DNA from: Rhynchopus sp. YZ270_cl-10
Taxonomy: Eukaryota
Assembly (NCBI GenBank): GCA_964035575.1
Contig: OZ037840.1
Span: 1,426,001 to 1,490,000 of the forward strand
DNA length: 64,000 nucleotides
Reading direction: 5' to 3'
In this document: piece by piece, positions 1 to 64,000 of the stretch
Position numbering within the stretch: position 1 is the first letter of the stretch
Layout: every line of letters starts with the position of its first letter
The notes under the pieces: generated by a model
What the model saw: the letters and a program-made list of their open reading frames with translations, nothing else
What the model was told of the DNA's origin: nothing
The model's database searches: none
Position numbers and translations under genes: made by a program

Positions 1-1228
1 ATCAACACTGAACACTGCTGGGGATGTGAGCCACATGAAGTACGGGCCAAGTGAGTTGGTGTACTGGACCCTGCAGTGCAAGGAACACGAAGACGTGCGC
101 ATCACCTGGACGTCTTTCAACATTGGCAACGACTCTCTGTGGATGAGGGCCCGGCCCACCTTCTTCAACGCGACAGGTTTGGACACTGTTGAGGACTTCA
201 CCTTCACTTCGACAGGATCCACCTACGTGTTCTTCAAAAGTGAGGCTGGCAGTGATGGTGGTGACTTTGCCTTCCGTTACGAGTGTCTGTCGAACGACAT
301 TGTACTGCCGAGCAGTGGCATCGTGGACAGGTTGCTTCCCGCAAAGATCGCTGACACCGTCTGGACTGTTTCTTGTCGCGGCATCTTTGTGGTGCAGTAC
401 TTGAACGACTTTGGTGGCGACTTCATCATCAGCATCGACGGGAATGAGAACTTACGTGTCAGTGGTGAGGACAGCAGAGTTACCAAACTGTACTTTCCAA
501 CACACGCAACTGCGTCGATGACTGCGAGTGTGAAGACTGGGAACAAGAAGGTGCTGTTCTCGTGGGCCTGTGACGCTATGCCTGCTGCTCTTCCATCAAC
601 ACTGAACACTGCTGGGGATGTGAGCCACATGAAGTACGGGCCGAATGAGCTGGTGTACTGGGTTCTGCAGTGCAAGGAACACGAAGAAGTGAACATCACC
701 TGGACGTCTTTCGACATTGGCAACGACTCTCTGTGGATGGTGCAGAGAGAGAGCGGAGTCTGGACCACCTTCTTCAACGCGTCTGGTTTGGACACTGTTG
801 AGGACTTCACCTTCACTTCGGCAGGATCCACCTTCGTGGTGTTCACCAGTGAGGCTGGCAGTGATGGTGGTGACTTTGCCTTCCGTTACGAGTGTCTGTC
901 CACACCTGCGCCTCCCACAGCAGAACCGCCGGCTACACCGACAGGAGCACCAACAGCACTGCCGACAGCAGATCTTGACACAAAGGGAGCGTTTGCGTCT
1001 ACTGATTCAGACGACGGAGGGCTCTCTGTGGGTGCCATTATCGGTATCAGTGTCGGTGTGGGTCTTGTTGCGATTGCGGCTGTGGTGCTCGTGGTGTGCT
1101 ATGTGGCAAGGAAGCAAACGACCAGAGCACCTAAATCCCCTAATGCATTCAACGAGTACAGCAAGGCGTATCCCTGTGCTCAGGGCAAAGAGCTCCCGGG
1201 GAGTTATGGCGAACAAAGCGTTGTGTAG
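1..1228 (+). CDS. CUB-like-domain type I membrane protein, copy 1 (5' part outside window)
   Basis: Same sequence as 4960-6187. CUB-like motifs (YGPxELVYWxLQC...ITWTSF...DSL...S.GS..VxF.SE.GS.GG.FxFxY), Pro/Thr-rich stalk, TM helix (AIIGISVGVGLVAIAAVVLVVCYV), short tail. Confidence 0.8.
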   Translation, partial: STLNTAGDVSHMKYGPSELVYWTLQCKEHEDVRITWTSFNIGNDSLWMRARPTFFNATGLDTVEDFTFTSTGSTYVFFKSEAGSDGGDFAFRYECLSNDIVLPSSGIVDRLLPAKIADTVWTVSCRGIFVVQYLNDFGGDFIISIDGNENLRVSGEDSRVTKLYFPTHATASMTASVKTGNKKVLFSWACDAMPAALPSTLNTAGDVSHMKYGPNELVYWVLQCKEHEEVNITWTSFDIGNDSLWMVQRESGVWTTFFNASGLDTVEDFTFTSAGSTFVVFTSEAGSDGGDFAFRYECLSTPAPPTAEPPATPTGAPTALPTADLDTKGAFASTDSDDGGLSVGAIIGISVGVGLVAIAAVVLVVCYVARKQTTRAPKSPNAFNEYSKAYPCAQGKELPGSYGEQSVV

Positions 1229-2517
1229 AGGAAAGAACTTTGAAAAGAGAGTTAAAAGTCCCTGAAACCGATGAGTGATAAGAGTTAGAGCCCCGTTCAA
1301 ACCTGCTGCCAAACTTGGCCGTAGGACGTCAGGTCGTATTCGTGGCACCTACCTTGTCTTTGTATTGCTCCTACTAGACTTGCTGTAGTGTTTCTTGTTG
1401 TTCACCCTTCAGCTCTACAGCCCTTTTTTTTTTAATTTTGTACAGTATTCCTGACAGAGATGGAGATAGATTTGGGGTTTTCAAAAAAGACCCGGTCTGA
1501 GCTTTTTAGGGTCAAAATTTTTTTTCCGACCGATTTTCTCCCAAATACCTTTTTTTTTTATTTTTTCCAGACCGGGTTTTTTGCCAAAATCCCATTTTTT
1601 TTTTTTTTTTACTGTTTGTGTTATAAATAGTAAGTATATGAATGTATTTTTTTTTTTTTTTTTTTTTTTGGCCCGGTCTTGCGACCGGGTCAATAGATGC
1701 ACCTCCAACCCTGAATTTCCTGATTCACCCAATAATGGTTTTGTCATCTGTGTCCAAGTTATGCTTCGCGGTACACGAGACTTCTTCGCAGCGTGTTTCA
1801 ACCTTTTTTCGTTGTGATAGCTCTATTTCTTTGTTTTTGTTTTTTTCCCCTTCTTTTCTGGTAGCAGTAGATTTGAACTCGTTTTATGTTGTATTCCTGA
1901 GGAACGTACGCTCCATCTGGGAATGCTGAATTCCCACAATGACGTAAGTTTGTCAAGCGAATACCTTTTTCTCGAGAAACTAAATACCTGTACTTTATCG
2001 TCGGTGTGTTGTCTGGCAAACGGAATATACCACCCATGTATTTTCTGGTCTATTTTTTTTCCGTACACGGTATTACATTTTCTAACTTCCCTTTTTGTGT
2101 TCCACGTGACCAGTGAGGCACATAAGCCTTTGTGAAGTCACGTATTTCTCTTATCGGCATGCTTTGTGATGTACGAATCCCCTTTTTCTTTGGGACTACA
2201 GAGTCACACGTGTCCTCCCCATGCAGTTGAGTCTCCTTGGGATCGAGCGAGCTCAACGACAGTGGTGAACTGGACCCAGCACTTTGTATGCCTTGGCCGC
2301 CATGTTTATTTTAATTTTTTTATAAGACATGTGTGCATTTCTAGTGAAATTTTTCAGTATCCACGAGTCGTTTTTTCCCTCCCGTGCTCCCCATCTCTCA
2401 CACATACATTACATCTTCATCAGGAAAATTGTCAATTTTTCGTTCATTATTGTGAACAGCGTTTGGTGTTTTTTCAAAAAAAAAAAAAAAAAAAAATGTG
2501 TGACTGAGTGTGGGGAT

Positions 2518-3309
2518 CAGGGGTCCTAAGAGTGGTAACTTTTACCACTTCTGAAGTGACCTTTTTTATTTTTTTGAAATCCGAAGGTCACTTCGAAGTG
2601 ACCTTCGAAAAGTGCCCTAAAAAGTGACCTTTTTATTTTTATTTTTTGAAATCCGGTGTCACGAAGTGACCTCGGATGCTTAACATACACCGGGAACACG
2701 TTGGAGGGTCCGGGAATTTTTTTCTTTTTTGCCAAGATCAGGGGTCTGCAGGGCTGCAGGTTGCCACAATTTTAAGCGCATTTTTTTGAAATGTTGCGTA
2801 CCGTGGCTTCGCCAGAAACTTTCGTTTTAGCAAAATACGTAAGTAATTTACGTAAACTGACGATAATTACCAACGACAGTGCCATTTTATGTCAACATTT
2901 TTTAGAAATGTTGCGTACCGTGACTTCGCCAGGAACCTTTGGGTGACATGACCGCCGCTTCTTTTATAGATGTACTGAGGTTACTGATAAGAAGGCCGAC
3001 ACCCACTAAACATCTGCCAAAACATCTGCCTATGGCTGTGTTGTGTTATTCGTGGTAAGAAGCGTAACGGTGGCACCAGACTGCGAGACCGCGAAATTGC
3101 CTCACAAAAAAAAATCGTATCTAGTACTCTGTCCCTATGATACGGCGATAACCAACGTCCGGTGTATGTCCGAGGAATTTGCACCTTTTCGACCTCACTT
3201 TTGTTGTTCCTCTGAGGGGGGAAAGTTTTTTTTTTCCCTCCCCAAAAAACGAGAAGTGACCTTGAAGTTACCATTTTTAATTTTTTTGAGAACAGCGTTA
3301 GGACCCCTG
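2518..3309. mobile_element. Non-autonomous hAT-type element (MITE)
   Basis: TIR CAGGGGTCCTAA / TTAGGACCCCTG. 8-bp TSD GTGGGGAT at 2510-2517 and 3310-3317. Subterminal AAGTGACC repeats. Confidence 0.85.
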
Positions 3310-4612
3310 GTGGGGATGCGTTCAAGAATTAAACTCTTCCCCCGAAACCCCCTTTCATCTCTAGTTTTCTTTGTCCAAACGTCGAGTGGACGCGTAATTT
3401 TTTTTTTTTTTTTTTTTTCATTTTTATCGTTTCAGTGCTATCAATGTATTGATTGCGCAGTATTATGTTGAAATACTAATTTTTAATTTGTCTCCGTCCC
3501 ACCCACTACAGCCCACCCCATTCCTCCGAACATTGTTCGGTTGTCTTGAAAGTCGCCACAAACCGTCTTTTTTCTCCTTTTTTTTTTCTCCCTTTGCTAC
3601 AAAAAAAAAAAAAAAACAAAGACGGGAGGTGTCGCTTTTGAGCGTCCTTTGTGTGCTTTCTATTCTTTGAATGGAAAGTACATGAAATTAGTTTTGTTAC
3701 ATTTAGCAAGATGTGTACAGATACGTTCATGTTTCAAAAACAATATATTTTTGCTTCATGACAGTCTTGGCAGATCTTACGAACTATTTGTCGTCCTTTC
3801 TTTTTTGTGCTTCCTTCTTTTGCTTTCATCCGGATGGCTGGCATCATACGTGGGTCAGTCGGAGGTGCCTGCATCAACAACTACTATTTCCCCCTGCAAA
3901 ACAACACAATCCGGGTGTTCGATAACCCCACGGATCCTCACTGGCTGCATATCAGAGACGTTTTGCCCTATCTCTTTTCCACCCATACTTCCCCTTGTCA
4001 GAATGGCCCACTAGGTAGCGAAGAGACCTCGGTCCCTTCCCCTGCCTGTTCCATGGCCTGGTTTTGCTGCTAAAGGAAGAACAATAAAAGCCACCCCTTT
4101 CCCCCCCACTGTTTTTTTAGGTCACCTTTTGGTGCTGCCTTCAACTCTTTAATAACTCCCTCCCCCTTTGCTAATCGAGCACAACTCGGGTTTTGTACGA
4201 ACCTTCCTGGGCGATTGTTTCATAACCATGGAGTTACATGAATAGAAGAAAGTTTGTACTGTCTGATGATGCTGTCTGAACCTCTTCTGTGTCACTAGCA
4301 CAGCGCACAGTAGGTCGAGTATTTGTGGCCATTGCTCAAAGGTGTGAAGGTTTGATGCTCCCATGGAAACCCCCTACCCTCTACTGCACAGTTGCACAGT
4401 AATGCGAGAGTACAACTGACTCGGAACAGCTTTGGAGTGGGCTTGCCTCCCGAGGTGTATGCACCTTCTGTGCTGCAATATAGGAACTATGTTCTGCTCC
4501 TCGTGTTCCCAGTGAGAACTGAATCACGCCGAGCTTGTTGACTGTCTGTGTGCTTGCACCCCACACTCACTCCAGATAAGCCATACACCCTTTGCAACAC
4601 ACTCTCCACACC

Positions 4613-6187
4613 ATGTATTCAGTTCTTGTGGCAGCCATGGCGCTGCACGCTGGTGTGCACAACCTCGACAATAGCAGTGGCATCGTGGACTGGCTTCTTC
4701 CCGGGCAAATTGCCGACACGGTCTGGACTGTTTCCTGTGACGGCACGTTTGTGGTGCAGTACTTGAACGACTTTGGTGGCGAGTTCATCATCAGCATCGA
4801 CGGGAAAGAGGAGTCACGTGTCAGTGGTGAGCACACGACACTGACGAAAACAAGCTTTTCAGCAAACACAACTGTGTCGATGACTGCGAGTGTGAAGTCG
4901 CATGGGAACAAGAAGGTTCTGTTCTCGTGGGCCTGTGACGCTATGCCTGCTGCTCTTCCATCAACACTGAACACTGCTGGGGATGTGAGCCACATGAAGT
5001 ACGGGCCAAGTGAGTTGGTGTACTGGACCCTGCAGTGCAAGGAACACGAAGACGTGCGCATCACCTGGACGTCTTTCAACATTGGCAACGACTCTCTGTG
5101 GATGAGGGCCCGGCCCACCTTCTTCAACGCGACAGGTTTGGACACTGTTGAGGACTTCACCTTCACTTCGACAGGATCCACCTACGTGTTCTTCAAAAGT
5201 GAGGCTGGCAGTGATGGTGGTGACTTTGCCTTCCGTTACGAGTGTCTGTCGAACGACATTGTACTGCCGAGCAGTGGCATCGTGGACAGGTTGCTTCCCG
5301 CAAAGATCGCTGACACCGTCTGGACTGTTTCTTGTCGCGGCATCTTTGTGGTGCAGTACTTGAACGACTTTGGTGGCGACTTCATCATCAGCATCGACGG
5401 GAATGAGAACTTACGTGTCAGTGGTGAGGACAGCAGAGTTACCAAACTGTACTTTCCAACACACGCAACTGCGTCGATGACTGCGAGTGTGAAGACTGGG
5501 AACAAGAAGGTGCTGTTCTCGTGGGCCTGTGACGCTATGCCTGCTGCTCTTCCATCAACACTGAACACTGCTGGGGATGTGAGCCACATGAAGTACGGGC
5601 CGAATGAGCTGGTGTACTGGGTTCTGCAGTGCAAGGAACACGAAGAAGTGAACATCACCTGGACGTCTTTCGACATTGGCAACGACTCTCTGTGGATGGT
5701 GCAGAGAGAGAGCGGAGTCTGGACCACCTTCTTCAACGCGTCTGGTTTGGACACTGTTGAGGACTTCACCTTCACTTCGGCAGGATCCACCTTCGTGGTG
5801 TTCACCAGTGAGGCTGGCAGTGATGGTGGTGACTTTGCCTTCCGTTACGAGTGTCTGTCCACACCTGCGCCTCCCACAGCAGAACCGCCGGCTACACCGA
5901 CAGGAGCACCAACAGCACTGCCGACAGCAGATCTTGACACAAAGGGAGCGTTTGCGTCTACTGATTCAGACGACGGAGGGCTCTCTGTGGGTGCCATTAT
6001 CGGTATCAGTGTCGGTGTGGGTCTTGTTGCGATTGCGGCTGTGGTGCTCGTGGTGTGCTATGTGGCAAGGAAGCAAACGACCAGAGCACCTAAATCCCCT
6101 AATGCATTCAACGAGTACAGCAAGGCGTATCCCTGTGCTCAGGGCAAAGAGCTCCCGGGGAGTTATGGCGAACAAAGCGTTGTGTAG
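4613..6187 (+). CDS. CUB-like-domain type I membrane protein, copy 2 (complete, ~524 aa)
   Basis: ATG at 4613 gives a hydrophobic signal-like start (MYSVLVAAMALHAG). Internal duplication of a two-domain unit (A-B-A'-B'), then stalk, TM helix and cytoplasmic tail. No introns needed. Confidence 0.85.
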   Translation: MYSVLVAAMALHAGVHNLDNSSGIVDWLLPGQIADTVWTVSCDGTFVVQYLNDFGGEFIISIDGKEESRVSGEHTTLTKTSFSANTTVSMTASVKSHGNKKVLFSWACDAMPAALPSTLNTAGDVSHMKYGPSELVYWTLQCKEHEDVRITWTSFNIGNDSLWMRARPTFFNATGLDTVEDFTFTSTGSTYVFFKSEAGSDGGDFAFRYECLSNDIVLPSSGIVDRLLPAKIADTVWTVSCRGIFVVQYLNDFGGDFIISIDGNENLRVSGEDSRVTKLYFPTHATASMTASVKTGNKKVLFSWACDAMPAALPSTLNTAGDVSHMKYGPNELVYWVLQCKEHEEVNITWTSFDIGNDSLWMVQRESGVWTTFFNASGLDTVEDFTFTSAGSTFVVFTSEAGSDGGDFAFRYECLSTPAPPTAEPPATPTGAPTALPTADLDTKGAFASTDSDDGGLSVGAIIGISVGVGLVAIAAVVLVVCYVARKQTTRAPKSPNAFNEYSKAYPCAQGKELPGSYGEQSVV

Positions 6188-7476
6188 AGGAAAGAACTTT
6201 GAAAAGAGAGTTAAAAGTCCCTGAAACCGATGAGTGATAAGAGTTAGAGCCCCGTTCAAACCTGCTGCCAAACTTGGCCGTAGGACGTCAGGTCGTATTC
6301 GTGGCACCTACCTTGTCTTTGTATTGCTCCTACTAGACTTGCTGTAGTGTTTCTTGTTGTTCACCCTTCAGCTCTACAGCCCTTTTTTTTTTAATTTTGT
6401 ACAGTATTCCTGACAGAGATGGAGATAGATTTGGGGTTTTCAAAAAAGACCCGGTCTGAGCTTTTTAGGGTCAAAATTTTTTTTCCGACCGATTTTCTCC
6501 CAAATACCTTTTTTTTTTATTTTTTCCAGACCGGGTTTTTTGCCAAAATCCCATTTTTTTTTTTTTTTTACTGTTTGTGTTATAAATAGTAAGTATATGA
6601 ATGTATTTTTTTTTTTTTTTTTTTTTTTGGCCCGGTCTTGCGACCGGGTCAATAGATGCACCTCCAACCCTGAATTTCCTGATTCACCCAATAATGGTTT
6701 TGTCATCTGTGTCCAAGTTATGCTTCGCGGTACACGAGACTTCTTCGCAGCGTGTTTCAACCTTTTTTCGTTGTGATAGCTCTATTTCTTTGTTTTTGTT
6801 TTTTTCCCCTTCTTTTCTGGTAGCAGTAGATTTGAACTCGTTTTATGTTGTATTCCTGAGGAACGTACGCTCCATCTGGGAATGCTGAATTCCCACAATG
6901 ACGTAAGTTTGTCAAGCGAATACCTTTTTCTCGAGAAACTAAATACCTGTACTTTATCGTCGGTGTGTTGTCTGGCAAACGGAATATACCACCCATGTAT
7001 TTTCTGGTCTATTTTTTTTCCGTACACGGTATTACATTTTCTAACTTCCCTTTTTGTGTTCCACGTGACCAGTGAGGCACATAAGCCTTTGTGAAGTCAC
7101 GTATTTCTCTTATCGGCATGCTTTGTGATGTACGAATCCCCTTTTTCTTTGGGACTACAGAGTCACACGTGTCCTCCCCATGCAGTTGAGTCTCCTTGGG
7201 ATCGAGCGAGCTCAACGACAGTGGTGAACTGGACCCAGCACTTTGTATGCCTTGGCCGCCATGTTTATTTTAATTTTTTTATAAGACATGTGTGCATTTC
7301 TAGTGAAATTTTTCAGTATCCACGAGTCGTTTTTTCCCTCCCGTGCTCCCCATCTCTCACACATACATTACATCTTCATCAGGAAAATTGTCAATTTTTC
7401 GTTCATTATTGTGAACAGCGTTTGGTGTTTTTTCAAAAAAAAAAAAAAAAAAAAATGTGTGACTGAGTGTGGGGAT

Positions 7477-8268
7477 CAGGGGTCCTAAGAGTGGTAACTT
7501 TTACCACTTCTGAAGTGACCTTTTTTATTTTTTTGAAATCCGAAGGTCACTTCGAAGTGACCTTCGAAAAGTGCCCTAAAAAGTGACCTTTTTATTTTTA
7601 TTTTTTGAAATCCGGTGTCACGAAGTGACCTCGGATGCTTAACATACACCGGGAACACGTTGGAGGGTCCGGGAATTTTTTTCTTTTTTGCCAAGATCAG
7701 GGGTCTGCAGGGCTGCAGGTTGCCACAATTTTAAGCGCATTTTTTTGAAATGTTGCGTACCGTGGCTTCGCCAGAAACTTTCGTTTTAGCAAAATACGTA
7801 AGTAATTTACGTAAACTGACGATAATTACCAACGACAGTGCCATTTTATGTCAACATTTTTTAGAAATGTTGCGTACCGTGACTTCGCCAGGAACCTTTG
7901 GGTGACATGACCGCCGCTTCTTTTATAGATGTACTGAGGTTACTGATAAGAAGGCCGACACCCACTAAACATCTGCCAAAACATCTGCCTATGGCTGTGT
8001 TGTGTTATTCGTGGTAAGAAGCGTAACGGTGGCACCAGACTGCGAGACCGCGAAATTGCCTCACAAAAAAAAATCGTATCTAGTACTCTGTCCCTATGAT
8101 ACGGCGATAACCAACGTCCGGTGTATGTCCGAGGAATTTGCACCTTTTCGACCTCACTTTTGTTGTTCCTCTGAGGGGGGAAAGTTTTTTTTTTCCCTCC
8201 CCAAAAAACGAGAAGTGACCTTGAAGTTACCATTTTTAATTTTTTTGAGAACAGCGTTAGGACCCCTG
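7477..8268. mobile_element. Second copy of the hAT-type MITE, inside the tandem unit
   Basis: Same TIRs and GTGGGGAT TSD, offset +4959. Confidence 0.85.
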
Positions 8269-9571
8269 GTGGGGATGCGTTCAAGAATTAAACTCTTCCC
8301 CCGAAACCCCCTTTCATCTCTAGTTTTCTTTGTCCAAACGTCGAGTGGACGCGTAATTTTTTTTTTTTTTTTTTTTTCATTTTTATCGTTTCAGTGCTAT
8401 CAATGTATTGATTGCGCAGTATTATGTTGAAATACTAATTTTTAATTTGTCTCCGTCCCACCCACTACAGCCCACCCCATTCCTCCGAACATTGTTCGGT
8501 TGTCTTGAAAGTCGCCACAAACCGTCTTTTTTCTCCTTTTTTTTTTCTCCCTTTGCTACAAAAAAAAAAAAAAAACAAAGACGGGAGGTGTCGCTTTTGA
8601 GCGTCCTTTGTGTGCTTTCTATTCTTTGAATGGAAAGTACATGAAATTAGTTTTGTTACATTTAGCAAGATGTGTACAGATACGTTCATGTTTCAAAAAC
8701 AATATATTTTTGCTTCATGACAGTCTTGGCAGATCTTACGAACTATTTGTCGTCCTTTCTTTTTTGTGCTTCCTTCTTTTGCTTTCATCCGGATGGCTGG
8801 CATCATACGTGGGTCAGTCGGAGGTGCCTGCATCAACAACTACTATTTCCCCCTGCAAAACAACACAATCCGGGTGTTCGATAACCCCACGGATCCTCAC
8901 TGGCTGCATATCAGAGACGTTTTGCCCTATCTCTTTTCCACCCATACTTCCCCTTGTCAGAATGGCCCACTAGGTAGCGAAGAGACCTCGGTCCCTTCCC
9001 CTGCCTGTTCCATGGCCTGGTTTTGCTGCTAAAGGAAGAACAATAAAAGCCACCCCTTTCCCCCCCACTGTTTTTTTAGGTCACCTTTTGGTGCTGCCTT
9101 CAACTCTTTAATAACTCCCTCCCCCTTTGCTAATCGAGCACAACTCGGGTTTTGTACGAACCTTCCTGGGCGATTGTTTCATAACCATGGAGTTACATGA
9201 ATAGAAGAAAGTTTGTACTGTCTGATGATGCTGTCTGAACCTCTTCTGTGTCACTAGCACAGCGCACAGTAGGTCGAGTATTTGTGGCCATTGCTCAAAG
9301 GTGTGAAGGTTTGATGCTCCCATGGAAACCCCCTACCCTCTACTGCACAGTTGCACAGTAATGCGAGAGTACAACTGACTCGGAACAGCTTTGGAGTGGG
9401 CTTGCCTCCCGAGGTGTATGCACCTTCTGTGCTGCAATATAGGAACTATGTTCTGCTCCTCGTGTTCCCAGTGAGAACTGAATCACGCCGAGCTTGTTGA
9501 CTGTCTGTGTGCTTGCACCCCACACTCACTCCAGATAAGCCATACACCCTTTGCAACACACTCTCCACACC

Positions 9572-9768
9572 ATGTATTCAGTTCTTGTGGCAGCCATGGC
9601 GCTGCACGCTGGTGTGCACAACCTCGACAATAGCAGTGGCATCGTGGACTGGCTTCTTCCCGGGCAAATTGCCGACACGGTCTGGACTGTTTCCTGTGAC
9701 GGCACGTTTGTGGTGCAGTACTTGAACGACTTTGGTGGCGAGTTCATCATCAGCATCGACGGGAAAGA
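9572..9768 (+). pseudogene. Truncated copy 3 of the CUB-like membrane protein gene
   Basis: First ~65 codons identical to copy 2, then unrelated sequence and a stop at 9877. Confidence 0.85.
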
Positions 9769-10263
9769 ATGGTACAGGACGGTGTCACAGCGAACGTCGG
9801 CATTGCAAAGGGTTCTGCACAGTTCGGGCTGTTTGGCGGGGAAGGCACAAAACGGTACGATGTGCTGGGCAGCGTGATCCCATCCGCATCGCTGCTGATG
9901 GTCCTGAACAAGCAGTACAACACTTCCATCCTGACCGCACCCGTGCTGCAGAAAGAGGCTGGCAGCTTCTTCTACTTCAGGATTGTGGACTATGTTTGCT
10001 ACACGAAGATGGATGGAGCTGCCTGCTTTGTGCTCGAGCTTGTATCTCGCAAGGAAACAGGCGGTGAGGAGTGGATGTACGAGCTGGAGGCTGCCAATGG
10101 GAAGGACCCGTGTTCCACACTAAATGATGCATGGAGGCAATACATCAAGGAAGGCAAGCTGACAAGCAGCGCCGGGGTGACTGGTGTTCTCGCCGAGATC
10201 ATGTCCGGCAAACCACCTCAAGGTGAGTATGTCGCTCCTTCTGCGCCCCTGAACCTGATGTGA
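9769..10263 (+). pseudogene. 3' fragment of a class III nucleotide-cyclase-like receptor gene (paralog of 19347-22319)
   Basis: VGIAKGSAQFGLFGGEGTKRYDVLG...LLMVLNKQY...EWMYELE aligns by eye with IGVASGPSLFGLFGGTGTKKYDIIG...LLNKEY...EWMYEME. The N-terminal part is missing. Confidence 0.85.
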
Positions 10264-10767
10264 AGTTTGTGGCAGGGCCATACTTATCACTAAATATGCC
10301 GTTTTCCCCGAAAATTTTTAGAATCCCACGGCCAATTTCTTTCTTTTTGGAGAAAAAAATATTCCGCGCTTCGCGCGAAAAAGGTCCTCAGAAGCTCAAT
10401 TCCGGAAACAAATACGGGGGGGAGCGACGTCTTCCAACTCCTCCGCCATCAGCAGGAACACCTCCGTTTTCTCTTGAACCTGTGACGCTTGTGACTGAGA
10501 AACAGGGCAACAGCGTGTTCAAGAATATTCCCCGTCTTTTCGGTGTTAAACTCGGGTGCCTGTTCATGAAGAATCATCAGCTTCTCAATATGTGTGTGAA
10601 ACTGCCATCACGTTTACTTTGCCCTTTACCCTCCCCTCAGTGGTCAAGTACTGACCATATTTTTCATCCTTCTTTTCAAAAAAGCATACAGAACATTAAG
10701 TTGATTGTTTCCTTTTTGATAGTCGTTGTTATTGTGCACTCACAAAAAGTGTTCTTTTCTTTCTTTT

Positions 10768-10839
10768 AGCCCTTGCTCCTTCTGATGAGCGCGGTCAAAG
10801 GGCTGTTATCCTGGTCAAGGAGCAGACCGCCGAAACCAG
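10768..10839 (+). ncRNA. Putative hammerhead ribozyme with permuted strand order
   Basis: Core CTGATGA 10782-10788, GAAA 10832-10835, GTC triplet 10814-10816. Stem I TGCTCCTT/AAGGAGCA, stem II GCGGTC/GACCGC, stem III CTGGT/ACCAG, plus extra helix AGCCCTT/AAGGGCT. Confidence 0.65.
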
Positions 10840-11594
10840 CAGTGCTCTCAAGATCCTCCACGTAGGGGAGGATATTTCCTCCAGGGGCTTTTTTTTTTTT
10901 TTTCAGGCTTTTTTGGTGGAGGATTTCCTCCATTTTTTTTTTTTTTTTGGCAGGCTCGGGTGGAGGATTATCCTCCTAGGGGTTTTATAGTGGGGAGTCA
11001 CTTTGTCTCCCCCGAGGGAGCCAATATTTTCCCGAGCCTGTATGCACCGTCCAGGGCTGCACCTTAAAAAAAATTGCCTGCCGCGCCATTTTCATTTTTG
11101 CTACTCAAAAAAAGGGTTCGTTGAGTGATTCTGTGGTGTAAAAGGAAACATTCTTACACCGTACCCTAATTTTTTTTCGCCTGCGGCGCCATTTATATTA
11201 ATTTTTTTGCTCCGCAAAAAAATAGAGTTGGCAATGTCTTTGGATACCCTTGCATTTTGCAGCCAAAAAATACAACTTGACCAAAGCTGCAAAAATTTTG
11301 CCGTTTTTTTATAATTACCGCCGTTGCATCAGCCCCTGCTTCTGGAAGACGTATTGGTTTTGTACGGTTCGTGGAGCGTACGGTGCAAGAGAAAGGATTA
11401 GATTTCCGTTTTTTATTATCTCGCAAAATTGACCCGCCTCTCCGCTCTGTGGCTGTCAGGGAGGCGCGCGCGAAGCGCGCGACGACCGCTTGTTGCGGGG
11501 GAAAAATTTTTTTTTTGGGGGTTTTTTTTGCAAAAATAAAATCCTCCTCATTTCGAAAATTCTGCTTTTTTCGTGGAGGATCTTGAGAGCCCTG
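10840..11594. mobile_element. Non-autonomous hAT-type element
   Basis: TIR CAG(T/G)GCTCTCAAGATCCTCCACG at both ends. 8-bp TSD GAAACCAG at 10832-10839 and 11595-11602. Internal part related to 33090-33260 and 38640-39040. Confidence 0.9.
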
Positions 11595-11934
11595 GAAACC
11601 AGACCTTTTTTTTTTTATACCCGTTTGCTAACGACATCAAAAAATAAAGACCCCTTTTTTTATTGGGGGGTTTTTTCTTTTTCCCCTTTTTTACATACAA
11701 GTATAACGGCCGTCACGACGGGAAAATTTTTTTTTGTCGGGGAGGTCACGGCCGTGAAGAAAATCTGAAAAATTTAACGGCCGTGAAATTTTGCATTGAT
11801 CACGGCCGTGAAATATTTCCACGCTTTTTGCTTGTTTCTTCTTTTTCGTTCGTAGACAGGGCCAACCCCCTTTCCCATCCCTCCCAAGTCATTCTTGGGG
11901 CGGTAAAAGCAACATAAAAAATGCAAAAAAATTC

Positions 11935-12380
11935 GGCCCACTGCGATCGGGAAGCTGACGACACGAATGAGCACTTATGGTGGTCCTGCCCTGCCTGCGA
12001 TGCTATACGCTCAGATCCTAGTTTCCACTTCGTCACAACTGCTGACAGGTCGCCGTGGCCTAACTGCGTGTCGAACTGTGGAGTTATCCCTACTGCCCTG
12101 AAGGACAATATTGATGCTACCTCCAGCGTCTGCACCGGTTGTCTCTGAACAACAGCCTCCGTATCAACAATCTGCCACTCACGCCTGGAGAACAGCTCAG
12201 CTGCAACCTTTGTTCCGCCCCACTATGACTTCGACCGGATTCCACTCTCACAGGAAATGGACTTATCCAAACCATCACCTGCGTGCCCTGCGCTCCTGGC
12301 TCTCCTCACTGCGCTGGTCTCCCGCTGCCCGCCCAGGTTTTCACCCTACTGTTAATTGTAGTTGGAGCGTGTGGCATTTC
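11935..12380 (+). pseudogene. Decayed 3' fragment of a LINE-type retrotransposon ORF (CCHC zf-RVT-like region)
   Basis: HCDREADDTNEHLWWSCPAC...WPNCVSNCGVIP matches the C..C...ET..HL...CP pattern found downstream of LINE RT domains. Frame is broken afterwards. Confidence 0.5.
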
Positions 12381-12863
12381 TGAGCACTTGTACGTGCTCC
12401 CGGTTCTTTAGAGTAGCATATTTCTCGTGTTTCAGCACTTGTAACCGGTTCTTGAGCAAAGTACTCTTCTCATATTTGATGGGCTTTCCGTTGTGGAGCA
12501 CACATCAATACTGTGAGACGAACCTCATTTGTGTTGAACCATTTGAGGTATTCTTCAGCTTCCAGTGCAAAATCTTCCGACAGAATCAGCACACCATTGA
12601 ACAACTATCCTCCGTCCTTTTTGTCGGAAAATAGACCGCATCACGTTTTGCACACCTCTGGATGTTCTTCGCTACGTTGGCGAGATACGCGCAGAGGGAG
12701 GGGTCCACCCCTTTGCTCCCGTGAACTTGTACTGTTTGCCCGATGTTTTCTTTGGCACAAGAGTGATGAACGGGGTTGAGTGAGTCCACACGCATCCTTC
12801 TCGGGCAAAGAGTAATAAGAGGTTATGAGACGCTTGGGACGCTGCGGAAGAAGATTACAGATG

Positions 12864-13251
12864 GTACTGTGTACTGTGTACTGTGTACTGTGTACTGTGT
12901 ACTGTGTACTGTGTACTGTGTACTGTGTACTGTGTACTGTGTACTGTGTACTGTGTACTGTGTACTGTGTACTGTGTACTGTGTACTGTGTACTGTGTAC
13001 TGTGTACTGTGTACTGTGTACTGTGTACTGTGTACTGTGTACTGTGTACTGTGTACTGTGTACTGTGTACTGTGTACTGTGTACTGTGTACTGTGTACTG
13101 TGTACTGTGTACTGTGTACTGTGTACTGTGTACTGTGTACTGTGTACTGTGTACTGTGTACTGTGTACTGTGTACTGTGTACTGTGTACTGTGTACTGTG
13201 TACTGTGTACTGTGTACTGTGTACTGTGTACTGTGTACTGTGTACTGTGTA
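12864..13251. repeat. (TGTGTAC)n microsatellite, ~55 units
   Basis: Perfect 7-bp tandem array. Confidence 0.98.
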
Positions 13252-14463
13252 AAAACCATAGGGGACCCTATGGATTTTTGGATTTTGAACTGAAAATTTT
13301 GGAGCATAAATTTGGAGAACAAAATTACTATGTCCGAGTTTGAGGCCCAAAAATTCCATTAAATGGTGCTCCAGGGGGGGCCGATATTGACAGGTCGCTG
13401 ACAGGTCGTTGCCATAGGGGAGGGTCATTTTTTAACGGCCCTTAGCGATTTTTTAGTGGGGCACACACACAGACACACAGTGGCCCATACGGACCCTCAG
13501 GGTACACGAAGTAACTTAGCGGTTCGGCAGGGGACATTAGTATGCCGGTGTGCCGGTGTGGGATTTTGAGAAAAAAAAAAAAAAAAAGAAAAAGGCAGAT
13601 TTTTGAATTTTTTTCTGAATTTTATCTCCTCATACAAGGCTACAACCACATCTGTAGCGGTTTCTTATGTGCATGTGACCCCACCACAAAGACCAATCGG
13701 TCCGTTCAATCAAAAGAAATAGATGTTTGCAACTCTCATAAAAAAGTAGCGTACCGTGCGCCTGCGGCGCAGCTAAAAATGACGAGCGGTAGCCCACAGC
13801 TCTACCCTACACTGTGGCTAGGGGTATGGGGATAGGTTCGCTGGGATAGCATATTTGGGGATAGCATATGCTATCCCCGAGGATAGGTTATGCTATCCCC
13901 CTGGGATAGGTTATTTCAGGATAACCTATCCCCCTGGGATAGCATTTGACTGTACTTTACTAAGGATCTGCGTGCTGGGGACACAAAAATTTAGTATCCC
14001 CACCCAGGTGCCCATTTGTCACCTTCCCACCCCTTAAAAAAATACAAAATAATGGGGGGATTCGGGTGCCCAAATAATCCTATGCACAAAAAATGAAGCG
14101 GGGGGGAAAAGGGATAAATAATTTTATTTCCCCCACCCAACAACAATGATAAAGCGTAACGACAACAAATAAAAGCAAATAGGAATTTGTGGTTTTTGTG
14201 AGGCACTCAACGAAGTGTGCCGGCTCTGTGGAGACACGGAGCCACCAGCACTCCCCAGTCTTTTTTCCGGAAGTACCTGGAAAACTCGCGGTTGCGACCA
14301 GGCAAACGAAAAAATTCAATTACACACCAAATGTGTGCGGGAGAAAATAGAAATGCAAAAAATTCCAGCTTCATCTGTGGGTGCGACGTTCTGCGGGCCT
14401 CCAGACATTAGGTGTTATAATTATTCTTGTTGCCACTCATCACCATCAGAATAACACCACAAA

Positions 14464-15503
14464 ATGTCTGGAAGCCCGCAGAACGTCGCACCCACAGATG
14501 AAGCTGGAATTCCAAAACAAAAAGACCTCTTCGCAGACTTCTTCAAGCTGTACGTGCTTCCTGCACCCAAACACAGCATCCACGTGACGGACCTCAGGGA
14601 ACTGATCCGAAAGGTATTCCCCAAGCACTTCGGCAAACTTTCTGACGTAACGCCAACTGTCACATCCGCGATTAAGTCTGCACACAAGAAGGTCAAGGAT
14701 AACTTGACAAAAAATGAGCACGAAGCACTTATGGCAGATGGGAGCGATGCGTGGCTCTACCGGTCCAAGAACGGTGCCCCCTGTGTCCTCTATGGAATGG
14801 ATATTCGCAAGGAGCCAACCAACCACATGAAGACTACCTCCGCATACATCCACATTAGGAAGTATGCGTTGACATGTCTCCTTGACGACATGGACGTCAC
14901 CTTCGAGAAGATCAAACAGGAAAGGGAAGATGCGGAAGAGGCTGCAAAAGACAACAAGAAGACGACCACCAAGACGAATACCGAGTCGAAGACCAAGGTG
15001 AAGGCCGATACCAAGAGTGCGGTGGCTGCTTTCGTGTACCCGGGCCATGATATGGTTGGGTTCCCTGACCGCGTCGAGATCCGCTTCGACGCCCCGTTGA
15101 ATGAAAGGTACATGCAACTGGTCTCCGAAGAAGGAGACCCGAATGCGCCCTCTTTTGCGGGGCGCACGTTCAACATCGCCTGGAGGAGGTGCGTGGAAGG
15201 GGAGGTAGGGGCCGCCTCGCCCCCTTCCGGGTTGTACCGACGCCAGGTTTCCCTCCCCGAAGGGGACTATGCTCGCGATGCCATCACGGTATGCCACAGA
15301 GAAAGAATAAGAATAACACAATACCAAATATAACCCAGATTGACTCCAACGACGAGAACAGGACCGTGGTGGTCATCCCCCGTGTCATATCCAGGGCCAA
15401 GATCTCCATTGGGGGAAAGAGGAAGAGGGAAGAGGACGGAAGCGGCTTGACGGTAAACCCCTCATCGAACCTCATCGAAGACACCACCAGTGGTGGAATG
15501 TAA
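14464..15503 (+). CDS. Transposon accessory protein (~329 aa, 2 exons: 14464-15288, 15339-15503) with HSP20/alpha-crystallin-like C-terminal domain
   Basis: A 50-nt GTATGC...CCCAG intron (15289-15338) joins two ORFs in frame. DRVEIRFDAP...TFNIAWRR...GLYRRQVSLPEG...DAITIDSNDENRTVVVIPR resembles the ACD pattern. NLS-like KRKR near the C-terminus. Confidence 0.65.
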
Positions 15504-15651
15504 AATTCACGGAGAAGAGAAAAACCTATCAAAAAAGTCTACCGCCATCAACAATATGCACCCCCTCCCCCCCCTTTTTTTTTGCAACCCACCCCACCCA
15601 CCCCACCCGAACAAGAAAAATTAAAACAGCTACAAATCAAACTACTGAACA

Positions 15652-17226
15652 ATGGATCCACAGCTTCTCGAAGCGATCCGCGAAGGCTTGGAAAAGGGCA
15701 GACTCCAGGCCCGTGTGTCTGAACACCAGGCAGCCCTCATGCAGAAAACTATGAATGCTGTGCTAAAAGAAAAAGGGTTCGCACCCCTCTCCCTCGGCCT
15801 TTCTCGCTATGCAGGCACGCACAAGAAGCGCCTTGCTGAAGAGGCCGGCCTCCTCCTGAACTCCCTCCCGAACATCTGCCTCGATCTCTTGGAGACGCTT
15901 CCGGATGGCTGCAGGCCAAGTTCCGTTACGGGGGTTCTCCTCAGGGATGATTACAATCCCCTGAATGCCTTCCGCAATGAAGGCAAGAGAACACGGCTCT
16001 GCGTCGCGCTGTACTTTGTGTGGGAGGGGGAGTTTTATTGCACAGAGCCAGTGACTGTTGCGGACAAGGGCCCTGTGGAGTACAAGAACTGGTACATGAA
16101 CGAGTTTCTAGCTCAGGTTGTTGATCTGAATCAGTTCCCACTGACCATGACTGACACCCATCAGGTGTTCGTCAGACTGGAGCGTGTTGGTGGTGACCAT
16201 CATGATTTGTGGTCGTATTTTTACAGGATGGGGGCGAAGGGACACCGCTCGGCTTTTTGCTCTACAGAGCGGTCATTCTCAGTCACACAGCTGCATACGT
16301 GCAAACGCCTTGACCTTCGTGAGCTCGACCAAGCAGGTTTTTACAACCAGCTGTGGGAACTAATGCTTCCTTATTCCTGCACCACGACCCCCACCCTGCA
16401 CGACACCAAAGGGGTTATCATAATACTATGCAACCTACTCGAGGCAGGGTTTTGCTCTCTCCCAGATGAATTACAAAGATCAAAAAAGGACACTGAACCG
16501 ATCAAGAGCCTGACAGGGAAGCAGGCGCATATTGCCCTGACCAACCTGTGCATGCAGGCAAAAGATGTTCAGCTCCAGATTGCGCTCTGTATGCAGGCAC
16601 TCTCGTACTTTAAGTACCAGAATATATCGTGCCACTTTCATGCAAACGGAAGCTGCAAAAAGGAGTTTCTTTTTTCTCTTGTTCTGTACCACGCACTCAT
16701 CTTTTCTCTTGAGTGGGTGGCTGCAGGGGTGACAATGGGGAAGGGATACACATATTTTCACAGCATGTCCCACTGGTTTGATCCAGAGGACGCTGTGCCT
16801 GTCTGGGCATCAGACGAAATGGGGGAGCAAGGGAACAGCACGAGAAAGCTCTCAGCTGGACGGGTTGGGTCGGGGAAACAGTTTGAGAGGGGACAACACC
16901 GCTTTGAATCGGCGAGGAAAAAAAGTTTCAAAAAAATACCCACTCCTTCGCAAAAAGAAGACGACGTACCGCGCATATTTGCCTACAGTTATTTAAAAAT
17001 TTGCAAGCGTTGTTTCACACGCAACAATACGTGGAGAACGAACTTGGATTATCTGGTGCAGCGAGTGAAGAGATGCGGATTCGACGGTCATGTGACGACT
17101 CAGGAGGGAACTAACGACATTTTGTTCAGTGCTGACTCTAATAACCATCAGTGCTTCAAACTGTGTGTGTGTGGCAAAAGAAAATGGGACATACCTTCAC
17201 GAGCTTCCGAATACATAAGTGAGTGA
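15652..17226 (+). CDS. RAG1/Transib/Chapaev-like DDE transposase (524 aa)
   Basis: Ordered motifs LLRDD (D99), VGGD (D182), SAFC, PTLHD, LTGKQA, TYFHSMSH, WASDEMGEQGN (E392) parallel RAG1-core SCDG, GYD, CTLC, ALHC, MNGNFA, NYFHKTLAH, WASEGNESGN. Lies between TIRs. Confidence 0.8.
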   Translation: MDPQLLEAIREGLEKGRLQARVSEHQAALMQKTMNAVLKEKGFAPLSLGLSRYAGTHKKRLAEEAGLLLNSLPNICLDLLETLPDGCRPSSVTGVLLRDDYNPLNAFRNEGKRTRLCVALYFVWEGEFYCTEPVTVADKGPVEYKNWYMNEFLAQVVDLNQFPLTMTDTHQVFVRLERVGGDHHDLWSYFYRMGAKGHRSAFCSTERSFSVTQLHTCKRLDLRELDQAGFYNQLWELMLPYSCTTTPTLHDTKGVIIILCNLLEAGFCSLPDELQRSKKDTEPIKSLTGKQAHIALTNLCMQAKDVQLQIALCMQALSYFKYQNISCHFHANGSCKKEFLFSLVLYHALIFSLEWVAAGVTMGKGYTYFHSMSHWFDPEDAVPVWASDEMGEQGNSTRKLSAGRVGSGKQFERGQHRFESARKKSFKKIPTPSQKEDDVPRIFAYSYLKICKRCFTRNNTWRTNLDYLVQRVKRCGFDGHVTTQEGTNDILFSADSNNHQCFKLCVCGKRKWDIPSRASEYISE

Positions 17227-19346
17227 GGAGTTCCACAAATCTGCTTTTTTCCCTGTGTTACCTTTTGAACTTTTGTGTGATTTTTATTGTGTGAAATGCT
17301 TGTTTTTTTATCCGCATCCTTTTTTATTTATTTATCCCTTCCCCCCCCCCGCTTCATTTTTTGTGCATAGGATTATTTGGGCACCCGAATCCCCCCATTA
17401 TTTTGTATTTTTTTAAGGGGTGGGAAGGTGACAAATGGGCACCTGGGTGGGGATACTAAATTTTTGTGTCCCCAGCACGCAGATCCTTAGTAAAGTACAG
17501 TCAAATGCTATCCCAGGGGGATAGGTTATCCTGAAATAACCTATCCCAGGGGGATAGCATAACCTATCCCCTGGGGGATGGCATATGCTATCCCCAAATA
17601 TGCTATCCCAGCGAACCTATCCCCATACCCCTAGCCACAGTGTAGGCCATAGTCACAGCTACCTTTACCATAGTTTGGCTATAAAAGCGTGCGATTTTAT
17701 GTCACAATTTTTGAAATGTTGCGTCCCGTGGCTTCGCCAGAAATGTTTTGATGCCATATGGTTAGACAAGGGCGCGGAGGGGAAAGAGTTGTGGAGGTCT
17801 CTGCCAAAAATGCGTGGGGAAAAAAAAATTGCCTCACACCGGCTTTTTTGGCTCACACCGGCTTTTTTTTTCAAAATCTCAAACTACCAATGTCCCCTGC
17901 GGTTCGGGCAAAAAAAAAAAAAAAAAAAAGTATAAATCTGGATTTCGAGGAAAAAAATTTTTGGGGGGGTAGTGGTCACCCCTCCCACCCCTCATATCAG
18001 AAAATATCAGCTCCTAAAGACACTAAAGCACAGCCTCCTCTTGTCAGGTCGAACTCCCTGTTGGCCTTTGGGCTTTCTGTTTTACAGAGGCCCGGGGCAC
18101 AGAGCACCGCGAGAGATAAGAAAGAAAAAAGTAGCGTACCGTGCGCCTGCGGCGCAAGCCTGCAACCCACCCTTCCCATGACATAGTTTGGCTGTAAAAA
18201 TGTTCGATTGTAAGCGCATTTTTTTGAAGTGTTGCGTACTGTGGCTTCGCCAGAAACTTTCGTTTAACAAAATGTGGAAGTAAAATTTACGGAACTGACG
18301 ATAAATATCAACGAAAGTGCCATTTTATGTCAACATTTTTTAGAAATGTTGCGTACCGTGGCTTCGCCAGGAGCCTTTGGGTGCCAGTGACCCTTTTAAG
18401 GGTGAAAAAGCTCGGGAGCCCAAAACCGCTAAAAAATATTTTTGGAGGACTCACCCGACCTCCCTGGTTGTAGTGGGGGATAAAATAAAATATCTCTTTT
18501 TTCCCATCTGAATATTCCCATCCCCAAGGAAAATCCACACCAAAAACACACGCGGTGTGGGAAATGGGGGATAACTGTAGTGGGTGATAAAATAAAACAA
18601 AATAGGGGAGAAAAAACGGGGGATAATTGTTTTATCCCCCACCCCCCTTTAGGTCAAGATAGGATAAATTAACCATTTTGTAAACACGAAAGTGTTGTGT
18701 TTGCGGTCAACTATAAAAGACACAGATTAGTGAGGACACAGCAGTTGGTGTAATGCTGTTATGCTGTTATGCGATTGTTCAGTTTTTGTCTCGTTTTACA
18801 ACCTGACAACGGACGTGGCGAAACAAAAATAATAGGTTCTTACAGAGTAGATCAAGACGAAACTGTACGTGGGTAGCGTACTAACTAAGCAAAAGATGAC
18901 AGGGGGTTTTTATTATTTCAAACTTGGTCGTATCACGCGAGGATGAGCTCCATTATGTCAACGCTGTTTGGCCTGTCTGGGCAAATAGGTATTAGTAACG
19001 TGGGGGTCATGATAATTACCCCCATTTCGGAAGCACATTTTTCTTCTAGGGTTTCCCTTGAGAAACCCGCTGTTCGCTGCCTTTTTCTTCTTCTCCAAAT
19101 GCCATCATCTCTCTTACCGACAACCCGGTTTATAATCGACAAAAACTCTCTGTGCCCGTTGAACTACACTTAAAACAAGGTAGCAAAAGATAAAATCTAT
19201 CACACTGACCACTTTTACGATACCCCACCCTTGCTGGAGCGACGTTTGCAAACACAAACCTAGGTACGGAGTGTGATGTCACCCAAACCACTCCAACCAC
19301 AGGAGGCTCATATTCCCTCAACCCCCCTCCCCACACACAGCCCTCA

Positions 19347-22319
19347 ATGCACTCATGTGTGCCCGTGCTGCTGCTTGCACTGCTGTGTGGCGCTGACGCT
19401 GCCCTGAAGAAGCCGATCCGCCTGATCGGTGTCTTCGCCACGTCGCCGCCACTCGCACCGCACGACAAAAGCTGGAACCCTCTTGTGCCGTGCGAGCGCA
19501 TTGTGACTGAGGGTGACGACGACTGCTACAAGGGCGGCTTCCCTGGGGTGGCTGCGTGGATGGAGCACTATTCACAGGACGTGCGTGGGACCATCAAAGT
19601 GACATCGCCAGATTTCAAGTCCCGCATGATCTTTGGACATCCCCTTGGCCTGGATCTGAACTACGAGATCTGGGACAGGCTTGACATTGACTTCGTCACA
19701 TTGAGGGCAGAGCACTTGATGACGAAAGCCACAGACGCATCCGTTGTGGAGAACTTTGTTGCAAACATGAAACAGCCAATGATCATGACAGACCTCGCGA
19801 TCCTGGACAACTTTGTCTACCTTCTGGGCCTGCTGACCATGTGGCATGTGAAGGTGATTGACGGTGTGCAGATCGGTGTGATCGTGCTGTGGTCCGAGAC
19901 TTATCTCGGACGACGTGGTCAGTCCATTCCCCACGACAAGCTCATCCCCGTGGTGACGACAAGGCTGCGTGCCCAGGGTGTGGCACAGATCGTGGTGCTC
20001 CGCATTGGCCACGTGGGTGTGGAGGACGAGATGCAGCAACTGACGACGTACGACGTGGACGTGGTTCTAACGGACGTTGTTGCGGGGACAGACTTTGCTT
20101 CGAACGGGACGTCTGTTCTGTATGCAGCAGGCATTCAGGACGACAAGGCAACTGCATACCCAATCGTGACGTTGGACTTGACCGAAGAAGTGGACGGGTC
20201 GAAGTGGCACTACAGTGTAACAGAGGTGAGTGCACGTGACCTGCCTGTTCCTGTGACGGACGCACGCTTTGCAGCAAACCTTGCCTGGATGCAAGAGCAG
20301 ATTGTGCTGAGCCAGACAAACGACTACGTGGTTGCAACGTCGACAGCAGCGATGCCGTCCATCAATGAGGAAGGGTTCTACGACTGCCGTGGGGGTGACT
20401 GTGAGTTGGGCAAGATGACTGCAGATGCGATGCGTGAGTGGGCAGGGACGGACCTGGCAATGATAAATGGTGGTTCGCTGCGTGGTGTTGGGTGGGAGAA
20501 GGGTCCGATCAAGCGCAGCGCTTTGTGGGGCACGTACCCCTTTGCAAACCTGCTGTGCAAAGTGAACATGTCAGGCACTGTGCTGCTGGATTTCATGAAC
20601 CACGGAGTGAGTGCACTGCTTCCGGACGGAACACGAGACAAGACGAGCCGCCTTGGTCTGTACCCACAGATGAGTGGGATGCGGTTCACCATCAACCCCA
20701 GCCTCCCCGAACGTCGTGTTGTTTCGATCGATGTGCTCACACCCACAGGGGTGTACGAGCCACTGCAGAAGCGTAAGTTGTACTCCATTGTCCTTCCAGA
20801 GTTCATTGCAGGTGGTGGTGACGGGTACGGGATGCTTCCCACGAACCAGCACGACGGGTCGGAAGGCTGTGGTATCGACACTGCACTGGAGGTGACAGAG
20901 ACGTACCTGAAGGCTGCATCGATTTACACTCCGTCCTTGGGTGACAGAATGAGTCTCAACATGGCTGGGAGTGCACTGATGATGATGAACCAGACGAAGT
21001 ACAACTGCACAGAGAACCAGAAGTACGATCCACACTGGCAGCACTGCGAGGACTGCCCTGAAGGCTTCTGGCACCCAGACATGGACAGCCCTGCGTGTGT
21101 GGAGAAGCTTCCGAGTGAGGTGGACATCGGGATGATTCTTGGCATCGTGTTTGGTGGTCTTGTCCTGCTTGTGATCCCGATTGCGTGGAAGATGACAGAG
21201 AAGCAGCGCCGCATCAACGCGCTCTTCAACAACAACAAGATTGCAGAGGAGTGTGCCATTGCGGTTATGGACCTCCGTCTTGGCGACCTTGACTACCTCC
21301 ACGAGCTGGAGAAGCCGAACACGATTCAGTCTGCGTTTATTGCCATCACGAAGCAGATGAAGGTGTACATGGAGTTTATGCCCAAGAACCTGATTGCAAA
21401 CTACAAGGACACGAGCGACGATGGGAGCGAGACACGGTCCACATGCAAGCCCCGCTCTGATGCACTGTCGTCTCGCCGCTCGAGTGCCGCGACGTCACGC
21501 TCTGGTCTGCGGCGAATGGCTGATTCTTCGTCGAGGTTTTCGTCCGAGATGCAGATGCAGCAGAGACGTGTGCGTGCCACGTTTGCGAAGCGCAGACGCC
21601 TGTCTGTGCTGTACCTGAACAGCAAGGGCCACACCGCACTCTGCACAGCAGACAACGCCGTCAGCATCCACTCCTACTTCATCGAAACCTTCAACAGAGT
21701 TGTGGAGACCAACAAAGGCCTTGCGGAGCCTATGTGCGGCGACCGTGTCGTGGCGGTGTGGAACACTGTCGTGGACCGTTCGAACCACGCAATCTTTGCG
21801 TGCAAGGCCGCACGCGACTTGGCGACGTTTTCCGAGAGGGGCATTGTGCCGCAGATCGGTGTGGCCTCGGGGCCGTCGCTGTTTGGGCTGTTTGGGGGTA
21901 CCGGGACGAAGAAGTACGACATCATTGGGAAGACGTTGAACGCGGCTTCTATTCTGATGCTGCTGAACAAGGAGTACGACACGAAGGTGCTTGTCACCAA
22001 GCAGGTGGCACTGGAGGCCTCTGTCACGTTCTACCTCAAGATTGTCGACCACGTCAACTACACGAAACTCCCCGATACTTTCCTCTACTCACTTGAATCA
22101 GAGCGCAGTTCAGGACAACACGACGAGTGGATGTACGAGATGGAGCAGTCCGAAGGCTGTGACCCCTTCGCGGCCAACAACCACAACTGGATTGAATTTA
22201 TCAAAAAGGGTGTCGTTACTGGTGATGCATCTGGTCTGAGCGGCATCCTGCTTGAGCTCAGAAAACGGAACTACTCTGGTGAATACCACGCACGCTGTGC
22301 GTCGTTGGACCTCGTGTAA
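19347..22319 (+). CDS. Receptor-type protein: 5'-nucleotidase-like ectodomain, Cys-rich linker, TM helix, class III adenylate/guanylate cyclase-like domain (990 aa)
   Basis: Signal peptide. 5'-NT C-terminal motifs (LGKMTADAMR, INGGSLRG, YPFAN, PQMSGMRF, FIAGGGDGY). CEDCPEG linker. TM (ILGIVFGGLVLLVIPIAW). Cyclase motifs GDRVVAVWN and IGVASG..FGLFG...YDIIG..LNAAS. Confidence 0.9.
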   Translation: MHSCVPVLLLALLCGADAALKKPIRLIGVFATSPPLAPHDKSWNPLVPCERIVTEGDDDCYKGGFPGVAAWMEHYSQDVRGTIKVTSPDFKSRMIFGHPLGLDLNYEIWDRLDIDFVTLRAEHLMTKATDASVVENFVANMKQPMIMTDLAILDNFVYLLGLLTMWHVKVIDGVQIGVIVLWSETYLGRRGQSIPHDKLIPVVTTRLRAQGVAQIVVLRIGHVGVEDEMQQLTTYDVDVVLTDVVAGTDFASNGTSVLYAAGIQDDKATAYPIVTLDLTEEVDGSKWHYSVTEVSARDLPVPVTDARFAANLAWMQEQIVLSQTNDYVVATSTAAMPSINEEGFYDCRGGDCELGKMTADAMREWAGTDLAMINGGSLRGVGWEKGPIKRSALWGTYPFANLLCKVNMSGTVLLDFMNHGVSALLPDGTRDKTSRLGLYPQMSGMRFTINPSLPERRVVSIDVLTPTGVYEPLQKRKLYSIVLPEFIAGGGDGYGMLPTNQHDGSEGCGIDTALEVTETYLKAASIYTPSLGDRMSLNMAGSALMMMNQTKYNCTENQKYDPHWQHCEDCPEGFWHPDMDSPACVEKLPSEVDIGMILGIVFGGLVLLVIPIAWKMTEKQRRINALFNNNKIAEECAIAVMDLRLGDLDYLHELEKPNTIQSAFIAITKQMKVYMEFMPKNLIANYKDTSDDGSETRSTCKPRSDALSSRRSSAATSRSGLRRMADSSSRFSSEMQMQQRRVRATFAKRRRLSVLYLNSKGHTALCTADNAVSIHSYFIETFNRVVETNKGLAEPMCGDRVVAVWNTVVDRSNHAIFACKAARDLATFSERGIVPQIGVASGPSLFGLFGGTGTKKYDIIGKTLNAASILMLLNKEYDTKVLVTKQVALEASVTFYLKIVDHVNYTKLPDTFLYSLESERSSGQHDEWMYEMEQSEGCDPFAANNHNWIEFIKKGVVTGDASGLSGILLELRKRNYSGEYHARCASLDLV

Positions 22320-22957
22320 TGAGATCATGTAAAGGCAAGTAGAAAAATATGCACCAGGATTTTTTTTGGGGCTATGACTTTTTTTCTGGTCAGTTTTTTT
22401 CGCTTGGTTTTCTACTCAGAGATGGGGCCAGAGGAGTTTTGTATGGGTTTGTCGTTAGACAATTATGTAAATTGGGGGTGGCTGAAGGGGCGGGTTATTC
22501 GCACATTCTTGCGTACTTTGTGCACTTTGTGCACCCCCCATTCAGCCACACCATAAATAGTTTTACGTACATTGCTCGAGGGGGACTAGGAGCAACATAC
22601 CCACCACAGCTTCTTCATCAAGTAATGATGTTTTTTTTTGGGTTTCAGACTACATACACTGAAATAAAACAGATTAGAACGAAGATATAATTCATGTCCA
22701 AGCATTTCTTGTTACTCCAACCCTTTTTGGCCAAATTCCGAAATCTAAATCCGAAAAATTCCCTGTTTTTTTGTGCCTTGCAATTTTGGGCTGTTTTCCG
22801 GGATATAGCTTTCTGCAAAATTCTGGAAATATGTTCTCCTATTTTCCTTTTTTTTTTCGGCGGGTTTTTGAAGATAACGGTAACTATTTATTAGAGTGAA
22901 AAAAAATAACTATTTTCTGGTATCAAAAAAAATAGCTTTTTTTTGACTGGCCAAGTA

Positions 22958-23895
22958 CAGTCCCGCCTATTATTAATAACGTTTTATTTTATAAAATCCT
23001 AATTAGTGACGTTCTAATTTATAAAGTCGTGAATTAATTTATTTTTCGGGGGAATACTAATAAGTTATTGAATTTATTTTCCCCGGCGGAGCCGAAAATT
23101 TTTTTGCCTGCACAAGTGACGACGGGGTTTGTGTGGGTTCTGTTGGAGGAATATGTGGAAAAGGAGGTGTGTAATCAGTGATACACGGAAGTAAAAAACG
23201 GTGCGTACGCGCATGCCGTTCGCCTCCATATGGTCTATTTATGGTCTATTTCACCCACGAGATGAAAAGACCTGGACACCAGGAGTCGGTTACACCGAGG
23301 CGTGTCCCGCCTCGTCTTCACCACCATCCCCCTCGCAAGCGACGCAAATCGATTGGCTGTTATGGCCCAGCCGAACTTGCGGGTATTCCCGTAAGGTTGA
23401 GAAACCTCTTCAGCTCCTCGGGGTTCACAAGAGCCTTGGGTGAAGTACGAACCGCTCTCTTTTTGTGGGTGTTGTACTTGGAGATGGTGGGAGCAGGAAT
23501 ATGGCGTCCTGGGTGAGCGTCATTCCACCACGCCATCACATCAGCGTGCGGTCTGTCATCAGTGCCTGCGTCCGCCGATGAACGGTGAGGCGCTGGCACT
23601 TTCAACTTCTCTGTCATCCGCCATGTCGTTGTCTGTGATGGTGACAATCTCCGGGGCAGTGAGGACAGCCTGCTGTCATTTTTTTGTTCATTCCGTGGTG
23701 GAGACAGACATGATGATCGAAAATGAGAGAAAGATGCAGAGAGTCTGGTAGAGATTTAGACTGGGATTTGGGTGGGCAAGCTGTAATTTATAAAATCTTA
23801 ATTAGCGACGTTCTAATTTATAAAGTCGCTAATTAAATATTTTCAGATTTGGTCGAATTTATAAATTAGAAATTCACTAATTAGAGGCGGGACTG
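22958..23895. mobile_element. Non-autonomous Tc1/mariner-type element
   Basis: TA|CAGTCCCGCCT ... AGGCGGGACTG|TA, with repeated subterminal GTTCTAATTTATAAAGTCG blocks. Inserted into a smaller palindromic element (TTTTGACTGGCCAAG ... CTTGGCCAGTCAAAA). Confidence 0.75.
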
Positions 23896-24711
23896 TATGT
23901 AGCATTTCCGAGTGTCACATAAAACCGTCCCGAGCGCAGCGAGGGCGGTTTGAAGTCTTATTTCCCCGAGCGCAGCGAGGGAAATAATACGTGACACGAG
24001 GAAATGCTAGCTTGGCCAGTCAAAAAATCTACTTTGTTTTCGATACCGGAACGTAATTTTTTATGGGGCAAAAAAAGTATCTCCACTCACGAGTAAAGGG
24101 AAGAGGGTAAACATTGTACACACAGCGTCTTCTTACACTACACAAAATGACAGAAGAAACAAAATGCCGAAGACAGAAAAGGATGGATGACCAGTAAACT
24201 GGCAGCCCCACATCCAGTTCTAATATTTGAAGTGTGAAATAGTACGCAGTCAGAATGGACATTTCCATGGCTGTGCACACTCTGGCATATTGGGGAGATT
24301 GAGCACTGCCGAGGTGTACGAAAGTGGTCGCAGAGTTCCCAGAGAGGAACACATCGTGTCGTACCTCAAGTACTGTCGGAAAAAGCGGGAGCACAAGGGG
24401 TCCCGATGTGGGCCACTTACTCGAAGCTAAACAGCTGCTGCTGCTGCTTTTTCACACTTTTCACATTTTCCAAACATCGTTAATAAAACCGACTCACAGC
24501 AACGACAACGCACGTTAGTTCAAAATTATAAAAAAAAAAAATTTTTGATTTTCACTGCAACTTCCACCTGATTTTGCCCCAAAAAAAAAACCGGCTTTTG
24601 GCCCTATCCGGTCTATCCTTGCCCTATCCGGCCATATCCGGGCCTATCCGGACCTATCCGGACCTATCCGCGCCTATCCGCGGGGTCGAAAAATCAGAAA
24701 AAAACTATTTT

Positions 24712-26845
24712 TGTACTGTGTACTGTGTACTGTGTACTGTGTACTGTGTACTGTGTACTGTGTACTGTGTACTGTGTACTGTGTACTGTGTACTGTGTAC
24801 TGTGTACTGTGTACTGTGTACTGTGTACTGTGTACTGTGTACTGTGTACTGTGTACTGTGTACTGTGTACTGTGTACTGTGTACTGTGTACTGTGTACTG
24901 TGTACTGTGTACTGTGTACTGTGTACTGTGTACTGTGTACTGTGTACTGTGTACTGTGTACTGTGTACTGTGTACTGTGTACTGTGTACTGTGTACTGTG
25001 TACTGTGTACTGTGTACTGTGTACTGTGTACTGTGTACTGTGTACTGTGTACTGTGTACTGTGTACTGTGTACTGTGTACTGTGTACTGTGTACTGTGTA
25101 CTGTGTACTGTGTACTGTGTACTGTGTACTGTGTACTGTGTACTGTGTACTGTGTACTGTGTACTGTGTACTGTGTACTGTGTACTGTGTACTGTGTACT
25201 GTGTACTGTGTACTGTGTACTGTGTACTGTGTACTGTGTACTGTGTACTGTGTACTGTGTACTGTGTACTGTGTACTGTGTACTGTGTACTGTGTACTGT
25301 GTACTGTGTACTGTGTACTGTGTACTGTGTACTGTGTACTGTGTACTGTGTACTGTGTACTGTGTACTGTGTACTGTGTACTGTGTACTGTGTACTGTGT
25401 ACTGTGTACTGTGTACTGTGTACTGTGTACTGTGTACTGTGTACTGTGTACTGTGTACTGTGTACTGTGTACTGTGTACTGTGTACTGTGTACTGTGTAC
25501 TGTGTACTGTGTACTGTGTACTGTGTACTGTGTACTGTGTACTGTGTACTGTGTACTGTGTACTGTGTACTGTGTACTGTGTACTGTGTACTGTGTACTG
25601 TGTACTGTGTACTGTGTACTGTGTACTGTGTACTGTGTACTGTGTACTGTGTACTGTGTACTGTGTACTGTGTACTGTGTACTGTGTACTGTGTACTGTG
25701 TACTGTGTACTGTGTACTGTGTACTGTGTACTGTGTACTGTGTACTGTGTACTGTGTACTGTGTACTGTGTACTGTGTACTGTGTACTGTGTACTGTGTA
25801 CTGTGTACTGTGTACTGTGTACTGTGTACTGTGTACTGTGTACTGTGTACTGTGTACTGTGTACTGTGTACTGTGTACTGTGTACTGTGTACTGTGTACT
25901 GTGTACTGTGTACTGTGTACTGTGTACTGTGTACTGTGTACTGTGTACTGTGTACTGTGTACTGTGTACTGTGTACTGTGTACTGTGTACTGTGTACTGT
26001 GTACTGTGTACTGTGTACTGTGTACTGTGTACTGTGTACTGTGTACTGTGTACTGTGTACTGTGTACTGTGTACTGTGTACTGTGTACTGTGTACTGTGT
26101 ACTGTGTACTGTGTACTGTGTACTGTGTACTGTGTACTGTGTACTGTGTACTGTGTACTGTGTACTGTGTACTGTGTACTGTGTACTGTGTACTGTGTAC
26201 TGTGTACTGTGTACTGTGTACTGTGTACTGTGTACTGTGTACTGTGTACTGTGTACTGTGTACTGTGTACTGTGTACTGTGTACTGTGTACTGTGTACTG
26301 TGTACTGTGTACTGTGTACTGTGTACTGTGTACTGTGTACTGTGTACTGTGTACTGTGTACTGTGTACTGTGTACTGTGTACTGTGTACTGTGTACTGTG
26401 TACTGTGTACTGTGTACTGTGTACTGTGTACTGTGTACTGTGTACTGTGTACTGTGTACTGTGTACTGTGTACTGTGTACTGTGTACTGTGTACTGTGTA
26501 CTGTGTACTGTGTACTGTGTACTGTGTACTGTGTACTGTGTACTGTGTACTGTGTACTGTGTACTGTGTACTGTGTACTGTGTACTGTGTACTGTGTACT
26601 GTGTACTGTGTACTGTGTACTGTGTACTGTGTACTGTGTACTGTGTACTGTGTACTGTGTACTGTGTACTGTGTACTGTGTACTGTGTACTGTGTACTGT
26701 GTACTGTGTACTGTGTACTGTGTACTGTGTACTGTGTACTGTGTACTGTGTACTGTGTACTGTGTACTGTGTACTGTGTACTGTGTACTGTGTACTGTGT
26801 ACTGTGTACTGTGTACTGTGTACTGTGTACTGTGTACTGTGTACT
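24712..26845. repeat. (TGTGTAC)n microsatellite, ~305 units
   Basis: Uninterrupted 2.1-kb 7-mer array, bracketed by CCTATCCGG clusters at 24600-24680 and 27765-27825. Confidence 0.98.
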
Positions 26846-26959
26846 CCTTGTAGGGTTTTGTTGCCTTTTGGCACATGAATTTTGCGCCCAGTGTTGTGTT
26901 CACTGCTCTGAAGGTGCTGGCTCTCATCTACCGATGCATGGGGTAAGTGACACAGCGTC

Positions 26960-27420
26960 TGACCCGCCATCTGTAATCTTCTGGTTTCAACACTGCCTTT
27001 CAGTTCTGCCTGCTGCATTCGCAGCGTCCCGAGCGTCTCACAACCTCTTATTACTCTTTGCCTGAGAAGGATGTGTTTGGACTCACTCAAACACCGTTCA
27101 TCACTCTTGTGCCAAAGAAAACATCGGACAAACAGTACAAGTTCACGGGAGCAAAGGGGTGGACCCCTCCCTCTGCGCGTATCGCACTAACGTAGCGAAG
27201 AAGATCCAGAGGTGTGCAGAACGTGATGCGGTCTATTTTCCGACAAAAAAAGACGAAGGATAGTGCGCGTGACCAGTCGTTCAATGGTGTGCTAATTTCG
27301 TCGCAAGATTTTGCACTGGAAGTTGAAGAACACTGCAAATGGTTCAACACAGATGAGGTTCGTCTCACAGTATTGATGTGCTCCACAACGGCAAGCCCTA
27401 TCAAATATGAGAAGAGTGCT
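26960..27420 (-). repeat. Dispersed repeat, inverted homolog of ~12450-12862
   Basis: Shared blocks such as GGGGTCCACCCCTTTGCTCCCGTGAACTTGTACTGTTTG. Both copies lie next to a TGTGTAC array. Confidence 0.85.
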
Positions 27421-27578
27421 GAATGACTCTGGGGGCATGCGGATGACAAAAGATCATCTGCGGGGTGGAACAGTAGCCCGAAACTTCCACAGCCCAATCC
27501 GACTTCCTCTTCCAACCCTTTGTCTTGGAGTTTGAGGCGAAGATTACTGCCGAGAATGAAACAGATCTCTAACGTAGC

Positions 27579-27728
27579 TACCCAGTACCCAGTACCCAGT
27601 ACCCAGTACCCAGTACCCAGTACCCAGTACCCAGTACCCAGTACCCAGTACCCAGTACCCAGTACCCAGTACCCAGTACCCAGTACCCAGTACCCAGTAC
27701 CCAGTACCCAGTACACAGTACACAGTAC
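27579..27728. repeat. (CCCAGTA)n microsatellite switching to CACAGTA at its end
   Basis: About 19 CCCAGTA units followed by 2 CACAGTA units. Confidence 0.97.
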
Positions 27729-28888
27729 GTATGGGAAAAATACGTGGGGTTTGGCCTGTACGGTCCTATCCGGCCATATCCGGCCCTATCCGGACCTATC
27801 CGGACCTATCCGGGCCTATCCGCGGGGTAAAAATCAGGTGGGCAACGCATTTTGGCTGGTGTGATAATAATCAACCTTTTTTTGACTGTGTTCAAACTTT
27901 TTTTGACGCATTTCCGAAAACACGTGTGAATTGCACGCAACACTTTTTTTTACGCGTCAAAAAATCCCTATTTTTTTTTTTACTTTTTTTACCCTCTTCC
28001 CTTTACGAGTGAGTGGAGTTACTTTTTTTGCCCCATAAAAAACGTTTTTTTAAAATCATTTTATTGTGACTTGCTTCAAAAAGACAGGGTCAAGATACGA
28101 AATTAACTGTGGCTTCTTTTTTTTTCTTCAAGGTGACTGAAGCACGATTGATGAATAACCAATGTTCAATACATTAAGTAATCACATCAGACTAATCACG
28201 AGAGGCTTAGGGTCATCTTATTAGCCATAATATGATGATATTTTATTTTAACGCAGGATAGAGACATCCCCCCTCCCCCCCACGCGAGCACTCTCTTGTC
28301 TTTATATGACTGTAGTTCGAAAAGGAATGAAAATTGGTCAATACATTGGGGCTGAAATAAAATTTGGCACTTCCTTCGAGGGGTGAAAAAATGATATTAT
28401 TTTGGACCTTATTTCCACGAATTTTTTTTTTCGTCTTCGAATTATGGTTTCTTTTGTTCTCAAACGTCCTATGCTATCAATTTATTGCATGCATAGGAAA
28501 TACCTTTGTTGTATTCTGGGGAAAAAAAAAAAAAAAAAATTTTCCCTTGTGAGCCCCGCCCCCTCTCCCCTCAGGCTCTCCCCCTGCGTTTGTTTACTGC
28601 TTTCTTCACAAGGTCTGGATGTTTTGGTAAAAGTGGCGCGTCTCTGTCAAACCCCTCCCCACTAAAAAAACTAAAAAACCTGTCTTTGGTGTGGCTGAAG
28701 GGGGGGGGGTGATTCGCACTTTTTTTTTCCACCCTCCAACCAAAAAAATTTTGAGGGATGATTCGCACTTCGCGCGCCCCCATTCAGCCACAACACCAGT
28801 CTTTGTTATTTTTTTTTTTTTTTTATTTTATTATCAGTCTAAATGGGAGCCAATTACCCCCCCCCCCTAGCCAATTACCCCCCCCCCC

Positions 28889-30076
28889 TAGGTGGGGGCA
28901 AAACCCCTATTTTTTTGAGGCATTTCGATTTTTTTGGATTTACGTGCAAAGTACCCGCAAACCACCGAAAATTTCGGGTCAGAGATGGTTTTGGGGTGTG
29001 GTTTGGGGGTGTTCTATAGGTGAGACACCCCAGAGATCCAAAAAAATGGAAAAAAATAGCAAAAATAGACCATTTTGGCCGTTTGGGCCATTTTGGTCAA
29101 AATGGCCATTTTTGACCAATATTTCAAAAAAAAAAGCAAAAATTTGTCATCATTAGGCCTGTCTGGGCACAAATATGCCCCAAAAATGTCCCGCGAGTCC
29201 ATTCCGACCTGTTTTGAACACATTTATCGCCTTTTTTGGTGTTTTTTTGGTGTTTTGAGGTCAAAAAAGATCCCCTGACTATCCCCTGGCAGCCCTGGGC
29301 CGCGACTTGCGCCCTGCTTTTGGACCCCCTCTGGGCCAAAAAATGGGTGAAAACCCTCGAAAAAGCACTCCGGGGACCCAGATAGTTCCATATATCCACC
29401 AGAAACCCACCCAAACACCTCAAAAACATGCCAGAAAAATATTTTCAAAAACACACTTTTTTCAAAAAGTTCATCTGGGCAGGTTCCATAATGACTTATT
29501 TGAAAAAGTGTGTTTTTGAAAATGTTTTTCTGACATGTTTTTGAGGTGTTTTTGAGGGTGTGCGGTGGAAATTTGGAACTATCTGGGCTCCCAGAGTGCT
29601 TTTTCGGAGGTTTTCGCCCATTTTTTGGCCCAGAGTGGGTCTAAAAGCAGGGCGCAAGTCGCGGCCCAGGGCTGCCAGGGGATAGTCAGGGGATCTTTTT
29701 TGACCTCAAAACACCAAAAAAACACCAAAACAAGTGCCTAAAGTGTCCAAAACAGGTCGGAATGGACTCACAGGACATTTTTGGGGTAGTTTCGTGCCCA
29801 AGCAGCTGTCATGATGTCGAAATTTTGCTGTTTTTTTGATTTTTTTCTCAAAAAATGGCCATTTTACCCAACATGGCCAAAACCGTCAAAAGCCACTTTT
29901 TCACTATTTTTTTTGCATTTTTTCATATTCTGAGGTGCCCTAATCATGGATTTTCGGGTCTCAGGGTGTTTCTGACCCATTTCTGGGGGGTATGAGGGGT
30001 GTTGACAGGTTTTTTGCTCACAAAACCACTTTTTCCAAAAATGCCTCACCCGTCCTGAAGGTTTTGCCCCCCCCTA
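28889..30076. mobile_element. Non-autonomous hAT-like element in a poly-C tract
   Basis: Ends TAGGTGGGGGCAAAAC and GTTTTGCCCCCCCCTA, with poly-C on both flanks. The interior is a long imperfect palindrome centred near 29480. Confidence 0.7.
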
Positions 30077-30163
30077 CCCCCCCCCCCCCCCCCCTTATAT
30101 TACCCCCTTTTTCCAAAATCCGAAAATACGAGATTTTTCAGTGTCTATTACCCCCCCCCCCTT

Positions 30164-32867
30164 TAGGTGGTCCCACGTAGAAGGAAACCCTTAAGGATTT
30201 GCTGTGGACACACATGTGACCCCACCGTGGAGAGCAATCGGCTCGTGCAATCAAAAGAAAGCAGAGAAAAGGGGAAAGAAAAAGAAAAAAGTTGCGTACC
30301 ATGCGCCTGCGGCGCTATCTGTTCCCTACCCCCCGTGATGTACTTATGTATATTCCACCTGATTTTGCCGGTGTTTTCCGGTGTTAGCCGGTGAAGTCAC
30401 GGCATTGGGTACTGGGTACACTCACTTCGTCATTGTACTAGCCCAGGGAGGGTTCCCGGCTACCGGCAAGGTCTCTTCCAATCTGTACCCCAGTTTCCTA
30501 GGGGGCTTCACTGGCTCGGGCTCCAGTAGTTCCCTCCGCACATGTAATGTGCCTGCCTTCGGCACCCAGGGTAGCATTCCCAGCACCTTTTACCCTCAGG
30601 TCAGACCTTCATAGAGTTCCAGGAGGAGTGCCACAGAAGGGTCCCCGGATGCGATTTAACGTCCAGCCCAGGACGAGAGGGGCTGAGCAGGGATTTTTTT
30701 AAATTTAGGTGAAAAAATCCACTAAGGTGGGCGTGCCTGGCCGCAAATCGCCTTGGGGATCACCAAAATATCCCATTGGTACCGGGTACCGTGGGTACCC
30801 AGGTATACGCAAACCCGCAAATACGGTACACACGTACACACGTACACACGTACACACGTACACACGTACACACGTACACACGTACACACGTACACACGTA
30901 CACACGTACACACGTACACACGTACACACGTACACACGTACACACGTACACACGTACACACGTACACACGTACACACGTACACACGTACACACGTACACA
31001 CGTACACACGTACACACGTACACACGTACACACGTACACACGTACACACGTACACACGTACACACGTACACACGTACACACGTACACACGTACACACGTA
31101 CACACGTACACACGTACACACGTACACACGTACACACGTACACACGTACACAGGTAGGTGTCTATTACCCCCCCCCCCCCCCCTTGGGTGTCTATTACCC
31201 CCCCCCCCCCCCCCTTATATTACCCCCAAAACCCGAATATGACCCTCAAGGGGGGGGGGTAGGGGGGGCCGTCCGGCCGTTTTTGCTGTCCAAAACCACT
31301 TTTTTCGTAAAAACCCGCGAAAAACCCGAAAAAACACCCAAAAATCCCCCCAAACCCCCAAAAAATCACCCAAAACCACGAAAAACACACTTTTGAGCAC
31401 TATTTCGTACTTTTTCCTGATTTTTTGGTGTTTTTTCCCGCTTTTTCCGCCTTTTTCCATGGAATTATACCCCCTAATATGCCAAGAGAATCCCTGTACT
31501 GCTCACTGAGACAGCATAGCGACCAGAGGCTCCTTATTCATCGTACCGGTGTCTTCGTCGTCAAGGGGTGTACAATCTTCCGCAAATTCCTGCATCTCTG
31601 TCTTTGTGAAGAGATGAAGCACTCTAGTGTTGTACTTTTCAAGTTGCTACTTCTGGGTGCTTTGCATGGAACTGCCTTTGTGGTGCGCTTGGTGTATCCT
31701 GCGGCAAGTTCTTCCCTTGAGAGAGACGGAACCCAACCTAGACTGTAGAGGATGTCTAGGTTTCAACCTCAGTGCGGCGGTGTTGTCGGGGTGCTGGCTC
31801 CTTCCGTGGTGGCTTGCAACTTGGTCAAGGACGCCGACAACGGATTCACACGAATCATTGGTTATGGGAGGAGGCAAGCAAGGCTTTACTGCACTTAGGC
31901 ACAGGATACGTTGTCATTTTCAGGGACCAAAAAAGTCCTAGCAAGTGTTGCAAGTACGATTTTACACAGCTCAGGAGGTCTGTCGGGCAGTTCGGAGGGA
32001 TTTAGACACTTCTGCGACTGCCTGAACACGCCTTTTGGGTTTTTGGGTTTTGGGTGCGAAAAACGTCAAAAAAGGGGAGGAAATACCGTTATTTTAAGCG
32101 TTGCAGACGCAAAAAAAACACCCTCAAAAACCCCCTAGGGACCCCAAAAAGCTGCAAAATCCACACATTTCCACCTCGGGACCTCATTGGAGGTGGACTG
32201 AGGTTTTTTTTTGGTACATAAATGGTCTTCTGCTAGGCGTTGCATAGCCGTTGCGAAAGTGTTGCAAAAGTGTTGCATGGCCTATAAAACCCTCCCAAGT
32301 GCCCAAAATGCTATTTTTCACCCTACATGAGGTCTGGGGGACATTTTCCTGGGTGTTTGGACACCATTCCGACTGCCTTAGCACTTTTTTGGGGGTTTTC
32401 AGGTACAAAAAAAGTCAAAAAAATGACTAAAAAAAGGGTACTTTTAAGCGTTTGGGGCACACACACCCACTGCAAAATGCATCTGGGGCCCCCACAGGAC
32501 CCCTAAAAGCTGTAAAAACCATATATTTCCACCCTGGGACCCCACCGGATGTGGACCGAGGTGTTTTTCGGGTGTTTAGAAGGAATTTTGTCTGACTGGA
32601 AAATTTTTTTGGTAAGTGTTGCATTTTGGCCATCTTGGTGACGATCTGGTGACGCCATTTTTGGAGATTTTTCACAAAAAACCGATTTTTTTTAACCAGG
32701 AAAGTCTCTGTAGAGGTTGTCAGGTGGTTTAATGGGATATTTGGGTGATCCCCAGGGCGATTTGCGGCCAGGCACGCCCACCTTAGTGGATTTCTTCACC
32801 TAAATTTCAAAAAAATGGGTTTTGGACAGCAAATCCTTAAGGAATTCCTTATACGTGGCCCCCCCTA
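30164..32867. mobile_element. Non-autonomous TIR element with a possible transposase remnant
   Basis: TIR TAGG..G..CCACGTA.AAGGAA..CCTTAAGGATTTGCTGT. Minus-strand PITNDSCESVVGVL resembles a catalytic-Glu motif (weak). Homologous to 62490-64000. Confidence 0.7.
30826..31152. repeat. (GTACACAC)n microsatellite, ~41 units
   Basis: Perfect 8-bp array preceded by GGTAC motifs. Confidence 0.98.
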
Positions 32868-33989
32868 AGGGGGGGGGGGGGGTAATTGGCTCCCATTTAG
32901 ACTGATTATAAAGATATGTGCACGCGTGAGCCTAAAAGCTATTTACTATTTAGGTTTTCAGAATAAAAAAAGAATTTACCTGTTTTTATAAAGGGGGAAG
33001 GTAAAATAAATTTACCTGTTTTTATATACGGGAAAAATAGGGGGAGGGAAAAAAATACCTTCTTTTTTATGAGGAGAATTTCAATTTTTGAGTGGCTCTG
33101 TGGTGTAAAAGCTGCATTTTTACACTGTACCCTAATTTTTTTTTCGCCTGCGGCGCCATCAATGTTATTTTTTTGCTCCGCAAAAAAATAGAGTTCCGAA
33201 TATCTTCGCCTGCATTTTGCAGCCGAAAAATACAACTTTGACCAAAGCTGCAAAAAGGTCGGCGCACGTAGCGCGTCCGGGTTTGGAACTTTTTGCATTT
33301 CGAGGGGTCAGTGGCCCAGAATCATAGTTACATTTTACCCTGTGAAGCAACTCACTGGTGGGAATGGCCAAAAATTGTATCAACCATGAACTTGTCCATT
33401 TTTTTTCGAAATAGCCCGCTACAGCGAGGTTGAAAGCTCGGAAAACCCTCTACAACCCGTCGGTAGCTATACAACCCCTACCCCGCCAGAGGACAAATCC
33501 CCACAAAAACATAATGCCAAAAGTTACTGCAAACTAGATACTTGGCACTTCCCAAAAATTTAAGTGATGAAAATTTTGGCCATTTTTTTAAAGTGACCCC
33601 AACACAGGCTGGGATTGGCCCAAAAATGCAAGAAACAGCGCTATTGGGTGGTGCCCTGCCTCGAAAATGTGAAAAATGGGAAAACCACAAGGTAATAAAA
33701 ACAGGTAAATTTGTCTATTTAGGATAAGGAAATTCTGGAAAACAGGTACTATTTAGCCGCATGCGTGGATATGTGTGCATGAGATGCACATCCATCTTGC
33801 AAATTTTTTTTATAAGGTGACTAAGCACGAAGCATTAAGTAATCTAATCAGACTAAGCACGCAGTACGCAGCACGCAGTACGCACTAAGTACAAGAGGCT
33901 TAGGATCATCTTATAAACCTCTCTCTTTTTTCTTGAATAATTGACAAATGTGTGGACACCTCGCTTTCCCCCCCCCCCCCCCCCCCCCC

Positions 33990-36716
33990 TAGGCATAGAT
34001 GTCATGCGAAGAGATTCTTCGGATTCTTCGTATTTTCTTCGTATTCCTCTTCGCATATTCTTCGCATTCGGAAAATGCGAAGAATATGCGAAGAAAATGC
34101 GAAGAATTTTTTTACACCAATACTTTGCCCACAAAGGGATCGAAAGTGCTAAGGTGCAGATGATCGCACTGGGAAATAAGTTGCATTTTTCTTTTATTCA
34201 CGCCGTTTCCTTTAAATTTTCAACGAGTATGCAATACGTTTGGAAAATAATTTACTATATTCGTTTGTCTGTTTTGCTCTTTTTTGTGCTCCTCCATAAC
34301 AGCTCTTCCTCTTTTTTCTGTGATATTTTGCCCCACCTTACTGTATAAAAAAGAAAACAACAGACATGGCTTCATAAATATATTGAATATCGTCAATATA
34401 TTGATTTGGTGATGAATATTATTGATTGAATATTGAAAGTATCAATAATATTGACTGAAAACTGTCAATATTTCAATAGTATTGAAATATTGATCATATT
34501 ATTGAATATTGACGTTGCAGTGCCTGATTTTTCCTTGACGGGAGGCCATGGCTGAGAATAAGACTTGGGGACCCGGGACCCGGTTATTCTCAGTGGGACT
34601 GGGCACAATATGTCGAAAACGCTGTGAAAACGCCTGAAAGCGGGTCAGGGACCCGGGCGCGGGAGGCTGGGGCATGGATGGAGGGGTATTCCCAGTCCCT
34701 AGGACTGGGACTGTACCCAGTGACCAGTACCCGTCCTAGTTCTAGTCCTGGGACAGTACCCGGGACCCGGCTTATTCTCAGCTCCCTTCCAGCCACAGAG
34801 TGGAGAGGCAAAGGGTCAAACTTTTCTGTTGAAGCCATGTGCGCAACATTTCAAAGATTGTGCCATAAATCGCACATTATCACAGCCAAACTATATCATG
34901 GATAGGGTAGAGCTGTGGGCTACCGCTCGTAATTCCTAAACACTTGTGTTTAGGTTTTTAAGGTTGCTGCCCTCCCAGTACCCTCCTGGTGCACCCACCC
35001 GAAAATGCACCAAAGTGTAAGATTTTTTCGGCGTTGGAAAGATTGGGCCTCAAAAATGCGAATCACCAAATCAGATCTGTGAGAGATTTGTTTTTAATTC
35101 CTATTTTCGTGTCGCGAGTTTACGTGGGAAATGCTTTAGAAACGTGCGTTCCTTAAGTACCCTGTGGGCAAAACAGGCGTTTTTCACCAAAAACCGGGAT
35201 TTTCGCCTTTTTGGGTGGCTTTTTGGGCCCATACCCGGCTATATGGACTGGGAAACGCGATTCTGGGGTGCTAGAACCAGGTCTAGGCCGCACAGGGGTA
35301 CTTCTGTGGGCAAAAACAACCCACAAAACCATGCACTGCGTTGTGTTCTGTGACCATTCAAGTGTTTTAGCTAGTGCACGAGGCGTTGCTATCGATTTGG
35401 TTTCGTTCTCGCTCATCAACCACACGAGCTAGCAAAAAATATTTAGGATTCGCAAAACCAAATTTTGTCCGCGCCGCAGGCGCACGGTGCGCTACTTTTT
35501 TATGGGAGTTGCGAACATACATTTGAAAAATCCATCCATCCACATATGAGAGGATCAGTGAGTAAATAGTTCCGCTTATGGGCCCAGGAGGCTTCCCCTG
35601 GTCAGGGGTGGGGTTTGCTGCTTGGAGAGGAGGTTGTTCTGGGTACAGAACGAGAAAAAAGAGTAGTTGAAACGTGCTAAAACGCAGTCGAGCTCATGCA
35701 AAGGGTAGGAGGTGGGTGTTCCGTACCGTAAGAGAACGGAGGCGGTTCACAACCGCTCGACGAATCACGCGACCTCTTTATACCCCAGCCTTTTTAACAG
35801 CCAAAAAAACTCTATGATTTTGCACGTGTTACCGTGGGACTCTAAGGGCAATCATGGCTCAGTTCGTAAACGTGCACGTGCCATTCAATGCCAAAATATT
35901 TATATCTCGTGTGTATTGTGTTTTTCTCGTCAGCGTTTTAAAAACAAAAATAGTAAGGTGGGACATAAATCACAGAAAAAAAGAGGAAGAGGTGTGCACG
36001 GAATATGCACTTCGCATTCTTCGCATATTCTTCGCATATTCTTCGCATATTCTTCGCATGTTGGAAAATGCGAAGAATATGCGAAGAATGCAAAAAAATT
36101 GTGCTTCAGTTTCGGCAGCATCCATGTTGAAGTTGAAGGGCTTTAAAAAATATTTTTTTTGGGGTGCTTCTACTCACTCTGAGTGGGTGTGTGATGGATA
36201 TTCGGGACTATGTGGGGTCCGGGAGGGGTATTTTGGGGGTTTCAGGCAAAAAAACGAAAAAAATATGACCGTAACAGGGGGTGTGCAAAGTGTCTTGGGG
36301 ATGTCTTGGGGACGTCTTGGGCATTTTTTTGACCTAAAAACACCAAAAAAACACTTCCAAAAGTGTCAAATATATCCAAAACAGGTTGGAATGGACTCAC
36401 AGGCCACTTTTGGGGTATATTTGTGCCAAAGGAGGCTTTGTGATGTCAAAAAATATCCCGGTTTTTGATTTTTTTCTCGAAAAATCGCTATTTTGCCCAA
36501 AGTGGCCAAAACGTGAAAAAAGCCGTTTTTTCACTATTTTTTTCCATTTTTTTGTATTCTGGGGTGGCTTCTGGGTCGTTTTTCGACCCACAGGCCCCCT
36601 GTGACCCACTCTGAGGGTGTTTTTCACCCGCAGTTGCCTTGGAGATGGCCAGATAATGCCAAATGAATTTTCCGTGCGTTTGGTCCCAGCCAAAATGGCT
36701 GGAGTCGTATCCCCTA
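33990..36716 (+). mobile_element. Non-autonomous relative of the hAT element at 51844-55076
   Basis: 36100-36716 is a near-identical inverted copy of 51844-52452. Starts TAGGCATA, ends TCCCCTA, poly-C on both flanks, TTCGCATATTC subterminal repeats. Confidence 0.7.
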
Positions 36717-36917
36717 CCCCCCCCCCCCCCGGCAGTGCGAAAGTACAATACTCGGGCTACTTTGTGTGAGCTCCACGCAGCCGTTACAAGTGCCTGCGTG
36801 CGTTCGCGCAATGCAAAGGCGAGGCGTTTTGCATTTTCAACAAACAAAAAAAAGCAAGGGTACTTCTTTAGCACCCTCTGTACCTTCTTTTCATTAGAAA
36901 AAAGAATGTATATGAAA

Positions 36918-37988
36918 TGGGGTGATCTGGGGTCTTTTTTTTCAAGATTATTCACTAGCCATTCACAAATATTCACAAAAATTCACAAATATTCACAAAA
37001 ATTCACAAATATTCACAAAAACCTACACACCCGCGTATCACGTGTTTTTCCGCCTCGTTGTGAATTTTCGTGAATTTTTGTGCTTTTTTGTGATTTTTTG
37101 TGATTTTTTTTTGGTTTTTGGTGTGGTGCATAACCGATTACCCGTGTTCCTACCAGTTTAAACGACGGCATTTGCATTTCCGAAATCCGCCCGGCCAGTG
37201 GTGGGGTCAATTTGCCGAAATGGACAAGTTCTCGTTTTTGGTCAATTTCACAGTATACACAGTATACACAGTATACACAGTATACACAGTATACACAGTA
37301 TACACAGTATACTGTGTATACTGTACAGTACAGCACAGTACAGTACAGTACAGTACAGTACAGTACAGTACAGTACAGTACAGTACAGTACAGTACAGTA
37401 CAGTACAGTACAGTACAGTACAGTACAGTACAGTACAGTACAGTACAGTACAGTACAGTACAGTACAGTACAGTACAGTACAGTACAGTACAGTACAGTA
37501 CAGTACAGTACAGTACAGTACAGTACAGTACAGTACAGTACAGTACAGTACAGTACAGTACAGTACAGTACAGTACAGTACAGTACAGTACAGTACAGTA
37601 CAGTACAGTACAGTACAGTACAGTACAGTACAGTACAGTACAGTACAGTACAGTACAGTACAGTACAGTACAGTACAGTACAGTACAGTACAGTACAGTA
37701 CAGTACAGTACAGTACAGTACAGTACAGTACAGTACAGTACAGTACAGTACTGCAAACCCAAAAAAAATCACAAAACCTGCACTAGCGATTCACATAAAT
37801 TCACAAAAGTTCACAAAAATTCACATAAATTCACAACACCTGCACAAAACCTTCACATAAATTCACAAAAATTCACAAAAATTCACAAAAGATCCCACAC
37901 ATGGTGTATCACGTGTGTTTTCGCCTCGTTGTGAATTTTTGTGAATGGCTGGTGAATAATCTTGAAAAAAAGTCCCCAGATCACCCCA
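36918..37988. mobile_element. MITE carrying (CACAGTATA)n/(CAGTA)n arrays
   Basis: TIR TGGGGTGATCTGGGG.CTTTTTTTCAAGATTATTCAC, ATTCACAAA subterminal repeats, TGAAA on both flanks (boundary ambiguous by 1-2 bp). Confidence 0.85.
37249..37751. repeat. (CACAGTATA)~7 followed by (CAGTA)~85
   Basis: Directly visible arrays. Confidence 0.97.
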
Positions 37989-40423
37989 TGAAACAACATT
38001 TTCAACTTCTCTCTCTCTTTTATATATCGCTCTGCGCTTCTTAGCGTGACAGTTACCCCTTTTTTTTATTTATAAATTGCATGAAAGGAAATTGAACACC
38101 GTACCTCAACTCCATTTATTTTTTTTCTATTCCGAGGTGGGAGGTAGAGCCACACTTCATCGACAGGTCGAGGTGTGTGCGTTTCACCTCTCCCTTTTTG
38201 TATTGTTTTTTTATTGTTTGCAGTAGGGAAACAACAAAAATGAGTGGGAGTGCGGTTTCAATTTTGTCTTGATCTTTTTTTTATTTCCTTGTTTTCTTTT
38301 TCTCGCTCTTCTTGACCCCCCTTTTTTAGATAACTAAGCACAGCGATGCTTAAATGATCTTTTACCCCCCCAGTGGGCCCCCCCACCCTCACCTTTTGTA
38401 GAGACGCTTGCACTATCAACGTTCACACGTTCACACCAATCACACCGCGTCGAGGACCCAACGTTTAACTGGCCTTTTCCCCCGAGCAAGAACGAGCCTT
38501 CTTGTCCATACTTTATCCAGTTTATCGTCAGATCCGGAATAGCATTTTACGAACACATTTTTTTTTTTCCTTCTTTCTCAACAAGGGCAGGGTAGTAGCT
38601 TGAAAGGTGCACTTTTCAAATGTTGCTGGTTTGCTGGTTTAGAAAATTTTTTTCCCCGGTTGAAAGCGGTCGTCGCGCGCTTCGCGAGCGCCTCCCTGCC
38701 AACCACTAAGTGGAGAGGCAAAGGGTAAATTTTGCGAGACAACAAAGAAAATGGAATATAATCCTGTGTTTACGGCGCTTGGTCTTGCACCTTCCACTAA
38801 CCAATACGTCTTCCAGAAGCAGGGGCTGTTGCAACGGTGGATCATTTTGAAAAAACGGTCAACTTTTTGCAGCTTTGGTCAAGTTGCATTTGCGGCTGCA
38901 AAATGCAAGGGTATTCCCTAAGACATTGTAAACTCTATTTTTTGCGGAGCAAAAAATTAATATAAAGTGGCGCCGCAGGCGAAAAAAAAATTGGGACATA
39001 GTGCAAAACATGCAGCTTTTTACACCACAGAGTCACTTAATGAACCCTTTTTAGGGGTTCGCTTACGTGTGAGGCTTTCTTCTGTGAGTGGGGAAGTGGT
39101 GCGGGGGAGGCGAAAAACTGAATCCCGAATCCCACTTTTTTTTTTTATTTTTCCCCAAACCAGTAAACCAGCTCATTCTGGTTTTGAAACCAGCAAAAGT
39201 ACCCAAGCTATTTCCCTGAACAAGGGTGACGAAGCATGCGAAACGCTTTCTTGATCACCTGACACGAATTTTTCTTTCCCCTCCCCGCCCCTCCCCGCCC
39301 ATTTAAATTAAAACACTTCTTTACCTTGACAGCACTGATACACCTCAAATCGAAAAATTGAAAAGGTATTTTTCTCCAAAGCACATTATTCGCCCCCTTC
39401 CCTGCAAAAACCACACCTAGATCATCGATACAACAACAGTTGACCTGTGATGGCCCAAGGCTGTTTTCATGAGTGCACAAAAGGGGCAGTGGAGCTTTTT
39501 TTGCACAGAATGGCAACAACATTATTCCAACAATTCTATCAAACAATAAAGGGTGTTGGACCACAGCCTCCTCTATTTTACCAACACCTCTGAGTGATCA
39601 AAGTGTGGAATGTGAACGTGTTCAGCCTCCTTTTGGGGGGGAGGGGGAGGGTATAGGTGGTACATGCAGAGATTTCAGGTCCCTGATGCCACATGATGAG
39701 GGCCCTCATACAGTAGTTCTATTATCGCACTAACACCTGTCTTTTTCAAGAGATTGGGTGTGCATCGTGTCATATCATGTCAATGTTTTCTTTTATCACA
39801 TCAGCCTCGAAGTGGATGTCCAACTGCTTGGTTGGAACAAAAAGAACTCCCGAAATCCCTTTTTTTTCCTCTTTTACCTAAAGGGGGGTGGGGGATAAAA
39901 CAATTATCCCCCGTTTTTTCTCCCCCATTTTATTTTATTTTATCCCCCACTACAGTTATCCCCCACTTCCCACACCGCGTTTTTGGTGTGGATTTTCCTT
40001 GGGGATGGGGATATTCAGGTGGGAAAAAAGAGAGATATTTTTTTTTTATCCTCCACTACAACCAGGGCACGCGCTAAATCCACACCCTCACACCCGGTAT
40101 TTTCGAGGTTTTTTCGAGGTACAAAAATTTTTTGATTACACGATTTCCTTAAGAAAACCAGAGAATCCCATATTACACAGTAAGGGCACTTCAGATAGTT
40201 TTTGGACACACATGTGACCCCAGCGTGGAGAGCAATCGGCTCGCGCAATCAAAAGAAAGCAGAAAAAAAGGGAAAGAAAAAAGAAAAAAGTTGGGTACCG
40301 TGCGCCTGCGGCGCTACCTGTTCCCTACCCCCCCCCCATGATGTACTTATGTATATTCCACCTGATTTTGACCATGTTTGCCGGTGTTTTCCGGTGTTGG
40401 CCGGTGAAGTCACGGTAATGGGC

Positions 40424-41512
40424 ACTGTGTACTGTGTACTGTGTACTGTGTACTGTGTACTGTGTACTGTGTACTGTGTACTGTGTACTGTGTACTGTGT
40501 ACTGTGTACTGTGTACTGTGTACTGTGTACTGTGTACTGTGTACTGTGTACTGTGTACTGTGTACTGTGTACTGTGTACTGTGTACTGTGTACTGTGTAC
40601 TGTGTACTGTGTACTGTGTACTGTGTACTGTGTACTGTGTACTGTGTACTGTGTACTGTGTACTGTGTACTGTGTACTGTGTACTGTGTACTGTGTACTG
40701 TGTACTGTGTACTGTGTACTGTGTACTGTGTACTGTGTACTGTGTACTGTGTACTGTGTACTGTGTACTGTGTACTGTGTACTGTGTACTGTGTACTGTG
40801 TACTGTGTACTGTGTACTGTGTACTGTGTACTGTGTACTGTGTACTGTGTACTGTGTACTGTGTACTGTGTACTGTGTACTGTGTACTGTGTACTGTGTA
40901 CTGTGTACTGTGTACTGTGTACTGTGTACTGTGTACTGTGTACTGTGTACTGTGTACTGTGTACTGTGTACTGTGTACTGTGTACTGTGTACTGTGTACT
41001 GTGTACTGTGTACTGTGTACTGTGTACTGTGTACTGTGTACTGTGTACTGTGTACTGTGTACTGTGTACTGTGTACTGTGTACTGTGTACTGTGTACTGT
41101 GTACTGTGTACTGTGTACTGTGTACTGTGTACTGTGTACTGTGTACTGTGTACTGTGTACTGTGTACTGTGTACTGTGTACTGTGTACTGTGTACTGTGT
41201 ACTGTGTACTGTGTACTGTGTACTGTGTACTGTGTACTGTGTACTGTGTACTGTGTACTGTGTACTGTGTACTGTGTACTGTGTACTGTGTACTGTGTAC
41301 TGTGTACTGTGTACTGTGTACTGTGTACTGTGTACTGTGTACTGTGTACTGTGTACTGTGTACTGTGTACTGTGTACTGTGTACTGTGTACTGTGTACTG
41401 TGTACTGTGTACTGTGTACTGTGTACTGTGTACTGTGTACTGTGTACTGTGTACTGTGTACTGTGTACTGTGTACTGTGTACTGTGTACTGTGTACTGTG
41501 TACTGTGTACTG
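40424..41512. repeat. (TGTGTAC)n microsatellite, ~155 units
   Basis: Perfect 7-bp array. Confidence 0.98.
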
Positions 41513-42416
41513 GGTGTCCGAAAGACCTGAAAATGACCCTTGTTTACGGGTATGGGTTCATATTTTGTGAAAATTTAAGTCACCAAAATTTTGTCCATTT
41601 TTCCGTATATCCCCCACCACAGCCCGGGATTTTCTCGGAAATGCAATATAACCCTGATTTTTCCGCCCCCCTTCACATACTTCCTGTAGGTACATTTTTT
41701 TGGACCCGATATCCATTTTTTCGGGAAATTTCCGAAAAGTTAGCGCGCGCCCTGACTACAACTATCCCCCATTTTTTGAGAAGAAAAAACTGGCGATATT
41801 TTTTATTTTATCCGCCATTGGGGGGTATGTAATTTGACCGGTTCTGACCGGTAACTAAACCAGTGTGTTGTCAAAAATTCCCGAAATAATCGGGTATTTT
41901 TGTGTACAAATAGTACCCGGTCAAAATAGGGTATGTAATTTGACCGGCACCCCATTTTGACCGGCATTTTGACCGGGTACTATTTATACACAAAAAACAC
42001 GGGTTGCCTACGACGCTTCTAAGGTGCTCGCTCTCCATACCTAGACCCTCGAATTTTTTTTTTTGCCCCTATATTGGGCTAATTTCGACGATTTGAGGCC
42101 ATTAAAAGCAAAATTTGGCACTTTTGAGCATCTGTGGGGGTCTAAAACGCGGTTCCGCGAACCCAAAATTTCGTGATTTTTACCAAAAACAAGTCGATTT
42201 TTGAAAAAATCTCAAAAAAAAAAATCCCAAATTTTTTTTTTCACAAGTGTTTTTGAGGCCTGCTCACTACACCCTAGGTCCCCTTCTGGGACCAAAAAGT
42301 CAAAAAAAGCAAGAATTGGGCTGTTTTGAGCATCTAGAGTTAATTCCCCAGTCATTTTCTGTACCACCAGTGCATTTAGTATGGGCCAGCGCCTTGTCAA
42401 AAAATCAAAAAATCTC

Positions 42417-45400
42417 TGACCACCTCAAGCAACTGGTGGAGGTGGAGGATGCTTTGGTGATGCAGCACCTCACGCACGTTGTGGACATCCTGAGGAGGGG
42501 CGAGGCGTGCCCGTCGGTGGCTCCGTTCTTTGCTGGTGCACGGCTGACTGCGCTCCCGAAGAAGTCTGGTGGTGTCCGCCCCATTGCAGTGGAGGAGACC
42601 TTGCGCCGTCTCACGGGGAAGTCTCTGGCTCGCGAGGTGAAAGATGCTGCGCGTGCGACCCTTCTCCCTGGGAACCAGGTGGGTGTGGCTGTTGACGGTG
42701 GCCTGGAAGCTGCGACCGCTGCAATCTGCGATTACTCGAAGCGCAATGCCGGTAAGGATCGCGTGCTGCTAAAGATTGACTTTGCGAATGCGTTCAACTC
42801 TGTGCACAGAGGGGCTTTCATGCAACCAGTAGCTACACACCTCCCTGGCTTGCTCCCTTTTGTTCAGTGGTGCTACGGTGTCGAATCTCTCCTGATCTTC
42901 GGAGATGTGGAGCTGTCGTCGATGTGTGGTGCACAGCAGGGTGATCCGCTAGGGCCGCTGCTTTTCTCCCTGGCCATCAAACAGGTCACAGAGACGATGA
43001 AGCAACAGGAGGGGGTGGATCTCTCTGTCTGGTACCTTGATGACGGCACAATCGGTGGATCGCCACAGGGTGTCAGTCTGGCTTTTCAGACACTCATCCG
43101 CATTTCCGGGGAAATGGGCCTCGCAGTCAAACTCCCGAAGTGTGAACTGATACCGCTCTCGGAGAGTCAGACAGACGAGTTCCTGGTCGCCGTTGGTTTC
43201 GACGTGTCCGGCCTCAAGGTCATCCGAAATGGTTTTGAGTTCTTGGGGGCCCCTATTGGGAACGATGAATTCTGCGAAGGATTCATGCAGGCCAAAGTGG
43301 CGGAGTTCGCCCACAACCTCCGTCTTCTGGGGAAGGTGCGTGATCCGCAGCTGGCTCTGACCCTCCTCCGTCACTGTGAAGGGTTCTGTCGCATCGTGTT
43401 CCACATGCGCGCCATTGGCCACCGCTGCTCGCATGGGTACCTGACTGGTTACGATGATGAGGTGGACAAGGTGCTCGCCAGCATCCTGGGGGATCCCGAC
43501 GGCCACTTGCCTCCTGCGGCCCGCCTGCAAGCTGCCCTCCCTGTGAACCAAGGTGGGCTCGGGGTACGTCGAGCACGCGACCACTGGCTGGCCGCCGCTC
43601 TTGGCTCTTCGAGCGCCCATCTCGGTACCTGCCTGGCGTTGGACCCCGCGTTCAATTGGGACGCCGATGGCTGGCGATCCTCCGCCTCGCAGTACAACTC
43701 ACTTGTTGCGGAGGACGACCCTGTGGACCCGTCCGAGAGGCCCTGCCGTGCCATCCCGCAACGTGACTTGTCTGCAGCCATCGTCGATGTGCAGCGCCGC
43801 TCCCTCATGGATGGAGCCGATACGATGGATAGGGCCAGGCTCCTGTCCCTCTCCTTGCCGGGCACTGGTGCCTGGGTTACCGCTCTACCTGAGCCCGCCA
43901 ACCGCATTGCCCCGGAGGCCTACACTGCTGCTTTGCGCCTCAGGCTTGGAGTCCCGCTCTACTCCGCGTCTACGAAGTGCGACAAATGTGGTGTGAAGAT
44001 GGACGCCATGGGTGTGCACGTGCTGAACTGTCCGCGAGGGGGGTGCCGTATCCAGCGCCACAATGCTACGAGGGACACCCTGGGAGCTCTTTGCTCTGAT
44101 GCTGGGCTCGCTCCTTCCTTGGAACCGCTTCACATTGTGCTTGGTAACCAGAAACCTGCGGACGTTTTCCTGCCTATGGGGATCGGGGAGAGGCGTGGTA
44201 GGTGCTTGGATGTGAGTGTGGTGAATCCGTCGTCACAGTGCTACCTCGAAGGGTCGTCCAAGGCCAAAGGGTACGCCGCATCCAAGGGTCAGATCCAGAA
44301 GCGTGGCAAGCACCAGGACGCCTGCGAGACAGCCCGCGTCGCCTTCACCCCCTTCATCATGGAAGTACACGGGGGCCTGGGTGACGAAGCGGCCGTCGTG
44401 TGGAAGCAGTTGTGCCGGGTTGCGAGTGACAGGAGGGGTGGGAACTACGCCAAACACTCCATGCTCTGGGGTCAGCGCCTCGGTGTCAGTCTCATGCGGG
44501 AGGTAGGTAAGGCCCTGGCGAGCCGTGGCACCCTATGCCTCGACATTGGTGGAGAGCTTCGCCAGCGTCGGCCTCTGGCGGCCCCTACGCCGTGTGTGCC
44601 AGGGGAGTACTACGCCCGTGACCAGCGCGTCGTAGATCCGTACGTGGCCCCATGCACCGATGAGCTCCTCCTCAGACTCGAGGCAGAGGATCCGGCGGTA
44701 CCCGACCTGATGGACGTCCAGAGGCTCAACGACGAGCTGGCTGCGAGGGTCGAGCTGGAAGAGTGGATGGCCCGCCGTGACACTGAACACGCCCTGCATG
44801 CCGCCCTACCCCTGCAGCACCCCGACAACCTGACATGTCCGGTGGACACGGTGGACACCCTGCAGTCCATGATTGCCGATGATGCTGACACCTTTGAGAG
44901 AGATCATCAGCTCTTCATCCTGCAGGCCACCACCCCCCCGGACTTCACCTTCACTGTTGGGGACAGCGCTTTCGATGCGTTTGCTTTGGCCACAGCCGGT
45001 GTGTTGGCTTCTGGTGAACTCCGCAACAGGGCCGTCCGCCAGGTGACCGTGAACAGAGACCTGGCTGAGCGGACCAGGCCCTCCCTCCTACAGTGGGCTA
45101 CCCTCAAGCTTCTCCAGGGCAATGCGGATGTCCGGTCCTGGCCCGACCCCATCCTCCTCGAGGGTCTGGCGCGGGCCACAGGGGTAGCTATCCTCTGCAT
45201 CATCGGGGGTCAGAAGCCCACAGTGCTGTTGCCACTCTGCAGGTCCAGGGACGTAGTCGGCCTGGCGCACAGTGGAGAGGATCACGCTCCTTTTGTCCCG
45301 ATCGCCCTGCCTGAGGCCATCCGCCAGCACGTCCTGGCGCTTCCCCCACCGCCGACTCCTCCTACCGCCTTCTGCCACTCCACCGCTCTCATGAGTGGCA

Positions 45401-46309
45401 AGCTGGCCGACCGCCACAACATTAAGGTAGGGACCTGCGAGTCGTGCCAGCGCTGCTGCTCAGGCGCTGACACCCACTGGGAGTGCCTGTCGTGTGGGTC
45501 TTGGGCGTGCACTGTATGCTTCCCCTCGGTGCCCTTGTGCCCTCGCGTCCAGGGGCCCCTCTCCTCCTACCGTGCGCACCGCAATTCCGACCGTGCCCAA
45601 ACCCTCACCATCCCCATTTCCTCGACCCAGACTCAGCAGACGGGAGGCTCCTTCACAGCCAACACAGCCCCCGCTGCCGAGCCTTCCGTCGCCGCCCCCG
45701 CCCCGACACCGACTTCGACACCGATTCCCCCGACTGGTGGCTCTTCTGCAGCTCACCCGGACCCCGATGCCGTCCCCGACCTCACTCCTCCCACCGTAGC
45801 CGCCTGGTACCAGCGGTACCACCCCATCAACGGTTGCACTCCCTTGACTCCCCCGGCTGCGCTGTCCGCCTTCCAAGCTTGGTGTAACTGCCGCCCCATG
45901 CCGGAAGTGGACCGCGCCCCGTCCGCCCGTCTTCTCGCAGAGCTGCAGGACCTCCTGCCGACCGCGGCGTAGACCTGACCAATTCCCCCCTTTTTTCCTC
46001 CCCTCCCTCCTTCCCCCCCTTCTTCCCTTTCTTCTTTTTTGGCTATTTTTATTTCGTTCATAGCCTAGATTCGGACCTGATTTCAGGCCGACCGTGTACA
46101 GCCGGGTAGAGCCAGACAACGTCTACAGCTGTGGCCCAAGGAGGTCCCCAGTGTCGTCAGCCAATCCCCTTAACCCAACAAAAGACTACAAATTAAAAAA
46201 CAATCTAGAAAAAAAAAAAAAAAAGTAAAAGAATGCCCTTCCTCAGTCCGGAAGTATCACCTCAACCGGTTACCTGCCGTAAAAGCGAGTGAGGTTACAG
46301 AGAGATCAA
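42417..46309 (+). mobile_element. 5'-truncated CRE-like (RT + RLE) non-LTR retrotransposon
   Basis: Bounded by a 316-bp direct repeat (42101-42416 = 46310-46625). Long open ORF, then ~340-nt 3' UTR with an internal A-tract. Confidence 0.9.
42418..45972 (+). CDS. Reverse transcriptase + CCHC + restriction-like endonuclease polyprotein with C-terminal extension (N-terminally truncated)
   Basis: RT motifs LPKKSGGVRPIAV, KIDFANAFNS, QQGDPLGPLLF, WYLDDG. CDKC..HVLNC knuckle. RHN..E..KPAD..D..K endonuclease motifs. The first ~57 codons of the listed ORF are host repeat sequence. Confidence 0.92.
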   Translation, partial: DHLKQLVEVEDALVMQHLTHVVDILRRGEACPSVAPFFAGARLTALPKKSGGVRPIAVEETLRRLTGKSLAREVKDAARATLLPGNQVGVAVDGGLEAATAAICDYSKRNAGKDRVLLKIDFANAFNSVHRGAFMQPVATHLPGLLPFVQWCYGVESLLIFGDVELSSMCGAQQGDPLGPLLFSLAIKQVTETMKQQEGVDLSVWYLDDGTIGGSPQGVSLAFQTLIRISGEMGLAVKLPKCELIPLSESQTDEFLVAVGFDVSGLKVIRNGFEFLGAPIGNDEFCEGFMQAKVAEFAHNLRLLGKVRDPQLALTLLRHCEGFCRIVFHMRAIGHRCSHGYLTGYDDEVDKVLASILGDPDGHLPPAARLQAALPVNQGGLGVRRARDHWLAAALGSSSAHLGTCLALDPAFNWDADGWRSSASQYNSLVAEDDPVDPSERPCRAIPQRDLSAAIVDVQRRSLMDGADTMDRARLLSLSLPGTGAWVTALPEPANRIAPEAYTAALRLRLGVPLYSASTKCDKCGVKMDAMGVHVLNCPRGGCRIQRHNATRDTLGALCSDAGLAPSLEPLHIVLGNQKPADVFLPMGIGERRGRCLDVSVVNPSSQCYLEGSSKAKGYAASKGQIQKRGKHQDACETARVAFTPFIMEVHGGLGDEAAVVWKQLCRVASDRRGGNYAKHSMLWGQRLGVSLMREVGKALASRGTLCLDIGGELRQRRPLAAPTPCVPGEYYARDQRVVDPYVAPCTDELLLRLEAEDPAVPDLMDVQRLNDELAARVELEEWMARRDTEHALHAALPLQHPDNLTCPVDTVDTLQSMIADDADTFERDHQLFILQATTPPDFTFTVGDSAFDAFALATAGVLASGELRNRAVRQVTVNRDLAERTRPSLLQWATLKLLQGNADVRSWPDPILLEGLARATGVAILCIIGGQKPTVLLPLCRSRDVVGLAHSGEDHAPFVPIALPEAIRQHVLALPPPPTPPTAFCHSTALMSGKLADRHNIKVGTCESCQRCCSGADTHWECLSCGSWACTVCFPSVPLCPRVQGPLSSYRAHRNSDRAQTLTIPISSTQTQQTGGSFTANTAPAAEPSVAAPAPTPTSTPIPPTGGSSAAHPDPDAVPDLTPPTVAAWYQRYHPINGCTPLTPPAALSAFQAWCNCRPMPEVDRAPSARLLAELQDLLPTAA

Positions 46310-46634
46310 ATTAAAAGCAAAATTTGGCACTTTTGAGCATCTGTGGGGGTCTAAAACGCGGTTCCGCGAACCCAAAATTTCGTGATTTTTACCAAAAACA
46401 AGTCGATTTTTGAAAAAATCTCAAAAAAAAAAATCCCAAATTTTTTTTTTCACAAGTGTTTTTGAGGCCTGCTCACTACACCCTAGGTCCCCTTCTGGGA
46501 CCAAAAAGTCAAAAAAAGCAAGAATTGGGCTGTTTTGAGCATCTAGAGTTAATTCCCCAGTCATTTTCTGTACCACCAGTGCATTTAGTATGGGCCAGCG
46601 CCTTGTCAAAAAATCAAAAAATCTCAAAAATTTA

Positions 46635-49600
46635 CACGGGTTGCCGACGATCGTAGTACGAAATTTTACGATCGTAAAATTTTACGATCGTTACGATCGT
46701 AAATTTTCGTAAAATTTCGTAAAATTTCGTACAACGAAATTTTACGATCGTAAACGATCGTAGTACGATCGTAGACGAAATTTTACGAAATTTTACGATC
46801 GTAGTACGTTTGCCAAACGAAATAACGAATATCGCTTGAAATACCGTTCGATATTCCTTGCATGGTGTGCATGAAGCACACACAAGGTATATCAAACGAT
46901 AATCAATCAGATAAAACGTTACATCATTGGAAAATTGTTGGCACCGCCGCCCTGTCTTCGTATTTATTACGTCGACAGGCCAAACAACGTTGGGCTCAGA
47001 AGAAGCAGTGCTAGACAGTCACTGGGGATCAACATGAGAACCAACTCCCAACAACACAGGCTACCGAAGTAGCAGGTGGGGTGTTGCGGGTGTTTGGGGT
47101 GAAAGAAAATTGATTTTGGTAAGTTCCAGCAGAAAATTCTTAAGTTTGCAATAGCGAGAAGGGTTACACTGCTCTTGCGAGCTGTGAACCGGTAAGGTTG
47201 AGAAGGGTGACACGGCATACAAGTACAAGTACAAGTAAGACGTACCTTCTGCAAAGGCTGAATTCGCAATTCTAAGGGATATGAATTCAGCCCCCACATG
47301 TTTTTTTGAGATTATCATTCCATGGTATACTACGCGTTCCCGAAGAATGAATCACCCCCTCCTCGTTCATGCAAACTTAAGAAAATTCTGAAGTAACTAC
47401 AACCTGGCGTGCGGGTGCAGATGCATTGCTTTGTTCTTTCCTCAAAGTCATGTGTGATCTCTCGGGTCTGTACTAAAGTCAGTGTTTAGATAAGCATCCA
47501 CTTGACTCGTTCTAACAACCGTTGAAATCTAGAACAAAACAATACACTGCCCCTTCTCACACCAAGCCGCCATGCTTCAAGAGCATGCCCTGGGCAAAAA
47601 TTACTGTGACAAAAATTAGTTTTCTGGGGGAACGCAATATTTTCTTGTGCCTAGTCCTCCGCAAGCAGAGGACAGACTTTCCGGATCCCGAAGTCGAATT
47701 TCTTGCACTAGCTATGCTCCCTGGGTTAATGGCTATAGCAGTGACTGACAGAGTGTTCCCACTCCCCTTTCCACCCCATATGTTCGCTCGTTCTGCACAG
47801 TTGGTTCTCGATGTTGCACTCGCGATACCTGTTTAAAAGTGAAGTTGTGAGCGGTGGGGAATTTAAAGAAGGTGATTTCTTTAAAAAATAAGTTGGCCTG
47901 AGGGTGTAAAACATTGTTAGGGTAGATAAACAAATTTATTTGTTTCTTGTCCACCGTACGTACAGAATCTCGAGATTCCCAGAAAAAAATGTTTGTTTTT
48001 AAAAATGTTTATTGTGACCTGAGCGGTACTTTAGAGTGTTTTTAGACACACTTGTGACCCCACCGAGGAAAGCAATCGGCTCGCGCAATCAAAAGAAAGC
48101 AGAGAAAAGGGAAAAAATAAAAAGGAAAAAAGTTGGGTACCGTGCGCCTGCGGTGCTACCTGTTCCCAGTCAACAACACAATTTCATCTGAAGTTGGGTT
48201 TGCAGACCTGAAAATGACCCTTGCTTACGAGTATGGGTTCATACTTTGTGAAAATTTAAGTCACTAAAAGTTTGCCCATTTTTCCGTATATCCCCCAACA
48301 CAGCCCGGGATTGGCTCGGAAATGCCACAAAACTGCCACGGAAGCATGCAAGGCTCTATCCGCGCAAAATGTGGAAGCGTTCTGGGAGCAGTGGCGAACC
48401 CGCTAAACGTACAAGAACATTATAAAAAACTGAGAACTAACATCGCCGTATCCCCCCTAATGACACCTACCATCAACGAGGCATGTGAAATCAATGTAGT
48501 TGTCTCCCTTCTGCTTGCCCCGCTCCCATGGTAGCGATTTTTTTCCAACATTTTTTCCCCAACTAATATTTTTTTCCGTACGTACGTACAGAATTTCAAA
48601 ACGTCTCGGACAAGAAACAAATAAATTTATTTATCTACCCTTATGGAGACTTTTTGGAGGAAATACGAGTCGACGGCCTTATTTTGTTGAATATTCACCA
48701 GAAAGTTAAACATATTTACATACCTTGTCTTGCGCCTTCGCTGCTGTCAAGGTGCCTTCTCTGGGTACCCAGTACCCAGTACCCAGTACCCAGTACCCAG
48801 TACCCAGTACCCAGTACCCAGTACCCAGTACCCAGTACCCAGTACCCAGTACCCAGTACCCAGTACCCAGTACCCAGTACCCAGTACCCAGTACCCAGTA
48901 CCCAGTACCCAGTACCCAGTACCCAGTACCCATAATACCCAAATAATTTAGGATAATACCCACTGGGTATTATCCTAAATGGGTACAACAAACTTGGGCA
49001 CTAAGTGACTTTTCCCTTTTTTTTATTTGTTTCAATACTCCAAGGAATTTGCTAAGGAAAAGTCGATATTGTGGGCCCCTGTAGTAGTGCATATGGTTTA
49101 CCCCCAGATCGTCAAAACACCCGATTTTTGCGTTTTTTTGCACTTTTTGGTGCCCAAAAACCCAACTCAGGGGTCGAAATTTTCCCGAAAAAAAAATTTT
49201 TTTTTTTGAGATTTTTCGATTTTTTGACAAGGCGCTGGCCCATACAAAATGCACTGGTGGTACAGAAAATGACTGGGGAATTAACTCTAGATGCTCAAAA
49301 CAGCCCAATTCTTGCTTTTTTTGACTTTTTGGTCCCAGAAGGGTACCTAGGGTGTAGTGAGCAGGCCTCAAAAACACTTGTGAAAAATTTTTTTGATGTT
49401 TTTTAAGGTTCAAAAATCGACTTGTCTTTTTGGTAAAAACCACGAAATTTCGGGTTCGCAAAACCGCGTTTTAGACCCCCACAGATGCTCAAAAGTGCCA
49501 AATTTTGCTTTTAATGGCCTCAAATCGTCGAAATTAGCCCTCTTTAGGGGCGAAAAAAAAAATTCGAGAGTCCCTTTCCCTGGGAGGCAATAGCCACCGG

Positions 49601-49753
49601 CAACGACACCACTACGAAATTTTACGAGATTTTACGAGATTTTACGAAATTTTACGATCGTAAATTTTCGTAGTACGATCGTAAATTTTCGTAGTACGAG
49701 GAAAAAAAGGCTACGATCGTAAAATTTCGTACTACGATCGTCGGCAACCCGTG
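46635..49753. mobile_element. Non-autonomous hAT-type element
   Basis: TIR CACGGGTTGCCGACGATCGTAGTACGAAATTTTACGATCG. 8-bp TSD AAAATTTA at 46627-46634 and 49754-49761. TACGATCGTA subterminal repeats. Confidence 0.88.
48765..48932. repeat. (CCCAGTA)n microsatellite, ~24 units
   Basis: Perfect 7-bp array. Confidence 0.97.
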
Positions 49754-51183
49754 AAAATTTAAAAAAAAATTTTTTTTTCTTTTTCGGGAAAATTTCGACC
49801 CCTGAGTTGGGTTTTTGGGCACCAAAAAGTGCAAAAAAACGCAAAAATCGGGTGTTTTGACGATCTGGGTGTAAACCATATGCATTATGCACCTTATGCA
49901 TTACTGCAGGGGCCCGCATTTCGTGTACAAAAACACGCATATTTCACATTTCCTTAGCAATTCTTTTCACAAGTACGGAGTTTGACCTGACAAAATTTTG
50001 TTTTATCGCCCAAAATCGGGCGTGGTAGGTCATAAAATGGCCCAAAGAATCCAAAGAAAACCTCAGAAATAGATGTTCGCGAAAAAATTTCGCAAGTCAA
50101 AATTCAGCCGCAATACCCTGTGACTGTAGTGGCTAGAGAACACGCATGCAGACCCGTTCCTTGCAATTTCCAGTGTTGTGTTTATCAATGCATGCATCCA
50201 GAGGACCCCTGGTTTACGAAATCGTAGGCACTCCTGTGCAAAAATGAAGTCGGTTTTTGACCCAAAATCGGGGTGGGTGGGCCATAATTTGCTCCAAATT
50301 TGGCCGAAAATTGGGATTTTTCTGAAAATTTCATTGTGCCCAGCAAAAATCCTTGCTTTTTTGAAGAATTTTCCAAAAAATATGCTATACCCCCTATGAC
50401 TGGACCCAACTCCCCTCACTCTTTTTTTTTTCACCCAAAGGGCCGGTCAAATTTTACACACTAATACACAAAGTTACATACCCCCCATTCTACAGTTATC
50501 CCCCACTACAATTATCCCTCCCCCCCCTTTACATCACACAGGCCGATGACCACCATTTCATCTGACCGATGAGTAGAAGCGGAAGTAGAGCATATCAAAG
50601 GTAAACCTCGAAATGGATGTAGGACAGCACAGTTAGGGACCCAGTGTACATTGTGTACAATGAGAGGCACATTCGTTTTACAATTTTTCTCTCTTTTTTT
50701 TTTTTTGCTTTTGATACCGTGTAGATACCTCGCTTTTTTTTCGTGTGAGCTCTACTCAGATTTTTATGTGCCCTGCGTCTGCCAACAAACGGCGAGGGCG
50801 TTTGCGCTCAACCATCTCTTCTTTAGTATGTCAATTACAACGTTTCTGCGGTGATACAAAAACAAAAAAAAAAACGTTTTTTTTTTTTAGATGTGTGCAC
50901 CAGAGACGCATTCATCTTTGAATGTTTTCCACATTGTTCACAGCATTTTTTCTATTCCTACGAAGCTTGCTTTAAAGGAGAAATAGTATTACCGGGTACG
51001 GTCGCCAAATCATCCCTCAAACAGGAGGATTTTTGTGCAATCAACGAAAAACAACTTTACTTACCTTACCCCGATCCTACTATTTTTGTGAGGTATTTTT
51101 TTTTGTTTGAAACAGTGCCGTGGAATGTAGAATGCCAGAAGGGGCCAAACAGTATTGGAGTACAATTGGTAAAAACAATGTTA

Positions 51184-51481
51184 CAGTAAGACAACAAACA
51201 CCGGTGGGGTAAAAACACCGGAGGGGTAAAAACTAAGGTGGATTTTGGGATTTCAAAATTCTAAGGAGGGTTTTTACCCCTCCGATGTTTTTACCCCTGG
51301 ACATGAGAATTTTGATGGCAAGCCCCACCCTTTTCCCCAATATCTCACCTCATAATTAAACACCGGTGGGGTAGGAACATAGGTGGGGTAAAAACACCGG
51401 AGGGGTAAAAACTAAGGTGGATTTTGGGATTTCAAAACTCTAAGGAGGGTTTTTACCCCTCCGATGTTTGTTGTCTTACTG
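51184..51481. mobile_element. Tc1/mariner-type MITE (298 bp)
   Basis: TA|CAGTAAGACAACAAACA ... TGTTTGTTGTCTTACTG|TA, with an internal ~90-bp direct repeat. Confidence 0.9.
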
Positions 51482-51843
51482 TATTTCAATGATGATATAG
51501 GTGAGCTACCGACACCTTTCCCTTTCTTTTTTGTCAGTTGTGTGTTGTGTGTGCACGTTTAGGAAGGCAACTTCCTTCTTGAGCCCCGCCGACTTCATTT
51601 CCTTGGATCTTCCAGGACCGTACATGCTCCGTTCTCTAAGGGAATAGCCAAAAATAAAAAAAGAGAAATTATGAATTGGTGTGGCACGTTACCCTACTTT
51701 TCAAGCACATACACACTACATAAGAACTACACAAAAATGACTTTTTTTTTGGGGCGTTTACTGGGGGGGGGGGGGGGGGGGGGGGGCGCAGGCACCTCGC
51801 TACTTTCTGGGGGGTGTGTTTACAGTGGGGGGGGGGGGGGGGG

Positions 51844-54800
51844 TAGGGGGTACGACTCCAGCCATTTTTTGCGCACGGAAAATTCATTTGGCATTATCTG
51901 GTCATCTCCAAGGCAACTGCGGGTGAAAAACACCCTCAGAGTGGGTCACAGGGGGCCTGTGGGTCGAAAAACGACCCAGAAGCCACCCCAGAATACAAAA
52001 AAATGGAAAAAAATAGTGAAAAAACGGCTTTTTTCACGTTTTGGCCACTTTGGGCAAAATAGCGATTTTTCGAGAAAAAAATCAAAAACCGGGATATTTT
52101 TTGACATCACAAAGCCTCCTTTGGCACAAATATACCCCAAAAGTGGCCTGTGAGTCCATTCCAACCTGTTTTGGACATATTTGACACTTTTGGAAGTGTT
52201 TTTTTGGTGTTTTTAGGTCAAAAAAATGCCCAAGACGTCCCCAAGACATCCCCAAGACACTTTGCACACCCCCTGTTACGGTCATATTTTTTTCGTTTTT
52301 TTGCCTGAAACCCCCAAAATACCCCTCCCGGACCCCACATAGTCCCGAATATCCATCACACACCCACTCAGAGTGAGTAGAAGCACCCCAAAATAAAATA
52401 TTTTTTAAAGCCCTTCAACTTCAACATGGATGCTGCCGAAACTGAAGCACAATTTTAGGGCTTTAAACGAACAGGTCAGTAACATCCTGAAACAAAAGGG
52501 CTTCGGCGTTGAGGTACAGGATGAATTCGTTCCACACGGTCGGTTCGCGCAAAGCATAGAAAATAGCACCCCATTTCTGCATCTCTGCGTCCTGACACTG
52601 TGGCTCCCCTGTCGGCAGGTCATCATCATCATAGTCCCCGGAGAGGATGACATTGCAGTCAAAGAATATTAACTTCTCAAACCGGTCTCTCGACTTGTAC
52701 TCGGCCCATGCTGCTGATAAACACTCGCGCATATTCGCAGAGTAGTCGCTGTTGGTGAGTACCCTCTGAATCTCTGGAAACCACCAGCTCGCTGCAATTT
52801 TGGTGCCGGGATTTTGCACCTTTCTGAGGAATGGAAGAAGAGGTTCGATATCGTTTGCAAATGCCGACACTTCGCGTACATGATCCTGCCACCTGTCCGT
52901 TTTGACAAGTTCAACGAGGGAGAGGAGAGACTGGTTCTTTTTCTTTCTCCCCATTTCACTATCGAGGAAAGATACCAGGGGTTGATGTCTGTCTCTAATG
53001 TGTATAGCAAGGTCGGCCATGGCTAACCACCGGGTGTCGCTGGTGAGTGATGGTGTCTTCGGCGATGCCGTATCAACATTCTCAACGTCAACATCGATCG
53101 TTTCGCTCAACACCTCCTTTGCTTTGGCCAGAAGCTCTTCAATATCATCTATTTTCGGCCCCGGAAGCAAACGTTGCATGCCCCTGACACTTTTTTTCTC
53201 CACAGCGACTTTCAAACGAATCCTGGTGTCTTGTGTGTCCGCCGCCGACTCACGCGCGTTGCTGACAGAAGATTCCTGGAAATTGAGCCAGCGCACTCGT
53301 CGGCTTTTACAAGAGAAAAGCTGACTAAACGCTGTACAAAAAACATATGACAGCTGGTAGTTAATTTTTACGTGTGCTTTCAGTGCCGAATTTGTCACGT
53401 GGCCAAAACACCAACTGGCTTCCTCGTCAGACAACCCTACCACATTTATCGATCCATAATCAGCAACCACGGGAGAATGCGCGATATTAAATTTTTTTCG
53501 AGCTGTGTTGATAGCTTCCTTCACATCTCGACCACAGTGGACTTCTCCAGTATCTTTTACGTCCATATGAATGAGGAGGGCTTGGCCTGCAACGAACGCT
53601 ACAATGCACAATGTCGAAAAACCCAGGTGTCTCTGTCCTGCAATAAAAATTTTGGGATAGTGGTCATTTGTTTATTAGCATACCCGATCCATCTATCCCG
53701 AGAGGGATTGGTTTCCCTTCAACCAACTTCAGTAGCACACCCTCGATCTCCTTCACGAACTTCGTGGAGCGGCCCAGGACCGTTTTCCCGGTTGGGAAGT
53801 CCTCTCCGAAGAGGGGACGCACTGGCAGCGACATAATGTCGGCTTGGCGTTCTGTGAGTCCGCAGACCAGCACAGCCAATGCCCATGTTGTGACAAACGC
53901 CGCCAACCCCATCACCGGCGTCAACACCTGCTGCCGCTTCTCCTTCGTGTCACCAACTGGAGCTGCAGCCTTCTTCTTCTTCTTCTTCTCCCTACGCTCA
54001 TTATTTTTGTGGCGGTCGCTTTGGACGTGTACCTTGGCGGTACTACTTTCACCGTGTTGCACCACTCCACGGCAATGTACACAAAAAAGAACTGTGTCGT
54101 CTCCCTTTCGCCCTGTTTTCTTCGCTGCTGCCTTTTCCTCGAAGGGGAGCTCATCAACCTCCATTACCTGAGATTTTTTTGTTATTTGTTACATTTTTTT
54201 TATTTTTTATTACTTTGTATTCACCCTAGTCACTTTAGCGCCGCCGTAGCAGTGTGGCCCCTCATTTTGTTCTATACTGACCGGTTTTTTAATACATTTT
54301 TAGCGATACATACTTCATAACACTCTGCAATTGATCGGTCGTACTTCTCCAGCGCGGTTAAACGACCCTGCGCGGTTACCGACGATCCCGCCTTCGCCTC
54401 CGCCGACACCTCCTTCAGCTTCTTCCGAGACTCTATGGTCTCTTTGCGCTTCTCCGCCGGGGTCTTCTCTATCGCGCCGCCTTTCTTGGCTGGTGGCTTG
54501 CTTGCAGTCTTTGTAGAAGGCTTATTCGTTGCCTTCTTCGCTGATTTTTTCACTCTTTTCTTTGTTTGTGCCCTGGTGGAAGAGGAATCGCTCGCGTCCG
54601 TGTTGCTCGAGACAATGGTCGTCTCGTCGACCTTCCTCTTTCTGCTTTTTGGGCCCATTGATGATATTTTTTTTAGCGTTTAAACTGATAAATTCCTGTT
54701 GATAGTGTAGGGGTGCACCGAAAAGAATTCACCGAAGCACGTCATATATTGTGCAAACCTAAACGCGATAATTTTCGGCGAAAATTCATGGAAAGCCCGC

Positions 54801-55076
54801 GGGGCTTCGAAATACAAAAGTGACTTTCTTTCTTCTTTTTTTTTGGACTTTTTTTTCTCTTTTTTTCCCCTTCCCCCCCATTTTTGGATTTTCCGAGCCA
54901 ATTGCGGAACGTGGTGGGGTCTATTTCAAAAATATGATACATTCCTGTTGGTGATACGTGTATTCGGGTCATATTCGGCCTATATTCGCCTATATTCGGA
55001 TCCGAATATAGGGCGAATACGCATATTCGGATCCGAATATAGGCCGAATATCATATTCGCTTTCTAGGTATGCCTA
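51844..55076 (-). mobile_element. hAT-like transposon flanked by G-runs
   Basis: Ends TAGGGGGTAC / GTATGCCTA, G-runs on both flanks, ATATTCGG subterminal repeats, encodes a spliced transposase. Confidence 0.7.
52463..54658 (-). CDS. Spliced hAT-like transposase (exons 54658-54314, 54167-53684, 53637-52463), probably damaged at the C-terminus
   Basis: GT-AG introns of 146 and 46 nt join three ORFs in frame. CVHC..H....H finger, GIDGS (D), VVADY (D), CFGH (CxxH), DTRW. The likely catalytic-Glu segment (ALKLCFSFGSIHVE) is out of frame at ~52410-52460. Confidence 0.75.
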
Positions 55077-55084
55077 GGGGGGGG

Positions 55085-56364
<1,280 letters not shown>

Positions 56365-56883
56365 TCCCCCCCTCTCCCAGATCATGTTTACAGTGCACCT
56401 CCGTTAGCGAGGTGCCTGGGGGGGCGAATAAGAGATCAGGGGTGAATAAGAGATCAGGGCCGAATAAGAGATCAGGTTGAGATTTTGGGGGTATTTTTTT
56501 TTTTTTTTTTTGCATGCGACAGGGTTTTATCTTGAAATTTTTTTTTGAAATTTTACCCTGTCTACCCGGTCTGGCAAAAAAGTGGTCAAAATATTTTTTT
56601 TGCCTCCGGCGAAAATGTCTTTTTGCTTTTTTTCCCCCAAAAATTTTTTTTTATTTCTGGCTCGCAGGGCGTTCGCTATCGCCCTCGGTTTTTCAGGATC
56701 GTGGCGAAATGCCAAAATCCCTGAAATTATGTTTTTTTACTAGTGCTTAAAATAGGTCAAAAAAAAATTTTTCCCGCCGGAGAAGCTAGTTCGTGGGGGT
56801 GAATCCCTGATACTGATAGATGATAAAAAAAATGCGATTCGCGCGTGATCCCCCCACCCTTGCCCCCCCAAAACAAAGTGCTA

Positions 56884-59520
56884 TCACAGCTGAACTTTTC
56901 TGTTACGAACAGCAGTAAAACGCCGGAGAATTTCTTCAATCTCCCCGTCACTGAGGGTGTCTCTGTGCTGTTTTATCAAACAGATGTACAAAAGAGAGTC
57001 ATCCGTCATGTGAGACTTCAATCTTGTTTTGATTATTTTCAATAAACTAAAACGCCTCTCTGCCTCCACCGAGGTTGAAGGTAGCGTTGACACGAGCAGT
57101 GATACCTTCCGTAACAGGGGGAACGGGGCACCTTCAGCAGACTGCAGGAACTTGAGGAGGGAGCGGGAGTGCTGGGGTAACTTCCTCTCACGTAGTACGA
57201 TCCGCAGACACCGCCATTCCAAAGCCAGGGCACCTTGTCCTCCGTCCAACACTGCGCGCCCAGTCCTCGCCCTCTCGGTGTATTCGGTTGAAGAGTACTG
57301 CGGATAGGAGGTGTTATCAATCTTGTTGAACTGTTTGAAGTGGATATGAGTGCCCGAGCAGTAGCGCTTCTCTATCGCGCTGATCTGCTCTTCACCGTAC
57401 GCCTGGTCCGCCGTCCAGTTCCGCACGTCGAAGACGGCGAACTGCGCGATCTCCTTGTTGTTGGAGAATCGCTGTTCCAGCGTCTTGATGACGGCGCCAC
57501 AGTAAGGCGCCCCCACAGTTTCGTGGAACAAGGCAAGCGTGTTTGTTTTGTTCACTTGCTGGTGCGGAAACACGTCCTGGTACCGACCAGGGAACGTGTG
57601 GTACGCGCCGTAGGCGCTTGCCGTGTCCTGCAGCATGCGGAACTTGGCAATCGTGCTCTGGATGTAAGCACAGGTCTCAAGGATGTTTAAGTCCTTGGCC
57701 TGTAAATCCATCGACAGCCCGTTGAGCAAGCCCAACATGGTGTCGAGCATCGCCACCATCCCGAAGAAGCTCCGGTCACTCAGTTGCTTCAAAAGTGACT
57801 GCTCTGTCGGTCCCAAGTGCTCCACTTTTTTGAGGTACGCAATCAGCACAGGGAGTTGGGAGTTGAGTGTGTGGACAGCGTTCCCCTGAGTCAACCAGCG
57901 GGTCTCGGTGGGGGCAGCCAGCTCGTCTTGGTTGATCACATCACTCAATTCCCTCAGCATCTCACGGAACCCTTCATGGTGTTTGTTGTGCGTGTACAAA
58001 AATACCCAGACAGAACGCAATAAGTTGAGAAAACGGTCGACACTTGGCACCTCCTTTGCAGCGTCACCGCATGCAAGGTTCAAGAGGTGGCAATGGCACC
58101 ACATCTCTATCGCCGACGGACCCCACCAGTACCGGAGCTGCTTTGCCAGACCTGCATGTTTGCCGAGCATGTTGGCTGCTCCATCCAACGCAACCCCGTC
58201 GAACCAGACGTTGGGGTTATCTGACACCTCAGCGGCGTCGTGAAACCGCAAACCCAACTTGTCAACGATCTTGCGGATGTGGGTGGAATATCCCTGTGCC
58301 GATCTGTCCCGGATCTCGCTCATGTCCACGAGTCGCTCCTGTGGTTCACTATCATGTACAAAGCGGAGAACGATGACACACTGTTCCTTCCGGGCCACAT
58401 CCTTCGTCGAGTCCGCGATCAGGCCAACCCTTCCACTTGTCACTGCATCGGCGGCAATGCCCGACAACAACGTCTCCCCGATTGCCTTCATCCACTCAGT
58501 GATGGATTGGGCAGAGAAGTAGTGCACATCACCCGCCAGCCACTCACGCATCCTCTTACACTGCAGCTCATCGACAAAAAAGGAGAGGTGTTTCAGCAGC
58601 TTGCTGACCGGAATGCCTATCTTGACGCAGTGAAATATGGTCTTCACCAGGGTGGTCATGTTCTCACGGGACTGACGAGCGGTCTCTTCTGCGTTCTTTG
58701 CCATAAGAGTGGCGAGGCTGCCGCTGCTGAGGTGTCCTTCTTCTTGGGCGTGTCTCCCGAAGTCGCGCTTGAACTGCGTCGCGTTCGTGAACACGTATGC
58801 GCAGTTAGCGCAGAACACGCGACCGTCGGCCCACTTCAGCCAAGGCCACGTGGACTTGTGGCGCTCAAGCGTGGCCACGTTAACACCCATTACCTTGAGC
58901 TTGGGACTGGCGTCTTCTCCTCCTTCCTCCTCGTCTGACACAATGTCGATCACGACAGGGATGCGTGCTTCGGGCTCCGTCCCTCCGAAGTCATCCCCAT
59001 CGTCCCACACGATGTCCGTGAGGGGAGGTGCCTCCACGCGGGCACGCTTCGTACCCTGTGACCGGGCCCTGCTGCTGCTCCTCTTCCCGGTTGTCGGTGT
59101 CACGGCTGCTGCTGCTGCTGCAGGGGCTGTTGGTTGAGGGACTGGAGTGAGTGCTGCTGGTTGAACTGCTGCTGCTGCCGGGGCTGTTGGTTGAGGGACT
59201 GGAGTGAGTGCTGGTGGTGGAACTGCTGCTGGTTGAACTGCTGCTGCTGCCGGGGCTGTTGGTTGAGGGACTGGAGTGAGTGCTGCTGGTTGAACTGCTG
59301 CTGGTGCAGGGGCTGCTGGCTGCTGGTTGTTGTCGAAGTCGGTTGCGATGCGGCGGAGAGCGGAGAGCGTCAGGTAGTCCGGGCCTGAGGGGGGACCGAA
59401 GTCCAGGCCGCGCAGCACAAACTGTGCTTCTGCCTCCTTCCTCTTCCACCCCGCATAGTTGCGGTTAATGGTGGGTGCCCTCACCGCCCTTCCCCACAGG
59501 GTCTGCTGCTTTGGCCCCAT
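56884..59520 (-). CDS. hAT transposase, ZMYM1/ZNF862 (DUF4371)-like, 878 aa
   Basis: WPWL..FCANC..RH..H finger, LIADSTKD..KEQ..IVLRFV, DGAANMLG, CHCHLLNL, ETRW, STSVEAERRFSLLKIIKTRL dimerization motif. Ala/Pro/Gln repeats in the N-terminus. Confidence 0.93.
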   Translation of the reverse strand: MGPKQQTLWGRAVRAPTINRNYAGWKRKEAEAQFVLRGLDFGPPSGPDYLTLSALRRIATDFDNNQQPAAPAPAAVQPAALTPVPQPTAPAAAAVQPAAVPPPALTPVPQPTAPAAAAVQPAALTPVPQPTAPAAAAAAVTPTTGKRSSSRARSQGTKRARVEAPPLTDIVWDDGDDFGGTEPEARIPVVIDIVSDEEEGGEDASPKLKVMGVNVATLERHKSTWPWLKWADGRVFCANCAYVFTNATQFKRDFGRHAQEEGHLSSGSLATLMAKNAEETARQSRENMTTLVKTIFHCVKIGIPVSKLLKHLSFFVDELQCKRMREWLAGDVHYFSAQSITEWMKAIGETLLSGIAADAVTSGRVGLIADSTKDVARKEQCVIVLRFVHDSEPQERLVDMSEIRDRSAQGYSTHIRKIVDKLGLRFHDAAEVSDNPNVWFDGVALDGAANMLGKHAGLAKQLRYWWGPSAIEMWCHCHLLNLACGDAAKEVPSVDRFLNLLRSVWVFLYTHNKHHEGFREMLRELSDVINQDELAAPTETRWLTQGNAVHTLNSQLPVLIAYLKKVEHLGPTEQSLLKQLSDRSFFGMVAMLDTMLGLLNGLSMDLQAKDLNILETCAYIQSTIAKFRMLQDTASAYGAYHTFPGRYQDVFPHQQVNKTNTLALFHETVGAPYCGAVIKTLEQRFSNNKEIAQFAVFDVRNWTADQAYGEEQISAIEKRYCSGTHIHFKQFNKIDNTSYPQYSSTEYTERARTGRAVLDGGQGALALEWRCLRIVLRERKLPQHSRSLLKFLQSAEGAPFPLLRKVSLLVSTLPSTSVEAERRFSLLKIIKTRLKSHMTDDSLLYICLIKQHRDTLSDGEIEEILRRFTAVRNRKVQL

Positions 59521-59979
59521 TTTTATTAAAAGACTGTTGCGGGCAGGTTTGCGGATGATTTATTTAAAAAAATCGATTTTTTGGTCAAATCCCCTCTGGT
59601 GGTGAGGGGGTGGGTAGTGTGTGTGGGTGTGGGTGGCGCACATCTCTATAGTAAAGACTAAAAAACTAAGGTTTTTTAGGATTTTGAGTACAGTGGAAAC
59701 AAGCAATACAAAAAGTAGGGTGGTGGGGAGGCATCTGTTTTTTTTTTGTTTTTTTTTTTTTTGAAAACTTGGTAGTGTAGCCACCCTAGAGTGTGCTCCA
59801 CTATTTTTTTTTTATTTTATTTTTTTTTTTAGGGTGAAAGTCAAATGTATACACATATACATTTGACTTATAGGCAGCACACAAGTAAAAAATCACCCCA
59901 AAAAACCCTGCCGACCCCCCCTCCGGGGGGGTCGGCAGAGTTCGCCCCCCCCTTTTTTTTTTTTTTTTTTTTTTCTTTT

Positions 59980-62283
59980 GGGGAATAGTCAGTTATACCC
60001 TACCCTTTTTTTGAAATGGTCAGAGATACCCGAAAATAAGTTCAGATATACCCGAAAACCAGAAATAGGGCATAACTGACTATATCTGAACTTATTTTCG
60101 GGTATTTGAACTTATTTTCGGGTATATCTGAACTTTTTTCGGGTATCTCTGAACTTATTTGGGGTACCCACTTATTTGGGGGTACCCCCTTTGATTTTTT
60201 GCCCAGTGGGTGAGTGACCCACCATGAGGGAATGCGACAGCAGAGACAGCATTGAAGCAGCATGGTATGATTTTCACCCCTCTACCCTACACACAGTTAC
60301 TTTTAGTGGGGGTAAATACCCGCAAACCCGCAAACCCTTATACATGGTCCCTCGCTTCGCTTGGGAACCATTAGTGCAGCAGGAAACTCTCTGTAGCGTG
60401 AAAAAAGGCTACCTTATTTCGCGGAAATACATAGTTATTACCACTTTTTTCATTAACCTCACCCTTCCCGACTACTGCGTTTGTATACCATAACTTAATC
60501 ACACCCCACATTTACACTCATCACAGGATCGTGAAATCTGAACTGCATCCGTGATTGCGATGAGCGCCGCTCTCCGACATTCAACAACTCAAAATCCAAG
60601 GCTTCACCCAAATCAATCTATTCTAGATTTGTTTGTGGACGAAGACCTGGGGGTGGGAACACTTTGTCAGTCACTGCTATAGCCATTAACCCAGGGAGCA
60701 TAGCTAGTGCAAGAAATTCGACTTTGGAAACCTTCCGGAAAGTCTGTCCTCTGCTTACGGAGGACGAGGCACAAGAAAATATTGCGTTCCCCCAGAAAAC
60801 CAGTGCACATTTCACACTCCTTGTGGGTGGTCTTGTTGCCTTTTTTGTCAAGTAATTTTGGCCCAGGCATGCTCTCGAAGCATGACAATTTAGTGTGTAT
60901 GGGGCAGGGTGTTGTTTTGTTCTGAATTCTCTTTGTTATAACATCTAAGTCAATTGCGGGTGGTGGTTTGTGTAGCGTGAGGCACTCTTTTTAGCAAACT
61001 TCCTGCGGCTGCTAAAGTGTTATTTCTCCGGATTTAACAACGTACAGCGTAACATAGTGGTTTAGCCTGGTCGACACAACCTTTGATAGATATGGGATAA
61101 CCAACCCCCTTCGACCCCTCGTGGGTTCACTGAACAAGCCCTAGTGGTAGTTAAACGCGATTGACATTTACATTTCTTAGAGATGAAAGAACAAGATAAC
61201 ACTTCTGTACCCGCGCATCAAAATTGTGGAAAACTTTGCACCCCAAACACCCTCAACAACGCCCGCCAAAAGGCGCCCCTTGTTGCTGGGAGTTGGTTCT
61301 CATGATACCTGCACAGCGGGCATTCCTCTGAGTCCAACGCATGTTTGGCCTGTCTGCGGCGTTGTACTTCAGGTGCACGAAGACAGGGTCTGGTGGTAAA
61401 TTTTGCGTAGTACTGCGACGTGGTACTGCGTGGGTCTGGGAACCTGGGTACCTGGGTACAGGAAATTTGTTGTGGAAGACATCAACCACCATGTATTGAG
61501 GAGGGTAAGACAGTGTTCGCAGTTTCTACCTGATAGCATTACACATTTAACTTCTCCACGGGGGTCTTGGGCCGTTCACTCGGTTCTACCTTGACTACCG
61601 GAAGATATTCTTGAGGCCTTTTTGGTCTCTAGAATATCCGGTCTTCCCGAACGGAGGCACACTTTGTGTGTTACTACGACCTGGCAATTTCCAGCAGTAG
61701 GTTAAGTAATCTTTCTTGTAAATTGTTGGATCATTATCTCCTCAGTGCATGAATGCCCCACGTGACTGGACACTTTTGTGTTTGTCATGTGGAGCTGTGG
61801 TTGCTCTTTCACGACTTTTTTCCTGTTCCTGGGTACCTGGACCTGGACCTCTGGTATCTGGGTATCTGGGTATCTGGGTATCTGGGTATCTGGGTATCTG
61901 GGTATCTGGGTATCTGGGTATCTGGGTATCTGGGTATCTGGGTATCTGGGTATCTGGGTATCTGGGTATCTGGGTATCTGGGTATCTGGGTATCTGGGTA
62001 TCTGGGTATCTGGGTATCTGGGTATCTGGGTATCTGGGTATCTGGGTATACCCGAAAACCAACTTTTTTGGGGTACCCGAAAAAAGTTGGCGATATGGTC
62101 AGACATGCCCGAAAATAAGTTGAGAAATAGTCAGAGATACCCGAAATACCCGAAAATAAGTTCAGATATTGGTCAGTTATGCCCTATTTTTGAAAATGGG
62201 GCATCTCTGACCAATATCTGAACTTATTTTCGGGTATCTCTGACCATTTCAAAAAAAGGGTAGGGCATAACTGACTATTCCCC
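59980..62283. mobile_element. Non-autonomous Mutator-like (MULE) element
   Basis: TIR GGGGAATAGTCAGTTAT.CCCTACCCTTTTTTTGAAATGGTCAGAGATACCCG. 9-bp TSD TTTTCTTTT at 59971-59979 and 62284-62292. Confidence 0.8.
61853..62048. repeat. (GGGTATCT)n microsatellite, ~24 units
   Basis: Perfect 8-bp array adjoining the MULE subterminal repeats. Confidence 0.97.
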
Positions 62284-62489
62284 TTTTCTTTTTTTTTTTT
62301 TTTTTTATTTATTTTATTAAGGGCTTCGCCCCGGTGGGGCGAAGCCCTGGGGCGAAATAAAAAGTAATTTTTTTAGAAAAAAATTAATTTAACGAAAAAA
62401 AATTTTTTTCGCCCCGTGGCGAACGCCCTGCTGGCTCGTCCGTTCGCCTAATAAGAGATGCCACATCTCTTATTCGCCCCCCCCCCCCA

Positions 62490-64000
62490 TAGGGGGGTCC
62501 ACGTAGAAGGAATTCCTTAAGGATTTGCTGTCCCAAACCCATTTTTTTGAAATTTAGGTGAAGAAACCCACTAAAAAGGTCGTACCTGGCCGCAAATCGC
62601 CCTGGGGATCACGAAAATATCCCATTAAACCACCTGACAACCTCTACAGAGACTTTCCTGGTTTAAAAAAATCGGTTTTTTGTGAAAAATCTCCAAAAAT
62701 AGCGTCATCAAATCGTCATCAACATGGGCCAAAATGCAACACTTACCAAAAAAATTCCCCAATCAGACAAAAATCCTTCTAAACACCCGAAAAACACCCC
62801 AGTCCACATCCGGTGGGGTCCCAGGGTGGAAATATATAGTTTTTACAGCTTTTAGGGGTCCTGTGTGGGCCCCAGATGCATTTTGCAGTGGGTGTGTGTG
62901 CCCCAAACGCTTAAAAGTACCCTTTTTTTAGTCACTTTTTTGACTTTTTTTGTACCTGAAAACCCCCAAAAAAGTGCCAAGGTAGTCGGAATGGTGTCCA
63001 AACACCCAGGAAAATGTCCCCCAGACCCCATGTACGGTGAAAAATAGCATTTTGGGCACTTGGGAGGGTTTTATAGGCCATGCAACACTTATGCAACACT
63101 TAAGCAACGGCTATGCAACGCCTAGCAGAAGACCACTTATTTACCAAAAAAAAATAATACCAATTCATTCAAAACACCAAAAAACCACCTCGGTCCACCT
63201 CAGTCCACCTCCAATGAGGTCCCGAGGTGGAAATGTGTGGATTTTGCAGCTTTTTGGGGTCCCTGGGGGGTTTTTGAGGGTGTTTTTGTGTCTGCAACGC
63301 TTAAAATAACGGTATTTCCCCCCATCCTTTTGACGTATTTCGCACCCAAAATAAAAACCCTAAAAGGCGTATTCAGGCAGTCGCAGAAGTGTCTAAATCC
63401 CTCCGAACTGCCTGACAGACCTCCCGAGCTGTGGAAAATCGCACTTGCAACACTTACTGGGGCTTTTTGGTCCCTGAAAATGAGAACGTACCCTGTGCCT
63501 AAGTGCAGTAAAGCCTTCCTTGCCTCCTCCTATGACCAATGATTCGTGCGAATCCATTGTCGGTGTCCTTGACCAAGTTGCAAGCCACCACGGAAGGAGC
63601 CAGCACCCCGACAACACCGACCCACTGTCGCTGAAACCTAGACATCCTCTACAGTCTAGGTTGGGTTCCGTATCTCTCAAGGGAAGAACTTGCCGCAGGA
63701 TACACCAAGCGCACCACAAAGGCAGGTCCATGCAAAGTACCCAGAAGTAGCAACTTGAAAAGTACAACACTAAAGTGCTTCATCTCTTCACAAAGACAGA
63801 GATGCAGGAATTTGCGGCAGATTGTGCACCCCTTGACGGCGAAGACACCGGTACGATGAATAAGGAGCCTCTGGTCGCTATGCTGTCTCAGTGAGCAGTA
63901 CAGGGATTCTATAGGCATATTAGGGGGTATAATTCCATGGAAAAAAGCGGAAAAAGCGGAAAAAAAACACCAAAAAAATCAGAAAAAAGTGCGAAATAGT
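62490..64000 (-). mobile_element. Inverted, diverged copy of the 31390-32867 element, running off the window end
   Basis: Colinear homology, including TAGGGGGGTCCACGTAGAAGGAATTCCTTAAGG and PMTNDSCESIVGVL. Confidence 0.9.

Follow-up and report, generated by a model that had tools for sequence, protein, structure and literature searches.

Transposons of the CMCT clade (CACTA, Mirage, Chapaev, Transib, Plavaka and ESTA) have CA..TG ends that begin with CAC, target-site duplications (TSDs) of 2-5 bp, and transposases with C(2)C, LH and H(3-4)H motifs throughout the clade; C(2)C and H(3-4)H are also present in RAG1 (PMC12730594). The ESTA elements of rust fungi combine TA duplications and CAC ends with a transposase that matches RAG1 by HHpred (PMC12730594). 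Transib is described with terminal inverted repeats (TIRs) composed of heptamer, spacer and nonamer and with a D2-E spacing of 206-214 residues, compared to 253 in RAG1 (PMC1131882), CACTA with a tandem layout of two open reading frames (ORFs) and, in plants, with CACTA ends and 3-bp TSDs (PMC4158355), and Chapaev with an H(4)H motif and TSDs of 3-4 bp (PMC4079192). TSD length is labile in Transib, and Oriex, a Transib-lineage element of the Nozomi group, has an apparent TA duplication, according to a preprint (10.64898/2026.08.26.747230). RAG-like and Transib-like elements outside animals have already been published (PMC9435367). For diplonemids, and Euglenozoa in general, we found no description of CMCT elements in the literature searched, which excluded Repbase, most subscription papers and the supplements of the D. 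papillatum genome paper. As far as the accessible text of the D. papillatum genome paper goes, the DNA transposons listed are TATE, MULE and Helitron only, with no 'Transib' or 'CACTA' (PMC10161547), and the accessible portion of a further source describes no CMCT elements for these organisms either (PMC8101967).

The element analyzed here spans 3,833 bp (13810-17642; Table 1) and is the sole copy within the window, i.e., the whole stretch of 64,000 nt that was analyzed. It is almost certainly an active transposon of the CMCT type. Both TIRs start with CACTGTGG, one mismatch away from the RSS heptamer CACAGTG, and the termini CACTGTGG...CCACAGTG thus include the CA..TG of the clade. The TIRs are 97.8% identical over 315 columns, and two intact ORFs lie on the same strand. 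An earlier note on this DNA had described an intact element with near-identical TIRs of about 310 bp, ends one base from the RSS heptamer and an open ORF of 524 aa with its motifs, all of which we recover; its inventory of a single ORF does not hold, as the 289-aa ORF1 is intact as well.

Table 1. Features of the element and its insertion site, with positions in the window.
Feature	Position	Strand	Basis
Dispersed host repeat that received the element, left part	13700..13809, resumes 17643-17760		similar copies in the window
Left copy of the TA target-site duplication, 2 bp	13808..13809		flank comparison; single-TA empty site in runs X2 and X4
Left TIR, 312 bp, beginning with CACTGTGG	13810..14121	+	repeat comparison
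Nine GGATAG[CG][AT]T motifs, both orientations	13830..13947		motif count compared to shuffles
Internal inverted repeat, 62-bp arms (14361-14422 and 14450-14511)	14361..14511		repeat search; RNA fold
ORF1, 289 aa, orphan	14464..15333	+	open reading frame; full length on 11 contigs
Segment absent from the 2,236-bp non-autonomous derivative	14863..16459		joint 14862->16460 in runs X1, X2 and X4 (3/4 runs)
ORF2, 524-aa DDE transposase, predicted RAG1/Transib-type fold	15652..17226	+	motifs, family alignment, structure model
Right TIR, 315 bp, eight subterminal motifs	17328..17642	-	repeat and motif comparison
Right copy of the TA target-site duplication	17643..17644		flank comparison; empty site

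The flanks of the element read CCTA and TAGG, and TA is the only direct repeat among flank repeats of 1-8 bp. Boundaries at 13806-17646 or 13808-17644 were rejected, since they leave the flanks without a duplication. Contigs from 4 of 16 public runs were compared for evidence on the target site and the copies. In two of these four (X2 and X4) we identified an empty site with one TA, in which 13807 is joined to 17643; the 3,835 bp skipped equal the 3,833 bp of the element plus 2. As the element and one TA are absent from the empty site, the insertion duplicated 2 bp, inside a dispersed host repeat, and the TA duplication proposed beforehand is confirmed. The read depth of the host repeat in the public runs is far above that of the element. 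A copy of the repeat at 34.9 kb was rejected as an empty site because it is not clean. The joint 13809+T+17646, which could mimic an excision footprint, was rejected as one; its depth exceeds that of the empty site, and a variant of the host repeat differing by one base explains it best. In one low-depth contig (run X7, record 30), the match extends across the TIR and the TA, after which 28 foreign letters follow; read as a second insertion beside TA, this contig would indicate that the CCTAGG palindrome is not required. Only two sites support the TA specificity of the target.

The heptamer likeness of the ends is weak evidence, as at most one mismatch to the heptamer is expected by chance in 5% of the ends that start with CAC, and 1 of 22 fungal ESTA ends is equally close. 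The TIRs contain no nonamer at 12- or 23-bp spacing from the heptamer-like ends, in line with the earlier observation. For the ESTA comparison we used supplement records, of which the first ~300-400 letters each were considered (22 starts). All 22 begin with CAC-N-R-Y and 20 have a G at position 8; CACTGTGG fits this pattern (chance 1/16 given CAC), and the RSS heptamer fits CAC-N-R-Y too. The earlier note had put RSS-heptamer ends and a likeness to RAG1/Transib in the foreground. However, CA..TG ends, C(2)C and H(3-4)H are common to the CMCT clade (PMC12730594) and ESTA already combines CAC ends, a TA duplication and a RAG1-like transposase, and this emphasis on RAG is therefore overstated. 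Heptamer-like ends, a TA duplication, a non-animal host and RAG1 likeness are each known already, and they occur together in ESTA.

ORF2 carries D99, D138, D182 and E392, S200xxC203, L249-H250, H370xxxH374 and a C-terminal Cys module. A single-sequence search of 1.84 billion protein representatives yielded 37 matches, three from this element and 34 others, with motifs common to all. Clusters were checked for 20 of the 34 relatives, and the four that are named are transcriptome proteins from Rhynchopus euleeides (three) and Lacrimia lanifica (one). As both are diplonemids, all named relatives are diplonemid, which suggests a diplonemid host for the transposase family. Relatives in the clusters of P0049 and P0073 are located on contigs of Mb scale. 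Conservation was counted in an alignment of 35 sequences, considering only those with a residue in the given column. The catalytic residues D99 (22/22), D182 (25/26) and E392 (23/23) are kept, so that the DDE residues had been picked correctly, and a fourth acid, D138, is invariant (25/25), as is D388 (23/23). Also well kept are C203 (26/26), H250 (25/27), H370 (27/28) and H374 (25/26), as well as the Cys-rich C-terminal tail (C451 19/21, C505 20/20, C507 20/20). The SxxC in place of CxxC, remarked upon previously, is a family trait and not decay of this copy, since position 200 is Ser in 20 of 26 members and CxxC is retained in five; the remaining one has Glu. In a family tree of 20 sequences, without outgroup and with the shorter fragments left out, CxxC occurs in two separate branches, the clade of P0044, P0049, P0050 and P0052 (bootstrap 100) and P0030. 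Given Ser200, the well-conserved H198, H215 or H347 are candidate zinc ligands. Identity among 15 near-full-length members is 22-43%. The D2-E distance is 210 aa in ORF2, and 196-213 aa in 19 of the 20 aligned sequences with both residues.

No transposase Pfam family matched any of 15 members at E<=10; Transposase_21 and Plavaka were absent both from these searches and from the best 25 of 29 families. Searches of PDB sequences with ORF2 and with the family profile gave no transposase match, locus scans of viral, metagenome and prokaryote collections gave no relative, and word-index searches recovered only the element's own copies. In the Atlas features, RAG1 (0.85) and Transposase_21 and Plavaka (both 0.84) all stay below the 0.9 mark and serve as leads only. 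At the level of sequence, then, the transposase family is an orphan with motifs of its own and, being invisible to Pfam, it is probably unannotated in diplonemid genomes.

The AlphaFold model of ORF2 (pLDDT 91, pTM 0.90) provides the structural comparison that had been named beforehand as a check, and an RNase H-fold match was found. Neither of the corresponding refuting conditions of the earlier note, a missing fold match and catalytic residues that vary among homologs, applies. Foldseek ranks RAG1 first (E 4e-7, TM 0.46), followed by ProtoRAG (5e-5), HzTransib (4e-4) and Hermes (3e-3). With VIA-align, RAG1 scores Z 18.1 (rmsd 4.2, 393 residues aligned), HzTransib Z 15.3 (rmsd 5.2, 384 aligned), ProtoRAG Z 14.3 (rmsd 5.0, 391 aligned), the P element Z 13.5, ISCth4 9.8 and Hermes 7.5, and the wide search agrees. 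Sequence identity is 10-15% with RAG1 and 7-12% with HzTransib. Residues 1-425 of ORF2 align with RAG1 ~455-997, and residues ~445-524 are barely covered; as residue 1 aligns at RAG1 ~455, ORF2 lacks the nonamer-binding domain. In the model, the first strand terminates at D99, D138 comes after the third strand and D182 after that formed by 171-181, and E392 is part of the helix 388-401, a predicted placement as expected for a DDE enzyme. The fold lists contain no structure of CACTA, Chapaev, Mirage, Plavaka or ESTA, and RAG1 is therefore the default best match for any member of the CMCT clade.

The 524-aa protein is present in exact form on 6 contigs and as three variants with 1-2 changes on 4 more (10 in total), and full-length ORF1 on 11, where the contigs counted may come from more than one assembly. 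A 150-aa truncation of ORF1 and ORF2 fragments of 221-224 aa were each found on 11 contigs. When the window sequence is joined from 14862 to 16460, it reproduces the 150-aa protein P0015 exactly (P0013/P0015 are on 11 contigs). This match of the truncated proteins to the joint defines a non-autonomous derivative of 2,236 bp, which retains the sequence neighbouring both TIRs. The near-identical 524-aa copies on 10 contigs, together with the derivative on 11, indicate that the family moved recently. The element appears under several organism labels in public runs; these labels are no sign of horizontal transfer, as the four compared runs also carry the host flanking repeats.

The left TIR contains nine GGATAG[CG][AT]T motifs, all in its initial 138 bp, and the right TIR has eight. 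Nine GGATAG hexamers were observed, compared to at most two in 5,000 shuffles, and a perfect palindrome of 22 bp (13857-13878) lies inside the left cluster. These subterminal motifs are likely binding sites for a protein. The right arm of the internal inverted repeat contains the start codon of ORF1; the predicted RNA fold of this repeat has -104 kcal/mol (z -17), and a search of Rfam gave no match. For ORF1 itself, sequence, Pfam, Atlas (at 0.9) and Foldseek searches identified no relatives, family or fold. Its structure model is of low confidence (pLDDT 39.7) and mainly helical, with a best structural Z of 4.2; a winged helix in residues 19-112 is an impression from this model. There is no sign of a RAG2-like kelch propeller in the 289 aa, given the low-confidence helical model and the lack of a Pfam match. 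By analogy with CACTA, ORF1 is likely an accessory DNA-binding protein.

Features of the CMCT clade are evident in the element (CA..TG termini and a TSD of 2 bp, within the range of 2-5 bp) and in ORF2, which has the DDE triad of a predicted RNase H fold with a long insertion, and LH and H(3)H between D2 and E. At the place of C(2)C, ORF2 has SxxC; C203 is present in all 26 members with a residue there, and CxxC in five of 26. With modest confidence, we consider it probable that the element belongs to a new diplonemid lineage of CMCT transposons, distinct within the clade. This placement rests on the lack of detectable similarity: no transposase match was found in Pfam (15 members at E<=10) or among PDB sequences, and in the Atlas RAG1 ties with Transposase_21/Plavaka. 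Against it we count the D2-E spacing of 210, within the 206-214 of Transib, RAG1 as the best fold, and the Ser in place of the first Cys of C(2)C in most members. The broader proposal of the earlier note, that the element is divergent, was active recently and belongs to the RAG/Transib/CMC group outside metazoans, is borne out by the empty site, the near-identical copies, the conservation and the fold.

Comparison with the individual groups gives a mixed picture. Like Transib, the element has a CAC start, a similar fold (HzTransib) and a D2-E spacing of ~210; in contrast to Transib, it lacks the canonical 5-bp TSD and the heptamer-spacer-nonamer TIR; its TIRs are long and contain repeated motifs, it has a second ORF, and its identity is as low as given above. 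The group of RAG1, ProtoRAG and AanRAGL provides the best structural match, which extends from the dimerisation to the C-terminal domain, and has the DDE, LH and zinc His pair in common with the element, but the element has no nonamer-binding domain, RING, RAG2-like gene or CCGHC tail (the tail of ORF2 is CxxC...CxC, not Cx2Cx3GHx4C), its TIRs are symmetric, and its TSD is 2 bp instead of 5 bp. The CMC elements (EnSpm/CACTA, Mirage, Chapaev) resemble it in CAC ends, LH, H(3-4)H and a TSD that is short (2-4 bp), and CACTA also in the two tandem ORFs; it differs from Chapaev in the 2-bp TSD and H(3)H. ESTA is similar in its CAC..GTG ends that fit CACNRYNG, TA duplication, RAG1-like transposase and non-metazoan host. 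It differs in host group, in the size of its records (7-14 kb, versus 3.8 kb here) and in that most members of the diplonemid family have SxxC; no sequence link was found in this comparison, which did not include the ESTA coding parts.

A rather unlikely alternative is a deep branch of Transib/RAG1, in which a RAG2-less relative in Discoba shifted to a 2-bp TA duplication. The S-D-E-x-x-E-x-x-N of the ORF2 family, which we take to be in register with the last motif of Transib, would fit such a branch, but the DG[YF]NP at the first Asp and the FExxNG at the Glu look CACTA-like, and the long motif-rich TIRs and second ORF are also as in CACTA. Invariant D138 recalls the DEDE tetrad of RAG1 in our own mapping, and the D2-E spacing is in the Transib range, yet identity to RAG1 is only 10-15% and ORF2 carries H(3)H. 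In structure RAG1 matches best, with residues 5-425 spanning RAG1 459-997, but it wins by default when the other CMCT structures are missing from the fold lists, the P element still reaches Z 13.5, and ESTA too matches RAG1 by HHpred (PMC12730594). The 5-bp TSD, the nonamer and the nonamer-binding domain are all absent, although TSD length is labile in Transib and a TA case is known, according to the preprint (10.64898/2026.08.26.747230).

Quite unlikely is a divergent member of ESTA or EnSpm/CACTA that forms no separate lineage. TA duplications together with RAG1-like transposases define ESTA (PMC12730594), CACTGTGG fits the start pattern of the 22 ESTA ends at the chance level stated above, and both the two-ORF layout and H(3)H agree with EnSpm; however, the 37 matches in 1.84 billion proteins share the motifs of this family and the named ones are only diplonemid, Transposase_21 and Plavaka were not matched (15 members at E<=10; best 25 of 29 families), and the ESTA records are much longer. 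Readings of the element as an artefact of assembly, an inactive relic or a domesticated gene of the host are highly improbable and largely refuted. Among the contig pieces listed for the four compared runs none covers the element from end to end, and the runs listed for it include no RNA run, neither of which we count as evidence, whereas pieces cover both ORFs at 99-100% in four runs from four studies, and the empty site, the full-length protein found nearly unchanged on ten contigs and the multi-copy derivative indicate recent mobility.

For the favoured reading, a separate diplonemid lineage of CMCT transposons, a mechanism can be proposed. ORF2 is predicted to be a DDE enzyme of the RNase H fold whose insertion is helical and binds zinc; in this enzyme, D99, D182 and E392, probably with D138, would hold two metals, H250 would line the active site, and C203, H370 and H374 would bind zinc. 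In RAG/Transib chemistry, DNA is nicked at the CAC termini, hairpins form on the flanks and 3' ends are joined to the target. By analogy, the transposase may pair both ends, nick at the CAC termini, leave hairpins on the flanks and transfer the 3' ends to a TA target, with a stagger of 2 bp. As in CACTA, ORF1 may bind the subterminal GGATAG repeats and help to bring the ends together, and the deletion derivative would be mobilised in trans.

It is doubtful, but of interest, that the family is the sister group of Transib and RAG1, preserved and still active in Discoba. If true, the lineage of RAG1 would trace back close to the root of eukaryotes, and the family would have a partner other than RAG2 (ORF1), a zinc site that is rewired or has three ligands, and a stagger of 2 bp; it would also offer a compact intronless enzyme to probe the origin of the 5-bp target geometry and RAG2 dependence of RAG. 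The end structure itself is not new. The element extends the CMCT clade of transposons to diplonemids, an abundant group of marine protists, for which it may provide a mutagenesis tool, and an active intronless transposase with a predicted RAG1 fold, a 2-bp stagger and a Ser replacing a zinc Cys would be a natural comparison for the chemistry of RAG and Transib.

The left TIR of the transposon holds a perfect palindrome, of which the right TIR carries a counterpart with one change. The palindrome core, TAGCATATGCTA, is the same as the EBNA1 binding oligonucleotide described in PMC2853575, and 16 of 18 bases are shared with the EBNA1 site given there. This likeness is probably a coincidence.

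Directly upstream of ORF1, the 289-aa orphan frame, its first ~50 coding bases are repeated in inverted orientation. RNA folding predicts that this copy and the start of ORF1 would together form a structure covering the start codon (z -17), a possible self-limiting device. The loop of the inverted repeat was found in two public sequencing runs, X2 and X7. Further internal deletions also occur, for instance with a joint at 15012->15859, which yields an in-frame fusion of ORF1 residues 1-183 to the ORF2 transposase from about residue 70; ORF1-ORF2 fusions were found in run X4 and as the proteins P0004, P0005, and P0022.

The surroundings of the element include a receptor-like gene, further ORFs, other mobile elements and satellites (see table). 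Both CUB-like ORFs lie within a tandem duplication of ~5 kb (window 1-10000, matches offset by 4,959 bp). Besides the GTACTGT satellites, other short-unit arrays (5-8 bp) are present in the window.

Features of the window, with positions and strand
Feature	Position	Strand	Description
Palindrome	13857-13878		Perfect, 22 bp; left TIR
Inverted repeat	14361-14511		Over ORF1 start codon
Receptor-like gene	19347-22319	+	Intronless, 990 aa; 5'-nucleotidase C-terminal and adenylate/guanylate cyclase domains
CUB-like surface-protein ORFs	35-1228; 4613-6187		Weak domain matches
367-aa ORF	52463-53566	-	Pfam search without match
Mobile element	42460-45972	+	1,170-aa reverse transcriptase ORF
Mobile element	56884-59520	-	878-aa ORF, hAT dimerisation domain
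Satellite arrays	12864-13251; 24712-26845; 40424-41512		Perfect arrays of the 7-bp unit GTACTGT, 55 to 305 copies

Many ORF2 relatives (P0027-P0029, P0044, P0049, P0050, and P0052) extend beyond the Cys module: they have an acidic linker there, and also C2H2 zinc fingers, with zf-Di19 matched in 9 of the 35 family sequences. ORF2 of the window copy stops before this extension. ORF1 could, but need not, take the place of the zinc fingers of the relatives. Among the relatives, P0073 (608 aa) occurs with identical sequence on 6 contigs, and the P0049 cluster has full-length members on 4. Given these copies, the sister families represented by P0073 and P0049 also look to have spread recently.
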